From Patescibacteria group bacterium (lineage in GTDB: Bacteria > Patescibacteriota > Minisyncoccia > Phycocordibacterales > UBA918): a stretch of DNA of 64,000 bases. Shown in pieces: positions 1 to 64,000 of the stretch; the first letter of the stretch is position 1; every line of letters begins with the position of its first letter. The DNA is taken from positions 4,739 through 68,738 of the forward strand of contig JAIELQ010000002.1 in NCBI GenBank assembly GCA_019752815.1, in the 5' to 3' direction. The notes under the pieces are model-generated. The model worked only from the letters and a program-made list of their open reading frames with translations. It was not told the DNA's origin and made no database searches. Position numbers and translations under genes: made by a program.

Positions 1-1
1 G

Positions 2-496
2 GCAAAGGCCATTTCTGAGTTTAAGAAGACAAACAGAATTAAAGGTGTAGATTTTTCTAAGAAGTTTAAAAAACTAGTTGAAATTTATAATGAACGTAAA
101 GATTTTGAACTTGATAACGGTGTTGTATTGGATGAAGTAGCAGACAAATTTTCAGATTTGTTTATGGAAATTCAGAAGGAACGAGCTTCTTTTGCTGAGC
201 TTGGTATTGATTTTGAAGAAAAAGCATTCTATGACATTCTGAAAGAAGTTGCCCATAAGCATAATTTCGAATATCCTGAGGATAAACTGATCAAGCTCGC
301 TCGGCAGGTTAAACTTGTTGTTGATGACAAAGCTAGATATACCGATTGGGCTAAGAAAGAAGATATCAAATCAGAGCTAAAGGTGGATTTAATTCTACTT
401 TTGGCAGATAACGACTATCCTCCAGTTCCGAGGGACGAAGTATTCAAAGAAATCTTTGAACAAGCTGAAAACTTTAAAAAATATGCTTCGGTGTAA
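2..496 (+). CDS. hsdR: 3' end of a Type I restriction enzyme R subunit (HsdR C-terminal domain); the ORF is open to the window start.
   Basis: The frame is open from nt 2. The translation (KFKKLVEIYNERKDFEL...FEEKAFYDILKEV) matches the conserved HsdR C-terminal (DUF3387-like) region. A Type IV restriction gene follows. Confidence 0.55.
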   Translation, partial: AKAISEFKKTNRIKGVDFSKKFKKLVEIYNERKDFELDNGVVLDEVADKFSDLFMEIQKERASFAELGIDFEEKAFYDILKEVAHKHNFEYPEDKLIKLARQVKLVVDDKARYTDWAKKEDIKSELKVDLILLLADNDYPPVPRDEVFKEIFEQAENFKKYASV

Positions 497-691
497 TGAC
501 ATTTAAAGTGCACGTAGTCATATTTATAAATCGTAGTATTGTTTCGTGAAAGTATAATAAAAAATAATAATAATTTCTATGCCAACAATTACAAAAGAAA
601 ACACAATGCACTATGTAAAAGTAATGGATTGGGAGCAGAACAAACCGCTGGAATTCGTAGAGATGATCGTTTAATCATTTAATTTATTTAC

Positions 692-3226
692 ATGGAGGCA
701 TCAAAGAAAAATATCACTGAAATCTTCAACCGCGCCTCTCGGCTTCAGGTGCCGTATTTCCAAAGATCGTATGTGTGGGAAGAACCACAATGGAACAGGC
801 TACTTGAGGATATGCAGTTTGCGACAAAAACGAATCGTCACTACTTCATGGGTGCTGTTATTCTCAAACAGCAAGAGATGCAGATTGGGGATGGGGCTGC
901 CTATAGTGTGATTGACGGGCAACAGCGCTTGACGACTCTTATGCTGTTCTTTAAGGCTCTCTATGAAAACAACGGTGACGATGTGATGTTTTCGAATATC
1001 TTTACAACATTTTCTGGCAAATTGCTCATGGAGCATAACCATTTTGATCGTCCAGTATTTGAGAAAGTCCTCTATGGAAAACTCAATGAAATTACCGAAG
1101 AAGAAAAGGAGAGTAACATATATCGATGCTATAACTTCTATAAAAAAGAAATACAACCAAACACAATTGATCCAAATCAATTATTTTCAAATATAATGTT
1201 TGTCGGTATTTCGCTCCAACAAGGTGAAGACGAGCAGCAAATCTTTGACACCATTAACTCTCTCGGTGTTCGGCTTACCACGGCTGAGCTACTAAAGAAT
1301 TATCTGTTCAATCGTGACTATAAAGCGTATGAGCAATATTGGTTGAATACTTTTGAGGCAGACCAGGATCTACGAGATTACTGGGATATGGATGTTACCT
1401 CCGGTCGAATCGTGCGAAATAACATCGACTTATTCCTGCAAGCATATTTATTTATTAAGATTCAGGATCCAGAGCTTGGGGTGAGTAGTGATGATCGAGA
1501 GCGTTATTATAAGCTAGAATCTATATTTAGTTCATACAAAGAGTTTATTGAGCAATACTTTAATGACAAAGCTGCGTTAATTGTCGAGCTTAAAGAATTT
1601 GCGGCTATCTACAAAAACACCATTAAACCATTAGTAACGGAACAATACCTTGAACCTGGTGATAGAATCGCTCGATTGAATACAATCATCTTCGGCCTTG
1701 AGGTCACTACGATAATTCCTTATGTACTATATGTAGCTAGAGAGCAGACAAATGTAGATGAACAAAATCGGTTATTTGCTTATCTTGAAACTTATTTAAT
1801 GCGCAGATTGGTGACGAGAGGTACCACTAAAAACTATAATAATCTTTTCCGTAGTCTGATTGGTAATCAAGTCATTACTGAAGATGGCCTGAAGGAGTTT
1901 ATTGCTGCGCGTCAGGATGCGAGCGTGCGTATGCCAGATGATGAAAAAGTGTCTAAAGCTTTTGTGACTGAAGCGCTGACTAACAAACAAGCCAAGGGTG
2001 TTCTCTTCCTGATTGAAAGCGCAGTACGGAATAGTCGGCATGCTACCAGACTTCTTAATTTTGATGGCTACAGCTTGGAGCATGTCATGCCAAAGAAATG
2101 GCGGAATAACTGGAAAACAGAAAATCTGTCTGAACAGGCAGCTTATGAAAGAGACGACTTATTACTCACTCTTGGGAATCTAACCTTAATCACAAGCGCC
2201 TTAAACTCTGCTATTAGTGACTCTGATTGGGATAAAAAGCGCCAAGGCAAGACCGGTGCACATGGTTTGAATATGTTTGCACAAGGTATAGAGACTTTTT
2301 CACTATATCTGGGACGAGATGAGTGGAATGAAGAAGTAATTAATGAGCGTGCTCAGGAGTTAACTAATCATGCATTGAGTATCTGGAGTGTTCCGCAAGA
2401 ACTTCAGCAAAGACGACCAGTTGCGAGTGTCGGGAATATTCAGGTGTACTGCACAGGTTCGGGCGCAAACACTGAGGGTGTGTTTGATGGCGTATCACTT
2501 ACAGTCTTAAAAGGCTCTCGCGCTGCATTTGAATCAAAGCCATCTTTCAGTGAACATAGCTACAATTCATTACGGCAAGAATTAATTGCTAAGAACGTTC
2601 TTGAAGAAAATGACGGGTATTATGTCTTTACCTCAGACTATACTTTTTCCAGCCCAAGTGCCGCGGCTGCTGTGGTTATGGGAAGGTCGGCAGATGGTCC
2701 GAGTGAGTGGAAGAATGAAGAGGGAAATAAGTTAAGTTTGTTACTTGACGGAAGTGAGGATGAATCCAAAGTGACATTATCTACAGATATGTACCATGAC
2801 TTTTTTACTAAAGTAAAAAATTTAATGGAAAGTGAGCATAAGGAAAGTCTCGGTGATTTGCAAATAGATGAACATAAGGCAAAGAACTATATGCAAATGA
2901 AATATCAGGGCTTCGGTAATAATCACTTCGAATTACGGTTCTTAAGAAGATCACCAGTTGGGCCAGCATTTGAAATAGCATTGCATCGAGAGTGTAAAAA
3001 AATAGACTTAATACTAAGAGATGTATTCGAGTCACAATTACCTAAACTTAGTGAGATTCTTGGCGAGAATGTGGCTTACGAAAGATGGGGAAAGGAGTGG
3101 GAGCGTGTCTACTACTTATACCCTACAACCAATGAACTTTTTGATGATGAGACAGCTAATAAAATTGTAAAACGTGTGATAGATTTTATTCATTCCATAC
3201 AGCCATATGTTGAAAAAATAACTTAA
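692..3226 (+). CDS. GmrSD-like Type IV restriction protein with an N-terminal DUF262 and C-terminal DUF1524 HNH-like domain, plus a ~270-aa C-terminal extension.
   Basis: The DUF262 signature (FQRSYVW, DGQQRLTT) is at the N-terminus and a DUF1524-type motif (LEHVMPKKW...N) is mid-protein. The extra C-terminal region resembles DUF4357-like tails. It sits downstream of hsdR. Confidence 0.7.
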   Translation: MEASKKNITEIFNRASRLQVPYFQRSYVWEEPQWNRLLEDMQFATKTNRHYFMGAVILKQQEMQIGDGAAYSVIDGQQRLTTLMLFFKALYENNGDDVMFSNIFTTFSGKLLMEHNHFDRPVFEKVLYGKLNEITEEEKESNIYRCYNFYKKEIQPNTIDPNQLFSNIMFVGISLQQGEDEQQIFDTINSLGVRLTTAELLKNYLFNRDYKAYEQYWLNTFEADQDLRDYWDMDVTSGRIVRNNIDLFLQAYLFIKIQDPELGVSSDDRERYYKLESIFSSYKEFIEQYFNDKAALIVELKEFAAIYKNTIKPLVTEQYLEPGDRIARLNTIIFGLEVTTIIPYVLYVAREQTNVDEQNRLFAYLETYLMRRLVTRGTTKNYNNLFRSLIGNQVITEDGLKEFIAARQDASVRMPDDEKVSKAFVTEALTNKQAKGVLFLIESAVRNSRHATRLLNFDGYSLEHVMPKKWRNNWKTENLSEQAAYERDDLLLTLGNLTLITSALNSAISDSDWDKKRQGKTGAHGLNMFAQGIETFSLYLGRDEWNEEVINERAQELTNHALSIWSVPQELQQRRPVASVGNIQVYCTGSGANTEGVFDGVSLTVLKGSRAAFESKPSFSEHSYNSLRQELIAKNVLEENDGYYVFTSDYTFSSPSAAAAVVMGRSADGPSEWKNEEGNKLSLLLDGSEDESKVTLSTDMYHDFFTKVKNLMESEHKESLGDLQIDEHKAKNYMQMKYQGFGNNHFELRFLRRSPVGPAFEIALHRECKKIDLILRDVFESQLPKLSEILGENVAYERWGKEWERVYYLYPTTNELFDDETANKIVKRVIDFIHSIQPYVEKIT

Positions 3227-3228
3227 AT

Positions 3229-3783
3229 ATGGAACTACTCATCAAAAACATCATCGATACTACCAATCCGCGTAACGATAACTCGGACAAGAAACAGTTG
3301 TTCACATCGGGCACTTTTGAAATTGCTCGTAATAAGCGCGAATCATGGAATTTTATTAAGGATGAAGCAATATCGAGAAACATCTCGTACCAAATGCAGT
3401 ATCTTGAATTTCAAGTCCGGTTGTATAACGACTACCAAATCTATCTCACGGTGGAGTCACTTATGTGCAAAAACATCATTGTTACTATCGGTGGCATTAT
3501 TGAAGCGGCGCTGTTTGCCCTTATGACTGAACATGCTGAAGGGAGTGGGTATCAGTTTGATGATCGTACCCCATACTTCAAACGGATTGATGAAGCGTAT
3601 GATATGCAGATAATAGATCGTGAACTCAAGGATACACTACATAACCTCCGTAAGATGCGTAACTTGGTGCACTTAAATACGCTTGATTACCGTGAATACC
3701 AAGCCTATGATGTAGAAGAGGCAAACGAGTATATCACTGCGTTAGAACGGTTTATACAGTACCAAACTACGCATGCCAAATAA
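3229..3783 (+). CDS. Hypothetical protein, possibly a HEPN-like partner of the GmrSD gene.
   Basis: The start lies 3 nt after the upstream stop, indicating translational coupling. An R-x6-H motif (RKMRNLVH) near the C-terminus is compatible with the HEPN Rx4-6H signature. Confidence 0.4.
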   Translation: MELLIKNIIDTTNPRNDNSDKKQLFTSGTFEIARNKRESWNFIKDEAISRNISYQMQYLEFQVRLYNDYQIYLTVESLMCKNIIVTIGGIIEAALFALMTEHAEGSGYQFDDRTPYFKRIDEAYDMQIIDRELKDTLHNLRKMRNLVHLNTLDYREYQAYDVEEANEYITALERFIQYQTTHAK

Positions 3784-4009
3784 TCAGCCAGGCGACCAAG
3801 ACTCGAGCCGAGCATTTATGGACGGATTAACTGCTTCTGATGACGGATGGCGTAAGGCCTTGCGGGGGATGACACCTGAAGTGGCTACTGAGCTACTGAA
3901 ACGCTGTTACAATTTAACAGATGACCAAGCCAAAGAAGCGCAGCGGTTGCGTGACGTGATGCGGATGTCTGAAGATGAGGCGATTAAAGCTGTAATAAGC
4001 TACGCCTAA
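3773..4009 (+). CDS. Small hypothetical protein of 78 aa.
   Basis: The start overlaps the upstream stop (ATGCCAAATAA). No recognisable motifs. Confidence 0.3.
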   Translation: MPNNQPGDQDSSRAFMDGLTASDDGWRKALRGMTPEVATELLKRCYNLTDDQAKEAQRLRDVMRMSEDEAIKAVISYA

Positions 4010-4055
4010 AACTCTCCTAGGAAAACTCGGATTATTTTTTGATATAATTACTCAA

Positions 4056-4322
4056 ATGTCCAACCGAATCTATCACCTTGACTTGCATCCGATTGCTAAG
4101 GATGGTCGAAAAATTGACGTTGCGTTAGCTGTGGCGCTGGAGATGGTACTGAAGAAACGTCTGGCGACACTCGAAATTATTCCTGGAAAGGGAACTGGGC
4201 AGTTGATGAACCGGGTGAAGAAATGGCTCAAGGAACCGCAGGTTAAAAACACCTATTTTCGGGTTGAAGTTGATGACAAGAATCATGGACGGGTGTTTGT
4301 CCATTTTCGGCATAGTCGGTAG
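4056..4322 (+). CDS. Smr (small MutS-related) domain protein.
   Basis: LDLHP...IIPGKGTGQL matches the Smr LDLHG...IIHGKG-G-L signature. Confidence 0.55.
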   Translation: MSNRIYHLDLHPIAKDGRKIDVALAVALEMVLKKRLATLEIIPGKGTGQLMNRVKKWLKEPQVKNTYFRVEVDDKNHGRVFVHFRHSR

Positions 4323-4378
4323 TGTGCCACTTGGCTCCTATAACCATAATTTGTATCAATGGTTAATTTCTGCTATAA

Positions 4379-4912
4379 ATGGCTCCTATGTTAGATATTT
4401 TGAATTCTTTTATTGTAATCCAGCCGGAGACAGTTACGTTTGTGGTTGATTTGGTGGTGGCAATTATACTCGGTACTATTATTGGGATTGAACGGGAATC
4501 GCGGGGTAAAGACGCGGGAATTAGTACCAACTGTTTTGTGATTGTGGGGGCGATGTTGTTTACATTCATGTCAGCCACGGTTGACCCGGCGTCACAGTCA
4601 CGCATCGCGGCTCAGGTAGTAACGGGGATTGGGTTCCTGGGAGCTGGGTTGATTCTCAAAGACGGTACCTCAGTGCGTAATTTGACCACAGCAGCCAGTA
4701 TTTGGTTCGCAGGCGCTATTGGTATGGCGATTGGGTTTGGGTACCTGCAGATAGCCGTTATTGCAGCCTTGGCATCGATTTTGATTCCACGGATTCCACA
4801 CGTGAAGCATAAAGGTGGCAAAGGAAAGAATGCACCAGCTGATGAAAAAAATAAGGAAGACGATGGACCAGAAAAGGCCAATCAAATAGCTGGTGCTTCC
4901 GGAGGAGATTAA
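4379..4912 (+). CDS. MgtC/SapB family membrane protein.
   Basis: GIERESRGKDAGISTN...VGAMLF matches the MgtC family motif. The protein has multiple TM helices. Confidence 0.65.
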   Translation: MAPMLDILNSFIVIQPETVTFVVDLVVAIILGTIIGIERESRGKDAGISTNCFVIVGAMLFTFMSATVDPASQSRIAAQVVTGIGFLGAGLILKDGTSVRNLTTAASIWFAGAIGMAIGFGYLQIAVIAALASILIPRIPHVKHKGGKGKNAPADEKNKEDDGPEKANQIAGASGGD

Positions 4913-4953
4913 AAATGACGCCGCCTCGTATACACGAGACGGCGTTTTTTCGA

Positions 4954-5634
4954 TTAGTCCTTTGTGGTACCCATGGCATTGGCAGCGATACCGATGATGG
5001 TGCTCAGGAGAATGAACACAACTACCACAATAAACGAGACGAAGAACGGAATTGCCATCATCGAAGTTTCAGCGAGCGGTCGCACGATATCGCTCCAAGC
5101 GTCGAGGGTCATCATTTGAAACAACGTGAACATGGCGGTATGAAGGTTTCCGAAATGTTCAGGGTCAAGACTACCGAACAGCTTTGACGCCACAATGGCA
5201 AAGATACTAAGCTGTAGCGCGAGCACACCCATCACGGCGGCACTGTCTCGCAGTGCTCGGATGATGCCGGCAAAGACTCGCCTAAAGGCGGGTACGGCGC
5301 TCAGGAGCCTCAGTAACCGTAATGCCCGAAAGGCTGATACATTCCCGAGGGCGGATACCCCTAGCAGGGGCAGAGTGGTCAAAACCACAATCGATAGGTC
5401 AAACCACCGCCATCCATCCGCAAAAAACGTTCGCCGATACACGAGCAGGCGCAGGATTAACTCCATAATGAAGAACGTGATGAATATACCGTCGAGGGTA
5501 GTGAGGATATTTCCAAATTCAGCCATCATCTGAGGATAGGTTTCAAGAGCTAGGGTGATGGCGTTGACAGCAATTACTCCCATGACAAACCGGTCGAACC
5601 AGGCATGCTGGACTACTTTTGACAGCGTTAGCAT
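4954..5634 (-). CDS. Voltage-gated ion channel of the NaChBac-like ion-transport family (single 6-TM domain).
   Basis: An S4 voltage-sensor segment with regularly spaced Arg residues (RALRLLRLLSAVPAFRRV) and a pore/selectivity segment (FTLFQMMTLDAWSD) similar to the NaChBac TLESWAS filter. A GGAG RBS precedes the start. Confidence 0.7.
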   Translation of the reverse strand: MLTLSKVVQHAWFDRFVMGVIAVNAITLALETYPQMMAEFGNILTTLDGIFITFFIMELILRLLVYRRTFFADGWRWFDLSIVVLTTLPLLGVSALGNVSAFRALRLLRLLSAVPAFRRVFAGIIRALRDSAAVMGVLALQLSIFAIVASKLFGSLDPEHFGNLHTAMFTLFQMMTLDAWSDIVRPLAETSMMAIPFFVSFIVVVVFILLSTIIGIAANAMGTTKD

Positions 5635-5775
5635 TGGTAGCTCCTTACAATTGCTTTCTGCGACTAAATTAGCAAACTATGATTAAATAGCAAGTATTGT
5701 TTCTGCAGTGGGTATAGAAACGGCCAGAGCGGTACGCTCTGGCCGTTGTTGTGGGTTCGTGACTCCTTTCGTGAG

Positions 5776-7071
5776 TTACTCAAGTAGTTTTTGGTATTCC
5801 GGGTCGAGACCTGAGACAGCGCGTAGACGATCAAAACCATCGATCACTGCATCGTACCGTTTACCAATTGACGTTCGTTCCCAGGTTGCCCGAGGGTAGG
5901 TACGAGTCGATTGTCCAATTTCATTTTCATCGTCCGTAAACGAGAACATGATGTTGAACGTTGTGACCGGTTCACCTGCTTGACGCAGGGTCTTGGTCGG
6001 AATAAACGATGGGTAGACGACATCGTAGTTATCGCCACGGGCTGTCAGAGGGGCAGTGGTTGCCCACTCCATTTCTTTCCAGTCCCAGCGAGTTCCCTCG
6101 ATGGGATCAGTGCCTACTTGTTTGGTCTGATAACTGGAGCAGTCATAGGTGACGAGGTCAGTCTGTGTCACCCAGGTGCCGTCCGTGTTGTTGTACGAGG
6201 AGTATTCAGTACGAGTGCAGGTCTCAGACACCCAGACTTGTTCGTAGATTGGCTCGTACCTGATGATAACATCGCGATTACTGATAGCAAACGCATCACT
6301 CGGCGGACGCCAAAAGCCATTTTCGGTTTCGTAGGACTGGTCCCTGGCCGCGTATTCTTCGCGCGGTAGGGAATAGGTCCAGGAAACCGATGAGACAGTA
6401 GCTGTGGTTTGGGTGAACGAGTTAAACTGGTTGTACACGTACCAGCCGATAATACATAGCAAAGCCACAACTGCAGCAATGATGAAGATCCAAGGACGTG
6501 GACTATTCTCGTTTGAGATACTCTCCGGCTGGCCTTTCACTTCTGTTTTGATTTCTTCAACCGAGGCCTTAGGTTTGTTTTGTACAGGCTTTGGTGGAGC
6601 TGGTGGCTCTTGCAGGGTCACTGGTCCGACTTCGTCGTTGTGCTGACCAGCTGTCCAGGGAGTGTCAGTAGCGCCAGGAAGGAAACCATTGTTGTCGATT
6701 TGAACCTGACGCTTTGGCAACGCCAAGGCGGTAGGTCCGACTACAAAGTCAGTAACCTGCTTCTCGAACTTCTTGTCGAGGGCTGTGCCACATTGTTTGC
6801 AGCTGAATCTAGCTTCGTTTTGCGTACCGCAAGACTGGCAGGTAACATCCGCACCCTCGAATTTGTAATTGGCGTCGACTTTATTTGCCGAACGATCTTC
6901 TTTGTCGGTAGCATCCTTGCTGTTTCCGCATTGCGGACATTGACGGCACTTGTTCGAGTTTAGGCCTTTGACACCGCAGCTCGAGCAGTCCCAGACCAGA
7001 TAGCTGACAACCCGCGAAAGGGTTCTCCGGCCAAGTTCTTGACCAGGTTTTGGTCGAGTAGTACGGGCCAT
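5776..7071 (-). CDS. Membrane-anchored protein with N-terminal zinc ribbons, one TM helix and an extracytoplasmic domain.
   Basis: CxxC pairs lie in the N-terminal 110 aa, followed by a hydrophobic segment (WIFIIAAVVALLCIIGWYVY). A GGAGG RBS precedes the start. Confidence 0.5.
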   Translation of the reverse strand: MARTTRPKPGQELGRRTLSRVVSYLVWDCSSCGVKGLNSNKCRQCPQCGNSKDATDKEDRSANKVDANYKFEGADVTCQSCGTQNEARFSCKQCGTALDKKFEKQVTDFVVGPTALALPKRQVQIDNNGFLPGATDTPWTAGQHNDEVGPVTLQEPPAPPKPVQNKPKASVEEIKTEVKGQPESISNENSPRPWIFIIAAVVALLCIIGWYVYNQFNSFTQTTATVSSVSWTYSLPREEYAARDQSYETENGFWRPPSDAFAISNRDVIIRYEPIYEQVWVSETCTRTEYSSYNNTDGTWVTQTDLVTYDCSSYQTKQVGTDPIEGTRWDWKEMEWATTAPLTARGDNYDVVYPSFIPTKTLRQAGEPVTTFNIMFSFTDDENEIGQSTRTYPRATWERTSIGKRYDAVIDGFDRLRAVSGLDPEYQKLLE

Positions 7072-7494
7072 GATGGACCTCCATGTAAAACAATCTTAAT
7101 GTACTATACAATAATATTGTAAAAATACAAGTGTTACTACACTAAATACTTGTGTTTTCTAGCTAATTGTAGTTATATATTGTTCTGGGAGGCAGTTCTT
7201 TCATTTGAGACACCTATATATTATGTAGCGTAAGAATGTCTCCTTGGTTTTTAATAACAGGGAGATCAGTAATGATTCACAAATACTACGTCGATAGATT
7301 CGGCAACGTGCACTTTAGACCTCAAGATTGCATTGACGCAAACTTGAAGTAATACAACAGATTCGTTAGTACATTTTTTCGAAAATAAACGACGTGTCGA
7401 ACGAAGGCCAGGGAATATCCTTGGCCTTTTGCTATGTAGGTAGGTCGGGTTGTCATTTGGTAGATACCTGATGCGCTTGTATACTGTACCGACT

Positions 7495-8106
7495 ATGACA
7501 GAAATGGTTATCAACTTTATTACCCAAAATGGCTACTGGGGCGTGTTTGTCCTCATGGTAGCTGAAAACTTATTCCCACCGATTCCATCGGAGGTTATTC
7601 TGCCGTTTGTGGGACACTCTGTGGCAAAAGGTGAGCTTAATTTTTTTCTCGCGTTACTAACAGCGAGTGTCGGCGCGTTCATCGGAACATTTTTTTGGTT
7701 TGCGGTGGGGTGGCTGGCACCGGCGGTAAAATTGGAAAAGTTTTTTCGTAAATACGGCGGGTACGTAGCTATTTCTGGAAAAGATTTTCATAAAGCAACA
7801 AGTTTCTTTGTAAAATTTGAAGTACCAGCAGTATTTTTTGGTCGGATGATTCCGGGAGTTCGTTCAGTGATTTCGATTCCAGCCGGTAGTGTGCGGATGA
7901 ATTTTAAAAAGTTCTTACTCTATTCACTCGCCGGGTTACTTATCTGGAACACATTGCTTATCAGTATTGGTTATTTTGCATTGAGTGATTACGAAATTGT
8001 AGATACCTACATGAAGCCGGTAGGGGATGCGATCATTTATTTGTTTATACTGGTGTATGTAATACAAGTTATCCGGTTTGTACTCGACAAAGAGGGACGT
8101 TCCTAA
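7495..8106 (+). CDS. DedA/SNARE-associated (VTT-domain) membrane protein.
   Basis: GYWGVFVLMVAENLFPPIPSEVILPFVGH matches the DedA family motif. The ATG at 7495 is the preferred start over the upstream non-ATG start. Confidence 0.7.
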   Translation: MTEMVINFITQNGYWGVFVLMVAENLFPPIPSEVILPFVGHSVAKGELNFFLALLTASVGAFIGTFFWFAVGWLAPAVKLEKFFRKYGGYVAISGKDFHKATSFFVKFEVPAVFFGRMIPGVRSVISIPAGSVRMNFKKFLLYSLAGLLIWNTLLISIGYFALSDYEIVDTYMKPVGDAIIYLFILVYVIQVIRFVLDKEGRS

Positions 8107-8289
8107 GGTGTTCCTAAAAATTGCCATCTACTGCGTTGGACTGCAAAAAATAATCTTCGCTGGACAGGTGTCCCACTCAGATTATTTTTCTTGTCCGCCT
8201 TGTATATGACTAATTTTAAGAAACACCAATTGATTTAGAAAAGTAAAATAGGGGTTGAATTATATGTTTTTCATGATATAATATCAGTA

Positions 8290-8970
8290 ATGAAAAACTT
8301 TGAACCAGGCGGTTTACGTAATCGCAAGCCGGATTTGGGTGGACGTCCATTTAGTGATGCAAATAACTACGCCCCGAAAAAACGTTTTGAGGGTAGTAAA
8401 GGGTCTTTTGGTGGGAATAAATCAAGTTTTGGTAACAAGCCATCATATGGCTCAGATCGTGATAAAAAAGATGTAACTCTCTACGCTGCCACCTGTACTA
8501 CCTGCGGCAAGTCATGCGAAGTACCGTTTCGACCGGATGGTAAGAAGCCGGTACTGTGTCGGGATTGTTTTGCAGCCAAAAACGAATCACCAACCAATAT
8601 GTCTGCACATCGTGATCGCTTTACCCCTAATGAAATGGTCGGGCGAAAGTTTGAACAGCCTGCCGGTGCACGACCTACGGTCTCTCCTGATTACCAATTA
8701 CTGGTAAAACAATTAGCTGTTGTTGAGGATAAAGTAAATCAAATACTTACCCTGATTAAAGCATCAGAACGTCTTGTTGAGGCCTTGCCAGTGGTGGGGC
8801 AAAAACCAGTATCAGATGGTGATACAGAAGCGGAAGACGTACTGGCCACACCAACAAAACTCCGCAAGCCAAAGAAGGTAACCCCAGCAATTAAAAAAGC
8901 GGCAGCGAAAAAGAAAGTTGCGAAAAAAGCGGCCGTAGCGAAAAAAATCGCCAAGAAAGGAGCAAAATAG
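8290..8970 (+). CDS. CxxC-x17-CxxC zinc-ribbon protein with a Lys/Ala-rich histone-H1-like C-terminal tail.
   Basis: CTTCGKSC...CRDC; the C-terminal sequence KKAAAKKKVAKKAAVAKKIAKK is low-complexity. Confidence 0.5.
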   Translation: MKNFEPGGLRNRKPDLGGRPFSDANNYAPKKRFEGSKGSFGGNKSSFGNKPSYGSDRDKKDVTLYAATCTTCGKSCEVPFRPDGKKPVLCRDCFAAKNESPTNMSAHRDRFTPNEMVGRKFEQPAGARPTVSPDYQLLVKQLAVVEDKVNQILTLIKASERLVEALPVVGQKPVSDGDTEAEDVLATPTKLRKPKKVTPAIKKAAAKKKVAKKAAVAKKIAKKGAK

Positions 8971-8985
8971 ATTTATTAAAAAAGA

Positions 8986-9017
8986 GAGTCCTTGAGTTCA
9001 ATCGAACTCAAGGACTC
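8986..9017. terminator. Rho-independent terminator hairpin, apparently bidirectional.
   Basis: A 14-bp perfect inverted repeat (GAGTCCTTGAGTTC / GAACTCAAGGACTC) with a 4-nt loop. Flanked by A-run/T-run. Confidence 0.5.
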
Positions 9018-9285
9018 TGTCGTCTGTGCGGTTTTGTAACATTATTGTTTGCCCTGCCCAGTCAGCCAGTTCCGGAAAGATGTTGTTATCAGAAACTTTG
9101 ATGATTATTTGCAGTGGGTTACGATTGCAAATATTGCTCGTGGGAACATAGTAGACAGGGTTGTCGTGGGGTAGGTTTGAACGAAACGTCACCGTGTGTA
9201 GTCGATCATTACGGGTCGAGCATTCAAGTTCGTATACTCGAACAAGAGGCAAACCCAGCACAGTTGGGTAAGAAGGAACATTCAT
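8998..9285 (-). CDS. Small hypothetical protein of 95 aa.
   Basis: An AGGAG RBS lies 8 nt upstream of the ATG. The stop lies within the terminator hairpin. No homology recognised. Confidence 0.3.
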   Translation of the reverse strand: MNVPSYPTVLGLPLVRVYELECSTRNDRLHTVTFRSNLPHDNPVYYVPTSNICNRNPLQIIIKVSDNNIFPELADWAGQTIMLQNRTDDRVLEFD

Positions 9286-9342
9286 CCAAGAACTCCTTTC
9301 CTGAGGTTCTGTATAGTATATACCAAAGTCTTATATATAATC

Positions 9343-9371
9343 TTGCCCCAAATCACAGGAAAGGCTATAAT
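9343..9371 (+). promoter_or_regulatory. Sigma70-like promoter for tRNA-Ala.
   Basis: TTGCCC-N17-TATAAT, about 30 nt upstream of the tRNA 5' end. Confidence 0.35.
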
Positions 9372-9403
9372 CACCCCGCAAAACGCACGTTTAACGCAAT
9401 AGA

Positions 9404-9476
9404 GGGCCCTTAGCTCATCCGGTAGAGCGCTTCCATGGCATGGAAGAGGTGAGCGGTTCAAGTCCGCTAGGGTCCA
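9404..9476 (+). tRNA. tRNA-Ala with anticodon GGC.
   Basis: A cloverleaf read by eye: 7-bp acceptor stem with the G3:U70 Ala identity pair, D arm GCTC/GAGC, anticodon stem CTTCC/GGAAG with loop AUGGCAU (U33, anticodon GGC, A37), and T arm AGCGG-TTCAAGT-CCGCT. The discriminator A is followed by CC. Confidence 0.85.
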
Positions 9477-9486
9477 CCGAGACAAA

Positions 9487-9522
9487 CCAAAAATCATCCC
9501 ATTGCTATGGGATGATTTTTGG
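9487..9522 (+). terminator. Rho-independent terminator downstream of tRNA-Ala.
   Basis: A 16-bp perfect stem (CCAAAAATCATCCCAT / ATGGGATGATTTTTGG) with a 4-nt loop, followed by TTT. Confidence 0.6.
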
Positions 9523-9911
9523 TTTAGCAAGTGACCAATGTCACTTGCGAGTCTCGGTGGAAGGCGTAAACGCTGTGGCTCTGCCACGAGTGCGCCGGGG
9601 TCGAGAGTACTTATTAGAATTGGAGCCGAAGGCGAACAATTATAATTAGTAACTCGTGACCACAAAAAATCTCCAACTTATCAACCAACTTACATTACGG
9701 GCGGACTTGAACCGCCGGGATGATGTAGCTTTGCTACAAATGAGGCGTGTCCCGCAGCACCTGCTAGATTGTGAGCGCAGCGAAACAATATAGCTTGGTG
9801 ACCGTCAGGATCAGTCAGCAAACGTGTAGTTGAGACTCTTAGAAACTCGTGACCACCAGACCATATTATTTTACTTTGCGAGCTGAAGACAAGCCATCTA
9901 GAGTCTATATA

Positions 9912-9940
9912 TTGACAATCTGTAATATATATGCTATTAT
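9912..9940 (+). promoter_or_regulatory. Near-consensus sigma70 promoter.
   Basis: TTGACA-N17-TATTAT, with AGGAG upstream of the ATG at 9978. Confidence 0.5.
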
Positions 9941-9977
9941 GTAAACAGATATAAATAAGGCAACACAGGAGTTCGCC

Positions 9978-10304
9978 ATGACTAAAATTGTCACCGTCAC
10001 CCTCGAAGAACTCGGCCTCAAGGCGAAGGTCAAATTCACCAGCGACATCGGAAATTACGGCTACCGGCACAAAGATGTCGTGGAGGCCTTTAAGGCTAAT
10101 GGGCTCACCCCAATCACCAGTGTCGATGATCTCTACCAAGTGGTCTTCCACGCCCAGAACTCGTACATCCCTGACAAGGACTTCTTCAAGGTCGAGGTCC
10201 CGGACTGTCCCTATATGAACTCTGATGAGTTCTTCCGTGGCTCCTACTTGGAAGATCATGGCGGATGGCCACCGAACGCTGCATGGATCCTCCTCAAGGA
10301 GTGA
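9978..10304 (+). CDS. Hypothetical 108-aa protein in a locally GC-rich, apparently foreign segment.
   Basis: Consensus promoter, AGGAG RBS and a terminator hairpin are all present. Codon usage is visibly more GC-rich than the surrounding sequence. Confidence 0.55.
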   Translation: MTKIVTVTLEELGLKAKVKFTSDIGNYGYRHKDVVEAFKANGLTPITSVDDLYQVVFHAQNSYIPDKDFFKVEVPDCPYMNSDEFFRGSYLEDHGGWPPNAAWILLKE

Positions 10305-10329
10305 TACGCCCCAAGCCCCACGAGGAAGT

Positions 10330-10360
10330 CCCCACGACTTCACAACTCGTGGGGTTTTCT
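10330..10360 (+). terminator. Rho-independent terminator (copy 1 of a duplicated ~55-bp terminator segment).
   Basis: Stem CCCCACGA / TCGTGGGG with a 9-nt loop, followed by TTTTCTTATT. Confidence 0.55.
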
Positions 10361-10397
10361 TATTCATATATAAATTAACTACCAGATCTACTACATA

Positions 10398-10426
10398 TTG
10401 ACAAATACAGAAAATAACTTTATAAT
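10398..10426 (+). promoter_or_regulatory. Consensus sigma70 promoter.
   Basis: TTGACA-N17-TATAAT, a perfect match to the consensus. Confidence 0.5.
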
Positions 10427-10477
10427 ATTACCAGAAAGTTGCACTTCAGCAACATCAAATCAAGAAAGGTTCAAGCG

Positions 10478-10897
10478 ATGATTCGTGATCTTTGGGATGA
10501 CCTTGTCGGTAGTGGCACTGATCTGTTGGACAGGTGTCTTGCCCTACTAATGTTCCTGGTTATTGGTCTGGGAGCTGTCCTCGTGTTCTTTCTGGGATAT
10601 CTTTTGATTGACTGGATTGGTATTACGTCGACTTATTCCGCAGTTACGGCTGTGGAAATGAAACAAATTCATTCTTCGTACACCACACTCATGCCTGTGG
10701 GAAAGCTGATGATTCCGCAATATCATCCGGAATCTTATTCAATCTATTTTTCGATTACCAATGAATTGGTTTCCTCTTATGTCACTCGGTCATTCTTCAC
10801 GACGGTTGATATTGGAGATCAAATTCAAGTCGAGTACGGTTTCGGAAGACTAAGTGGTGAGTTTTATGCCATCAACATCACCATCACTGATTATTGA
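10478..10897 (+). CDS. Hypothetical single-pass membrane protein of ~139 aa.
   Basis: The ATG at 10478 is preferred over the TTG start in the ORF track. It has an N-terminal TM helix (LLMFLVIGLGAVLVFFLGYLLI) and is followed by the duplicated terminator. Confidence 0.5.
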   Translation: MIRDLWDDLVGSGTDLLDRCLALLMFLVIGLGAVLVFFLGYLLIDWIGITSTYSAVTAVEMKQIHSSYTTLMPVGKLMIPQYHPESYSIYFSITNELVSSYVTRSFFTTVDIGDQIQVEYGFGRLSGEFYAINITITDY

Positions 10898-10919
10898 TGA
10901 CGCAAGCCCTACGAGAAGT

Positions 10920-10950
10920 CCCCACGACTTCACAACTCGTGGGGCTTTCT
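10920..10950 (+). terminator. Rho-independent terminator (copy 2 of the duplicated terminator segment).
   Basis: The 30-nt core (GAAGTCCCCACGACTTCACAACTCGTGGGG) is identical to 10325-10354. Confidence 0.5.
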
Positions 10951-11040
10951 TATTTATAGCTGCTAAAGCAAGTATTGAAATAAAACTATTTATACGTATT
11001 ATGTTCGCTAGAACCACAAGATCGTAAAAAGGAGGAAGCA

Positions 11041-11298
11041 ATGGCAGGATTTGTAACGTTTGAAAGTCTGAAAGAAGGAGATCTCTTCTTCGCTCGTGGG
11101 AAATTCCACTGCAAAAGCGAGATTGGAGTTTTTCAAAAACCCAATGACGGCACTAACGTTACCTACAACGCTTTTTATTTTGACGGCCCAACCGGGAAAT
11201 GGGCACATTTTGACGCTCCTACTTTGGTGCAAATCTATGACGAGAGCGTTCATGGGCAACCGGCAGATATCATTAATTTGCATAACGTCACGGTTTGA
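11041..11298 (+). CDS. Hypothetical small protein of 85 aa.
   Basis: A strong RBS (AAAGGAGGAAGCAATG) precedes the start and a terminator hairpin follows. Confidence 0.5.
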   Translation: MAGFVTFESLKEGDLFFARGKFHCKSEIGVFQKPNDGTNVTYNAFYFDGPTGKWAHFDAPTLVQIYDESVHGQPADIINLHNVTV

Positions 11299-11319
11299 TA
11301 AATCTCGGTAAAACAAAAT

Positions 11320-11343
11320 CCCCTCGCCAGCGTTGGCGAGGGG
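11320..11343. terminator. Bidirectional rho-independent terminator.
   Basis: A GC-rich hairpin (CCCCTCGCCA GCGT TGGCGAGGGG) sits between convergent genes. Confidence 0.55.
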
Positions 11344-11353
11344 ATACTCATTT

Positions 11354-11998
11354 TTAGCTTACACACAATTGTGTTTTAGCAGCGGCAAACGCCTCCTCTA
11401 GTTTTGCCGTCAATTCATCAGCGTTATTAGCATGAAAGTGAACACCGCCAGTCGCTGGCTGGATGTTTTTCTCGACGAAGTTGCTGACTTCCATAGGGCC
11501 GAGCGAGATGGTATACACCAGCACATCTGCAGGGATGGTCTTACCAAGATCCCAATTTGTTGGCTCGTTTGAAACACCATCAGTAGTAAAGATGAGCACT
11601 TTTTGCTCTGCGTTTGATGCGGTTAACTGTTTAACAGCTGCCCGGATACCTTCAGAGTGGTTAGCACTGAGCATCCTGCTGTGGCTAACAGGCCACAGTG
11701 CCAGAGCGTAATCCGCGACGGCATCCTGATTGATGAGTCGTGCGTTTAGGGATTCTTTGGCTCTATCTCCCCAGGCAATGTAATTGATTTCCAGGTTGTT
11801 GCAGTCAACGACATAATTCGCAAACGCTGTGATAAGCGCTTCACGCTGGATAACCACATGGTCACTCGTGAACATACTATCACTTTGGTCAGCAGCGATC
11901 ACTATTAGAGCTGAGTTTTCGTCAGCATGCGTTTTATTAACAGAGAACATGGTCAACACAGATATCGTGAGTGTAATGAGAATATGTTTCATCATTGT
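11354..11998 (-). CDS. Secreted vWA-like protein (DUF1194-like), paralog 1.
   Basis: The start was moved to the internal MMKHIL, which has a GGAG RBS. There is an N-terminal signal peptide. A DxSxS MIDAS-like motif (DQSDS) and the overall pattern resemble DUF1194. Confidence 0.55.
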   Translation of the reverse strand, partial: TMMKHILITLTISVLTMFSVNKTHADENSALIVIAADQSDSMFTSDHVVIQREALITAFANYVVDCNNLEINYIAWGDRAKESLNARLINQDAVADYALALWPVSHSRMLSANHSEGIRAAVKQLTASNAEQKVLIFTTDGVSNEPTNWDLGKTIPADVLVYTISLGPMEVSNFVEKNIQPATGGVHFHANNADELTAKLEEAFAAAKTQLCVS

Positions 11999-12114
11999 GG
12001 ACTCCGTTACTCGTGTGAACCTCCCAATCTTTAGAGTATGCCTGTATCTGATGACTGTAAAGAAAAAACTGTATATAAAATTAAACCGCACCCCAGAACA
12101 GGGATGCGGTAGTT

Positions 12115-12768
12115 TTAACTTGCTGGACAGTGGTCGTATCCTAGTCCGTCAAACACATGATAGAGAATTTTTTCAAACTCTCGAATAGTTGATGCATGAT
12201 AATGGCGACCGTTAACAGTTGGTGGCACGATGTGACGCTTGAAATATCCTGCGACACTGTCTGAACCAAGAGAGATACCAACAAGTTCAACATGTGGTGG
12301 CACTAGTTCCCATAACCCAGCATCTTTTTCTCCTCCAAGGTATTCATCGCTGACGAAAATAATGATTGTCCGATCATAACCATCTGCAACCCAGCTCAAG
12401 GCATGTAACATGCCTTTGTGTTGAGCAGTTCCTTGCATGTTTTGGAAGGTGAGATTTACAAGCAGACTGGAAAAATTTTTGCCGTCGACATTGCTGCGCA
12501 ACACGGTACGCAAGGGAGGTAGAGCTTCTGTACCCCAGCCCACATAATCAATATGGAGTTCTTGGCACCGACTTTGATAGTTATTAAAGTACTGGGCTAA
12601 GAATGTTTGTTGCGCATTCATCCATGAAGGATGATGGCTTAAACGCATACTGGCACTTTGATCACCGGCATATATAACATGGACTTTGTATTCCGGTTCA
12701 CTAGCATTACCTTTTAATGGTGTAGTCAAAAAACAAGTCAGGGCAAGAGCGGCAAGAAGTATCTTCAT
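12115..12768 (-). CDS. Secreted vWA-like protein (DUF1194-like), paralog 2.
   Basis: A signal peptide and a GDQSASM (DxSxS) motif. The layout parallels the upstream paralog. Confidence 0.55.
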   Translation of the reverse strand: MKILLAALALTCFLTTPLKGNASEPEYKVHVIYAGDQSASMRLSHHPSWMNAQQTFLAQYFNNYQSRCQELHIDYVGWGTEALPPLRTVLRSNVDGKNFSSLLVNLTFQNMQGTAQHKGMLHALSWVADGYDRTIIIFVSDEYLGGEKDAGLWELVPPHVELVGISLGSDSVAGYFKRHIVPPTVNGRHYHASTIREFEKILYHVFDGLGYDHCPAS

Positions 12769-12842
12769 GACAGTCCTCCTTTTACAATCCTTCAGTAACT
12801 GTACTCTTGTTTAAAATGATCGTAAAGTGCGACTGGGGAGAA

Positions 12843-13541
12843 TCATGAAAGAAGTTTTACCAGCCGATGATAACAATCAATATGATCATCGACGAGCACC
12901 GTATCAATGACTCCAATCACGGCTTCATCATTACCGCCCGGGAATAATCCATCACCATAGTAGATACATTCGGATTTGTCCCAGCCCATCCAGTCAATTA
13001 ATTTCTGCACGTTTGTGCCTTTATGACGATCTTTGTGGATGTAGTCGAGACTGGTTGAACCACCAATTTTTACCACTAAATCTTCTGACGCAAAGGGGAT
13101 TTGGGCGAGCAAGGACTCACGTTTTTTGCGGTCGGGGTCATAGGTTTTCTTCATCTCGACTGGGGCAGTGTTGCCAATCGGACTAAAAGTGATTTGTCCA
13201 CCACGGTCTTCGATGGGATTCCATTCGTGATTGAGTTCATGGTCGAGCAGTTCAACAATTTCACTAATGTGGTCAAGAATTTGGTCGCGATGGTGGGGCA
13301 GGAGTGGAGTATTCCATAAATCGCTACCATCAATCGACAGAGCATGATTTCCATTTTGTCCTAGTCGGTAGGCAGGTAAGTTGTTTGATTGGAAGTTGAT
13401 TTGTTCAATAGTGGAGCCAGACACGATGATAATGTCCTGGGGAGCATTTTTAAGTAACTCGAACATCTCCGGTAAAATAGGCTGCCTGGAAGGGGCAATG
13501 GTCATATCCATGTCAAAAAAAAGGTGTTTGTAGTGTGTCAT
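12843..13541 (-). CDS. Eukaryotic-type phosphomannomutase (PMM family, HAD superfamily).
   Basis: A DxDxT motif (FDMDMTIAP). The segments ISPIGNTAP, KIGGSTSLDY, GWDKSE and YYGDGLFPGGNDEAVI parallel the human PMM2 motifs ISPIGRS, RGGMISFDV, GWDK and FFGNETSPGGNDFEIF. Confidence 0.6.
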   Translation of the reverse strand: MTHYKHLFFDMDMTIAPSRQPILPEMFELLKNAPQDIIIVSGSTIEQINFQSNNLPAYRLGQNGNHALSIDGSDLWNTPLLPHHRDQILDHISEIVELLDHELNHEWNPIEDRGGQITFSPIGNTAPVEMKKTYDPDRKKRESLLAQIPFASEDLVVKIGGSTSLDYIHKDRHKGTNVQKLIDWMGWDKSECIYYGDGLFPGGNDEAVIGVIDTVLVDDHIDCYHRLVKLLS

Positions 13542-13625
13542 ATAGTTTGTTTTATATTATAACTCAATTTGGTAATGAACAGTTACGGCATACTAGTCCG
13601 AACCTGACTGGTACTATAGTGGTAT

Positions 13626-14114
13626 ATGGAAATAATTATTCTTTTAGGAACTATATTACAGGGAGCTGCGATTTCATTAGGAATGGGAGCTTCAACATTA
13701 GCAATCGTCAACTTTTTTGTCGCGATTGCTGATGGAAAAATTGAACCTGATGAACGGAAAATGATGGGAGTAGTTTATGTAGTATTGCGGGTTGCTATGG
13801 TGATGATACTCACGACATTTGTACTTCTGCTCGGAGCACAGTACATCGTCAGCGGCGTGGTGGCAATCAACTTTGCACTACTTACACTGATCTCGGTACT
13901 GTTTATAAATGCAATTTTGATGACAAAACGAATCATGCCGAGCACCGTTGGGCCAGCCTTGCAAGCCAGCACCTGGTACACACAGGGAATTATGACTGCG
14001 GCAGTACCACTAGGATACGTACTCTCATATGGCCAATTCTTACTTGCGTACATGACGATGTTTGTGTTGGCAGTGAGTATTGTGAATGGGATAATGGCGT
14101 ATTTGAAGAAATAA
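13626..14114 (+). CDS. Hypothetical polytopic membrane protein of 162 aa.
   Basis: About four hydrophobic helices. Followed by a terminator. Confidence 0.45.
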   Translation: MEIIILLGTILQGAAISLGMGASTLAIVNFFVAIADGKIEPDERKMMGVVYVVLRVAMVMILTTFVLLLGAQYIVSGVVAINFALLTLISVLFINAILMTKRIMPSTVGPALQASTWYTQGIMTAAVPLGYVLSYGQFLLAYMTMFVLAVSIVNGIMAYLKK

Positions 14115-14123
14115 CTATTAATA

Positions 14124-14154
14124 AAAAACCGCCGGCATGTGCCGGCGGTTTTTT
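14124..14154. terminator. Bidirectional rho-independent terminator.
   Basis: AAAAAACC-GCCGGC-ATGT-GCCGGC-GGTTTTTT. Confidence 0.6.
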
Positions 14155-14164
14155 AAACGACGTC

Positions 14165-17100
14165 TTATGCTCGACGTATCTTGTGGTAGATGTATTTTGG
14201 CCACCGTATGAAGAACCACTGTTTCTTTACGGGATTAAGTTTTGCAAGTTCATTACGGTAATACAAGGTTGGAACCAGTACCAACGTTAGAATCATCGCA
14301 AACGTGAGACCGAACATAATCGCAAAAGCGAGCGGACTCCAGAAATCAGAAATAGTTGAGAGTGGAATCATACCAATCACCGTTGTAATAGTGGTGAGCA
14401 TAATCGGACGGAAGCGTGATACCGACGCATCTGCTACTTGATCAATGAGACTTTCATTTTCATTCTTGGCACCCTTGTGGGTAATCATTGAGTCCATCAA
14501 AATAATGTTGTGGTTAATAATCACACCAGCGAGGGCAATAACACCAAGGAGTGAAGTGAACGATAGTGCTAAACCAGTAGCAGCGAGCCCCGCAAACACA
14601 CCAATAAGTGAGTAGGGAACAACGAGTAATAGGTAAAGTGAGTAACGAATTGAGTTAAATGAAAGTACCAAAATCGCGAGCATCAAGAGTAGCCCCACAG
14701 CCAAGGCAATAAACATTTCGGTAAATGACTGATTCACATTTTCAGCTTCACCACCGTAGGAGATCTCAACTCCGTCTGGAGCCTCCAGTTCACTTACTCG
14801 TTCCTTGAATTGGGCTACAACATCTCCAGCTACCACTCCTTCTTCGGTGAAGGCGCCGACGGTTACTTGTCGCTCTTTATCTTCGTGGTTAATAGCGGCG
14901 TTAGCTGAAGCGAGTGTTTCATTGGTGATACTAGAAAGGGGAACACTTTCACCACGAATTGAGGTGACGGTTAGGTTCCGCAAGGTATCGAGTGTAACAT
15001 TCGGAGTGGCAGAACTATCAAGGGTATTTTTATCTACACCAAGTCGTACCACCACATCGATATCCTCACCATCTTGGCTAATGGTAGTAGCTTCAACACC
15101 GAAGACGGCACTACGGAGGGTGCCACCAACTGCTGCTGGAGGAACTCCGAGGTTACTTGCTTTGCCTTTATCAACGGTCAGTACAAACTCAGTGGCGTTA
15201 CTCTTACTACTGGCTTCGACATCGCGTGTACCTTCGATATCGTTGAGTAATGCTTCTGCTCGATCTGAGACCAGTAATAAGTCAGCGAGACTGTCTCCAC
15301 TAAGTTTAATAAATACGGGCGCACCTGTTGGGGGGCCATTTTGTTGTTCAGTAATTTTTACCGTTCCACCTTTAACGTCGGCAAATTCTTTGCGGAGCTC
15401 TATCGCGAGATCGATACTAGATTCTTCTCGTTCTGGGTCAAGACTAATCGTGATATTAGCGAATTTACCACCAGCATTAGTGCTGCCAGTGAAGGCTGAT
15501 CCGGCACCAGCGGTAGTTGTAAATGACTTGATGTAGTCTTTTTCGTAGAGAATTTCTTCTACCTGACGGACAACTAAGTCTGTTTCGGTTACTGGTGTAC
15601 CTTGGGTTGTTTCAATTTCAACATAAATTTCATCAACGTTTTCTGGTGGGAAGAAGATTACCTTGAGTAAACCAGTGGCGGGCAGAGTAAACGCAACAAT
15701 GAGTCCAATAAATAAACTCCACAGTAAGATGCGTTGTTTTCGGGTGCTCTGTAGGAAGTTAACTAGTTTGGTGCGGTACCAAAGCTGGGCTTTTTCTGTG
15801 TATGCCTCTTGTATTTCTTCAAATTTGTTTGAGTGACCATCCTTAGTGAGATAGATAGCAATAAGTGGCACCAATCCAAGAGCCACGAAGATAGATGCAA
15901 TCAAGACAAAGATAATCGTAAACGGAATTGAAGCGATAAATTCACCCGTTACTCCAGAGAGGAAGAAGAGGGGAGCAAACACCGCTACGGTAGTCATTGT
16001 TCCGGCAATGAGTGGCCACGCATACTCACGAATTGATTGCTCTGCCGCTTCCATTGCGTTGCCTGATTTACGCATACGAGTATGGATAGCCTCTGTGACC
16101 ACAATACCGGAGTCTACAAGAATACCTACCGACAAAATGAGCGCAAAGAGGGAAATAAAGTTGATGGTGTTACCCGAAGCGTATAACCCAATGAACGCAA
16201 TCACAAACGACAGAGGAATTGAGAGTGCAGCTACCAACGACTCACGCCATCCAATAGTTAAGAGGAGTACCAACACAACGAGGACTACCGTTTCTAATCC
16301 AGCCTTGATCAATTCAGAGAGGTCTTTTCGAACTTGTTTGCCTTGGTCAAATACCACCAGCACCTGTGAGTCAGAGAGTAGACCACCGTCTTGTTTTAGC
16401 TCGTCAATTTTTGCGAGCACTGGATCAGTCACGTCAGTGACGTCGCCACCAGCTTTTTTGTAGATAGTGAGTGTCATGGAAGCTTCCGACGGCACACCAT
16501 CAACTGATACCCGTGAAATGGTAGATTCACGACTGACACCATCGGTTACATCAGCAACATCGCGGATGTAGATTACTTGCCCGTTATTTGATTTAATCGG
16601 CACACTCTTGATGTCATCAATGGTGTTGAGTTTTCCTTCAAAACGTACCGCATATTCAATACCATCGGTCGCTACCGTACCAACTGGTACGGTGAGGTTT
16701 GCTTGACCGAGAGCACTCGTTACATCATTAATACTAATACCAAAGCTAGTCAGCGATTCCTCGCGCACCAATACTTGAATTTGTCGTTCACGAGTACCAG
16801 AAATTTGTACTTCAGACACACCGTTAATCGCAGTCAATTCGTCTTTAATAGCTTCACCGAGCGCCGTAAAGGCTGGGCCTGATACATCTGCTGAAACAGC
16901 TACAATTAAAATCGGCTGATTAGAAAAGTCGACTTCAGATACGATAGGGTCGTTGGCATCAGCGGGCAGCTCATTTTTAACGCTATCAACAGCGTCTTTT
17001 AGTTTCTGAATTGATTTATCAATATCGGCACTCGCGGTAAACTCGACAGAAATTGACGACACATCATCACGTGAGGTAGAGGTTAGATTTTCAATATCCT

Positions 17101-17326
17101 CGAGGTTCGCGATTGCATCTTCGAGTTTATTAGTAACCAGTTCTTCAATATCAGCAGCGCCGGCTCCTGGATACACCGTTGTAACAATACCTACTGGCAC
17201 AATTACTTCTGGAAAAGATTCTTTTGGGATGATGGTTACGGCATACGTACCAAGCCCAATAAGAGCCAGTATCAACAAAATACTGAATTCTCGCTTATGG
17301 AGAAAAAATAGCCAAAGTGAATGCAT
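14165..17326 (-). CDS. Efflux RND transporter permease subunit (AcrB/HAE1-like).
   Basis: A 1053-aa protein with 12 predicted TM segments and two large periplasmic loops. Characteristic RND sequence throughout. Confidence 0.85.
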   Translation of the reverse strand: MHSLWLFFLHKREFSILLILALIGLGTYAVTIIPKESFPEVIVPVGIVTTVYPGAGAADIEELVTNKLEDAIANLEDIENLTSTSRDDVSSISVEFTASADIDKSIQKLKDAVDSVKNELPADANDPIVSEVDFSNQPILIVAVSADVSGPAFTALGEAIKDELTAINGVSEVQISGTRERQIQVLVREESLTSFGISINDVTSALGQANLTVPVGTVATDGIEYAVRFEGKLNTIDDIKSVPIKSNNGQVIYIRDVADVTDGVSRESTISRVSVDGVPSEASMTLTIYKKAGGDVTDVTDPVLAKIDELKQDGGLLSDSQVLVVFDQGKQVRKDLSELIKAGLETVVLVVLVLLLTIGWRESLVAALSIPLSFVIAFIGLYASGNTINFISLFALILSVGILVDSGIVVTEAIHTRMRKSGNAMEAAEQSIREYAWPLIAGTMTTVAVFAPLFFLSGVTGEFIASIPFTIIFVLIASIFVALGLVPLIAIYLTKDGHSNKFEEIQEAYTEKAQLWYRTKLVNFLQSTRKQRILLWSLFIGLIVAFTLPATGLLKVIFFPPENVDEIYVEIETTQGTPVTETDLVVRQVEEILYEKDYIKSFTTTAGAGSAFTGSTNAGGKFANITISLDPEREESSIDLAIELRKEFADVKGGTVKITEQQNGPPTGAPVFIKLSGDSLADLLLVSDRAEALLNDIEGTRDVEASSKSNATEFVLTVDKGKASNLGVPPAAVGGTLRSAVFGVEATTISQDGEDIDVVVRLGVDKNTLDSSATPNVTLDTLRNLTVTSIRGESVPLSSITNETLASANAAINHEDKERQVTVGAFTEEGVVAGDVVAQFKERVSELEAPDGVEISYGGEAENVNQSFTEMFIALAVGLLLMLAILVLSFNSIRYSLYLLLVVPYSLIGVFAGLAATGLALSFTSLLGVIALAGVIINHNIILMDSMITHKGAKNENESLIDQVADASVSRFRPIMLTTITTVIGMIPLSTISDFWSPLAFAIMFGLTFAMILTLVLVPTLYYRNELAKLNPVKKQWFFIRWPKYIYHKIRRA

Positions 17327-17329
17327 ATA

Positions 17330-18880
17330 TTATTTTGTTTCAATGGTTACTTCCGTTCCTTCTTTAAGTCCACGTCCGTCAGTCACAATCGGAGTATCAC
17401 GGTTAATCCCAGAAGTAACCACGACAACATTGCCGCGAATATTTCCCAGTACAATTGGATTCGCGATTAACGTGTTTTTGTCGGCATCGACGGTAAATAC
17501 AATCGGACCACTGCCGGTCATTTTAACGGCTGAAAGAGGAATGCTGATTTCAGAAGTGTCTGAACTCTTTTCAGTTGTAAACACTACAGAAACCGCAGAA
17601 CCGTTTTGTAATGATTCGTTTTCATCAACACTAATTTTAACCGCTACTTTACCGGTTGTCGGATCAATAGAACCGCCAATTGCTGCAATGGTTCCAGTGG
17701 CTACTTTATCAATTTTAACTTCGTCACCGACTTTGATGAGGACACTTTCTTCTTGACTGACTGAAGTAGACACTTCGAGACCTTGGTTATTATTTGCAAT
17801 GATGGCGGCTGGAGTAGATGGACCAGCATATTCACCCGCTTTGAGGTACAGCGCGTTTACGACACCAGTGATTGGTGAACGCACGAGAGTTTTTTCGTAG
17901 TTAGCTTGGGCTGAGCGCAGTGACCCAAGGGCAATTTTGATTTGTGCGTCAGCACTTGATACCTGACTGCCTGTGCCGGCAATTTGGGCACGATTAAACG
18001 CTTCCTCAGCTGATGTAAGTCCAGTGCGAGCATTGTCGATTTGAGATAAATTAGCAACTAAACCAGAGCGTACACCACTGAACACAGCAATTTGTGCTCG
18101 CTTTTCCTCCTCACTAATGACATTGCTGTCATTGTTGCGGTTTAGCGCTCCGAGAATTTGGTCAGTAATAACTAAAACATCTTTGATCACTGTTTCAGCC
18201 TCGTTTAACGCTCCTGGCAAATCACTTTGTGTCGTAATTGTAAGCGTGCCTTGTTGCCAGGTCGCCAGACTTTTTTGCAAACGTACACGCGTATTGTTCA
18301 TCAGTGATACGTCAGTACCACCGATTTTAACTCCGGGAATAGTTGTATTAGGATTTGAGAAATATTGATCAATAGTACTTCGTAGTACTCCTGAAACGGA
18401 GCTGTTTAAAGATTTATAGGTAGTAACTACTTGATTTTTTGCACTTTCAAGATTAGTTTGAGCATCACGGACACCACTATTGCCTTGGGCAGCTCCCGCC
18501 AGAGCTGCTTCATAGGCTCCTTGAGCCTGCAATAGTTGCGCACTTTCTGAAGCACCTTCCAATTTTGCGATGATAGTTCCGGCACGTACTGTTGCACCCA
18601 GTTCAGTGTAGACACCAACGATTCGTCCGCCAGTTTCTGTTTGGAGCTTAGCTTCAGATACTGCTTGTAGGGTTCCCACGGCAGTAAAGGTACTATCACC
18701 ACTCGTATTAGCTGCACTCTCTACTGTTACCGTTGGGAGTTTAGCCGCTACTTCAGTGTCCTCGACTGTTGAATTGCCAGTAAAAAACAACAAATAAGCA
18801 GCTAACACTGCCACTAAAACTGCTACACCCCGCACCACCTTCTTTCCGTACCATTTATCTAATTTGTCGACAATTTGCAT
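17330..18880 (-). CDS. Efflux RND periplasmic adaptor (membrane fusion protein, HlyD family).
   Basis: The stop lies 4 nt upstream of the permease start. It has an N-terminal membrane anchor, a long Ala/Gln-rich coiled coil and a C-terminal beta domain. The start was placed at the internal MQIVDKL ATG. Confidence 0.65.
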   Translation of the reverse strand: MQIVDKLDKWYGKKVVRGVAVLVAVLAAYLLFFTGNSTVEDTEVAAKLPTVTVESAANTSGDSTFTAVGTLQAVSEAKLQTETGGRIVGVYTELGATVRAGTIIAKLEGASESAQLLQAQGAYEAALAGAAQGNSGVRDAQTNLESAKNQVVTTYKSLNSSVSGVLRSTIDQYFSNPNTTIPGVKIGGTDVSLMNNTRVRLQKSLATWQQGTLTITTQSDLPGALNEAETVIKDVLVITDQILGALNRNNDSNVISEEEKRAQIAVFSGVRSGLVANLSQIDNARTGLTSAEEAFNRAQIAGTGSQVSSADAQIKIALGSLRSAQANYEKTLVRSPITGVVNALYLKAGEYAGPSTPAAIIANNNQGLEVSTSVSQEESVLIKVGDEVKIDKVATGTIAAIGGSIDPTTGKVAVKISVDENESLQNGSAVSVVFTTEKSSDTSEISIPLSAVKMTGSGPIVFTVDADKNTLIANPIVLGNIRGNVVVVTSGINRDTPIVTDGRGLKEGTEVTIETK

Positions 18881-18980
18881 AATAAAATGAGTTATGTCAA
18901 TACAATAACACAAAAATTACACTATGTCTATATTTTTACGCTCTGCGTGCACCGTGATTCTTGTGATATTATAAAGTCCT

Positions 18981-19295
18981 ATGTTTGGAAAAATAAAAAA
19001 TTACGCGGTTAAAAAAGTGATTCAGTCACAAATGAAAAACGTGCCGGCTGATCAACAAGAGATGATTATGACCATGTTGGATAAAGATCCAGCTTTGTTC
19101 GAGAAAATCGCTACAGAAATGCAAGCAGAACTCAAAAGTAACGGTAATAACCAGATGGCAGCAGCGATGAAGGTCCTCCCGAAGTACCAACAAGAAATCA
19201 TGGGCGCTATGACACCAGAGATGAAGGAGAAGATGATGAAGATGCAGATGGGGGCTCAGGGCCGATTCAACCCTAATGGTTCAATTCGTCGGTAG
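18981..19295 (+). CDS. Hypothetical Met/Lys-rich small protein of 104 aa.
   Basis: Divergent from the RND operon. No recognisable family. Confidence 0.35.
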   Translation: MFGKIKNYAVKKVIQSQMKNVPADQQEMIMTMLDKDPALFEKIATEMQAELKSNGNNQMAAAMKVLPKYQQEIMGAMTPEMKEKMMKMQMGAQGRFNPNGSIRR

Positions 19296-19488
19296 ACGTC
19301 CAAAAAATGAATCATTACGTTGTTGTGCGTCGAAAAAATATTTTCATCGTATAGGTATACGCCTTAAAAATTTTTTCTAGCACGCCTAGTACTGATTTCA
19401 TTTTATGAACGTCTCGATTATAATGAGCACTCACTACTGAATGTCTAGTCTGTTACTTGAGATTTTAAGAGTAAAATGAAGAGTAATC

Positions 19489-19519
19489 AACAGTGCGCGG
19501 GCGTAGCCCGCGCACTGTT
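19489..19519. promoter_or_regulatory. Perfect 14-bp-arm GC-rich palindrome upstream of the oxidoreductase gene; a candidate operator.
   Basis: AACAGTGCGCGGGC-GTA-GCCCGCGCACTGTT. No T-tract follows. Confidence 0.25.
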
Positions 19520-19547
19520 ACGTTATACTGGCAATGTAATACAAAAT

Positions 19548-20126
19548 ATGTCAAAGAAAATTTTAGTTCTCTGTGGTCACCCAGATAAAGATTCATTCAG
19601 TGGAACTGCCGCAGACCACTATCAAGCCGGGGCTGAAGATGCAGGACATACTGTCGTACGAGTTAACATTGGAGAACTTAACTTTGACCCTATCCTGCAC
19701 AAAGGCTACAAAGAAATACAAGCGCTCGAACCAGACCTGATTGATCTACAAAACAAATTTCGTGACGCTGACCACATTGTAATTGTGTACCCAAACTGGT
19801 GGTGCACCATGCCAGCGATTTTAAAAGGACTGTTTGATCGTTTCTGGCTTCCTGGATTTGCCTTTAACTTCAACAAAGAAACCAAACGCATTGAAAAGCA
19901 CCTCAAAGGGCGAACTGCCCGGGTAATTATTCTCTCTGGCTCACACTCACCGTTTAAGACCTGGTGGAATTTTGGTGACTTTACCAACGAAATCCAATAC
20001 GGAATTTTAGAATTTGCCGGACTGCGCACAGCAGTATCAGCCTATGGCCCGTGTGAAAAAGTTGACGGCATCTGTCGTGAAAAGTGGCTCCGTGAGATTG
20101 AAGTTTTAGGGAGAAAGGGAATTTAG
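19548..20126 (+). CDS. Flavodoxin-like-fold NAD(P)H dehydrogenase (quinone) family protein (KefG/MdaB-like).
   Basis: KILVLCGHPDKDSFSGTAADHY...IVIVYPNWWCTMPAILKGLFDR matches the family signature. Confidence 0.65.
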   Translation: MSKKILVLCGHPDKDSFSGTAADHYQAGAEDAGHTVVRVNIGELNFDPILHKGYKEIQALEPDLIDLQNKFRDADHIVIVYPNWWCTMPAILKGLFDRFWLPGFAFNFNKETKRIEKHLKGRTARVIILSGSHSPFKTWWNFGDFTNEIQYGILEFAGLRTAVSAYGPCEKVDGICREKWLREIEVLGRKGI

Positions 20127-20132
20127 TAAGGA

Positions 20133-20162
20133 AAAAGTCAACCAATCTGGTTGACTTTTTTT
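20133..20162 (+). terminator. Rho-independent terminator.
   Basis: AAAAAGTCAACCA-ATCT-TGGTTGACTTTTTT. Confidence 0.6.
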
Positions 20163-20208
20163 GTATTAGTTGTACTGTTAAAGTAGAAAAACATTTTGGA
20201 GAACGTGG

Positions 20209-20559
20209 ATGAAAAAAATTCTTGCAGGCGTAGCACTACTGTCGTTGCTATCTGGCTGTGTTCCTGTTGGTGACGTTCAAATCAATACGACCACTATCGT
20301 CACCACCAGAGAATCGCCAGCACAACAAGCGTTCCCTCGTGGCGAGTATGTCTTTGCGTGCACTACCATGGCCGATCTGTACTACTACCTCGACAACAAC
20401 ATCATAGTCGAGGGTTGTGGACAGGTAGCGATGACGGCAGTAACGGAACGCGGCAGTTATGATAGCTACCTATACGGCAGGGTCAGCATCTATCAGTTCC
20501 AGCATGGCTGGGATATGTACTTCACCTATTACGAAGGGTGGGGGTGGAGACGCTACTGA
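20209..20559 (+). CDS. Hypothetical lipoprotein.
   Basis: A signal peptide with a lipobox (LLSGC). Confidence 0.5.
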   Translation: MKKILAGVALLSLLSGCVPVGDVQINTTTIVTTRESPAQQAFPRGEYVFACTTMADLYYYLDNNIIVEGCGQVAMTAVTERGSYDSYLYGRVSIYQFQHGWDMYFTYYEGWGWRRY

Positions 20560-20567
20560 GAAAATGC

Positions 20568-20603
20568 CGGTCGCGAGTTATAACTAACTCGCGACCGTAT
20601 TTT
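20568..20603 (+). terminator. Terminator hairpin.
   Basis: CGGTCGCGAGTTA-TAAC-TAACTCGCGACCG followed by TATTTTGTT. Confidence 0.45.
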
Positions 20604-20630
20604 GTTAATAAAATGCTACAATAAAAACAT

Positions 20631-21026
20631 ATGGAAACACAACAATGGTACGCAACGTTAATCAAGCCAGAATGGGCGCCGCCAGCTTGGGTGTTTGGAC
20701 CTGTTTGGTCAGTACTCTACACCATCATCGCCATATCATTTGGCTATGTGTTTTATAAAATCTACCAAGGAGAGATACCTTTATGGGTTGCCTTGCCGTT
20801 TGTGCTCAATCTATTTTTCAACCTCATCTTTTCACCCATTCAATTTGGGCTACAAAACAATCTATTAGCCGCTATTGATATTTTTTTGGTACTAGGCACG
20901 TTGGTGTGGCTCATGTTTGCTATTTTTCCCTACGCTCCTTGGGTAGCATACGTCAATATCCCGTATTTAGTGTGGGTATGTATTGCTACTACACTGCAGT
21001 GCACTATCACGTATTTAAATTGGTAG
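20631..21026 (+). CDS. tspO: TspO/MBR family (tryptophan-rich sensory) protein.
   Basis: KPEWAPPAWVFGPVWSVLY plus a Trp-rich five-TM pattern. Confidence 0.8.
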   Translation: METQQWYATLIKPEWAPPAWVFGPVWSVLYTIIAISFGYVFYKIYQGEIPLWVALPFVLNLFFNLIFSPIQFGLQNNLLAAIDIFLVLGTLVWLMFAIFPYAPWVAYVNIPYLVWVCIATTLQCTITYLNW

Positions 21027-21041
21027 TATAATCGGGGGATT

Positions 21042-21884
21042 ATGACTACAGTTTCATTTGGACGAGAGTTGGCGAGCGTGTTGCTTAAAGTATTTGGTGT
21101 GTTGCTGACTATTTTTTTGATTGGTGCAATCGTTGTGTTTTTTAGTTTTGGATTTACTGCGGTCAGTGACGGAGAATGTAACATTGCCGTCATGCCTATA
21201 GAAGGTGTCATTATGCCGTGGGGCTATGGTGCACAATATCCAGAATTTGCAGTGACACCGGACGATGTTAGAGACTTCCTCGCGCTCGTTGAGGACGATG
21301 AATTGTTTATCGAAGGAGTATTATTTGAGGTAAATTCACCCGGTGGTACACCAGTCGCCTCAGAAGATATTGCTAGACAAATCAAGGCACTCGAGCTACC
21401 AACCGCTGCTTTAATCGGCGATATGGGGGCGTCCGGTGGATATATGGCGGCGTCAGCAGCTGATAAAATATTTGCGTCAGCCATGTCAGATATAGGGAGT
21501 ATTGGTGTGTCGATGTCATACGTAGAGGAGTCACTAAAAAACAAAGAAGAGGGTCTGACCTATGAGTCACTCACCACGGGAAAATTTAAAGACGCTGGTG
21601 ATCCTAACAAGCCTCTATCAGAAGAAGATCGTGCCTACTTTCAAGGCCAGCTTGATGCTGTCAATAACGAATTTATCAATCTGGTCGCAAACAATCGTGG
21701 TCTAGAAACCGATACCGTACGCGCACTAGCCGATGGTTCAACGCTGATTGGACAAAAGGCTGTTGATGCAAAATTAATTGACTCCATTGGTGATCGTGAT
21801 GCCGTCAAAGCGTTCTTTGCAGAAACACTTGGTAAGGATGTATCTGAGATTTCATTCTGCGAGTACGTAGCACCATTGTTCTAA
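21042..21884 (+). CDS. sppA: Signal peptide peptidase SppA (S49 family).
   Basis: VNSPGGTPVASE...GDMGASGGYMAASAADKIFA around the catalytic Ser, and an N-terminal TM helix. Confidence 0.8.
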   Translation: MTTVSFGRELASVLLKVFGVLLTIFLIGAIVVFFSFGFTAVSDGECNIAVMPIEGVIMPWGYGAQYPEFAVTPDDVRDFLALVEDDELFIEGVLFEVNSPGGTPVASEDIARQIKALELPTAALIGDMGASGGYMAASAADKIFASAMSDIGSIGVSMSYVEESLKNKEEGLTYESLTTGKFKDAGDPNKPLSEEDRAYFQGQLDAVNNEFINLVANNRGLETDTVRALADGSTLIGQKAVDAKLIDSIGDRDAVKAFFAETLGKDVSEISFCEYVAPLF

Positions 21885-22278
21885 ATAGTTTTATTAATTT
21901 AGAAATTATGGTATAAAAAGCATCCAACGGTCTTGGTTTCATTGTCCCCACCCTTGCAGGCCATGATTGTTGGAGCGCGATGGGGACTTGTTTCCATCGC
22001 GTTTTATTACACCAAATTTTATATATGTCACTATCTGTCGGGACTGCATGGACAGCTACCGACTCGGAGATCCCCTTGTAAAACCTAAGTATTTTCTACC
22101 GTTTAAAGCTACAATTTCTATCCCAATGCCCAAAAGACCTGGCAAAGACTACGGTTTCCTCCCAGGCAAGAATAAGGTGTGACGATATAAGCCTATGCAT
22201 CACTGCACGGGCTTTTTGCTGTATACCCATGAGAAAGTACTGCATTTGGTTCCGACACATTGGTAAATCGCAGCATTG

Positions 22279-22629
22279 CTATACCGATACAGTGGCGCGT
22301 GCCTGCTTCTGTCGTTCAGCAAAATAACGCTTCAGTCGCTGCTTAGGATAAAACTTCAGTACCTCATGTTCAGGAAGCATTACTTGATGTGGTCCCGCAA
22401 CACCAGGCCGACTAGGACGCTTCACTAAAGCAAAATCGCCCAAGTGAGGCATACGCACTACTTTGTGTCGTCGAAGCTCCTGAGCCACTACCTGCACCAT
22501 TGCGACGTAAATAATAAACACTTCATCACGACTTAGGTGATTAAGTTCTTTTGACAGCAACTGATAGAAGCGTTCATCTCGAAGCAGATCTTTGTTCGCC
22601 TCGTAGTTTATTGGTGGTTTCCATGACAT
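22279..22629 (-). CDS. HU/IHF-like DNA-binding protein (divergent).
   Basis: LGDFALVKRPSRPGVAGPHQ...VLKFYPKQRLK parallels the HU arm motif GFGTFEVRER-AR-GRNP...FK-GK-LK. Confidence 0.4.
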   Translation of the reverse strand: MSWKPPINYEANKDLLRDERFYQLLSKELNHLSRDEVFIIYVAMVQVVAQELRRHKVVRMPHLGDFALVKRPSRPGVAGPHQVMLPEHEVLKFYPKQRLKRYFAERQKQARATVSV

Positions 22630-22909
22630 TACAACACTATATCTCAGTACCTTAGTCTAATTTTTGGATAGAAATTTTTTTGGGATCAGCGTTTTTTTCA
22701 TACCAACTATTTCCAAACCACCCCGTCTATTAAAAATTGCGTGAGATACCGTTACTTACCCAGTGTCTTATGTAGCCAAACGTTTCCAAACCACGCCCCA
22801 TACCTACCATCAAGGTTTCAAGGTTCTTAGGACTCATCGTATGAATGAAGTATTTAAATAGCCACGCATCATTTGTATTGATTACCTCAGTACGGCCTAA
22901 CAAAAAAGT

Positions 22910-23230
22910 ATGAAGAATATAAACACAATCTTGAAGGAACGTAAGGTGGAGTCCACTTGGCGCGGGAGTAAGAAGACAGAAGATCAAATGCGGGAGCAGA
23001 TAAGAGCAAAATTTGGAGACACTGTGGCGAAAGAATATGACGCCAAAATGCACGTTATGAGTTTAAGGCAATGGTCTCGTTTCGGAATTAAAATTTTACC
23101 TGGCGAGTCAGCCCTGAAGACATATACCGTAATTGAGAACGATGAAGAGACTGGTGAAATGAAGCGAGTACGTAGATCAATACCGGTATTCCATTACTTA
23201 CAGACCGACTTAGCTACTACACATGAATAA
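22910..23230 (+). CDS. Hypothetical protein.
   Basis: An ORF whose stop overlaps the next start (ATGAATAA). It overlaps an antisense ORF. Confidence 0.3.
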   Translation: MKNINTILKERKVESTWRGSKKTEDQMREQIRAKFGDTVAKEYDAKMHVMSLRQWSRFGIKILPGESALKTYTVIENDEETGEMKRVRRSIPVFHYLQTDLATTHE

Positions 23231-23798
23231 TACTACTTATGCGCGTCGCACGACTCAAAGACGCACCTACCATACACCGACTCAGGCACAGCATCCCGCT
23301 CAGGAGGCCGTAGAATCGGTTATAAGGCAGTATGAAGGGGAGTTTCAGCTCAGAGCACAGTTTATCAAAGACGACGCTTCAATGACGGTATTTCGCCGCC
23401 CAAACAGTGTCGTAGTTGGTTATATCTGTAGGCTATTCGATGCAGAAAATCGTTGTCTCAGTGAAGGGAGAGGTGTCTCAATTATTAGTTTTCAAACAGG
23501 GAGGTATATAAACAAAGCAATTCTCTACGCACGAAACGCCAGTCTCATTGATTGTGTAAGTCGTGCTAGTAAACTCTCTACGGTGTTCGCGTCAGATGAG
23601 GAGGATGGGAGTGAAGTGAGTCAAAACAGCTATGCTTCAAATCCTCCCGAGCAACAACCGTCAGAAAAACAGGTAAAATATCTTACGTCGTTGATTGAGA
23701 CACTACCTTCTGATGAACAGTCCGATTTACTAACGCGCCTACCGCAAATGAGTCGCTATGATGTATCGCAACTGATTAACACATTAAAAGAGGCATAA
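23223..23798 (+). CDS. Hypothetical protein of 191 aa.
   Basis: Coupled to the upstream ORF and followed by a terminator hairpin. Confidence 0.4.
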   Translation: MNNTTYARRTTQRRTYHTPTQAQHPAQEAVESVIRQYEGEFQLRAQFIKDDASMTVFRRPNSVVVGYICRLFDAENRCLSEGRGVSIISFQTGRYINKAILYARNASLIDCVSRASKLSTVFASDEEDGSEVSQNSYASNPPEQQPSEKQVKYLTSLIETLPSDEQSDLLTRLPQMSRYDVSQLINTLKEA

Positions 23799-23802
23799 TA
23801 TA

Positions 23803-23840
23803 AAAAGCCGTGTTTCCTTTGGGATGCACGGCTTTCTTGT
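23803..23840 (+). terminator. Terminator hairpin.
   Basis: AAAAAGCCGTG...CACGGCTTTCTTGTT. Confidence 0.4.
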
Positions 23841-24250
23841 TGTTATTAGCCATAAATGAGCGTATTATTAGCTAACAATATAGTCACCTAAACCGTTTGA
23901 GCGGCATGGTGCGAATAAATAAGCCCCGTCAGAGCTAAAAAACCCATCTTGTGGGGTTTGCTCTGACGGGCCGTGTCTTGGAAACAGGACATGGTGGCTG
24001 AAAGGCCACACCCATGAGGTGGGTTTTTTGTATTTTAATTATATCTCTATGTTTAAAGGCTTCGCATTCTTGATTGTTGGTGGACTTGTCGGATGGTTAC
24101 TAGTAAATATTTTTCCAAATGATGAAATAACTCCCGTGGTTATAATTACCGCTACAACAATATTTGGATTTTATTTTATGTGGAAAGAAGCTGAGGAAGA
24201 TAACAAACGTGAATAAATCCAAATTATCAAATAATAGATGTTACTAGGTA

Positions 24251-24574
24251 ATGAACAAATTTTTCTACATCTCTACCATACTTGCATCACTGGTTACGAT
24301 TGTGACTTGGTTTTACCTTCAGAAATTAGAATCATCACCAGCTACAGTTACGACAGTTTGTCCGACTGAAAGTAATTTTGAGCAATTCTGGAATGACTGG
24401 TCCTATCAATATCTCACCGACAATCCAGACGTAGATATAGATACACAAATGGAAGACTGGAACACTCTTGTCGTTTTACATGATTGTGGTGAGGAATGGT
24501 TAAATCCGCTTGATGAAATGATTAAAGAGCATGGTGCTTCTGGTACGCCAGTGTATTGGTATGATACCCCTTGA
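24251..24574 (+). CDS. Hypothetical membrane-anchored protein.
   Basis: An N-terminal TM helix (ISTILASLVTIVTWFYL). Confidence 0.35.
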   Translation: MNKFFYISTILASLVTIVTWFYLQKLESSPATVTTVCPTESNFEQFWNDWSYQYLTDNPDVDIDTQMEDWNTLVVLHDCGEEWLNPLDEMIKEHGASGTPVYWYDTP

Positions 24575-24732
24575 AGAATTTAAAAAGCTGGTCCCTGATG
24601 GTGAAAAATTGACTGAGGATCAATTGATTATATTTCGTGACCTTATAGACGGACAGGCAGAGTTAATTCTTGACTCGTTTATGATTGAAAAGGCTAAAAA
24701 ACAACAAATGAATAATGATACAATATAGTGAC

Positions 24733-25134
24733 ATGAAAAAGTGGCTCACAAATAACAAAGTGGAGCTAGTGCTCGGCATTGGACTCACGCTCTTTTTGAT
24801 AAACCTATTTACTGAACAAGATAGTGACCTATACATCATTTCAATTCCATTAGTAGTAATCGGTGGACTGATGATGTACAAACGACACTTCCGTTCGAAT
24901 TCGTTCAATTCTTCATTCTATAGTTCGCTAGATGATATTGATGACGATGAGCTGTATGAAGATGCTAAGGAGGCGGTTCTAGAGGCTGGCAAAGCTTCTA
25001 CCTCATACATCCAACGCAAACTACGAGTTGGCTACTCCAGAGCCGCGCGCTTAATGGATATGCTAGAAGAGAAAGGTGTTATTGGTCCTGCCAACGGCGC
25101 AGAACCACGTGAAGTAAAAAACGTCCTTAAATAA
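24733..25134 (+). CDS. Small membrane protein with a C-terminal FtsK-gamma (winged-helix, KOPS-type) DNA-binding domain.
   Basis: Two N-terminal TM helices. The C-terminal sequence ([58 protein letters not shown]) matches the FtsK/SpoIIIE gamma domain consensus. Confidence 0.55.
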
Positions 25135-25182
25135 AGCTATACTTGTGTTTCGCTTTCAAGAAATTGGCGGTACACTTAAGAC

Positions 25183-27237
25183 GTGAGAAAAATTGATCTA
25201 CATATTCACACAATCGCGGCACCTGAGGGTAAGGACGTGGCTTTTGAGTTTGATATTTCAAAATTTAAAGAATATGTTGACACTGCAGGACTACACGCAG
25301 TTGCAGTCACTAATCATAACCTATTTAACCTAGAACAATTTAACGAGATTGCAGATGCGTTACAAAACGTAAAAGTGTTCCCAGGGATTGAAATCGACTA
25401 TGAAGACGGGCATATGTTGCTTATTGCTGAAAATGACGATCTTGATGATTTTAATACCAGATGTGCATTAGTCGAAGCTGAACACAGTGCAAATGGTAAA
25501 GTCAGACACGCTAAACTAATTGAAATTTTTGAGGACGTTAGCAAGTACTTACTTATTCCGCATCACGACAAAGATCCAAAAATTGGCAGGGTTCACATTG
25601 ATGTGTTGCGTGATGAAATCACCGCAGGTGAAGTGGGGAGTCAAAAAAGATTTCATCGATTGTTAAAGAAGCAAGATGAGCTAGTACCTGTTCTTTTCAG
25701 TGATATTCGGGTTAAATCATCACTTGATGTTTCTACCGTTCAAGGTAGACAAACTTACCTTAAAACAAACGCAGAGGAATTGAGTCTAAGTGCAATCAAG
25801 GCTGCCTTGCAAGATAAAGACAAAGTATTCCTTAGTCGCACTGAAAATCATGATTTTTTTGAAATATTTTCTGATGGTCAACAACTTTCTCATGGACTGA
25901 ACGTTATACTAGGCAACAGATCCTCCGGTAAAACACACTTTTTAAACAAGATTGTTGAAATGCTAGGCAGTGATGAAAAAGGTGTTAAATACATCAAACA
26001 GTTTGAACTGACAAAAATCGATGAGAAAGAATTTAATGATCTTCTTGAGAAGCAAGGAGGTTTTGTGCGGGAAGAATATCTTAGTGCTTTCAAGCCAGTT
26101 GTACAAAACGTTTTGGAGATTGACCGCTCACTAACCTTGCAGAAGATTGAGGAGTTTACAAATTCGCTTGTTTTGTATGCAAACAATGAGCAGTTACAGG
26201 ATGAATATTCGAGAGCAGTACTTTTTAATCAGAGAAAGCTTCCAGTCAAGCGAGATGGTGGTATCAATATTCTGATTGATGCTATCAAAGCATTGTTGGA
26301 CAGCGATAGTCACAAAGACGTGATCCTGAAGCACTTACCTGAAGCTTCACTGAAAGCAGTGTTAAACGAACTAGCGTTGCAGATGAAAATAATCACGCTA
26401 GATCGTTTAAAGCGGGAGTGGGTGAACGAATTGGTAAGTGATATTTCTGATGGTCTGCAGTCACGTAGCTCAAGACCACCTGTAAAGCATAATGATCTGA
26501 GCATTTATACGGTAAAGCTTGAGAAGGAGAAGATAAGACGTTTCAACGCTGTTGCAAAAGCAGTAAAAACTAATCAGACAATTAGAAAAGAGAAGAAAGG
26601 TAAATTCACTGTGGAGGCTTATGTTAGACCGTATAGTGGCACTCAGGAAGTAAAAAATGAAAGTAAAACCAATGACATCTCCTTCAAAGATGCTTACGAG
26701 CACTATAGTGACCCCTTTAGATATCTCAGCATCCTGAAGACGAAGAATTTAGATAAAGCCTCTCTCTACAAGTACTTCTGCAAAGTAAGATATCAAGTAC
26801 TAAACGAGTACCAAAAACAAGTGTCTGGTGGAGAAATGACCGAGTTTAACTTACTCCAAAGGCTACAGGATGCTTTTCAATATGAAATGCTTCTAGTAGA
26901 TGAGCCTGAGTCATCATTTGATAACGTCTTCTTGAAGGAAAACGTTAATAAGATCTTGAAAGATATCTCTAGGGAATTACCGGTAATTGTAGTAACACAC
27001 AACAACACAGTTGGTATGTTACTGAAACCTGACTACATAATCTACACACAGCGAGAGATAGAAGAAGGCGAGGATAAGTACTATGTCTATTCAGGTTCAC
27101 CTGGAGAAAAGACTTTTAGTACTGCAGACGGCAGTAGAATGGTCGATAGCCACGCGATTCTCCTTGAGGCACTAGAAGCAGGTGCAAATGCATACAATGA
27201 CAGAAAAAGGATGTATGACACTTATAAGAAAAACTAG
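25183..27237 (+). CDS. PHP-domain phosphoesterase fused to an ABC/SMC-like ATPase; it resembles the single-gene Ppl anti-phage system.
   Basis: An N-terminal PHP motif (DLHIHT...TNHN...IPHHD), Walker A (GNRSSGKTHF) and Walker B (MLLVDEPESSFD) separated by ~320 aa. Confidence 0.55.
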   Translation: MRKIDLHIHTIAAPEGKDVAFEFDISKFKEYVDTAGLHAVAVTNHNLFNLEQFNEIADALQNVKVFPGIEIDYEDGHMLLIAENDDLDDFNTRCALVEAEHSANGKVRHAKLIEIFEDVSKYLLIPHHDKDPKIGRVHIDVLRDEITAGEVGSQKRFHRLLKKQDELVPVLFSDIRVKSSLDVSTVQGRQTYLKTNAEELSLSAIKAALQDKDKVFLSRTENHDFFEIFSDGQQLSHGLNVILGNRSSGKTHFLNKIVEMLGSDEKGVKYIKQFELTKIDEKEFNDLLEKQGGFVREEYLSAFKPVVQNVLEIDRSLTLQKIEEFTNSLVLYANNEQLQDEYSRAVLFNQRKLPVKRDGGINILIDAIKALLDSDSHKDVILKHLPEASLKAVLNELALQMKIITLDRLKREWVNELVSDISDGLQSRSSRPPVKHNDLSIYTVKLEKEKIRRFNAVAKAVKTNQTIRKEKKGKFTVEAYVRPYSGTQEVKNESKTNDISFKDAYEHYSDPFRYLSILKTKNLDKASLYKYFCKVRYQVLNEYQKQVSGGEMTEFNLLQRLQDAFQYEMLLVDEPESSFDNVFLKENVNKILKDISRELPVIVVTHNNTVGMLLKPDYIIYTQREIEEGEDKYYVYSGSPGEKTFSTADGSRMVDSHAILLEALEAGANAYNDRKRMYDTYKKN

Positions 27238-27238
27238 T

Positions 27239-27619
27239 ATGAAATATTTGGAAATCAAAAATAGTAAAGGGTTATTCAATCGCGATGGTGTCATGATTGA
27301 GATTGATCAAATTACTGCTGAAGATCTACTTACCATTATTAATCATGCTCATGAAGAAGACTTTGAAATCGATGAGTACACAGAGGCGGCACTCCCCAAC
27401 AAGGCTCATCAGCTCATTTATCAAAATATCTATATTAAACTAACAGACTTTTTGAGTGACAAGAATCAATTTAATCAGCAAGTTGATAAGTTGTACGAAG
27501 ACGCTATTGGCAAATATAATGCCGACATTCCTGCAGAAGCAGAGCCTGAAGTCGACAATATTAACGACTTTAAAGAAGCTGATGCTGAGGAAATTAACCC
27601 CGAGGACATACCATTTTAA
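27239..27619 (+). CDS. Hypothetical acidic protein of ~126 aa.
   Basis: Immediately downstream of the PHP-ATPase gene, with overlapping/adjacent starts. Asp/Glu-rich. Confidence 0.35.
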   Translation: MKYLEIKNSKGLFNRDGVMIEIDQITAEDLLTIINHAHEEDFEIDEYTEAALPNKAHQLIYQNIYIKLTDFLSDKNQFNQQVDKLYEDAIGKYNADIPAEAEPEVDNINDFKEADAEEINPEDIPF

Positions 27620-27728
27620 ATAATAACAACCTCGTTGGAGGGAGTTTATAAGCTATATTTGCTTGGTCATTCATAACTTCGTGATAATTGAGAATCCGAC
27701 CTTAAAATGCTACTCTATCTAGTATTAT

Positions 27729-30584
27729 ATGGGTAAGATTACAGCGTATCACGGCAAGTATTTTGCATATGAACTTACTCGAGAATACTCGTCGGATGAT
27801 TTGCAAAAATTCACCCGTACTCTTTTGAATGCCAAAGTGGATTTAAATCCCCATCAGGTGGAGGCTGCACTGTTCGCATTTCGATCTCCGTTTTCGAAGG
27901 GTGCCATCCTCGCAGACGAAGTTGGTCTCGGGAAGACTATCGAAGCTGGTATTTTATTGTCTCAAAAATGGGCAGAGAAAAAGCGACACATCCTCCTTGT
28001 TATGCCCTCAAGCCTACGGAAACAGTGGCAACAAGAACTTGCAGATAAATTTTACTTACCATCGTTTATTTTGGAAGCGGGCACTTTTAATTCAATACGC
28101 AAAGCTGGTTCAAGCAATCCTTTTGATACAACTGAAAGAATTGTAATTTGTTCATACCACTTCGCAAAAGCAAAAGCAGAGTACATCCGTAAGGTAGATT
28201 GGGATATTGCGGTCCTTGATGAAGCGCATCGCTTGCGTAACGTATACAAAAAGGATAATAAAATTGCTAATGAGATCAAGGATGCACTAGCTGGAGTACC
28301 TAAAGTCTTACTCACGGCGACCCCACTTCAAAATTCATTGCTAGAGCTCTATGGGCTAGTCAGCTTAATCGATGAGCAAATATTTGGAGATATTGAGAGT
28401 TTCCGGTCCCAGTTTAGTCGCGCTGATGAAGATGGCTTACTTGATCTTCGTTCACGCATTCGTCCTGTCTGTCAGCGAACATTACGCAAACAGGTGCCAG
28501 ATATTCCTTACACAAACCGTATCGCAATCACTCAAGAGTTCGTTCCAACTGAGAAAGAACATCAGTTATACGAACACGTATCAAATTACCTGCAAAAAGG
28601 TGACCTGTATGCGTTACCGAAGTCCCAGCGCCATTTGATGACACTAATTCTACGTAAGTTATTAGCATCTTCATCTTTTGCTATTTCGAGCACTCTAGAT
28701 AAACTTGCTACTAAGCTTGAGCAGTATCTAGCCAGCGGTACACTTTTGGGTGATTTTGCTGATGTCCTCGATGAAGATGAGCGAGAGTTATATAATGAAC
28801 ACCAAGATGAGCACGCTGACGAGGAAGATGTTTCTAATGCTCCAACGTATACAGCTGAGCAGAAACAAGCAATAGAAAAGGAGATTCAAGAATTACGGCA
28901 CTTCCATAAGCTTGCAGAGGAGATTGAGCATAACGCTAAAGGAGATGCTCTTATTGAGGGATTACGACGTGGCTTTGAAGCGCTTCGGGCAAATTCTGCA
29001 CCAGATAAAGCAGTTATTTTTACCGAATCAACCCGCACCCAAAACTATTTGTTCGAGGTGCTAAATAGTATTCCAGATTATACCGGTAAGGTTTTGTTGT
29101 TTAACGGAAGCAATAATGACCAGCTTTCTAAACGTCTTTATGATGCATACCAAAAAAAGTATGCTGGCACTGAGCGTATCAGTGGTTCCCGGAGTGCTGA
29201 CACTCGTGCTGCAATAGTAGATGCTTTCCGCGATACAGGAATGATACTTATTGCTACAGAAGCGGCTGCTGAGGGTATAAACCTACAATTCTGTAGTTTG
29301 CTTGTGAATTATGACCTGCCATGGAATCCTCAACGCATTGAGCAACGAATTGGACGATGTCACCGCTACGGACAAAAATTTGACGTTGTCGTCATTAACT
29401 TTCTCAATAAAAAGAACGCTGCCGACCAACGAGTGTACGAGCTACTCAATGAGAAGTTTAAACTCTTTAATGGTGTATTTGGAGCAAGTGATGAAGTGCT
29501 TGGCGCCATTCAGTCAGGTGTTGATTTTGAAAAGCGTATCGTTGAAATCTACCAGACTTGCCGTAGTGAAGTGGAGATCAAGACAGCTTTTGATGCTCTT
29601 CGGGCAGAACTCGATGAACAGCTTACTAGTAAACTAACTGAAGCAAATAAAAAGCTATTCGAGCACTTTGACGAAGAAGTGCGTGAAAAACTTAAAGTTC
29701 AGGACGCGAATACAAAACAAGCACTCGCTACTCAGGAGCGGTATTTGTGGCAACTGGCACAACTGTATTTAAGTAACAGTGCTGTTTTTGAAGAAGGTGA
29801 ATATCGCCTTACACTCCACACTGCACCACGTGCCGATGTGCCTACCGGGGTGTATCATATGGATTACAGGAAGAACGAACCGCATCACTTCCGAATCGGC
29901 TGTCCATTAGCTGAATGGCTCCTTGAAACCGCTAAAAGCGCCGACACTCCGAACACTGTTTTAAAATTTGCCTACACAGGGTCAAATACTAAGATTTCTA
30001 CTCTAGAGCCACTCGTAGGCAAGAAAGGGGTATTGTCGCTGAATCTACTCACTGTAGCTGGTGCTGACAATCAAGAGCTCCTTGTATTTGCAGGTCAGAC
30101 AGCGAGTGGTCATGAACTTGATGCTGATCAATGCTATCGACTGTTTTCATTACCAGCTACCACTACAGGTGCTGAAGCTGTAGCTAATGAACAGTTGCAA
30201 AAGATTTTTGAAAAGAAGCAGCATGTGATCATGACAGATATTGCTGAACGAAACAGTAAATATTTTAATGAAGAGTCAATGAAGCTTGAAAAGTGGGCAG
30301 ACGATAAAAAAGCCTCCCTTGAGAAGGAGATGAAAGATACCAAGATTCGTATGCGAGAACTCAATCGCGAAGCCAGGCAAGAAAAAGACATGCAAAAGCA
30401 ACTTGAGATTCAAAAAAGACTCAAAGAAACAGAGCGAAAACTACGAATACTACGCCAAAACATTTTTCAAGCCGAAGATGAAATTGAGACTGAACGCGAG
30501 CGTCTCATTGCTACACTAGAAGAAAAGCTTAAGCAGAGCACAGCTGTAACGCCAATTTTTAGCATTGAGTGGGAACTCGTTTAA
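27729..30584 (+). CDS. SNF2-family helicase.
   Basis: Helicase motif I (ADEVGLGKT), DEAH box (VLDEAHRLRN) and SNF2 C-terminal helicase motifs (LIATEAAAEGINLQ...QRIGRCHRYGQ). The C-terminus has a ~300-aa coiled-coil-rich extension. Confidence 0.8.
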   Translation: MGKITAYHGKYFAYELTREYSSDDLQKFTRTLLNAKVDLNPHQVEAALFAFRSPFSKGAILADEVGLGKTIEAGILLSQKWAEKKRHILLVMPSSLRKQWQQELADKFYLPSFILEAGTFNSIRKAGSSNPFDTTERIVICSYHFAKAKAEYIRKVDWDIAVLDEAHRLRNVYKKDNKIANEIKDALAGVPKVLLTATPLQNSLLELYGLVSLIDEQIFGDIESFRSQFSRADEDGLLDLRSRIRPVCQRTLRKQVPDIPYTNRIAITQEFVPTEKEHQLYEHVSNYLQKGDLYALPKSQRHLMTLILRKLLASSSFAISSTLDKLATKLEQYLASGTLLGDFADVLDEDERELYNEHQDEHADEEDVSNAPTYTAEQKQAIEKEIQELRHFHKLAEEIEHNAKGDALIEGLRRGFEALRANSAPDKAVIFTESTRTQNYLFEVLNSIPDYTGKVLLFNGSNNDQLSKRLYDAYQKKYAGTERISGSRSADTRAAIVDAFRDTGMILIATEAAAEGINLQFCSLLVNYDLPWNPQRIEQRIGRCHRYGQKFDVVVINFLNKKNAADQRVYELLNEKFKLFNGVFGASDEVLGAIQSGVDFEKRIVEIYQTCRSEVEIKTAFDALRAELDEQLTSKLTEANKKLFEHFDEEVREKLKVQDANTKQALATQERYLWQLAQLYLSNSAVFEEGEYRLTLHTAPRADVPTGVYHMDYRKNEPHHFRIGCPLAEWLLETAKSADTPNTVLKFAYTGSNTKISTLEPLVGKKGVLSLNLLTVAGADNQELLVFAGQTASGHELDADQCYRLFSLPATTTGAEAVANEQLQKIFEKKQHVIMTDIAERNSKYFNEESMKLEKWADDKKASLEKEMKDTKIRMRELNREARQEKDMQKQLEIQKRLKETERKLRILRQNIFQAEDEIETERERLIATLEEKLKQSTAVTPIFSIEWELV

Positions 30585-33500
30585 TTACAATCGTATGGAA
30601 AATAATTTAGAAAAATTCAAAAACACACTCAGGGTCATCTTTCAAATTGACCGTGCTGACCTTGATTTCGGTATTTACCGCATTTTAAACCAGAAACATA
30701 GGGAGATTGAAAGTTTTCTTGAACAAGACTTACTCCCGCAAGTAAAAAAAGAACTAGCTACCTACGAAGCTGGTGACTTAGCAGAACTTTCACGCGAACT
30801 CGATGAGAAGGTAGCAAAATTTCGTGCCGATGGATTCACTGACGATCAAATTAGTGCTAACGAAAAAATCTCAGAATTGCGCGACAAGCTAAAAACCGCA
30901 GATCGTGTAGCGACACTTGAAAGTGAAGTTTTTTCACACCTACTTCGCTTTTTTGAACGGTATTACGAAGAGGGAGACTTTATCAGCAAACGACGCTACA
31001 AGGACGGTGTCTATGCTATTCCGTATGAAGGGGAGGAGGTAAAGTTGTACTGGGCAAACCACGATCAGTACTACATTAAAACCAGTGAACGCTTCAAAGA
31101 CTTTTCATTCAAAGTAGGTGACAAAGGTGTCCACTTTAAAATTCGTGAAGCCGAAACAGATACAAACAATAATAAAAACATCACTGGTAAGGACCGACGG
31201 TTTGTGCTTTGTGCTGAGGATTTTTGGCAAGAAGATGGCGCCGTGCTTAATATTTTCTTTGAGTATGCCAGCGTTGATGGAAAAAAGAAGCAAGAGGAGT
31301 GTAGCAAGGAATCTGTTGAGCGTATTCTTTCTGACATACCTACTCATTGGAAGACTGTTCTCGGTGCTTTGGCTCCAACAGAGAAGCAGAAAGACCGTAC
31401 TACGTTGGAAAAATTCTTGACCTCGTATACCGCGCGAAACACCTTTGACTATTTCATTCATAAGGATCTTGGTACCTTCCTAACACGCGAACTAGACTTC
31501 TACATCAAGAATGAAGTGATGTTTCTTGATGATATTGAGAACGAGACCGTCCCACGCGCAGAGCAATATCTTGCCAAGGTAAAAGTAATTCGTGCCATTG
31601 GAAAAAAGATTATTCGTCTACTTGCACAACTCGAGGACTTCCAGAAGAAGCTATGGGAGAAGAAGAAATTTGTGGTTGGTACTGGGTACTGCATTACACT
31701 GGATTTGATCCCAGAACGATTTTACGATGCTATTTTAGAAAGTGAAGCACAGCGCAACGAATGGAAGCAGCTCGGCTTTGTCGATGACACAACATCGCTA
31801 GATCATGAGTACCTACGGTCACATCCGACACTTTCCATTGATACAAAATTCTTCCCAGAATGGCGAGATGGGCTTTTGGCTACGTTCGATAATCTTGATG
31901 AGCGAGTGAATGGCGTGATGATTAATTCTGAGAATTTTGGTGCCCTTAATTTACTCCAAGAACGATACAGCGAGCAGGTCAAAACAATCTATATTGATCC
32001 ACCTTACAATACATCAGCAAGTGAAATTTTGTATAAAAATGAGTATAAGCATTCAAGCTGGTTGTCATTAATGCAAAATAGACTCGATGAGAGTAAAAGC
32101 TTGTTACATTCATCTGGAGCCATATGCGTTGCCATTGATGATGAGGAAGTATCTGTCATTAAGACACTACTGACGGGTACATTTGATAAGAATTTAGGGA
32201 CAGTACTTGTTCGTTCAAATCCAGTGGGTAGAAAAACTACTGGTAAATTTACACCTAACCATGAATATGCGCTGTTCTTCGGTAAGACTGAGTCAGTTTC
32301 CCCATCAAGCATTACAGATCCTGAAAAGGGAGTAGAAAGATATCCACTTATAGATGGTACAGGTAGATACTCCTGGTTAAATTTTATTAGAGCTGGAAAT
32401 AATGATAGACGAGAAGATAGTCCACGCATGTATTATCCCATTGTTGTAACTCCTGATGATAAAATTCGAATACCTGAAATGCGATGGATTTCCGCTGTTG
32501 CCGGTTATGAAATCACAGAGAAATTGCATGAAGGAGAGGTAGTTATATACCCAATCAAACTTGAAAACGGTATTTCAATTGAAAAAAATTGGCAACGTGG
32601 ATTCGAAAGAGTTTCGACCGAGATCGACGAATACCGTGTGAGAAGAACTCCGACGGGTATATCAATTGATTTCAAAGCTAGAATGGATATGAATGCTGCT
32701 CCCAACACTTGGTGGGGCGATAGTAAGTATGCTTCAGCGAACTACGGTGCAGCTGAACTAAAGAGTCTATTTACTGATAATCCTTTCAGTTATCCTAAAG
32801 CTTGCGCATTAGTGAAAGATTGTATTACAGCAGCTGGGCTTAAAGATAGCAATGGGTTAATCATCGACTACTTCACTGGCTCAGGGACAACTGGTCATGC
32901 TGTACTGAAATTAAATAGTGAAGACAATAAAAATGAACCCGGGAGTGGTCAACGTAAATACATTCTCGTTGAAATGGGAGCATACTTCGATACGGTTACT
33001 AAGCCACGCATGCAAAAGGTGGTATATTCAGACGAATGGTCAGCAGGGAAGCCGCAGGACGATGGTGCCACTGGGACACGCGAACACATCATCAAATACT
33101 TCAAGCTAGAAAGCTACGAAGATACACTTAATAATCTTGAACTGTTGCGGTCCGACGACCAGCAAGCTACACTTGATCAACACCCGCATTTCCGTGAAGA
33201 CTACACACTTGGTTACATGCTCGATGTTGAAGCTCGGGGTAGCGTGTTGCGCCTAGATGCGTTTCGCAATCCTTTTGCATATACCATCAAACTTGCAACT
33301 GATGTAGTAGGAGAAAGTCGCGAGACACCTGTAGACTTGGTAGAAACATTCAATTACCTCATTGGACTTAAAACAGCTTCGGTGCGCCGGCATGGTGAAC
33401 ATTTACTAGTGGTAGAAGGCGAAACTCGTGGTGGAGAAAAAACACTTGTTATCTGGCGTAATCAAGAGATAGTTACTAATGACGGACTCGATGATTTCTT

Positions 33501-33648
33501 CAAGAAGCAGAACTATAGCACGACCGACTTTGAGTTTGATCGAGTATACGTAAATGGAGACAACAATCTAGAAAACCTGAAATCAGACAGTGATCAGTGG
33601 AAGGTAGTAACGATTGAAGAAGAATTCCATAAGCGAATGTTTGCGTAG
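30565..33648 (+). CDS. N6-adenine DNA methyltransferase, beta-class and Mod-like, with a ~470-aa N-terminal extension.
   Basis: Motif IV (IYIDPPYNT) at ~aa 478 precedes motif I (DYFTGSGTTGHAV) at ~aa 770, with a ~290-aa TRD-like spacer between them. The start overlaps the SNF2 stop. Confidence 0.7.
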   Translation: MSGNSFNYNRMENNLEKFKNTLRVIFQIDRADLDFGIYRILNQKHREIESFLEQDLLPQVKKELATYEAGDLAELSRELDEKVAKFRADGFTDDQISANEKISELRDKLKTADRVATLESEVFSHLLRFFERYYEEGDFISKRRYKDGVYAIPYEGEEVKLYWANHDQYYIKTSERFKDFSFKVGDKGVHFKIREAETDTNNNKNITGKDRRFVLCAEDFWQEDGAVLNIFFEYASVDGKKKQEECSKESVERILSDIPTHWKTVLGALAPTEKQKDRTTLEKFLTSYTARNTFDYFIHKDLGTFLTRELDFYIKNEVMFLDDIENETVPRAEQYLAKVKVIRAIGKKIIRLLAQLEDFQKKLWEKKKFVVGTGYCITLDLIPERFYDAILESEAQRNEWKQLGFVDDTTSLDHEYLRSHPTLSIDTKFFPEWRDGLLATFDNLDERVNGVMINSENFGALNLLQERYSEQVKTIYIDPPYNTSASEILYKNEYKHSSWLSLMQNRLDESKSLLHSSGAICVAIDDEEVSVIKTLLTGTFDKNLGTVLVRSNPVGRKTTGKFTPNHEYALFFGKTESVSPSSITDPEKGVERYPLIDGTGRYSWLNFIRAGNNDRREDSPRMYYPIVVTPDDKIRIPEMRWISAVAGYEITEKLHEGEVVIYPIKLENGISIEKNWQRGFERVSTEIDEYRVRRTPTGISIDFKARMDMNAAPNTWWGDSKYASANYGAAELKSLFTDNPFSYPKACALVKDCITAAGLKDSNGLIIDYFTGSGTTGHAVLKLNSEDNKNEPGSGQRKYILVEMGAYFDTVTKPRMQKVVYSDEWSAGKPQDDGATGTREHIIKYFKLESYEDTLNNLELLRSDDQQATLDQHPHFREDYTLGYMLDVEARGSVLRLDAFRNPFAYTIKLATDVVGESRETPVDLVETFNYLIGLKTASVRRHGEHLLVVEGETRGGEKTLVIWRNQEIVTNDGLDDFFKKQNYSTTDFEFDRVYVNGDNNLENLKSDSDQWKVVTIEEEFHKRMFA

Positions 33649-33651
33649 GAT

Positions 33652-36600
33652 ATGGCAAAGAAAGCAGCACCAAAAAAATCACTGCGTTTTGATCAACGAC
33701 TCGTGTTACAACGATGGTTTTTGTCGCTGTTTGATGTCGCAAAATTTGAAGATTTAGCAAAAGATCTCAAAGACCCACGCTACGAAGGTTACACCGAAGA
33801 TAATCAGTCTCACTTTTACCATCATCTGACAGCTCGAACTGCTCCGTTTAGTGGTATCAGTAAGGAACAGTTATTACGGTATGACGAAAATATCTTCTCA
33901 CATACTCTGCGCATCAGTGAACGTCGCCCGAGGCGAGTAACATGGAAATATTTCCAGTATCTTTCACTTTTAGCTACCGAAGTATATTTAGATCGTTGGT
34001 TCACAAATAAAGGAGAATTATGTGCTGACCTTAATGCCTATCTAACGACTTTCAATGATGAGCTACCTGTAAGTGATCAGGTAGAGCCATTCACTGTAGC
34101 TGGTCTATCAAAATTAGCGTTTTGGTCTGCAACAGGTAGTGGGAAGACACTGCTAATGCATGTGCACCTTTTACAGTATCTCCACTATGCGAAAAAACAT
34201 CGAGTAGAAAAAGACATCAATAAAGTCATCCTTATCACACCAAATGAAGGTTTGTCTTCCCAGCACTTAGACGAACTCAGCCTTTCAAGCATCCCGGCTC
34301 GGATTTTTACTAAAGGTAACGAGACAACGTCGCTATTCGCAGGCTTCGGAAATGAAAAACCTGTTGAAATCATCGAATATACAAAACTTAAAGAAGAGAG
34401 TAAGGAGAAAACGGTAGCACTTGAAGCCTTTGAGCATAACAATCTCGTATTTATTGACGAAGGACACAAAGGGGCAGGCGGCGATGTGATTAAACGTTAT
34501 CGCGATACACTATCCGAAGACGGTTTTGCATTTGAGTATTCAGCCACATTCGGTCAGTCGATTAAGGCTGCATCTACAGGTAAGCGAAAGCTATTAGAGC
34601 AGGAGTATGCCAAAGCCATTCTTTTTGATTACTCATACCGTTACTTCTATCGAGATGGATATGGTAAAGACTATAAAATTTTGAACCTGCCGGACGACCA
34701 AGCGTTCGATGAAGCAATCAGACGTTTGTATCTCACAGCTGGACTTTTAACATTCTACCAACAGACAAGGCTCTACACCGATGACACAAAGGCATGGAAA
34801 GCGTTCTTACTGGAGCGACCGTTGTGGGTCTTTGTTGGTGGCAAAGTAACTGCAGTTCGTAAGGAAGGTGGGCGTGAAGTATCTGATGTTGTTGAAATTA
34901 TTTTATTCATTAATGACTTTTTAGAGAATAAAAACGAAAGCAAGCGACTACTGAAAGGACTTATGGACGGCAAGACCGGACTTACAGACACAGCAGGTCG
35001 TGACGTATTTGCGTCATCTTTTGGCTACATACAGACTCTGGGACTATCTACCGAAGATTTGTACAACAACATTATAGAGTCCGTATTTCGTTCACGTGGT
35101 GGTCAACTACATCTTGATAATCTAAAAGGTGTCGATGGTGAGATTGGTGTACGCGTAGGGACGGGCGAGTACTTCGGTGTTATTAACGTTGGTGACGACA
35201 AGGAGCTTTTAAAGCTTTGTGAGACAAGTGGTATTAATACTGCCGAAGTTGAGTTCAGATCATCGCTCTTTAGAAAGATTAATGACGATGACTCAACAGT
35301 TAATCTTTTGATTGGTTCAAAAAAGTTTACTGAAGGGTGGAGTAGTTGGCGTGTAAGTTTGATGGGTCTGATGCATATTGGTCGCAGTGAAGGCTCAGAA
35401 ATCATCCAGCTGTTTGGTCGTGGAGTGCGTTTAAAGGGCAAAAACTGGTCTCTGAAGCGCAGTAAAGCAATTGAGGGTAGTAATGCGCCAAAACACATTC
35501 AGGTGCTCGAAACGCTCAATATTTTTGGTGTTCGTGCTGACTATATGCGCACCTTCAAGGAATATCTCGAGGAGGAAGGATTGCCGACTACAGATACAAT
35601 CGAAGTTGTATTACCTACACTTCGTACATTTGACCCAAATCGCAAACTTAAAGTACTACGCATTCGTGATGGAGTAAGTTTCAAGCGAGATGGTGGCAAA
35701 GTAGACTTCTCCTTGACGGTCGATAAACGCATTGCTCCAGTTGAACTCGATTGCTATCCGAAGCTTCAAGCCTTGGTTGGTGGTGTATCGCAAGGAATTA
35801 CTACTGATCCAGATGTGGGTATTTTTTCACCTGTTCACTTAGCATTCTTCAACTACACTGAGCTCTACTTCGAACTGCAAAAGTATAAAAACGAAAAGAA
35901 TTGGTACAACGTAAATATTACTGCGGAAAGTATCCAGAACCTACTGCTCGATACATCATGGTATCGCTTATACATCCCACACCAGCAATTGACCATGGGG
36001 GACTATTCACGTGTACGTTACTGGCAAGAAATTGCTCTATCATTACTCAAGAAGTACTTAGTGGCATTGTACAACTATCGTAAAGCAGAATGGGAAGAAC
36101 CATATCTTGAGTATCAGGACATGCGTTCTGATGATCCTAATTTTGTTGATGAATACCGAGTGAATGTACCCGATGATGCAGACCACAACGTAGCACTAGA
36201 TAAGATACGCTTGCTCGAGAAACTACTACTCCAACTGAAGAGAGAAAATAAAAACGAAGTGCCAGACGTACAATCGTTTGCTGCAGGTAGTTTCGTACCA
36301 TTTACGTTTGATCGTCACCTCTACCACCCGCTCATTCATATCGACGAAAGTATTGGTATGCAGATAACGGTAAAACCAGTTCACTTAAACGAAGGCGAGC
36401 ATCGTTTTGTTTTAGATTTGCAGCAGTTCTACAACGAGCAACCTGACGCGTTTGCTGGTAAGGAACTTTTTTTGCTTCGCAATAAGTCAAAAGAAGGAAT
36501 TGGGTTTTTTGAAGCGGGTAACTTCTATCCCGACTTCATCATGTGGCTTGTTGACGAGATGACCCAACACGTAGTATTTATTGATCCAAAAGGTATTCGT

Positions 36601-36840
36601 AATTTGGATATATCTGATGATCTTAAGCTGAACTTTCATGCCAAACTAAAGGAAAAAGAAGCCCGACTGGGTGAGCCAAATATCAAATTACACTCGTATA
36701 TCATTTCACGCACTCCATTTGATCTACTCATCAATTACAAATCGGACCAATCTTCACTTGAAGCAAAAAATATTTTATTCCAGCACCAAGGCAGTGATTA
36801 CGTACGCAAGATGTTAAGCAAGGTGCTTATAGAGGAGTAG
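33652..36840 (+). CDS. Res-like DEAH helicase with a C-terminal PD-(D/E)xK-type nuclease motif (a Type III Res-like subunit).
   Basis: Walker A (WSATGSGKT) and motif II (FIDEGHK) in the N-terminal third. Near the C-terminus a YPDF...VVFIDPKG (PD...DxK) motif. The start lies 4 nt after the methyltransferase stop. Confidence 0.6.
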   Translation: MAKKAAPKKSLRFDQRLVLQRWFLSLFDVAKFEDLAKDLKDPRYEGYTEDNQSHFYHHLTARTAPFSGISKEQLLRYDENIFSHTLRISERRPRRVTWKYFQYLSLLATEVYLDRWFTNKGELCADLNAYLTTFNDELPVSDQVEPFTVAGLSKLAFWSATGSGKTLLMHVHLLQYLHYAKKHRVEKDINKVILITPNEGLSSQHLDELSLSSIPARIFTKGNETTSLFAGFGNEKPVEIIEYTKLKEESKEKTVALEAFEHNNLVFIDEGHKGAGGDVIKRYRDTLSEDGFAFEYSATFGQSIKAASTGKRKLLEQEYAKAILFDYSYRYFYRDGYGKDYKILNLPDDQAFDEAIRRLYLTAGLLTFYQQTRLYTDDTKAWKAFLLERPLWVFVGGKVTAVRKEGGREVSDVVEIILFINDFLENKNESKRLLKGLMDGKTGLTDTAGRDVFASSFGYIQTLGLSTEDLYNNIIESVFRSRGGQLHLDNLKGVDGEIGVRVGTGEYFGVINVGDDKELLKLCETSGINTAEVEFRSSLFRKINDDDSTVNLLIGSKKFTEGWSSWRVSLMGLMHIGRSEGSEIIQLFGRGVRLKGKNWSLKRSKAIEGSNAPKHIQVLETLNIFGVRADYMRTFKEYLEEEGLPTTDTIEVVLPTLRTFDPNRKLKVLRIRDGVSFKRDGGKVDFSLTVDKRIAPVELDCYPKLQALVGGVSQGITTDPDVGIFSPVHLAFFNYTELYFELQKYKNEKNWYNVNITAESIQNLLLDTSWYRLYIPHQQLTMGDYSRVRYWQEIALSLLKKYLVALYNYRKAEWEEPYLEYQDMRSDDPNFVDEYRVNVPDDADHNVALDKIRLLEKLLLQLKRENKNEVPDVQSFAAGSFVPFTFDRHLYHPLIHIDESIGMQITVKPVHLNEGEHRFVLDLQQFYNEQPDAFAGKELFLLRNKSKEGIGFFEAGNFYPDFIMWLVDEMTQHVVFIDPKGIRNLDISDDLKLNFHAKLKEKEARLGEPNIKLHSYIISRTPFDLLINYKSDQSSLEAKNILFQHQGSDYVRKMLSKVLIEE

Positions 36841-36850
36841 TTCGATTAGT

Positions 36851-37420
36851 ATGCCTAAATATGTTTTAACACCCGAATACCTTTCTGAGTTAGAACATTT
36901 TTTGGATGAGTTAACGTCACAAGAACAAAAGACAATCATCACGGTATATTTACGGCTGTGTTCAGATTACATCAATAACACTCTATCTGGTAAGACCGAA
37001 ACATACATACTGCCTAAAAGTACTGCTTTTATTATTCGTGCAAAATATGGCGTTCGGGTTCATTTGTTTACGCGGATATTTGATGACTCACCTCATTACA
37101 ACAAAGCACGAAGCCTAGGTATTTTAAGTTTTGATGCCGGTTTATGGTCTGCGCTGCATGATAAGCACCCTGGTCAAACTTATACATTCAGTGCTGGGGA
37201 TGGAGCAAAAACACAACATGGTGAAATATTTTTTAGAACAAAGTCCACTAAGCAGAAACACAGGTTACACCCGGATGAACTTCAAAAATTAAAAAATACC
37301 TTACCGAAATCTAACAGTAAGGTGAAAAACACAAAATCAGCTGGGAAATATAAAACGTATAAATTCATCCCAAAAGATTCGCCTGAGCCCGTGTTCTACA
37401 GAAAGAAGCAAATTTTATGA
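36851..37420 (+). CDS. Hypothetical protein of 189 aa.
   Basis: The stop overlaps the next start (ATGA). No recognisable motifs. Confidence 0.4.
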   Translation: MPKYVLTPEYLSELEHFLDELTSQEQKTIITVYLRLCSDYINNTLSGKTETYILPKSTAFIIRAKYGVRVHLFTRIFDDSPHYNKARSLGILSFDAGLWSALHDKHPGQTYTFSAGDGAKTQHGEIFFRTKSTKQKHRLHPDELQKLKNTLPKSNSKVKNTKSAGKYKTYKFIPKDSPEPVFYRKKQIL

Positions 37421-38148
37421 AAAAGAGACTGTCACAATCGACAATAGAAAAACTTAATTATTACGTATACGCTCTTATCGATCCTCGGTCAGACAAGGTG
37501 TTTTATGTAGGTAAAGGAAAGGGGAACCGCATTTATGCCCACGTAGAAGCTTCAGAGTCAGTGGATACGAATGAAGTGATGAAGATAGCAAAAATACGGG
37601 AAATTCGGGCGGCAAAAAAAGATGTAAAACATGTTGTTATTCGTCACGGACTGACAGAAGACCAAGCTTTTGCTGTTGAAGCTGCCGTGATTGACTATGT
37701 TGAGTCAGTTCAGAAGCAACAACTTACAAACCTCATGTCAGGACACTACACGGCTGAAGCTGGAATTCGCACCATTGAAGATATCGAAATCCAGTATGAG
37801 GCGAAGCCAGCTATCTTTAGTGAACCAATAATGCTTATTCGTGTGAATAGGCATTATAAACACGGCATCACAGATAAAGAGCTTTATAACGTTACCCGGC
37901 AGCATTGGCGCGTTGGTCCGCGTGCTTTCCAAATTAAGTACGCGTGCGCTGTTTACCTTGGTATTATTCGTGAAGTGTATGAAATCAAATCATGGACACC
38001 TACGGAAGTAATTAATGGACATCAGCGTCACGGGTTTAATGGACGTATAGCATCAAAAGAAGTCAGGGATAAGTATCGATACACGTCAGTAAAGCACTTG
38101 TTTAAACAAGGGCACCAAAGCTCGATCGTCTATGCAGAGCCAAACTAA
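37417..38148 (+). CDS. GIY-YIG nuclease domain protein.
   Basis: The N-terminal sequence YYVYALIDPRSDKVFYVGKGKGNRIYAHV matches the GIY-YIG signature (GIY...YVG...R...H). Confidence 0.55.
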   Translation: MKKRLSQSTIEKLNYYVYALIDPRSDKVFYVGKGKGNRIYAHVEASESVDTNEVMKIAKIREIRAAKKDVKHVVIRHGLTEDQAFAVEAAVIDYVESVQKQQLTNLMSGHYTAEAGIRTIEDIEIQYEAKPAIFSEPIMLIRVNRHYKHGITDKELYNVTRQHWRVGPRAFQIKYACAVYLGIIREVYEIKSWTPTEVINGHQRHGFNGRIASKEVRDKYRYTSVKHLFKQGHQSSIVYAEPN

Positions 38149-38298
38149 CAAAGATGCACACTAAAATGAAAATGCCTCATATACCAGAGACGTACAGACC
38201 CGTTATATCGATTGAGCAGTATCGTGCTCTAACCAACGACCATAAATCACCAGACGATTTGATTACACGGCGAATCTTCTACATAGAGCGTTTGTGTC

Positions 38299-38484
38299 GT
38301 GGTGTCATTCAGCAAGAACTACGTAATACCTATGCGGATAAGTGATGAACACATGAACGAGTTTATACGCCTTTATGAAGAAAAGTTCGGCGTTAAACTC
38401 GAATACCAGGAAGCCTACGATAAAGCCTCACGTTTACTTCGTTTCGTTGAGATAGTCGAGTCGGAAGGGTACAAGCAGAGCTAA
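38299..38484 (+). CDS. Small hypothetical ORF; possibly part of a frameshifted gene together with 38154-38345.
   Basis: Two overlapping short ORFs sit in different frames. No RBS is evident. Confidence 0.2.
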   Translation: MVSFSKNYVIPMRISDEHMNEFIRLYEEKFGVKLEYQEAYDKASRLLRFVEIVESEGYKQS

Positions 38485-38601
38485 TATTTTATCGCATCGT
38501 GATAATGGTGTAGATGCGATAAACGATAAGGATTTTCGCTACAGCTACAATGAGACCAAGGTGGTAAATAAAAACGCATACGAGCGATTTTTACCCTCAA
38601 T

Positions 38602-38841
38602 TTATGTCGTCCCCGGGGCTGTTTTGGAAATGTCTCGTTTCGCAATTGAGACTAAGTAACGCAACACCGCCGGTCGCTCATTTTTGGCGTAGTCATCCTT
38701 ATCAACCAGGCGATGAAAATGACGACGAACACTAGCCTCAGTCAGGTTGGTATTTCGGATACTCTCAGCAAAGACGGTGTAGGTACTATAAAACGGGTGC
38801 TTGGTAGCTATCTTCTCATAACGGGATTTAATGTCGTACAT
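38602..38841 (-). CDS. Small putative HTH DNA-binding protein of 79 aa.
   Basis: NLTEASVRRHFHRLV looks like an HTH recognition helix. It is divergent from the Rep-like gene across the iteron region. Confidence 0.3.
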   Translation of the reverse strand: MYDIKSRYEKIATKHPFYSTYTVFAESIRNTNLTEASVRRHFHRLVDKDDYAKNERPAVLRYLVSIAKRDISKTAPGTT

Positions 38842-39026
38842 GCATGATTCGTAGCGGGATTATGTGCTACGAGCCAGATTATCTCAGAGTACTAATTTAC
38901 CCTCAGGCATTCATCGCAGTTACCTTTACTGCTACAAAACTGACTCTGTAGCAACATCCCCGTGTGAGCGCCGGGTTGAGCCCCCAAGAGGCGACCGGCC
39001 GAACAAAGGGGATGCTGCAGTGCCTG

Positions 39027-39075
39027 CTATTAAAAAACGCTGCTATTAAACTTATCTATTAAACTTATTTATTAG
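39027..39075. repeat. Iteron-like tandem direct repeats.
   Basis: CTATTAAACTTAT is repeated perfectly twice (39043-39055 and 39056-39068) with partial copies on each side. Nearby inverted repeats of GAGTA/TACTC lie at 39097-39135. Confidence 0.5.
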
Positions 39076-39172
39076 TATGGAATACGCGACCGTGAGTATT
39101 CTCGTTACTCATGCTTGATCAATCTCGCTACTCATTTTTGGTACTATGGCAAACTAGTTAGCATTACTATTA

Positions 39173-39805
39173 ATGTATAAAGATATGGTTAAATTAATGC
39201 CAGATGAATTTGCTCCAAAAGATTACTTTGCAGATAAAAATGTAGCGGATTACTGGACGATTCCTAAAGGTGTAGCAAAGTGTGAGGCACTATCTTGGGG
39301 TTCAAAAATGCTATATGGAGTAATTTTTGGACTAGCGTACGATAAGAAACAAGCATTTGCTTCATACAAAACGTTGCGTAAGCATTTAGGTAATCCAAGC
39401 CAGGCAACACTACAGCGCTGGCTGAAGGAATTGTTTGATGCGAGATTAATTCGTGCCATTCAGCGCGGACGAGGTGCTACAAACCTATACCGTTTACTAA
39501 AATCACCACTGGTTGGCAACATGACCGACGAGGAATATGCCTTAGGTCCGCAGGTGGTGTATGCAGGGGCTTTAACTGATGAGCCTAAGCTGGTCGACAT
39601 TCAAGAAGCTATCGATCTGTTTGAGATGGAGTATTTCGAGTGGGGAATGAAGAGTACTCTGCCGAGTGACTTTAAGCTACCAAAACCTTACTTCAAAGGA
39701 AGACGAGAAAAAGTAAACACGACTCGCTCATACTGGTTCTGGTATGTTGCAGATAAGTACCTATTCGATTCAGGACTCGCTCTAAGCACCGAGTTTGAGG
39801 AATAA
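39173..39805 (+). CDS. Winged-HTH protein, a putative replication initiator (Rep-like) or element regulator.
   Basis: The central region (YKTLRKHLGNPSQATLQRWLKELFDARLIRAIQRGRGATNLY) looks like a winged HTH. It lies immediately downstream of the iterons. Confidence 0.4.
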   Translation: MYKDMVKLMPDEFAPKDYFADKNVADYWTIPKGVAKCEALSWGSKMLYGVIFGLAYDKKQAFASYKTLRKHLGNPSQATLQRWLKELFDARLIRAIQRGRGATNLYRLLKSPLVGNMTDEEYALGPQVVYAGALTDEPKLVDIQEAIDLFEMEYFEWGMKSTLPSDFKLPKPYFKGRREKVNTTRSYWFWYVADKYLFDSGLALSTEFEE

Positions 39806-39815
39806 TTTGATCTTG

Positions 39816-39844
39816 TTGACAGTAGAAACATTGCCGTTATAAAA
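39816..39844 (+). promoter_or_regulatory. Near-consensus sigma70 promoter driving a long leader.
   Basis: TTGACA-N16/17-TATAAA. No ORF start is found for about 450 nt downstream. Confidence 0.4.
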
Positions 39845-40292
39845 TGCTCGCACGTTAGGTAGTCGCACGAAATGAGACGACCGAGCGTTAGTTCCCCAAT
39901 AGTATGATTCGTAGTTAACCCACGCGGCCTACGAACGGGTAGATGCAGACCGTAACAAAGCATCCGTACGCTAGGTACGTAGCCTCTCTGTCGGTTCGAA
40001 TCCTTTCGCGACAGGGGCGCATGCCCATCATAGCAATGAGGTATGTATCAGTTACGGTTGTCTGTGTTTACTAAGGATTCTGGTGTTAAAGATAAATGCA
40101 TGAAGTCAAGTTCGTGCCGTTATCTTTTGGACTAGATGAAACAATGGAGGGCGTATACCATGCAGTATTCGTGGTAGCCCATTCCCTCCGACGAGAAGAG
40201 ACGTGTCAAATAATTAACAACACCAGCATAGAGCGTGTTTTTAACGCAACACGTAATCCGTGCGTTTCTATTGCTGGTTAAAACTACTCACA

Positions 40293-40634
40293 ATGAACAA
40301 TGTAAAATTTGCTGCTATTTACGTAGCAACACCAGACGGTGACGAGTACGACTTAAACGATCTTGTTGCGATGAACTTATCAAATCTGTTAGCCGACAGC
40401 GGGAAACCTTATTCGAGTCAGGTAATTCTATACATCGATAACGGCTATTATCCATATGGTGATAACCGGCCAGCCCTTAAGGCACTCACTGACGATATTA
40501 ATAGCGGTTTAATCACCGAAGTGTACATGCAGGGTAGGAGCATGCTTCCAGATACCATCGACAACATGTACGGTTTTAGCGCATTGGTAAGGGAAAATGA
40601 CATAAAAATTAGCTTCCTGAATTATGGCGACTAA
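40293..40634 (+). CDS. Degenerate serine-recombinase (resolvase) catalytic-domain protein; predicted inactive.
   Basis: KFAAIYVATPDGDE stands in place of the resolvase aIYaRVSTxxQ motif, so the nucleophile Ser and the Arg are missing. The later segment VYMQGRSMLPDTIDNMYGFSALVRENDIKISFLN parallels the resolvase DRLgRs...GV.f motif. Confidence 0.4.
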   Translation: MNNVKFAAIYVATPDGDEYDLNDLVAMNLSNLLADSGKPYSSQVILYIDNGYYPYGDNRPALKALTDDINSGLITEVYMQGRSMLPDTIDNMYGFSALVRENDIKISFLNYGD

Positions 40635-40806
40635 ATCACGTACTCGGCTCCAAACCTATCTCATGAAGCTGAATCACGTCAGCGACAAGCCCTTAGTAGT
40701 GAAGTACATACGCGATGAAGATGCTTCACTTAAATACCGTCGTGACAATGCTTTGCGCCGCGTTATCGAAATTACTATTGACTACATCAACAAAAACAAA
40801 CTATGA
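40624..40806 (+). CDS. Small basic hypothetical protein of 60 aa; a possible recombination directionality factor.
   Basis: It overlaps both neighbouring genes and lies immediately upstream of the integrase. No homology recognised. Confidence 0.25.
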   Translation: MATKSRTRLQTYLMKLNHVSDKPLVVKYIRDEDASLKYRRDNALRRVIEITIDYINKNKL

Positions 40807-42536
40807 ACAACCTCATTTCGTTAGCTATAGTGCTCGTCTGCATATACCTAAGAACTTCAACTGATAGACAGGAGCGTGATGAGACGATTAAAACTCAACG
40901 CGCAACAATAAAAAGATTCCTTGACTCAAAATATGGTCCGGGTAACTACGAGATTGTTGCTGAGTATGCTGATGATGGATACACCGGTACTAATATGAAT
41001 AGACCGATGTTGCAGCAAATGCTTCAAGACTCTCAAACCGATAAGTGGGACATCCTGGTTACGTTTGATTCAAGCCGTCTATCACGTGACTTCAGCGACG
41101 GTATCACAATCGTAGACAATATAATGCAGGCAGGAAAACAAATTCTTTACACTGACGGAAGCTCACCAAACGGGCGACCTAAACTGTTGAATCGTGTAAT
41201 GGCTGCAGTTGACGATGATGACCGCGAACGAACGGTGCGAAAGTTTCTTGAAGGAAAGAAACATCGTGCTTCACAAGGTCGAATCATGAATAGTGTTAGC
41301 GCATACGGATATACCCTTATTCCAAAGGTGGGATGGCAGGGAAGAGCTGACTATAAAGATACTGAACTAGTTATCAATCCCGATGAGGCTGTAGTTGTGA
41401 AGTTAATTTTTCATCTTGTTGGCAACGAACGCTACTCAGCAAGGCAGGTAATAAAAAAATTGATGGAGCTGGGAATAAAACCTCGCAAGAGTACGCGTGG
41501 CATTTGGGCTCATAGCAGTATCTACAATATGCTCAATAACGAAGTGTATATCGGTAATCTACGCTACGCTTCTTCTATTGCAGTAGAACCCAAGCGACAA
41601 ATTAAACGGCTCCGAAAGAAAAATATTGTAAAAACTAGTCGGATAATAAAGCCACGCAGTGAATGGCAAATCATGAGCGTACCTGCAATTCTTGAGGGAC
41701 AGGAAGGTGTCTTACTCTTTCAACGTGCCCAGGAGCAACTGAGGAGAAATAGACGAGAGGCAAAAGGGAACCGTGATCCCCACAGTTACTTACTCTCAGG
41801 TCGAATTGAATGTAGTTGTGGTTATGCTCGATGTGGCGAAGGTGCAAAAGCCTCGGGCAATCTTTACTACCGTTGCTCAGACAGGGTATCGAACTTTCCT
41901 TTAAGTACCTGTGATGTTGGTGGTGTTCGAGCTATTGATTCTGATGAAGCGGTCTGGCGCTATCTGAGTGCGTTAGTCAGCACCCCCACAGTTTTTCAAG
42001 AAGCTGTTGATGAGTACATGTCTGGATCCATGAGCAAACCAGTTAATGAAGCAGAGCTGGCTATAAGAGCGCTTCAAAAAGAAGAAGAATCACTCATCAA
42101 TGCAAGGACTCGCCTAGAAACTGCACTTCAACGCGGAACACTCGATTACGAACGCTTTGGAGAACTTAATAAAGAAAATAAAGAGAGATTGTCTGAGGTT
42201 AAGGTAAAACTCAATCAGTTGCTTGCTACACAAACTTCGGAAGGTCCGAGCATTGTTGATCCGTATTTAGCGCAGAAAATTGTATTCTACGCACAATCAG
42301 CACTTAGAGACATGAGCTTTGAAGATAAACGTCAATTTGTACTCGACACAGTAACGAAAGTCGTTGCTGTGCCAGGTGAATTGCGTGTAGAAGGAGCACT
42401 ACCCTTAGTTGAGACCTGGTCATACGACGCCATTATCTTGCCTTTACGTCAAAATAAAGCTAAGATTCCGTCACCTTTTTATTATGTCCAGTTCAAAACT
42501 ATCAGTGGGAATTGTTGGACTGCCAAACGTTGGTAA
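40803..42536 (+). CDS. Large serine recombinase (integrase).
   Basis: The catalytic motif VCIYLRTSTDRQ and the motif DSSRLSRD. A recombinase domain, a zinc-ribbon (CSCGYARCG...YYRCSD) and a C-terminal coiled coil give a length of 577 aa. Confidence 0.85.
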   Translation: MNNLISLAIVLVCIYLRTSTDRQERDETIKTQRATIKRFLDSKYGPGNYEIVAEYADDGYTGTNMNRPMLQQMLQDSQTDKWDILVTFDSSRLSRDFSDGITIVDNIMQAGKQILYTDGSSPNGRPKLLNRVMAAVDDDDRERTVRKFLEGKKHRASQGRIMNSVSAYGYTLIPKVGWQGRADYKDTELVINPDEAVVVKLIFHLVGNERYSARQVIKKLMELGIKPRKSTRGIWAHSSIYNMLNNEVYIGNLRYASSIAVEPKRQIKRLRKKNIVKTSRIIKPRSEWQIMSVPAILEGQEGVLLFQRAQEQLRRNRREAKGNRDPHSYLLSGRIECSCGYARCGEGAKASGNLYYRCSDRVSNFPLSTCDVGGVRAIDSDEAVWRYLSALVSTPTVFQEAVDEYMSGSMSKPVNEAELAIRALQKEEESLINARTRLETALQRGTLDYERFGELNKENKERLSEVKVKLNQLLATQTSEGPSIVDPYLAQKIVFYAQSALRDMSFEDKRQFVLDTVTKVVAVPGELRVEGALPLVETWSYDAIILPLRQNKAKIPSPFYYVQFKTISGNCWTAKRW

Positions 42537-43590
42537 ATCAACGTTGTTTACTGCACTCACCAAAAATGAGGTATTAATCGCAAACTACCCATTTGCCACC
42601 ATTGACCCAACCGTGGGTGTAGTCGCTGTGCCTGATAGTCGATTGGCAACATTAGCGGCAATTTCAGGAACCGACAAAATTATTCCAGCGGTAGTTGAGT
42701 TTGTTGATATTGCGGGACTGGTAAAAGGAGCGTCCGCCGGTGAGGGTCTGGGGAACAAATTCCTCGCCAATATTCGCGAAACTGACATGATAGCCGAAGT
42801 AGTGCGGATTTTTGAAGACAGTGATATTCATCACGTGTCAGGTGGGGTAGACCCGTTAGGTGACATTGAAGTAATAAATCTTGAGCTTGTATTCGCTGAT
42901 ACTGAAACTGTAGAAAAGCGACTCGGAACTGTTGAACGCGATGCCAAAAAAGGCGACAAGGACGCTATCGTTGAGCGCGATGTATTGGCTCGTCTCTTGC
43001 CACACCTCCGTAATGGACAGCTCGCAAACACACTCGACATGAGCGCTGAAGAAACAAAGGCTATCAAGGCACTACATCTTTTAACCATGAAGCCGTTTTT
43101 GTATATTTGTAATAAGAAAACTGATGCGTTCAACCTCGATGAACAAAATGATAGCCGCTGGCAAGACCTCCTGCAGTATTTTGAAGAAACAGGTAGTGAG
43201 TATGTAGTGGTTGATGCGGGAATGGAACATGAACTACGTGATTTAAGTGAAGATGAAAAAAATGATTTCCGTCGAGAATACGGCGCTCAAGATAGCGGGG
43301 TAGGGAGCCTTATTCGCGCCTGCTATGACCGTCTAGGTCTCATGAGTTACTTCACAACCGGCGAAAAAGAAACCCGCGCCTGGACCGTTCCAATTGGGAG
43401 CACGGGCCCACGAGCAGCCGCCGCTATTCATACTGATTTTGAGAAAAAATACATCCGCGCCCAGGTTATTACCTTTGAAGACTTAGTAGCAGCCGGCAGT
43501 AAAGCAGTTGCCAAAGAGCAAGGCAAAATGCGCACTGAAGGCAAAGAGTATATCGTCAAAGACGGCGATGTCATCGAGTTTCTCATTTAA
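42484..43590 (+). CDS. ychF: Ribosome-binding ATPase YchF (Obg family GTPase).
   Basis: The G1 motif GIVGLPNVGKST and a C-terminal TGS domain. The start was placed at the internal MSSSKL ATG. Confidence 0.85.
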   Translation: MSSSKLSVGIVGLPNVGKSTLFTALTKNEVLIANYPFATIDPTVGVVAVPDSRLATLAAISGTDKIIPAVVEFVDIAGLVKGASAGEGLGNKFLANIRETDMIAEVVRIFEDSDIHHVSGGVDPLGDIEVINLELVFADTETVEKRLGTVERDAKKGDKDAIVERDVLARLLPHLRNGQLANTLDMSAEETKAIKALHLLTMKPFLYICNKKTDAFNLDEQNDSRWQDLLQYFEETGSEYVVVDAGMEHELRDLSEDEKNDFRREYGAQDSGVGSLIRACYDRLGLMSYFTTGEKETRAWTVPIGSTGPRAAAAIHTDFEKKYIRAQVITFEDLVAAGSKAVAKEQGKMRTEGKEYIVKDGDVIEFLI

Positions 43591-43599
43591 TTTAATCAA

Positions 43600-43630
43600 A
43601 AAATACCCAGGGTACCCTGGGTATTTTTGT
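43600..43630 (+). terminator. Rho-independent terminator.
   Basis: AAAAAATACCCAGGGTACCCTGGGTATTTTTG is a perfect palindrome followed by a T-run. Confidence 0.65.
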
Positions 43631-43776
43631 TTATACTTCGCACATATGCTCTACGGGACTTTCAGAAACGAGTAAAGTTCAAGGCGCGCAAGGAAAATTT
43701 TTCGAGACGTACCCATCGTACGGTGAGAAAAGTTTTACCGCAGTCGCAACGCAGAAGTTTGCCGTTTCTGGAAGTT

Positions 43777-44046
43777 CTAAGACCCTTCCATTGGGGGATT
43801 AGCTCGCTGCACCGGACTCACAATAGTCGGACTCCACTCGGCTTTTACCTCACCGTGTTCCTTTTCGTATTCTTTTAGTTGATGGGTCACATACTGCTGC
43901 AATCGCTTGGCATGTTGCGGGGTGAGCGTGTAAATCGCATTTTGACTGCCGGAACTGAGTCCCATGATAAAAAATTCGGGTGTATAGCCAATATTAATGC
44001 TTTCACAAAATAATTTTGGTGCTCGTTTTAAGTCTTCTGATTTCAT
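43777..44046 (-). CDS. Small hypothetical protein, possibly DUF3467-like.
   Basis: INIGYTPEFFIMG resembles the DUF3467 core. Weak. Confidence 0.35.
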   Translation of the reverse strand: MKSEDLKRAPKLFCESINIGYTPEFFIMGLSSGSQNAIYTLTPQHAKRLQQYVTHQLKEYEKEHGEVKAEWSPTIVSPVQRANPPMEGS

Positions 44047-44071
44047 ATGCTCTCATGGTACAGTATTTAAT

Positions 44072-44695
44072 ATGGATAACGCAAATAATGACCCGTCTAC
44101 TAATGATAAAAATGAACGTTTAGCAGATTTCTTCTTTGAAATCGGTACGATGCGCCGGATTCAACGTATGCTTCGGCAAACACTCCTCGTTGAAGACTCC
44201 TCAGACACTATTGCCTCACACTCGTACCGCGTAACGTTAATTGGTTGGCATCTGGCTAAATTAGCGGGAGCAGACCCGTACAAAGTAGTAATGATGTGCC
44301 TGACCCACGATTTGGGTGAAATTCGTAGTAACGATCATAACTGGGTTCATAAACGGTACGTAAAAATATACGAGGAAGAAATTACCAAAGACCAGCTAGG
44401 GTCACTACCATTTGATGATTTGTACAAAATAAGTCAAGAATACGAAGAGCGAGAGAGTCTGGAATCAAAATTAGCTAAAGACGCCGACATCATTGATCAA
44501 ATTTTACTTCTACGTGAGTATCAATGGCAGGGAAGTATTGAAGCGGGTATCTGGCTTGAGGGTAAACGAGATGAACTGGGTGCCCGACCACTTGATCGGC
44601 TCAAAACACCTGAAGCTCGAGCGCTCGGAGAAACACTCTACGAACGTAATCCTTCTGAATGGTGGAAAGATCTCTGGACGAACAAAAATCGCTAA
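44072..44695 (+). CDS. HD-domain phosphohydrolase (YfbR-like 5'-deoxynucleotidase family).
   Basis: HSYRV...LTHDLGE HD motifs. The start was placed at the internal MDNANND. Confidence 0.6.
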   Translation: MDNANNDPSTNDKNERLADFFFEIGTMRRIQRMLRQTLLVEDSSDTIASHSYRVTLIGWHLAKLAGADPYKVVMMCLTHDLGEIRSNDHNWVHKRYVKIYEEEITKDQLGSLPFDDLYKISQEYEERESLESKLAKDADIIDQILLLREYQWQGSIEAGIWLEGKRDELGARPLDRLKTPEARALGETLYERNPSEWWKDLWTNKNR

Positions 44696-44789
44696 CCTTT
44701 GTTTATATAACTATACTAAGAGTATAGTTGCGTAGAAAAATAACAAGGGTTATGCTGAGTCCTAGAAGTTTTTTATAGAGGGACAGAGC

Positions 44790-45779
44790 ATGTACAGTAC
44801 ACTCGGTACAAAAACGACCAAAACACCAGTCGCACGTCAACGAAATAGTAACGAGCTTGTCATCGGGAGCTGGAACACTTGGTCCGGATGTCTAGCTGAT
44901 ACCCTCGACCATGAAGAAGCAGTGGTTGAGTATACAACTGACTTGGTACGAAACTGTGATTTGCTAGGGCTGTATGAAGTTCATAGGCCTCGTCAAGAGA
45001 TTGACGTACGGTTTGTACAACCACGCGCGCCAAAAGGGCGTCCCGGTCGCATTGATGTCGAACTCCTTAAACGGGTTGAGCGTGTGGTAGCTGACACTCA
45101 CAGCATGGAGTTTGTTGCGCACTTTGGCACCACAGCACTACATGATTGCGAAGCTACAGATTTACCCGTTGACTACGGCAATGCACTCTTTGTTCGCCAT
45201 AGTCTCTTGCAACGTCCGTACAGTTTCGCTCTTGATCGGTTTGTGGTGTATGGTGATGGCAGTCTTAACTCTGAGGATAGCACAACCCTGAAGGGACGTA
45301 CGGCCAGTCGTAAAGGAATGGTTGCTACGGTGCAAATTGGTAAGGAGGCAGTAACCATTGCCTTTGTACACGGACTATGGACCAAAAAAGGTAAAGTGGA
45401 TATTCCGGCTCGAACCGCTCAATCGGCGTGTATCGCACAAGGAATTCTCCATCACCGTAAACGACTTAATCTGAATCCAAAATCAGGAAACATCCTCATT
45501 TTGGGAGATCTCAATTACACCAGTGATCTCGAGGCAATGGCGTATCTCCTCCATAATGAGGATGCGTTTGGCGTAGGTGGCGGAGTTAACCTCACGCCAC
45601 ATATTGATTCAAGAACCAAGTGGTATCCCGAAGATAAACCTACCCGGGAGGCTAACTTTGTTCTGGCTTCGGCGCCTGCAGCTGAGAAAATATCGACAAC
45701 TCACGTTGAAAATGAAGAGGTGCCGTCAGATCATGGCTATACCATGACCATTTATACCATCGCGCCAGGCATACCCTAA
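44790..45779 (+). CDS. Endonuclease/exonuclease/phosphatase (EEP) family protein.
   Basis: LILGDLNY and a C-terminal SDHG motif typical of the EEP fold. Confidence 0.55.
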   Translation: MYSTLGTKTTKTPVARQRNSNELVIGSWNTWSGCLADTLDHEEAVVEYTTDLVRNCDLLGLYEVHRPRQEIDVRFVQPRAPKGRPGRIDVELLKRVERVVADTHSMEFVAHFGTTALHDCEATDLPVDYGNALFVRHSLLQRPYSFALDRFVVYGDGSLNSEDSTTLKGRTASRKGMVATVQIGKEAVTIAFVHGLWTKKGKVDIPARTAQSACIAQGILHHRKRLNLNPKSGNILILGDLNYTSDLEAMAYLLHNEDAFGVGGGVNLTPHIDSRTKWYPEDKPTREANFVLASAPAAEKISTTHVENEEVPSDHGYTMTIYTIAPGIP

Positions 45780-45821
45780 TGCCTGGCGACTTTTTATCTA
45801 TAAAAGGAGTATAATGAATAT

Positions 45822-46715
45822 ATGGAAAATCAAACACCGAAACACTTTGTGTTGCAGTTAGGTTCACTTATTAGTTTATACATATCGCTCGGGTTTCTAC
45901 TCGGATTACTATTTGGCATTATTAATTTAAAATTTCCCGACGCGACCGAAGGGTATTGGGCAATAGAATCTGCCAGTAGTGCAGTCCGGCTTGGTATTGC
46001 GATGGTTGTTGTGTTCTTTCCAACGTATTTGGTGTTAACAAGATTAGTAAACAAGTTACGACGTAAAGAACAAAACAGTTCGTACCTCAATCTTACTAAG
46101 TGGCTGGTCTATTTATCGCTTTTGGTGGGTGGTGGAGTGTTGCTCGGGGATTTGGTAGCTGTGATTATGATGTTTCTTGAAGGTGATGTGACGCAACGAT
46201 TTATTTTTAAAGCCTTAGCAGTACTGGTTGTCGTGGGAATGGCGTTCCACTATTACATTCTCGATGCGCGGGGTTACTGGCTTAAAAATGAAAGCAAGTC
46301 CGTGATGTACGGATACGGAGCCCTCCTCGCTGTATTTATGATTGTTGCACTAGGGTTTTCATACATTGAAACTCCAGCCCAAGTGCGAGAAATGAAGCTT
46401 GATGAGACACAAATTTCTGACTTACAGTCAATCCAATGGAAAGTTGAAGAAGTGCTGACAATGAGTAGTTCGACTCCAGCCAACCTAGAGGAACTCTATG
46501 GTGAGTTTGATGCCCCAACCGCACCCGAAGGTCGTCCCGGGTATATCTACGAACGAACCGATACAGGCTTTAAACTCTGCGCTACCTTCTCTCGAGATAG
46601 TATTCAACCAGAAAATGAGTTTACGCCAAGCTATGACAATGGCATGAAGATTAAAAATCCTGACAACTGGGCCTACAAAGGCGGTGAATACTGTTTCGAC
46701 CGGGTAATAAAATAA
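45822..46715 (+). CDS. Hypothetical membrane protein (four N-terminal TM helices plus a C-terminal soluble domain).
   Basis: Hydrophobicity pattern. Followed by a terminator. Confidence 0.45.
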   Translation: MENQTPKHFVLQLGSLISLYISLGFLLGLLFGIINLKFPDATEGYWAIESASSAVRLGIAMVVVFFPTYLVLTRLVNKLRRKEQNSSYLNLTKWLVYLSLLVGGGVLLGDLVAVIMMFLEGDVTQRFIFKALAVLVVVGMAFHYYILDARGYWLKNESKSVMYGYGALLAVFMIVALGFSYIETPAQVREMKLDETQISDLQSIQWKVEEVLTMSSSTPANLEELYGEFDAPTAPEGRPGYIYERTDTGFKLCATFSRDSIQPENEFTPSYDNGMKIKNPDNWAYKGGEYCFDRVIK

Positions 46716-46726
46716 GTTACCATTCT

Positions 46727-46758
46727 TAAAAACACCTGGCATCAGCCAGGTGTTTTCT
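46727..46758. terminator. Bidirectional rho-independent terminator.
   Basis: AAAAACACCTGGC-ATCA-GCCAGGTGTTTTCT between convergent genes. Confidence 0.55.
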
Positions 46759-46765
46759 ATTTGGT

Positions 46766-48031
46766 CTATGCTAACGGCAAAGTAATCACAAACGTCGTAC
46801 CTTCGTTTTCGACTGAGTTTACCTGAATCGTTCCACCTAATATTTCCACTGATTCTTTTACAATGTATAACCCTAAGCCCGTTCCTTCGGCCCGGTGTAA
46901 TTGGGCGTTACTGGCGCGGAAGAATTTAGTAAACAGACGCTCTAACTGTTCAGCGGGTATGCCGATGCCATTATCTGCTACGGTAATCACGATGGTGCTC
47001 GCTGTTGCGACATACCCAAATTGAATAGTAGCGTTATTTTGTACGTACTTAACTGCATTGGATAGTAAGTTACTGGTAATAATATGAAATAAACGTGTAT
47101 CAGTATTAATCATCAGGTCAGCGGGTTCAAATGTTGGCACCAGGTTAATTTGTTTCTCGGTCACTGCTTGTTGGTATTCATCAATAATAGTTGTCAGGTA
47201 CTCACGAACGTTAATGGTTTCGATAGTGGTAGCAAACGTACCAGTTTCGAGTTTTGAGACACTTAAGAAGTCATTAATCAGTGCCAACATACGACTGACA
47301 TTACGAGTAATTTTTTCGAGATAATTTTTCTGCTTATCGGAACTAGTTTCGCGCATCGTTCGTTCCAGCAACTCTACATTCCAGCGTATGGCAGCAATTG
47401 GTGTTCGTAACTGATGTGTAGCCAGAGCCACAAACTCTGATTTTGCCATATCAACTTGTTTACGGTGTGTCATATCAACGAGTGACACGAGGCGCTGATT
47501 AAACGTTTCATTAACAAACATTGACATCGACACCCAGCGTTTTTGGTCTGCAAAAGTGGCAATTTCGAATTCTGTATCAAAAAACGAAACATTGGCTTCA
47601 AGTTTACCCATGGCAATCGAGACGGCATTATCGTCAGGACTTTGCAGTCGATCAATAATGGTTTTTCCAAATATTGTTTCCGTATCTGTGTCAAGTAGCC
47701 GCAGGGCAGCCTGATTACAAGTCGTGACTTGGCCTTTTTCATCAAGTGTCAGGTATGGTACGGGGCTTTGATTATAGAGTGTGGCATAGAGTGTTCGTGA
47801 GGCATGGATTTGTTTGTCATGCTCACGCTGTAATTGTTCGTCACCTGAACTATAAAAAAGAATGTAGATAGTAAACGTACCAATAAAAATAAGCGTTTGC
47901 CACAAAAGGCTGTACGGGATCAAAAATACATTTACTAATGCAGTCAAAATACCAAACAGGGTAGTAAATACTCCTATAATAAGTGCAGTACGAAGAACTC
48001 GCGTAGATTGGTTGCTAACCATTACCTCCAT
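46766..48031 (-). CDS. Sensor histidine kinase (TM, PAS, HisKA and HATPase_c domains).
   Basis: An H-box (FVALATHQLRTPIAAI) and N/G-box ATPase motifs near the C-terminus. Two N-terminal TM helices. Confidence 0.8.
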   Translation of the reverse strand: MEVMVSNQSTRVLRTALIIGVFTTLFGILTALVNVFLIPYSLLWQTLIFIGTFTIYILFYSSGDEQLQREHDKQIHASRTLYATLYNQSPVPYLTLDEKGQVTTCNQAALRLLDTDTETIFGKTIIDRLQSPDDNAVSIAMGKLEANVSFFDTEFEIATFADQKRWVSMSMFVNETFNQRLVSLVDMTHRKQVDMAKSEFVALATHQLRTPIAAIRWNVELLERTMRETSSDKQKNYLEKITRNVSRMLALINDFLSVSKLETGTFATTIETINVREYLTTIIDEYQQAVTEKQINLVPTFEPADLMINTDTRLFHIITSNLLSNAVKYVQNNATIQFGYVATASTIVITVADNGIGIPAEQLERLFTKFFRASNAQLHRAEGTGLGLYIVKESVEILGGTIQVNSVENEGTTFVITLPLA

Positions 48032-48115
48032 ATGCTTCTATGGTAGCACTCTATAACCATATACTTGGCTACAGTCTGTATATAGTGAAATAAAATGATG
48101 TGATATACTTTTTTT

Positions 48116-48499
48116 ATGAATAAGCATATCTTGGTAGTTGAAGACGAGCCAGACCTTCGCGAAGCGATGGTCGAAGTATTAACCGAAGCTGGCTTTAATG
48201 TTTCAGCTGCCGCTGATGGTGCCTCAGGTCTTGATACTGCCATCGTTGAAAAACCAGATTTGATTTTAATGGACTTGATGATGCCAATTATGGATGGACA
48301 CGAAATGTTACGACGGTTACGACTAGACCCTTGGGGCAGAACTGCGCATGTGGTTGTATTGTCGGCAATGGATGATGTCGCTAATATCGGCCATGCGCAT
48401 GAAGCCAAGCTTGAGGATTACATTATCAAAGCCCACACCAGCCTCGACGAACTGGTTAAAAAAGTACGTGAGTTTATAGCGATAGCAGACAGCCGCTAA
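48116..48499 (+). CDS. Stand-alone response-regulator receiver domain (CheY-like).
   Basis: ILVVEDEPDLRE...LILMDLMMPIMDGHEML. No output domain. Confidence 0.75.
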   Translation: MNKHILVVEDEPDLREAMVEVLTEAGFNVSAAADGASGLDTAIVEKPDLILMDLMMPIMDGHEMLRRLRLDPWGRTAHVVVLSAMDDVANIGHAHEAKLEDYIIKAHTSLDELVKKVREFIAIADSR

Positions 48500-48809
48500 G
48501 TTTTTTAACAAACTGGTCGCGGTTTACAAAATTTGTAATCAGAGTACGATTATTGGGCATGAAATAGGGAGGAAACACATGCGTGAAAAGAAGCCGTTCT
48601 TTAACTCGTTTGATTCTGTTGCTGTACCGGCAATACTTCTGCTCATATTTCTTGGAGTAGTCGTCGCCTTGCCGGCAGTACAAAATATTTGATTCGCGTA
48701 TACGCGAACATCGAGCACTGCTCTAAGGCGTTCCCTTCTTGGAACGCCTTTGACTATTTATATATTCACGGCATAATGAGTGTCTACTAGCTAACTGAGT
48801 ACCACCACT

Positions 48810-51641
48810 ATGCACAAAAAGTTTGATTCCGGAGAAATAGAAAAGAAATGGCAAAACCTCTGGAAAGAACGTGGTATCTACAATGTTGGCGCTCGTGACC
48901 TCACCAAACCAAAATCATACGTGCTCGTTGAATGGCCCTATCCATCTGGGAATCTCCACATTGGTCACTGGTATGCCTTTGCGGTACCTGATATCTATGC
49001 TCGTTATAAGCGAATGACTGGTCACCAGACACTCTACCCAATGGGGTTTGATGCATTTGGATTGCCGGCAGAAAACGCGGCGATTAAACGTAACCTCGAT
49101 CCCAAAGATTGGACGTATTCGAACATGGCATTTATGCGTGAACAGCTCGAGCGCATGGGGAATATGTTTAGTTGGGATATGACAACCAACTCAACCGACC
49201 AAGACTACTACAAATGGACCCAGTGGATGTTCACCCAGTTTTTTGAGCGTGGTATCGCGTATCGCGGCAAGGGAATTGTAAACTGGTGCCCGGGATGTAA
49301 TACCGCAGTAGCTAATGAACAGGTGTTGGCGGACGGTACCTGTGAACGCTCAGGTGACGTGATTGAAAAACGAGAAATGCCACAATGGATGATGAAAATC
49401 ACTGACTACGCTGATCGGTTAATTGATGATCTGGATACCCTCGATTGGCCAGAACATATCAAAGAGTCCCAGCGACAGTGGATTGGTCGAAGTAAGGGTG
49501 CCAAGTTAACGTTTAACCTCTCTGTTAACAGAAAGGTCGAAGTTTTTACAACTAGACCAGATACATTATTCGGGGCTACCTACCTCGTTATTGCACCCGA
49601 ACATCCTTTACTTAATGACTCAGAAGTTCGAGGCGAGACCTCGAATTTGGTTGATGTTGATGCCTATATCAAAACTGCTACTCAAAAAGCCGAACAAGAC
49701 CGTCTTGATGCCACCAAAGAGAAAACCGGGGTGAAGCTCGAGGGTATTACCGCTACCAATCCCGCAAGTGGCGAATCAATTCCGGTGTATGTGGCTGATT
49801 ATGTACTAGGTGGCTATGGTACCGGCGCCATTATGGCTGTACCGGCACACGATGAACGCGATCATGCTTTTGCTACCAAATTTGGGTTACCAATTAAACA
49901 AGTTGTAGCAACCCATTTTATTAAACGTGACGATATAACCAGGACTAGAATAGGTGTCTACGGCCTGATTGAACAGGCAGGAAAATACTTAATCCAGCAT
50001 TTTACAAAGGATGATTTTTACTGGCTCCCAGGAGGTGGTCTCGATCAGGGTGAAACATTTGAAGAAGGTTTGGTTCGTGAGCTCAATGAAGAAACACCAT
50101 ATACTGACTTCAAAATAAATTCGCCGTTAACTGTAGGAATTATTGATACTCAATCAAGTCATAGTGGAGATTCTATTCGAAACATTACCAATGTATTTTC
50201 AGTTGAAATTGCATCAACAAACGAGTCACCGACCGCACTCACCGAGTCCGAAGTGTTGGACGGTATCGAAATGCACTGGCTCAGTAAAAGTGAAATTCTC
50301 AAATTGCAATCAAAATTTGAACCTGAAAGAGTACACCTAATCATTGAGGCTATCGAAAAATATGAGGGAATGATCAAAACTTCAGCAGGCACACTAGTAA
50401 ACTCTGGTGAATTCGATGGGATGGATTCAGAGGAGGCTAAAGAAAAAATTGTTGCGAAAGTCGGTGGGGAAATGACCTCGACCTACCGATTACGTGATTG
50501 GTCTATTGGTCGTCAGCGGTATTGGGGTGTACCAATTCCAATAGTGTATTCGCCAGAAGGTGTTGCCCATATCGTACCTAAAGAACATCTACCGTGGGTG
50601 CTGCCCGCAGACGTTGATTTTAAACCAACCGGTATTGCGCCGTTAGCTAAAAGTGAGGCACTCAAGAAACGGACGGAAGAAATATTCGGGACAGGGTGGA
50701 CACCAGAAGTAGAAACCATGGATACATTCGTTGATTCGTCATGGTATTTCTTGCGATACTTTGATAACCAAAACAACGAATCACTCTCATCGCTCGAAAA
50801 ACAAAAAGAGTGGATGCCAATTGATATGTATTTTGGTGGAGCCGAACACACAACGATGCACTTACTGTATTCTCGGTTCTGGCAGAAAGCACTGTTTGAT
50901 CTTGGACTCGTAGCAGACAACGAACCATACAAACGTCGTATTAATCACGGGATGATTTTGGGTCCTGACGGAAACAAAATGAGTAAGAGTAAAGGAAACG
51001 TAGTAGACCCTGATGAACAGGTGGCACGAGTTGGTGCTGATACAGTTAAAATGTATCTGGCATTTATGGGACCATACGCGGATAGTAGTTATCCCTGGGA
51101 TATGGGTGGGCTCGCCGGGGTGCGACGTTTTTTGGAACGAGTATATGGACTAACTGAACATATTATAGAATCGGAGCCAGAAACTGTTACGAGACAGCTA
51201 CATAAGACCATTACGAAAGTAGGAACTGATATTAGTGAGTTTAAATTCAACACCGCCATTTCAGCGATGATGATTCTCGTTAACCAATGCGAGAAAGAGG
51301 GAATACGTCGAGAATCATATGAGGCATTTGTAAAAATGCTCGCTCCATTTGCTCCGCATATTACCGAACAGATCTGGTCTGAACTCGGTAATAGCGAATC
51401 AATCCACCTCCAGACATTCCCAATTGCAGACCCAGCTTTGGCAATTGATTTATCGGTTATTATCGGCGTACAAATAAACGGAAAATTGCGTGGTCAAATA
51501 GAGGTCGCTCCTGATGCCACCGAAACAGAAGTAATAAATGCCGTACAAGACAATCCACAATTACAAGAAAAGTTACTGACTGGCACTCTGGCCAAAGTTA
51601 TATATGTGCCTGGACGGATCCTGAACCTTATTGTGAAATAA
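48810..51641 (+). CDS. leuS: Leucyl-tRNA synthetase with an inserted NUDIX domain.
   Basis: HIGH (LHIGHWYAF) and KMSKS (NKMSKSKGN) motifs. Editing-domain motifs (TTRPDT, GTGAIMAVPAHDERD). An extra ~160-aa segment contains a complete Nudix box. Confidence 0.9.
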   Translation: MHKKFDSGEIEKKWQNLWKERGIYNVGARDLTKPKSYVLVEWPYPSGNLHIGHWYAFAVPDIYARYKRMTGHQTLYPMGFDAFGLPAENAAIKRNLDPKDWTYSNMAFMREQLERMGNMFSWDMTTNSTDQDYYKWTQWMFTQFFERGIAYRGKGIVNWCPGCNTAVANEQVLADGTCERSGDVIEKREMPQWMMKITDYADRLIDDLDTLDWPEHIKESQRQWIGRSKGAKLTFNLSVNRKVEVFTTRPDTLFGATYLVIAPEHPLLNDSEVRGETSNLVDVDAYIKTATQKAEQDRLDATKEKTGVKLEGITATNPASGESIPVYVADYVLGGYGTGAIMAVPAHDERDHAFATKFGLPIKQVVATHFIKRDDITRTRIGVYGLIEQAGKYLIQHFTKDDFYWLPGGGLDQGETFEEGLVRELNEETPYTDFKINSPLTVGIIDTQSSHSGDSIRNITNVFSVEIASTNESPTALTESEVLDGIEMHWLSKSEILKLQSKFEPERVHLIIEAIEKYEGMIKTSAGTLVNSGEFDGMDSEEAKEKIVAKVGGEMTSTYRLRDWSIGRQRYWGVPIPIVYSPEGVAHIVPKEHLPWVLPADVDFKPTGIAPLAKSEALKKRTEEIFGTGWTPEVETMDTFVDSSWYFLRYFDNQNNESLSSLEKQKEWMPIDMYFGGAEHTTMHLLYSRFWQKALFDLGLVADNEPYKRRINHGMILGPDGNKMSKSKGNVVDPDEQVARVGADTVKMYLAFMGPYADSSYPWDMGGLAGVRRFLERVYGLTEHIIESEPETVTRQLHKTITKVGTDISEFKFNTAISAMMILVNQCEKEGIRRESYEAFVKMLAPFAPHITEQIWSELGNSESIHLQTFPIADPALAIDLSVIIGVQINGKLRGQIEVAPDATETEVINAVQDNPQLQEKLLTGTLAKVIYVPGRILNLIVK

Positions 51642-51736
51642 CCCCCGTACTACTATTTGACGTATTTCAATTGGCATGATATAAATACGGACACGCATTG
51701 AGGTAAACTCTTAATTAACAAGCTTTAGCAACACTT

Positions 51737-52762
51737 ATGATTACGTTCAAACCAAAACAAGTCACCAAAAAACTACTCGCCGCACTCCCTGAACGGGCCC
51801 GCGACGTGCTCACAAAACGGTACGGCTTGAATGCCGCGAGCGAGACTTTTACGCTTGAAGCCATTGGGCAGTCCTACGGCATCACTCGTGAACGTGTCCG
51901 CCAAATTGAAAATTACGGCATCGCGTCAATCCAAAAATCTCCGGTATATGCCGAACATGCTGAACTGTTCGCCGAACTACACGAGCTCATCAAGCAGCTC
52001 GGTGGTGGTGTGGTAGCTGAACATGTCCTCTTGGATAATTTAGCACCAGACGAATCAACTCGAAATCACCTCTATTTCATCTTGGTAGTAGGAGACGCCT
52101 TCTACAAGGGCAAGGAAAACCCTCTCTACGCGCACCGCTGGTTTACCGAAAAGAAAATTGCCGATACGGTAGAAAAAGCTCTTAAGAACGTACACGGGAC
52201 CCTCAATCGTGATGACCTCGTTTCAGAACAAGAAATTCTTAATCGCTTCCGCGCTGAGCTCATTGAACTAGCTGACAAACACGATGATGAGACACTCAAG
52301 CGTTGGTTGTCTATCTCAAAACAAATCGCTCAGAATCCACTCGGCGACTGGGGACCAAGTGACAGTCCAAACGTTCGCGTTAAAGGTATTCGAGACTACG
52401 CATACTTAGCTGTTAAACGTCACGGTTCACCAATGCACTTCAAAGAAGTATCGGAATCAATCAAGGAGCTATTCAAACACAAAGCGCACGTCGCCACTAC
52501 CCACAACGAACTCATCAAAGATGCTCGTTTTGTACTCGTCGGCCGTGGACTCTATGCACTCACTGAATGGGGATACACCGCTGGAGTAGTAAAGGATGTA
52601 TTACGAGAAATCCTAGCAAACGATGGTCCACTCTCACGAGAAGAACTTATCGACAAGGTACGAAAAGAACGCTACGTCAAAGACAACACGATTGTGGTAA
52701 ACCTCCAGGACACAAACTTGTTTAAACGACTGAGTAACGGAACATACACATTGGCTGAATAA
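51737..52762 (+). CDS. Protein with an N-terminal sigma-70 region-4-like HTH.
   Basis: LTKRYGL...TLEAIGQSYGITRERVRQIE resembles the sigma70 region 4 consensus. The rest is unassigned. Confidence 0.45.
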   Translation: MITFKPKQVTKKLLAALPERARDVLTKRYGLNAASETFTLEAIGQSYGITRERVRQIENYGIASIQKSPVYAEHAELFAELHELIKQLGGGVVAEHVLLDNLAPDESTRNHLYFILVVGDAFYKGKENPLYAHRWFTEKKIADTVEKALKNVHGTLNRDDLVSEQEILNRFRAELIELADKHDDETLKRWLSISKQIAQNPLGDWGPSDSPNVRVKGIRDYAYLAVKRHGSPMHFKEVSESIKELFKHKAHVATTHNELIKDARFVLVGRGLYALTEWGYTAGVVKDVLREILANDGPLSREELIDKVRKERYVKDNTIVVNLQDTNLFKRLSNGTYTLAE

Positions 52763-52870
52763 TTAAATACACAGCGAGCAATTCCCAGCCCTCAGTTTGA
52801 GTAGCTGGGAATTGCATTTGGTGAAAAGAATATAAATTAATTCGAGAGTAAGGTACAATAATCACAACAT

Positions 52871-54205
52871 ATGGGAGACCTCTTTAAAGTCCTCGGCGGA
52901 ATCATAGCAGCACCAGTCATTCTTATAACTGCTTTTTTTGTGATGCGGTATACGTTTTCGGTCATGGGTATCGATATGGGCCCGGTGGTTTCTATCATGG
53001 TGGCACTCACGCCCATTTGGCTTCCGTTTGTTTTATTTTTCTTGCTCTATGACAAATGGATGGAATACATTCACGTTAAGTACCGAGTCAGCCAAGGAAG
53101 ATCTACTTTGCGGATTAAAATCCCAAGCGAAACATTCAAATCACCTGAAGCCATGGAGAACGTGCTCAGCATGGTGTACAACGTACAATCCTCTGATAAC
53201 TTGTGGCAAACCTACATTGACGGCAAACACCCGCTTATCATGTCACTGGAGATTGTCTCAATTGGAGGTGATGTACGGTTATACATAAACTGCCCAACTA
53301 AAAAAGTGAAAAATGCCGTTGAGGCACAACTCTATGCCCAATATCCCGGGGTAGAAGTGGTAGAGGAAGAATTTGATTACACTGCAGAAATCGTACCGAA
53401 TCACGATAAATACGATATGTTTGCCCTGCACCACAAACAAAAGGGTGAGGAGGTTTTCCCGATTAAAACCTATATAGATTTCGGGTTAGATAAACTTCCA
53501 AAAGAAGAATTCAAACTCGATCCAATGGCTCCCATGATTGAACATATCGGAACCTGTAAACCATACGAACGACTGTGGATTCAAATTTTATGTATCCCAC
53601 ATACCAAGAAAAATTTCAAAAACGGACATCTGCAAGGGCATGATACGTGGGAACATGAAGTACGTGCAAAAATTGATGAAATGATGGGTCGGGGTCATGA
53701 CCACACTGGTCCGGCAGAGCTCGAAAACCAACCTCGTCTCACCACCGGCGAACGAAATATTATTGAATCAATGGAACGCAATGTTTCAAAAACTGCTTAT
53801 GAGGTGGCAATTCGATGGGTCTATGTTACTAAAAAAGGAGCCTTCAACGGGAATTTTATCGCTCCATTGATTCGTACGTTCTCACAATACGACGTTATCG
53901 GACGGAACCAGCTTGGTGTGGCGTGGCGTACTGACTTTGACTACAACATGTTCCAAGACTATTCGGGCAAGAAAAAACGCCGCTTAAAAATTGAAGAAGT
54001 AAATCACTACAAAACACGCCAGCCAATGCATGGCTCTGGGTTAAATGGTACACCATCAATGAAATTCCAAGTTATGTCCGTGGAGGAATTGGCCACCATG
54101 TTCCACATTCCAAGTAGTACCGTGATGACTCCAGGTTTATCGCGTATCCCATCAACTCGAAAAGAAGCTCCGTCAAACCTACCAATTGGTACTCCATCAC
54201 TGTAA
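52871..54205 (+). CDS. Hypothetical membrane-anchored protein of 444 aa.
   Basis: Two N-terminal TM helices. No recognisable family. Confidence 0.45.
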   Translation: MGDLFKVLGGIIAAPVILITAFFVMRYTFSVMGIDMGPVVSIMVALTPIWLPFVLFFLLYDKWMEYIHVKYRVSQGRSTLRIKIPSETFKSPEAMENVLSMVYNVQSSDNLWQTYIDGKHPLIMSLEIVSIGGDVRLYINCPTKKVKNAVEAQLYAQYPGVEVVEEEFDYTAEIVPNHDKYDMFALHHKQKGEEVFPIKTYIDFGLDKLPKEEFKLDPMAPMIEHIGTCKPYERLWIQILCIPHTKKNFKNGHLQGHDTWEHEVRAKIDEMMGRGHDHTGPAELENQPRLTTGERNIIESMERNVSKTAYEVAIRWVYVTKKGAFNGNFIAPLIRTFSQYDVIGRNQLGVAWRTDFDYNMFQDYSGKKKRRLKIEEVNHYKTRQPMHGSGLNGTPSMKFQVMSVEELATMFHIPSSTVMTPGLSRIPSTRKEAPSNLPIGTPSL

Positions 54206-54214
54206 TAGTATTTT

Positions 54215-55237
54215 ATGCCTCCCATTGTTCCTGACTACACAAACGAAATACCCTCATTACAAACAGAACCTCGCAAAACAAAACGTGGATTAATTTTGCT
54301 AATCTCTCTCGGGATGGCTTTACTAGCGTTACTGGTCATAAGCATGTACCTACGAACACTCACTCAACCACCTGCTAATTTCCCAATTGGGACGAGTATC
54401 GAAATTGAACCAGGCACGAGCATTTCTGCAATTACCCAACAACTTGAAGATCAGAACATCATTAAATCAGGACTCTTGCTCTATATCGTTCTCCTGACAA
54501 ACTACGAGCCAGAAAATGTCAAAGCTAGCACATATTACTTTGATGCTCCACTCAGTGTCTTTGCAGTGGCCGATACGTTAGTCACGGGTGATTTTAACTC
54601 CAACCTCTTATCATTTACCCACATAGAAGGTGAGCGCGCCTCACACGTAGCCGAGAATGCCGCAGGGGTACTTACAGATTTTGATGCAGAGGAGTTTATG
54701 AAGCTCGCCAGTACGTCAGAAGGAAAGTTGTTTCCGGAGACCTATCGAATTCCCAAAGACTTTACTGAAGAAGAACTGTTTACATTAATGCTCGAAACGT
54801 ACGAGAAAAACATTGCGCCACTACGAGAACAATTTAAACTCGTTGACCTCACTGAGAATGAAGTCGTGATCCTGGCTTCAATTATCGAACGTGAAGCAAA
54901 TTCTGTTGAATCTATGAAAATGGTCTCCGGTATTTTGCAAAACCGCATACGAATTGGTATGGGGCTCCAAGTTGATGCCTCAATGGAATACGTCCTCGAT
55001 AAACCGCTGCGTGAGCTCACGGCAGAAGATTTAAAAATGGATAGTCCCTACAACACGTATCTCTACCGCGGACTAACACCCACCGCCATTGGTAACCCCG
55101 GACTAGATGCCATTACAGCGGTACTTGAACCAACCCCGTCTGAGTATATGTTCTATATTACTGGTGATGATGGGAACTTCTATTACGCGGAAACATTTGA
55201 TGAACATAAGGTAAATATTGCCCGACATCTGAGGTAA
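54215..55237 (+). CDS. mltG: Endolytic murein transglycosylase MltG (YceG family).
   Basis: An N-terminal TM helix and C-terminal YceG motifs (YRGLTPTAIGNPGLDAI...YYFY...G.H.F). Confidence 0.7.
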   Translation: MPPIVPDYTNEIPSLQTEPRKTKRGLILLISLGMALLALLVISMYLRTLTQPPANFPIGTSIEIEPGTSISAITQQLEDQNIIKSGLLLYIVLLTNYEPENVKASTYYFDAPLSVFAVADTLVTGDFNSNLLSFTHIEGERASHVAENAAGVLTDFDAEEFMKLASTSEGKLFPETYRIPKDFTEEELFTLMLETYEKNIAPLREQFKLVDLTENEVVILASIIEREANSVESMKMVSGILQNRIRIGMGLQVDASMEYVLDKPLRELTAEDLKMDSPYNTYLYRGLTPTAIGNPGLDAITAVLEPTPSEYMFYITGDDGNFYYAETFDEHKVNIARHLR

Positions 55238-55243
55238 GTTTGT

Positions 55244-55326
55244 GGTTACATAGTTTAATGGTTACATAGTTACATTGTTACTATACAACGTTGCAACCAT
55301 TAAACTATTTAACTATTTAACTATTT
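55244..55326. repeat. Intergenic short repeats.
   Basis: GGTTACATAGTT appears twice (55244 and 55260). AACTATTT appears three times in tandem (55303-55326). An inverted pair TTAATGGTT / AACCATTAA is also present. Confidence 0.4.
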
Positions 55327-55358
55327 AGTAAAAAAAATGTATAGTACGTTTTATATAC

Positions 55359-56420
55359 ATGGACACAAACAAATCAGTTTTTGTAGGACTCTCAGGAGGA
55401 GTCGATTCCTCAGTGGCAGCACTGCGTTTATTAAACGCGGGATACGATGTTACGGGAGTATTTATCAAGGTCTGGCACCCGGATTTTTTGGTGTGTAACT
55501 GGGAACAGGAACGACTGGATGCAATGCGCGTGGCAGCCAAACTTGGTATTCCATTTTTGACGTGTGATGCCGAGGCCGAGTACCGTGATGCTGTGGCGCA
55601 CTATTTTATCGAGAGCTACCGCGCCGGACTAACACCAAATCCCGATGTCATGTGCAACAAAGAAGTTAAATTCGGAGCGTTCTATCGGTTTGCGCGCGAA
55701 CGAGGAGCAGACTACATCGCAACCGGCCACTACGCCCAGACAGTGAGAAAGGGAAGCGATACGAAAATGCACCGAGGCGTTGATACTAACAAGGATCAAA
55801 GTTATTTCTTATGGACACTCACAAATGAAATACTCGATCACGTTCTATTTCCGGTTGGTGACACCACAAAAGATCTCATCCGTGCCGAGGCAGCTGAGGC
55901 AGGTCTACTAACAGCAGAAAAGCGTGACAGCCAAGGAGTGTGTTTCTTGGGGCATATTGATATTCCCGATTTTCTCTCGCACTACATTAATTTGGAAGAA
56001 GGTGATGTGCTTGATGAGAGTGGTGCAGTTATCGGTAGTCACAAAGGTGCGTTTGTATACACCATTGGGCAGCGCCAGGGATTTACCCTACATGACCACA
56101 ACCCCAACCGAGCACCAAAGTACGTAGTGGCTAAAAATACCACCGAAAATACTGTTACTGTTTCCGACACACAGCCGGTATTACAAACTGACGACACCCT
56201 CACACTCACACAGGTAAATACCACTGCTACTATTGCTATAGGGGATATACTGAGCGCACAAAGTCGCTACCGTCAGAAACCATTTACCGTTGAAGTTATT
56301 TCTATAACAGATACAACAATGAACCTGCAGGTAAAAAATCAAAGTGAAGCAACTGCTCTCGGTCAATCATGTGTATTATACCGGGGTGAACAATGTGTCG
56401 GGGGTGGTATTATTTCCTAG
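55359..56420 (+). CDS. mnmA: tRNA-specific 2-thiouridylase MnmA.
   Basis: The PP-loop (GLSGGVDSSVAA) and the catalytic Cys region (GVCFLG). Confidence 0.85.
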   Translation: MDTNKSVFVGLSGGVDSSVAALRLLNAGYDVTGVFIKVWHPDFLVCNWEQERLDAMRVAAKLGIPFLTCDAEAEYRDAVAHYFIESYRAGLTPNPDVMCNKEVKFGAFYRFARERGADYIATGHYAQTVRKGSDTKMHRGVDTNKDQSYFLWTLTNEILDHVLFPVGDTTKDLIRAEAAEAGLLTAEKRDSQGVCFLGHIDIPDFLSHYINLEEGDVLDESGAVIGSHKGAFVYTIGQRQGFTLHDHNPNRAPKYVVAKNTTENTVTVSDTQPVLQTDDTLTLTQVNTTATIAIGDILSAQSRYRQKPFTVEVISITDTTMNLQVKNQSEATALGQSCVLYRGEQCVGGGIIS

Positions 56421-57265
56421 TGTCAATTACGGTAACCAAAGCTGATGGAAGTACCGAGTACTTATCTCTTGAAAACTCACGCGGGTCACCCCGGCCAGCT
56501 GCCCCAACCCCACCCGAACTCTCGACGATTATTGCCGCGATTGAAAAGCGACTGTACGACGGTATAACGACCCAGGCCATCTACCGCCTGGCGTTTGAAC
56601 TCCTGCGTCACACCGAACAAAAAGCTGCTACCCGTTATTCACTTAGGCGGGCCCTCTTCGGTTTAGGTCCAACCGGCTTTCCCTTTGAGCGGTACCTCGG
56701 TCGAGTCTTTGAAGCCGAGGGCTACACCACAAAAACTGGTATCCTCGTCCCAGGCCACTGTGCCGAACATGAAATCGATGTGGCCGCCTATAAAACGGAA
56801 CACAGTTTCGTAGCCGAAGCCAAATTCCATGCTCGCCCAGGTATCAAAACTGATTTACAGGTGGCAATGTATTCGTATGCCCGATTACTTGATCTGCGTG
56901 ACGCTACCATTTGTACTGATGATATTTGCGGTATCAAAGAATTCTGGCTCATCACAAACACCAAATTTACCTCGGCTGCCGAAAAATATGCTAACTGTGT
57001 GGGACTCACTATTCTGAGTTGGGATTACCCTCGCAAAAATAACTTACATGACCGGATTCAGCGACTCGGTGTCTATCCAATCACAGTACTATCAAGTCTC
57101 TCACCGAGCCAGGTCGCTACCTTACTGCAACATGACTGTATTTTATGTAGTGATATCGTCGAGAAACCCCATATGTTACGTTACTTGCACACCACACCAA
57201 GTAAAGTTGAGGCAATTATCGCCGAAGCTACCGGAATTGGAGCCGGAGGAGTGGTAAACCGTTAA
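56393..57265 (+). CDS. ATP-cone domain fused to an Mrr-like restriction-endonuclease catalytic domain.
   Basis: The N-terminus (VTKADGSTEYLSLEN) is ATP-cone-like. A central D...ExK-type motif (GHCAEHEIDVAAY...VAEAKFH) resembles the Mrr catalytic domain. Confidence 0.45.
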   Translation: MCRGWYYFLVSITVTKADGSTEYLSLENSRGSPRPAAPTPPELSTIIAAIEKRLYDGITTQAIYRLAFELLRHTEQKAATRYSLRRALFGLGPTGFPFERYLGRVFEAEGYTTKTGILVPGHCAEHEIDVAAYKTEHSFVAEAKFHARPGIKTDLQVAMYSYARLLDLRDATICTDDICGIKEFWLITNTKFTSAAEKYANCVGLTILSWDYPRKNNLHDRIQRLGVYPITVLSSLSPSQVATLLQHDCILCSDIVEKPHMLRYLHTTPSKVEAIIAEATGIGAGGVVNR

Positions 57266-57352
57266 AAGCAACTTGTGTCAATACTTGTTTGACCTCCTTT
57301 GAGTGATATAATCTCATTATTATCCTTATTTCAGCAATTCATAACAAGTTAT

Positions 57353-57883
57353 ATGTCAGAACAACTCAAAGAAGAATCTCAAAAGACGGTAGTATCATTT
57401 GTCGTCGGACTTTTGGTGGGTGGACTCCTCGTGTGGGCGTTTACCGGAAACAGTAGTGAAGCTCCTAAAAAAGAAATGAAAGATGACAAGTCAGAAATGA
57501 CTACAGATGAAGAAGTGGCGACTCAAGAAGAAGTAGGAACTGACGAAGAAGAAACAACAACCGTACCAGTAGGCGAAGGATCTGTTAGTGTTGATGGTGA
57601 TGCTGCCGGCATGTCAGTATCTCTCGCTAATGTAACCTTTCCAGCAGAAGAAGGGTGGGTGGGAGTACGTAACCTAAACGAAGGTAAACTCGGAATGATT
57701 CTTGGTGTAGCTCGTTTCAGTGCTGAACAAGGACTTAATCCAAAAGAAATTCAACTCCTCACACCAACAGTGAGTGGTCGTGAATACGCCATTGTATTTT
57801 ACTCAGAAAGTGGAGATCGAAAGTTCAATTTGGCTGAGGATGTGCAACTTGAAGGTGAATTCGCTACATTCACCGCAAAGTAA
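57353..57883 (+). CDS. Hypothetical membrane-anchored acidic protein.
   Basis: A TM helix (VSFVVGLLVGGLLVWAF), followed by a Glu/Thr-rich linker and a beta-rich domain. Confidence 0.4.
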   Translation: MSEQLKEESQKTVVSFVVGLLVGGLLVWAFTGNSSEAPKKEMKDDKSEMTTDEEVATQEEVGTDEEETTTVPVGEGSVSVDGDAAGMSVSLANVTFPAEEGWVGVRNLNEGKLGMILGVARFSAEQGLNPKEIQLLTPTVSGREYAIVFYSESGDRKFNLAEDVQLEGEFATFTAK

Positions 57884-58088
57884 CAGTTAGTTCCAAAAAG
57901 CACGCATCTACGTTGTTGCCTGCGAGTTTTTGAAACTCAACGTACAAGTAAGTACGTCTCGTCTCAAAAACTCTTGTCGCCTAGTATCTGCATACTTTTA
58001 TGAAACAAACTCGGCTACTTAAGATAGTCTGAAACAAAATATCCCTAATGGGATTTTTTGTTTATGAGCATGATATAATTTCTGAATT

Positions 58089-58892
58089 ATGGCTGAATAC
58101 ACTAAAAAATATAATCCGAATCGATCAGCTGAATGGAACTACGGGGGAGATAAATGGAAATTGTCTCGGTCTAAAATAGATTTTTTTATTGAATGTCCCC
58201 GTTGCTTCTATATCGATAACAAACTCGGCACCAAACGTCCCGGCATGCCGAGCTTTAATCTCAACATAGCCGTTGATGAATTGTTCAAAAAAGAATTTGA
58301 TAGCCACCGAGCTGCCGGAACCAAACATCCGTTAATGAAAAAATACAACATTGATGCGGTGCCGTTTGCACACAAAGACCTTGATACCTGGCGAGATCCT
58401 TTTGTGGGACTTATGTATACCGATCCCGAAACTGGGCTGGTTGTTTCTGGTGGAATTGACGATGTGTGGCAACACAGTGACGGCTCACTTATTGTCGTGG
58501 ATTATAAAGCCACGAGTAAAGACGGTAGCATAACGAGCCTGGCTGATTCTGCCTGGGAAGAACAGTACGAACGGCAAATTGGTATTTACCAGTGGCTCTT
58601 TGAGAAAATGGGCTTCACGGTACATAAAACGGGATATTTTGTCTACGCGAACGCGCTAAAAACAGCAGATGGATTTAATGACACACTGACGTTTGAAACT
58701 ACAGTCATTCCCTGCACTGGAGACAACACCTGGCTACCAAACACCCTCCAAAACATCAAAAAATGCCTCGACAGCGACGAATATCCCGAGTCTGGACCTA
58801 AGTGTGAATACTGCCCCTATCGAGCAGCCTGCGGTCAAAAACTACAAGCCATACATGGAAATAGAAAAGAGAAAATAGGAAATGGAAAATGA
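58089..58892 (+). CDS. PD-(D/E)xK nuclease superfamily protein, Cas4/RecB-like with a 4-Cys cluster.
   Basis: IVVDYKATSK (DxK) and Cys residues at the N-terminus (CPRC) and C-terminus (CEYCPYRAAC) typical of Cas4-like Fe-S nucleases. Confidence 0.55.
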   Translation: MAEYTKKYNPNRSAEWNYGGDKWKLSRSKIDFFIECPRCFYIDNKLGTKRPGMPSFNLNIAVDELFKKEFDSHRAAGTKHPLMKKYNIDAVPFAHKDLDTWRDPFVGLMYTDPETGLVVSGGIDDVWQHSDGSLIVVDYKATSKDGSITSLADSAWEEQYERQIGIYQWLFEKMGFTVHKTGYFVYANALKTADGFNDTLTFETTVIPCTGDNTWLPNTLQNIKKCLDSDEYPESGPKCEYCPYRAACGQKLQAIHGNRKEKIGNGK

Positions 58893-59001
58893 TAGAAAAA
58901 TAGAATATTGGATATGGAAAATAGAAGATATAAACGCTTCGCGTTTCGTTCGTATTTTTCATTTTCAATTTTCAATTTTCCATATTAAATATACTTAGAA
59001 T

Positions 59002-59265
59002 ATGCTCACTTTCACCCAAAAAGTTCATAATGTTGTAAAAAAGATTCCTGCTGGTAAAGTCATGACGTACAAACAAGTAGCTGAAAAAGCCGGGAATGGT
59101 AAAGCAGCCCGAGCAGTAGCGAACCTGATGGCCAAGAACTATGACCTAACCATTCCGTGTCATCGGGTTATTCGGAGTGATGGGGGAGTTGGTGGTTACA
59201 ATCGTGGCGGAGAGTCAAAAAAGCGTGCTATATTACAAAGCGAAGGTTATGAAATGGTTAACTAA
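59002..59265 (+). CDS. Methylated-DNA-protein-cysteine methyltransferase (MGMT) catalytic/DNA-binding domain protein.
   Basis: The active-site motif IPCHRVI within an 87-aa protein. Confidence 0.7.
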   Translation: MLTFTQKVHNVVKKIPAGKVMTYKQVAEKAGNGKAARAVANLMAKNYDLTIPCHRVIRSDGGVGGYNRGGESKKRAILQSEGYEMVN

Positions 59266-59271
59266 TTATTC

Positions 59272-59643
59272 ATGGATACCACAACACTAAAACGGGAACT
59301 CGATGTCAACAAACGTAATTACGAAATCGCCGTTCAATCCAAAAGACGACTATCTAGTGAAGTCTTGAACACGCAATCAAAAGCTGCCACCTACAAACGT
59401 GATGCCGAAGCTGCAGTAAAAAAAGCTGAGCAGTACAAAATCGACTATGAAAAAGTTGAAACCGAACTAAAAACTAAGACTGAGGAGCTACGCAAGTTAG
59501 ACGAGCAAATTTCAAAATACACCCAAGACATTTCGAAACTTGAACAAGAGTTTAAAAAACTAACCGAGGAGATGCGCCGGGCAACGCAAAGCGCCGCAAA
59601 TGATAACGGTGCTCCGCAACAGAAAAAATCAAGCTGGCTATAA
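59272..59643 (+). CDS. Coiled-coil hypothetical protein of 123 aa.
   Basis: Heptad-like K/E-rich sequence. Confidence 0.4.
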   Translation: MDTTTLKRELDVNKRNYEIAVQSKRRLSSEVLNTQSKAATYKRDAEAAVKKAEQYKIDYEKVETELKTKTEELRKLDEQISKYTQDISKLEQEFKKLTEEMRRATQSAANDNGAPQQKKSSWL

Positions 59644-59652
59644 TTTACTATC

Positions 59653-60249
59653 ATGTACTCCTTTCGTATCGAGCAAGCAATCCGCGCTGCTGCCGTATTG
59701 CACCACGACCAAACCCGTAAAGGTTCAATGCCGTATCCCTACGTTACGCACCTCTATTCGGTTGCTCTCTCACTTACTGCCTACACTGATGATGAAAACG
59801 TTATCATTGCAGCACTACTCCACGACACTCTTGAAGATACCGATTACACCCTGGCGGAATTAACTGAGGATTTCGGAGGGACGGTCGCACAAATTGTTGA
59901 CACCCTCTCAGAGAGAAAAATGAATGGAGAAACCAAGGTACCGTGGGCCGATCGAAAAAAAGGCTACGCTAAACAACTTAAAAACGGACCGATCGAAGCG
60001 GTAATGATTGCCGCTGCGGATAAAATACATAATTTCCGCACTTCAATTGAGGAATACTACGAGGATCATAATCGTTTCCTCCAGGATTTTGGTAAAAACC
60101 TGGATGAACGAATTGAGGTCTACCAAACGATCGCCAACGTGATCAATAACAGACTAAACGGACCACTACTTTCAGAATTTAATCACGTGTTCGACGAATA
60201 CAAAAATTTCATCTATGACATCAAAAAAGCCCAAGAATTCAAGTTTTAA
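59653..60249 (+). CDS. HD-domain protein resembling the (p)ppGpp hydrolase domain of RelA/SpoT (small alarmone hydrolase-like).
   Basis: AAAVLHHDQ...LLHDTLEDT HD/ED motifs typical of the SpoT-type HD_4 domain. Confidence 0.5.
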   Translation: MYSFRIEQAIRAAAVLHHDQTRKGSMPYPYVTHLYSVALSLTAYTDDENVIIAALLHDTLEDTDYTLAELTEDFGGTVAQIVDTLSERKMNGETKVPWADRKKGYAKQLKNGPIEAVMIAAADKIHNFRTSIEEYYEDHNRFLQDFGKNLDERIEVYQTIANVINNRLNGPLLSEFNHVFDEYKNFIYDIKKAQEFKF

Positions 60250-62032
60250 ATACACACCAGAAACAAAACTACCAACATTAAAGAAAGTACAAACTGAATG
60301 GGATTTAAAGAGCCTCTACTACAAATCAGAAAAGGATCCCAAAATCGAAACTGATCTAGCAGATTACGAAGCAGCCATTGCGAATTTTGTTAAAAAGTAT
60401 GCCAATAAGGACTTCACCAGTACCAAAGCCAAGCTTCTGCCAGCGTTAGTTGATGCCTTGTCACTTAGTGAAAAAGTTGGTCATAAACCAGCATACTATT
60501 TTTCGTACCGTCTGGCGTTAAATTCTGCTGATACTGTAGCGCAAAAACGCCTGAATCAAATCGAAGCGCGCTTAACAAAAGCGGGGAACACGTTAGTGTT
60601 TTTTGAACTGGCGATTGGTAAAATTCCGGTTGCTCTACAAAAGGATATTCTAAAAGATAATGCCTTCGCCCTTTATCATTTCTACTTAACCGGCATTTTT
60701 GAAACGGCCAAATACAATCTGTCTGAACCAGAAGAAAAAATTCTCAATCTAAAATCACAAACATCAAGCAGTATGTGGGTGTCGGGTACCGAAAAAATCC
60801 TCGGCAGTACCTCAATCAAATACAAAGGCAAAGATGTTCCCCTAAACGGTGCCATGATGCAGTTTATGGACTTGCCGCCAAAAGAACGTCACATCATGTG
60901 GAATGCCATTGCCGAAGCCCTAAAGAAACTAGGGCCAATTGCTGAAAACGAACTCAATGCCGTGATCACCGATAAAAAAATCAATGACGAGCTCCGTGGC
61001 TTCAAGAAACCATACTCTGCAACTGTATTGAGTCATGACTTAACCGAAACCAGTCTTGAAGCGCTGGTTGATGCCATTTCCAATCGTGGGTACAAACTGA
61101 CTCGGAAGTTCTTTGCACATAAAGCAAAGCTCGCTGGAAAGAAGCTGTCATTTATCGATCGTGATTATTTTGGTGCAGCGCTCCCTAAAATTGATTTCAC
61201 GACAGCGACCGACATCTGTCGCGACTCGTTCTACAACTTCAATCCTATCTACGGCAAAATCTTTGATGAAATGCTCGAACGCGGACAAATTGACGTTTTT
61301 CCACGCCAAGGAAAAGGCGGCGGGGCATTTTGCTCAAGTGGTACCCACATGCCGACCCTCGTGCTACTTAATCACAGTAGTGACTTTCAGGCAGTCAGTA
61401 CCTTTGCCCACGAAATGGGTCACGCCGTGCACGCCTACCGTAGTAAACTGCAACCGTTGATGTATCAAGATCATTCAACTGTCACGGCTGAAACCGCCAG
61501 TACGTTTTTTGAATCAGTTGTGAGTCATAAACTCCTCGAAAAACTTGAGGGTGAACAACGGGTAGCAATGTTAAACACGCAAATCTGCGACAAGATTAAT
61601 ACCATCATCATGTGCATTGCGCGCTACAAGGCAGAACTCGAAATTCACGAAACTATCAGACGTGAAGGTGGTATGACGTGGCAAGAAATGAGTGCGTGTT
61701 TGGTACGCCATTTCCGAGACTACTGTGGATCAGCTATAGACTTTAACGAAACAGACGGCTACAACGTCATTGCTAAAATCCACTACCGCATGTACTTCTA
61801 CCAGTACAGTTACTCGTTTGGAAACCTCGCCAGTTCGATTATGTTCAAACGGTACAAAGACAATCCTGACTATGTAAACCAAGTTGATACCTTCTTAACT
61901 GCCGGTGACCACACCACAGTAGAAAAAATCTTCAAATCAATCGGTATTGATGTTTCCAAATCCGCGGCCTTTGACGAGGGCTTGGATTTACTCGAAGCTG
62001 ACATCAACGCTTTCATTAAAGCCACGAAATAA
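60215..62032 (+). CDS. pepF: Oligoendopeptidase F (M3B family metallopeptidase).
   Basis: The HEXXH motif (FAHEMGHAVHAY) in an M3-like context. The protein is 605 aa. Confidence 0.75.
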   Translation: MTSKKPKNSSFKYTPETKLPTLKKVQTEWDLKSLYYKSEKDPKIETDLADYEAAIANFVKKYANKDFTSTKAKLLPALVDALSLSEKVGHKPAYYFSYRLALNSADTVAQKRLNQIEARLTKAGNTLVFFELAIGKIPVALQKDILKDNAFALYHFYLTGIFETAKYNLSEPEEKILNLKSQTSSSMWVSGTEKILGSTSIKYKGKDVPLNGAMMQFMDLPPKERHIMWNAIAEALKKLGPIAENELNAVITDKKINDELRGFKKPYSATVLSHDLTETSLEALVDAISNRGYKLTRKFFAHKAKLAGKKLSFIDRDYFGAALPKIDFTTATDICRDSFYNFNPIYGKIFDEMLERGQIDVFPRQGKGGGAFCSSGTHMPTLVLLNHSSDFQAVSTFAHEMGHAVHAYRSKLQPLMYQDHSTVTAETASTFFESVVSHKLLEKLEGEQRVAMLNTQICDKINTIIMCIARYKAELEIHETIRREGGMTWQEMSACLVRHFRDYCGSAIDFNETDGYNVIAKIHYRMYFYQYSYSFGNLASSIMFKRYKDNPDYVNQVDTFLTAGDHTTVEKIFKSIGIDVSKSAAFDEGLDLLEADINAFIKATK

Positions 62033-62164
62033 GTTAAAAACAAACGAAAAACCCACCGAAGGCGGGAAGTTCGCATAGGTGGGCTTAGCCGTGCATACGG
62101 CGGGATTCAATTAGCTTTCGCGTCGACGCATCCGGATGATCCTGAAGAGCTTCCTTATTTGCCC

Positions 62165-62443
62165 TTATGCATGAAGTTTGTTTTTCCCTCGAACCGAGGT
62201 AAAAACTAATTGTGGTGTCTTTGGACGGGTGGGACGTGGTTTGGACGATTTAACAAATATCATCTTGGCCTTAGCGGCATCTGCGATTGTGCAGAGCTCT
62301 TGAATTACCGGCAAGATTTCTGGCAGTATCCGAGATGTCTCAGATCCATCAATGCGCTTCAGACGAGCGTGAAGTTTGTGTTCGGCGAGCTTCTTAATTG
62401 CAGAACGAACCGAGCTAACCTCAAGATCATGTTCGATGGTCAT
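62165..62443 (-). CDS. Hypothetical small protein of 92 aa.
   Basis: A strong RBS (AGGAGGAAGTAATG) precedes the start. Confidence 0.45.
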   Translation of the reverse strand: MTIEHDLEVSSVRSAIKKLAEHKLHARLKRIDGSETSRILPEILPVIQELCTIADAAKAKMIFVKSSKPRPTRPKTPQLVFTSVRGKNKLHA

Positions 62444-62583
62444 TACTTCCTCCTGTTTTGAACAAAAATACTGTACTATATAATCTCAAGATTGCAAGTG
62501 TATGCATACTCTTTAAGACAACCCCTCCTCGCCAAATAGTGAGAATTTGCTATAGTAACGAGTGTTAATTTAATATTAAATCT

Positions 62584-64000
62584 ATGTCAGGAAACGAGAT
62601 TCGGAGCAAATATTTGGAGTTTATGAAGGCAAACGGTCATGCGGTACTGCCTTCAGCTGCCTTGGTACCGGAAAACGACCCGACAACCCTCTTTACTGGT
62701 AGTGGAATGCAACCTTTGATCCCATACCTAATGGGAGAAAAACACCCACTGGGAGTCCGACTTACTGACTCCCAGAAGTGTTTCCGAGCTAATGACATCG
62801 AAGAAGTGGGGGACAACCGTCACACAACATTCTTTGAAATGTTAGGTAACTGGTCACTTGGTGATTACTTCAAGAAAGAGCAGTTGCGTTACTTCTTCAC
62901 GTATCTCGTGGACGAAGTTGGTCTTGACCCACAAAACATTTACGTATCTGTGTTTGCTGGGGATGAGAGTCTGGGTATTCCTCGTGATGATGAAGCAGTA
63001 GCTATTTGGAAGGAATTATTTGCTGAACGCGGGATTGATGCCAAAGACGTTTTTATTGGTACCGAAGAAAATGGATACGAAGTTGGAATGCAGGGTGGAC
63101 GAATCTTTTACTACGACGCAGCTAAAAACTGGTGGAGTCGTTCTGGTAAACCGTCTAATATGCCAGCTGGAGAAATTGGTGGTCCTGATAGTGAGATTTT
63201 TTATGACTTCGGACCAGAACATGCTACTCATCCAATATTCGGCAAACAACAACCGCACCCCAACAGTGACTCGGGGCAATTCTTGGAAATCGGTAACTCA
63301 GTATTTATTGAATACATTAAACAAGAAGATGGTTCTTTTACCAAACTACCACAACGAAACGTTGACTTTGGTGGAGGACTAGAACGTATCGCCGCTGCCA
63401 AGGTGAATGACCCTGATGTATTCAAAGTAGACTTACTAGCCACCGTAGTGACACAAATAGAAGAACTATCAGGCAAAAAGTACGCGGATAATCTGGTAGC
63501 ATTTCGGGTTATTACTGATCATATTCGGGGAGCAGTATTTCTAATCGGAGATGGCGTGTTTCCTGGCAATGCCGATCAAGGATATTTCGTACGACGACTA
63601 CTACGTCGAGCAGTGCGATTTGCTGACCAACTGCAGATTCCAGCGGGTAAATTTGCGGAACTATCCCAGAGTGTGATTGATACCTACAAAGATCACTATA
63701 CAAACCTTGCTGATAAAAAAGATATTATTATCGACACAATTAGTAAAGAGGAAGAGCAGTTTAGAAAAACCCTTGAGGCTGGTTTGAAACAGTTTAATAA
63801 AATCACTTTGCAAATTCATGTGGTGAGCAAAGAAGTTGATGGTAAAAAGGTGATTGATAAATCAGTAGCACCAACTACGAAACAAGCTATTTCCGGTAAA
63901 AACGCGTTTGAACTGTATACCACCTACGGTTTCCCGATTGAACTCACTGAAGAAATTGCCGCTGAAAAAGGGTTAATTGTCGAACGAGCTAGTTTTGATG
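62584..64000 (+). CDS. alaS: Alanyl-tRNA synthetase, 5' portion (the ORF runs off the window end).
   Basis: The N-terminus (LFTGSGM, QKCFRANDIEEVGDNRHTTFFEMLGNWSLGDYFK, GGGLERI) matches class II AlaRS catalytic motifs. No stop occurs before nt 64000. Confidence 0.85.
   Translation, partial: MSGNEIRSKYLEFMKANGHAVLPSAALVPENDPTTLFTGSGMQPLIPYLMGEKHPLGVRLTDSQKCFRANDIEEVGDNRHTTFFEMLGNWSLGDYFKKEQLRYFFTYLVDEVGLDPQNIYVSVFAGDESLGIPRDDEAVAIWKELFAERGIDAKDVFIGTEENGYEVGMQGGRIFYYDAAKNWWSRSGKPSNMPAGEIGGPDSEIFYDFGPEHATHPIFGKQQPHPNSDSGQFLEIGNSVFIEYIKQEDGSFTKLPQRNVDFGGGLERIAAAKVNDPDVFKVDLLATVVTQIEELSGKKYADNLVAFRVITDHIRGAVFLIGDGVFPGNADQGYFVRRLLRRAVRFADQLQIPAGKFAELSQSVIDTYKDHYTNLADKKDIIIDTISKEEEQFRKTLEAGLKQFNKITLQIHVVSKEVDGKKVIDKSVAPTTKQAISGKNAFELYTTYGFPIELTEEIAAEKGLIVERASFD

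Follow-up and report, generated by a model that had tools for sequence, protein, structure and literature searches.

We identified a Nudix hydrolase module inside the leucyl-tRNA synthetase (LeuRS) encoded in the window, a 64,000-nucleotide stretch of a contig (JAIELQ010000002.1) from a tiny-genome Patescibacteria group bacterium. Our analyses support a true, independently folding Nudix domain lying within the editing domain of the enzyme. Comparison with related sequences indicated that the type of insert is uncoupled from the LeuRS core, the contents of the insertion slot being swapped, multiplied or lost between near-identical strains. The explanation that we favor, with a probability of roughly 55%, is that the module is an autonomous accessory pyrophosphohydrolase housed in a permissive, swappable slot of the CP1 editing domain and is not part of LeuRS chemistry. 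Most known accessory domains of aminoacyl-tRNA synthetases (aaRSs) are appended to the termini of eukaryotic enzymes, and our literature search found no publication on a Nudix domain inside LeuRS; a second complete enzyme set into the domain with which bacterial LeuRS proofreads would represent a new architecture, widespread across the Candidate Phyla Radiation (CPR).

A Nudix domain in the LeuRS editing domain

The leuS gene occupies positions 48810–51641 of the window on the forward strand, as do all features given below, and forms a complete, single uninterrupted open reading frame of 943 codons plus stop, insert included. Its product scored 886.1 bits against the bacterial-type LeuRS family TIGR00396 (leuS_bact; cut-off 548.4), with the match falling into two stretches split by the insert, and aligned to Thermus thermophilus LeuRS (1h3n) with an E-value of 1e-199. 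A full-length AF2 model (pLDDT 88, pTM 0.79) superposed on the E. coli LeuRS–tRNA complex with a TMt of 0.83. At ~34% identity, this is the same enzyme as canonical bacterial LeuRS (E. coli 4AQ7/5OMW, T. thermophilus 1H3N/2BTE), and it retains the HIGH and KMSKS signatures and the editing motifs of CP1, along with an anticodon-binding domain and a C-terminal domain. In the class I synthetic site, H50, G52 and H53 of the HIGH signature (48957–48968; aa 50–53) were invariant in an alignment of 109 sequences, as were K723, M724, S725, K726 and S727 of the KMSKS loop (50976–50990; aa 723–727). The helical anticodon-binding domain (51189–51530; aa 794–907) matched PF08264 with an E-value of 5.8e-21.

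Ahead of the insertion point, the N-terminal four-fifths of CP1 spans 49473–49907 (aa 222–366); PF13603 matched aa 222–369 through profile positions 1–143 of 185 (E = 4.5e-59). Across the 109 homologs, T247, T248, R249 and T252 of the threonine-rich motif TTRPDT (49548–49565; aa 247–252) were invariant, and so were G337, T338, G339, H347, D348, R350 and D351 of the editing-site motif GTGAIMAVPAHDERD (49818–49862; aa 337–351), which contains conserved Asp residues. The window LeuRS also carries AHDERD, invariant among homologs, and LPIKQVV (aa 360–366). On the far side of the insert, the C-terminal remainder of the editing domain (50385–50483; aa 526–558, AGTLVNSGEFDGMDSEEAKEKIV...), with conserved residues G527, L529, N531 and S532, aligns to T. 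thermophilus LeuRS from residue 380 and leads back to the catalytic core, where YRLRDWSIGRQRYWG forms aa 559–573. Judged by these residues, the window LeuRS has intact aminoacylation and editing sites and is probably a fully functional enzyme. NCBI names the protein merely ‘class I tRNA ligase family protein’, the only description that its pipeline gives to such proteins.

The inserted block itself, a Nudix hydrolase cassette that we designate type 5, spans 49908–50384 (aa 367–525) and has no counterpart in canonical LeuRS. These limits follow from the 1h3n alignment, which breaks at query residue 366 (T. thermophilus 362) and resumes at 526 (T. thermophilus 380). A 17-aa loop in T. thermophilus LeuRS (residues 363–379) thus corresponds to a 159-aa domain in the window protein, a net gain of ~143 aa at a hairpin tip in the C-terminal part of CP1, between V366 and A526. 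No solved LeuRS structure has a Nudix domain. The reading of this DNA made earlier from sequence alone had placed a Nudix domain at 49920–50400, which is essentially correct, and all the motifs it quoted (TTRPDT, GTGAIMAVPAHDERD, LPIKQVV, RIGVYGLIEQAGKYLIQHF, GGGLDQGETFEEGLVRELNEET and YRLRDWSIGRQRYWG) lie where it had put them. LeuRS sequence does resume to the right, as that reading held, although at about aa 526 (AGTLVNSGEFDG...), 33 aa ahead of the YRLRDW motif it had taken as the marker.

Several lines of evidence identified the insert as a Nudix domain. PF00293 matched aa 379–500 at 38.2 bits (E = 1.7e-9), above the gathering cut-off of 21.1, and scored up to ~154 bits on the homologous inserts of relatives. 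A profile of the insert family matched solved Nudix proteins in the PDB with an E-value of 3e-11. The AF2 model of the insert reached a pLDDT of 93, as befits an independent domain; within the full-length model, the region ranged from 78 to 96, with linkers at 78–84. The modeled insert shows the alpha/beta/alpha sandwich with the Nudix box on a loop–helix–loop. As the earlier reading had anticipated, the strands ahead of the box fit this fold: strands were predicted at residues 376–389 and 392–398, the region of RIGVYGLIEQAGKYLIQHF (aa 380–398), and the Nudix helix at residues 417–428, within GGGLDQGETFEEGLVRELNEET (aa 408–429; 50031–50096). The Pfam, profile and fold evidence together rule out a lineage-specific CP insertion whose resemblance to a Nudix motif is accidental.

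The Nudix box GGLDQGETFEEGLVRELNEETPY (50034–50102; G409–Y431) matched the regular expression G-x5-E-x7-R-E-U-x-E-E-x-[G>P]-U. The description of this box as ‘textbook’ therefore holds for every consensus position but the last Gly, which is Pro430. Among 110 insert-bearing homologs, G409, E424 and E427 were present in all 110 and E428 in 109, whereas E415 was present in 88 (Q in 16, D in 5) and R423 in 91 (A in 15, K in 4). The catalytic glutamates were kept while the remaining insert dropped to ~20% identity. A strict Nudix box was found in 64 of 100 single inserts and the catalytic core box in 98. Cassettes of type 9 carry E>Q and R>A substitutions at box positions, raising the possibility that not all modules are unaltered and that some are binding-only. 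Between the window insert and a Kaiserbacteria ortholog, pN was 0.19 and pS 0.73 (dN/dS ~0.08), indicating that the cassette is under purifying selection. Given the conserved E424, E427 and E428 and the low dN/dS, the module is likely to be catalytically competent, with Mg2+ presumably held by these three glutamates.

Distribution and exchange of insert types

Nudix-bearing LeuRS is not confined to the window. Of the 120 closest LeuRS clusters, ~110 carried one or two Nudix domains at the same site, so that the architecture, rightly described as unusual in that canonical LeuRS lacks it, is the majority state in this neighborhood. It was also found in several groups of Patescibacteria, namely Kaiserbacteria, Adlerbacteria, Uhrbacteria, Moranbacteria and Saccharimonadales, a taxonomic distribution that is a lower bound only, because most hits of the contig scan were driven by HDERDHAF, a generic LeuRS pattern, and many were insert-less LeuRS (haloarchaea, Thermoleophilia). 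More distant relatives carried up to three Nudix domains, or HAD or alpha/beta-hydrolase domains; the latter two lie in or adjoining the LeuRS editing domain, at neighboring slots. Among the best 150 library representatives, 58 were LeuRS with one (41), two (13) or three (4) Nudix domains, the others were free-standing Nudix proteins, single or tandem, and no aaRS other than LeuRS carried the module. Within the clusters of free-standing relatives, the one taxon named was Alkaliphilus serpentinus. Arrays of up to three domains amount to ~480 aa or more at the LeuRS loop. A CP1 loop that tolerates ~150 to >480 extra residues could be of use in LeuRS fusion engineering and in work on editing-domain dynamics.

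We found at least eight paralogous Nudix types at the slot, ~20% identical to one another. Core and insert identities were uncorrelated (Spearman 0.10), with means of 75% and 29%, respectively; the LeuRS whose core is closest to that of the window LeuRS (94% identity) has an insert that shares 19% identity with the window cassette. Slot content differed in 32 of 40 pairs with cores at least 90% identical, and insert-less alleles occurred at 90–97% core identity. The same pattern was evident in the DNA. A syntenic contig, L001, aligned to the window on both flanks, with nothing aligning across 49904–50399. Between L001 and another contig, L083, the flanking DNA was 95–98.5% identical and the inserts were without similarity, L083 carrying a double insert (T10 plus a T5-like type) and L001 a single T9 insert; each of the two alleles was represented on at least two independent contigs. 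Tandem inserts combined types in a fixed order. The right-hand breakpoint differed between alleles, and inspection of the junction DNA revealed neither repeats nor site motifs. The GC content of the insert was 0.39 versus 0.45 in the rest of leuS, a difference not significant as a sign of foreign origin, 13% of same-size windows being equally low.

A single, fast-evolving orthologous insert does not account for these observations. Within-type pN was 0.19 versus 0.11 for the core, less than a twofold difference; tandem forms hold two different types side by side; and unrelated inserts are embedded in near-identical DNA flanks. Unexpectedly, an essential, highly conserved housekeeping gene harbors a hypervariable internal cassette that differs between strains 95–98% identical in the flanks. 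Such loci would provide an uncomplicated natural setting in which to study how domains recombine within essential genes, and they introduce non-orthologous blocks into the CPR leuS alignments used in phylogenomics.

Inteins provide a population-genetic analogy only: they too sit in frame at a fixed site of a conserved essential protein and are present or absent among close relatives. The insert is not itself an intein. It lacks the Cys/Ser/Thr...His-Asn-Cys/Ser/Thr signature, its termini being ATHFIK... and ...EGMIKTSAG (followed by TLV), its fold is Nudix rather than Hint, and it contains no endonuclease. Moreover, inteins splice out, whereas the Nudix domain is predicted to remain in the mature protein, selected for its catalytic residues.

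Family membership and substrate class

None of the cassette types reached a curated Nudix subfamily cut-off in NCBIfam. The MutT 8-oxo-dGTPase model (TIGR00586) scored 26.3 bits against a cut-off of 97.9, over the box only. RppH was the weak best NCBIfam match for 5 of 8 representative cassettes; its models (PRK00714) gave 20–22 bits for the window cassette, against cut-offs of 116–139, and at most 29.5 bits for the other types. Small free-standing Nudix hydrolases (E. faecalis 2AZW, N. europaea 2B0V, BdRppH 3EES, NudI and the T. thermophilus Ap6A hydrolase Ndx1, 1VC8) were 18–26% identical to the insert, and they are separate proteins, whereas the window domain is embedded mid-enzyme.

NadM-Nudix (2QJO, PRK05379) likewise unites a nucleotidyltransferase of the HIGH superfamily with a Nudix domain in one polypeptide. 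Its sequence resemblance to the insert was weak (E = 0.0025 for 2qjo and 4e-5 for PRK05379), and the window protein scored 22–23 bits against PRK05379 cut-offs of 354–409. It differs further in being an end-to-end fusion, neither inserted in a loop nor strain-variable, and in having a defined role as an ADP-ribose pyrophosphatase in NAD metabolism. No curated NCBIfam family exists for LeuRS–Nudix.

Residues diagnostic of individual Nudix activities were similarly missing from the window cassette. A tyrosine 16–18 residues past the Nudix box is reported by Dunn et al. (1999) to mark ApnA hydrolases; the window cassette reads D-T-Q-S at +15 to +18, although an aromatic side chain does occur at +14 to +18 in 84 of 98 single inserts. 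ADP-ribose pyrophosphatases carry a proline ~16 residues past the box, where the window cassette has Thr, its sole nearby Pro being at +8. NADH pyrophosphatases (NudC) are marked by SQPWPFPxS downstream and CoA pyrophosphatases by the NuCoA motif LLTxR[SA] upstream, and neither motif occurs anywhere in the window protein. Most likely, to judge from the box, the module would hydrolyze a nucleoside-diphosphate-X substrate (an NTP, a dinucleoside polyphosphate or an NDP derivative). The architecture points to Nudix-type nucleotide hydrolysis mattering in a minimal, scavenging metabolism.

Candidate roles of the exchangeable module

In the explanation that we favor, the surface hairpin late in CP1 (V366–A526) would serve as the permissive slot. 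The module would fold alone, its two ends lying next to each other at the tip of the hairpin, and LeuRS would act as an essential, constitutively expressed carrier. Slot content would change by replacement, duplication or deletion, presumably through homologous recombination between the highly conserved stretches of LeuRS on either side, so that different strains display different Nudix paralogs. Both the recombination mechanism and the independence of the module from LeuRS catalysis are what we infer from this pattern. Two observations speak against a pure passenger: LeuRS is the sole aaRS with the module among the best matches, and the linkers are of fair predicted confidence. Together, they may point to a functional connection of some kind with LeuRS.

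One such connection had been proposed by the sequence-only reading, namely that the Nudix domain hydrolyzes aminoacyl-adenylate or Ap4A-type by-products in cis; Ap4A, Ap3A, Ap4N or mis-activated aminoacyl-AMP made at the synthetic site would be destroyed before diffusing away. We consider this doubtful. aaRSs do make Ap4A from aminoacyl-AMP and ATP, Nudix enzymes are the classic ApnA hydrolases, and the restriction to LeuRS, the RppH-like best matches of several cassette types and the aromatic residue past the box in most single inserts all agree with it. The window cassette, however, lacks that residue, and the insert is in the editing domain rather than beside the ATP site. The strong Ap4A producers are LysRS and PheRS; LeuRS, the sole carrier of the insert here, is not known to be among them. 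Aminoacyl-adenylate is an acyl-phosphate rather than the nucleoside-diphosphate-X that Nudix enzymes cleave, and Leu-AMP has no pyrophosphate bond. The module is dispensable: close relatives lack it or carry paralogs of ~20% identity in its place, which would not be expected of an integral cis partner, and HAD and alpha/beta hydrolases fill nearby slots of the editing domain in other relatives.

That turnover could instead reflect conflict, a reading we regard as unlikely. The hairpin might be a dedicated, recombination-driven display slot in Patescibacteria for a strain-variable arsenal of nucleotide hydrolases (one to three Nudix domains, HAD, alpha/beta hydrolase), kept under diversifying or frequency-dependent selection and destroying nucleotide toxins, signals or antibiotics of hosts, competitors or phages. 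Candidate targets would include toxic or modified NTPs, ADP-ribose-derived signals and (p)ppNpp, with mounting on LeuRS protecting the translation machinery or being gated by it. If so, the modules would degrade toxic or signaling nucleotides, and leucine- and tRNA-dependent CP1 movement could gate them, so that the clearance of alarmones or toxins would follow amino-acid status. Strain-level turnover combined with purifying selection on each cassette is typical of defense and counter-defense loci, and the many paralogous types, the copy number of 0–3 and the recruitment of different hydrolase chemistries to one domain are consistent with it. Patescibacteria are nucleotide-scavenging episymbionts, and GNATs detoxify aminoacyl-nucleotide antibiotics. 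A precedent for adding a small-molecule enzyme to a class Ia aaRS is the NCBI ‘exception’ family of IleRS with an N-acetyltransferase domain (NF040702, ileS_w_GNAT), although it involves another synthetase and another added fold and chemistry, and is likened here by its family listing alone. Against conflict, PADLOC returned just a weak, generic match over the Nudix-box region (PDC-S07, E = 1.7e-6), and no defense genes were evident beside leuS in the window. Part of the pattern could also arise without any conflict if an ancestor with several Nudix domains lost them differentially, and the known natural inhibitors directed at LeuRS (agrocin 84 TM84, sulfamoyl adenylates) have no Nudix-cleavable pyrophosphate bond.

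It is very unlikely that an RppH-like module strips a 5′ pyrophosphate or cap (ppp, NAD, Np4A) from LeuRS-bound tRNA-Leu or other RNA. The editing domain does touch the acceptor end of tRNA, which brings the 5′ and 3′ ends together, and the predicted structural neighbors of the insert include BdRppH and E. coli RppH. The RppH matches, though best for most representative cassettes, are driven by the Nudix box and fall far below the family cut-offs; bacterial tRNA 5′ ends are normally monophosphates made by RNase P; arrays of up to three domains suggest that the loop points away from the tRNA path; and close relatives do without the module.

Least probable of all is a non-catalytic, NrtR-like ligand sensor or structural spacer that modulates CP1, a mobile domain that governs aminoacylation and editing by its position, and so couples LeuRS to a nucleotide metabolite: the type 9 substitutions and the G>P change in the window box would suit it, but nearly identical cores occur both without an insert and with several, and metal-binding glutamates retained in 109–110 of 110 homologs across all types are hard to explain without catalysis.

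A Nudix domain inside the LeuRS editing domain

The leuS gene (48810–51641, + strand) is a single unbroken ORF encoding a bacterial-type leucyl-tRNA synthetase (LeuRS) of 943 aa. The protein scored 886 bits against TIGR00396 (cut-off 548), with the match falling into two stretches on either side of an insert, and phmmer matched it to Thermus thermophilus LeuRS (1h3n) at E = 1e-199. Pfam identified tRNA-synt_1, the LeuRS editing domain (PF13603) and an anticodon-binding domain; the editing-domain match was interrupted at position 143 of its 185-position profile, and PF00293 (NUDIX) was detected at aa 379–500 (E = 1.7e-9, 38.2 bits; gathering cut-off 21.1). A residue-level alignment with 1h3n ended at residue 366 (Thermus 362) and restarted at residue 526 (Thermus 380). 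Thus, where the Thermus enzyme has a 17-residue loop, this protein has 159 residues (aa 367–525; nt 49908–50384, + strand). The Nudix box spans G409–Y431 (GGLDQGETFEEGLVRELNEETPY). NCBI holds an identical protein from "Patescibacteria group bacterium", titled only "class I tRNA ligase family protein" and not leucine--tRNA ligase; the split TIGR00396 match may be the reason for this vague name.

AlphaFold2 modeling of the whole protein with 109 homologues gave a mean pLDDT of 88.2 (78–96 in the insert region) and a pTM of 0.79, and the model superposed on the E. coli LeuRS–tRNA aminoacylation complex with a TMt of 0.83. Modeled alone from an alignment of excised inserts, the insert reached a pLDDT of 93.0 and a pTM of 0.86, with the same secondary structure as in the whole-protein model, and the insert-family profile matched Nudix chains in the PDB at E = 3e-11. 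A sequence-only reading had proposed a Nudix domain inserted into LeuRS, and the PF00293 match, the break in the 1h3n alignment, the fold models and the PDB profile matches bear this out. The motifs it quoted were all found where it had placed them, and the Nudix box follows the canonical pattern it described except that Pro replaces the final consensus Gly. A chance Nudix-like motif within a lineage-specific CP insertion was excluded by the Pfam, insert-profile and AlphaFold2 evidence. These results indicate that the insert is a genuine Nudix domain that folds independently within an otherwise intact LeuRS, and that the protein belongs both to bacterial LeuRS and to the Nudix superfamily. The domain sits at the tip of a hairpin in the editing domain, retains all metal-binding glutamates and is under purifying selection. 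HIGH, KMSKS, T247/T248/R249/T252, G337–G339, H347, D348, R350 and D351 are invariant in the 109-sequence alignment; given these catalytic and editing residues and the intact LeuRS model, both LeuRS activities are expected to be retained.

We compared the insert with that of a Kaiserbacteria orthologue (L003) carrying the same insert class, type 5 among the paralogous classes described below. The insert showed a pN of 0.19 and a pS of 0.73 (dN/dS about 0.08), and pN in the core, meaning LeuRS without the insert, was 0.11. E424, E427 and E428 are kept in 109–110 of 110 inserts of all types. The low dN/dS together with these conserved glutamates shows that the domain is not decaying. G409, G410, R373, E479/E481 and W490 are also conserved across all types; R373, E479/E481 and W490, which lie outside the Nudix box, are nearly invariant though overall identity is about 20%. 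E481, 53 residues past E428, may serve as an extra metal ligand or catalytic base.

Distribution of the insert and of other hydrolases

We analyzed the content of the slot, the CP1 editing-domain hairpin that houses the insert, in the 120 best-scoring homologous clusters at 90% identity. A single Nudix domain of 141–164 aa occupied the same site in 100 clusters, and two tandem Nudix domains were present in nine (protein length about 1100 aa). One further cluster combined Nudix with an alpha/beta serine hydrolase (PF06821) located earlier in the editing domain, and the remaining ten carried just a short variable loop of 10–56 aa. Among GTDB species representatives, LeuRS with Nudix was found in genomes labelled Candidatus Kaiserbacteria, Adlerbacteria, Moraniibacteriota, Uhrbacteria and Saccharimonadales/Saccharibacteria, the closest being from Kaiserbacteria (80% identity over the queried segment). 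The same scan also returned haloarchaeal, Thermoleophilia and proteobacterial LeuRS loci, which lacked the insert except in two MAGs whose labels look mis-binned. The largest array observed, three Nudix domains (aa 387–508, 687–808 and 911–1031) in a 1461-aa leuS ORF, was encoded by Ca. Saccharimonadales JBDHUK010000002.1 (L017:2996–7378, + strand).

An exhaustive HMM search was performed with the insert profile against 1.84 billion cluster representatives, and the figures here cover the best 150 matches. LeuRS or LeuRS fragments accounted for 58 of these: 41 had one Nudix domain, 13 had two and four had three. In distant LeuRS, the modules lay at the same site or at the editing domain's N-terminal edge. 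The rest of the 150 were free-standing Nudix proteins, single or tandem, and no aminoacyl-tRNA synthetase other than LeuRS appeared among them. Other hydrolase folds were also found in or adjoining the editing domain of relatives, usually with Nudix as a companion: a HAD phosphatase (PF13419/PF00702) at aa 245–414 of the 1141-aa P0174, and alpha/beta serine hydrolases (PF06821/PF00561) in P0169 (1169 aa) and P0093 (1124 aa). The slot is therefore not Nudix-specific.

The nearest relatives of the insert outside LeuRS are free-standing Nudix proteins, many with two to four tandem domains, including P0133, P0137 and P0144 (about 310–330 aa) and P0141 and P0165 (450–650 aa); P0133 comes from the firmicute Alkaliphilus serpentinus. 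The 143-aa P0139 closely resembles type 4 inserts, although its free-standing status is uncertain because its contig is only 616 bp long. The best insert-profile matches also included P0132, a 1318-aa protein that is not a LeuRS, with the order GNAT–Nudix–GNAT–M17 leucyl-aminopeptidase.

Variation of the insert between close relatives

Across the 100 single-insert homologues, mean identity was 75% in the core and 29% in the insert (minimum 11%), with essentially no correlation between the two (Spearman 0.10). The inserts grouped into about eleven clusters, and the nearest core neighbor carried the same type in just 46% of cases. The nearest neighbor of the window LeuRS, P0004, shares 94% identity in the core and 19% in the insert, which is of type 9. 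Its contig (L001) and the window share the gene order DUF5671, PAS-kinase, response regulator, leuS, sigma70_r4 protein, DUF8128, YceG and MnmA, and blastn aligned 45786–49903 at 77.5% and 50400–52767 at 82%, leaving a gap that is exactly the insert. This synteny around an unaligned insert confirms cassette replacement.

Metagenomic leuS loci (JGI and ENA) were compared, with P0003 represented by L083/L084 and P0004 by L001/L002. Flanking DNA was 95–98.5% identical between these alleles, and the inserts had no similarity: P0003 carries a double insert (type 10 plus type 5-like, about 1016 nt) and P0004 a single type 9 insert (about 530 nt), and codon 366 is exactly where the left breakpoint falls. 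For each allele, two or more independent contigs, originating from different samples, were recovered. Slot content differed in 32 of 40 pairs with cores at least 90% identical, for instance, two proteins with 98.4% core identity carried type 5 and type 4 + type 11, and at 97.1% one carried type 9 and the other lacked an insert. Tandem inserts kept a fixed order, with type 4, 9 or 10 invariably in first position and type 5/6 or 11 in second, which identifies the types as ordered paralogous modules; some of the single-insert forms may have arisen by differential loss from ancestors with several modules. Judged by these comparisons, the LeuRS insert behaves as a swappable cassette, an unexpected element and the main new result of this analysis. 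The obvious way to swap cassettes would be recombination through the highly conserved flanks (…FGLPIKQVV / cassette / G.L.NSGEFDGMDSEEAKEKIV…); no specific site motif was seen in the junction DNA, so this mechanism is still an inference.

Inteins show a similar population pattern, occupying a fixed site in an essential gene and being present in some relatives and absent from others, but the LeuRS insert has none of the intein sequence features. Two near-precedents exist in architecture: NadM-Nudix, an end-to-end fusion of a HIGH-superfamily nucleotidyltransferase with a Nudix ADP-ribose pyrophosphatase, and the NCBI exception family "IleRS with GNAT domain". Unlike LeuRS-Nudix, neither is a loop insertion with strain-level cassette variation. 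We found no description of LeuRS-Nudix in the literature covered by the search, the full text of 7.7 million PMC papers plus bioRxiv; the architecture is open to automatic annotation, with Pfam matches precomputed in databases, yet appears undescribed. For aminoacyl-tRNA synthetase specialists, the surprise would be a second enzyme inside CP1 and a hypervariable module in an essential synthetase.

Functional readings and neighboring genes

The insert belongs to no characterised Nudix subfamily. None of eight representative cassettes reached a curated Nudix equivalog cut-off; their best weak matches were RppH, MutT and NudI, driven by the Nudix box. The window cassette has neither the downstream Tyr of ApnA hydrolases nor the Pro of ADP-ribose pyrophosphatases, and the motifs for NADH and CoA are likewise absent. 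From its conserved residues, we infer that the insert would be an active Mg2+-dependent pyrophosphohydrolase on some nucleoside-diphosphate-X compound.

We favor a model, at a probability of roughly 0.55, in which an autonomous accessory enzyme, the Nudix module, would ride on LeuRS as a permissive, essential and constitutively expressed carrier, because the module is dispensable, paralogue-exchangeable and copy-number-variable, and is joined in relatives by unrelated hydrolases. The sequence-only reading had instead suggested that the domain might clear Ap4A-type by-products or aminoacyl-adenylate (Leu-AMP) in cis. The confinement of the modules to LeuRS among synthetases in the best 150 profile matches is consistent with that role, as are structural neighbors that include ApnA hydrolases and RppH; however, dispensability and swapping, a location within the editing domain and not beside the ATP site, and Leu-AMP chemistry somewhat disfavor it, and we regard it as rather unlikely. 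A function in conflict or detoxification, which would fit strain-level turnover alongside purifying selection, is a quite unlikely reading, as the PADLOC match is weak and generic and lends no direct support. RppH-like action on RNA or tRNA 5′ ends is suggested by the weak RppH matches, but every one is far under its cut-off, making it highly improbable. Least probable is a non-catalytic sensor, for despite Nudix-box substitutions in some types the catalytic glutamates are almost invariant. The LeuRS-Nudix system is open to direct testing.

Two nucleotide-metabolism-type genes lie about 3–5 kb upstream of leuS (43997–45776), encoding an HD-domain YfbR-like 5′-deoxynucleotidase (PF13023/PF12917) and an endonuclease/exonuclease/phosphatase-family protein; neither is at the corresponding place in the leuS-syntenic L001. 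Downstream of leuS, a 444-aa ORF (52871–54205) has no Pfam match; synteny is conserved, and its L001 counterpart matches PF26449 (DUF8128). Elsewhere in the window, three large ORFs of 951, 1027 and 1062 aa follow in succession at 27729–36840 on the + strand.
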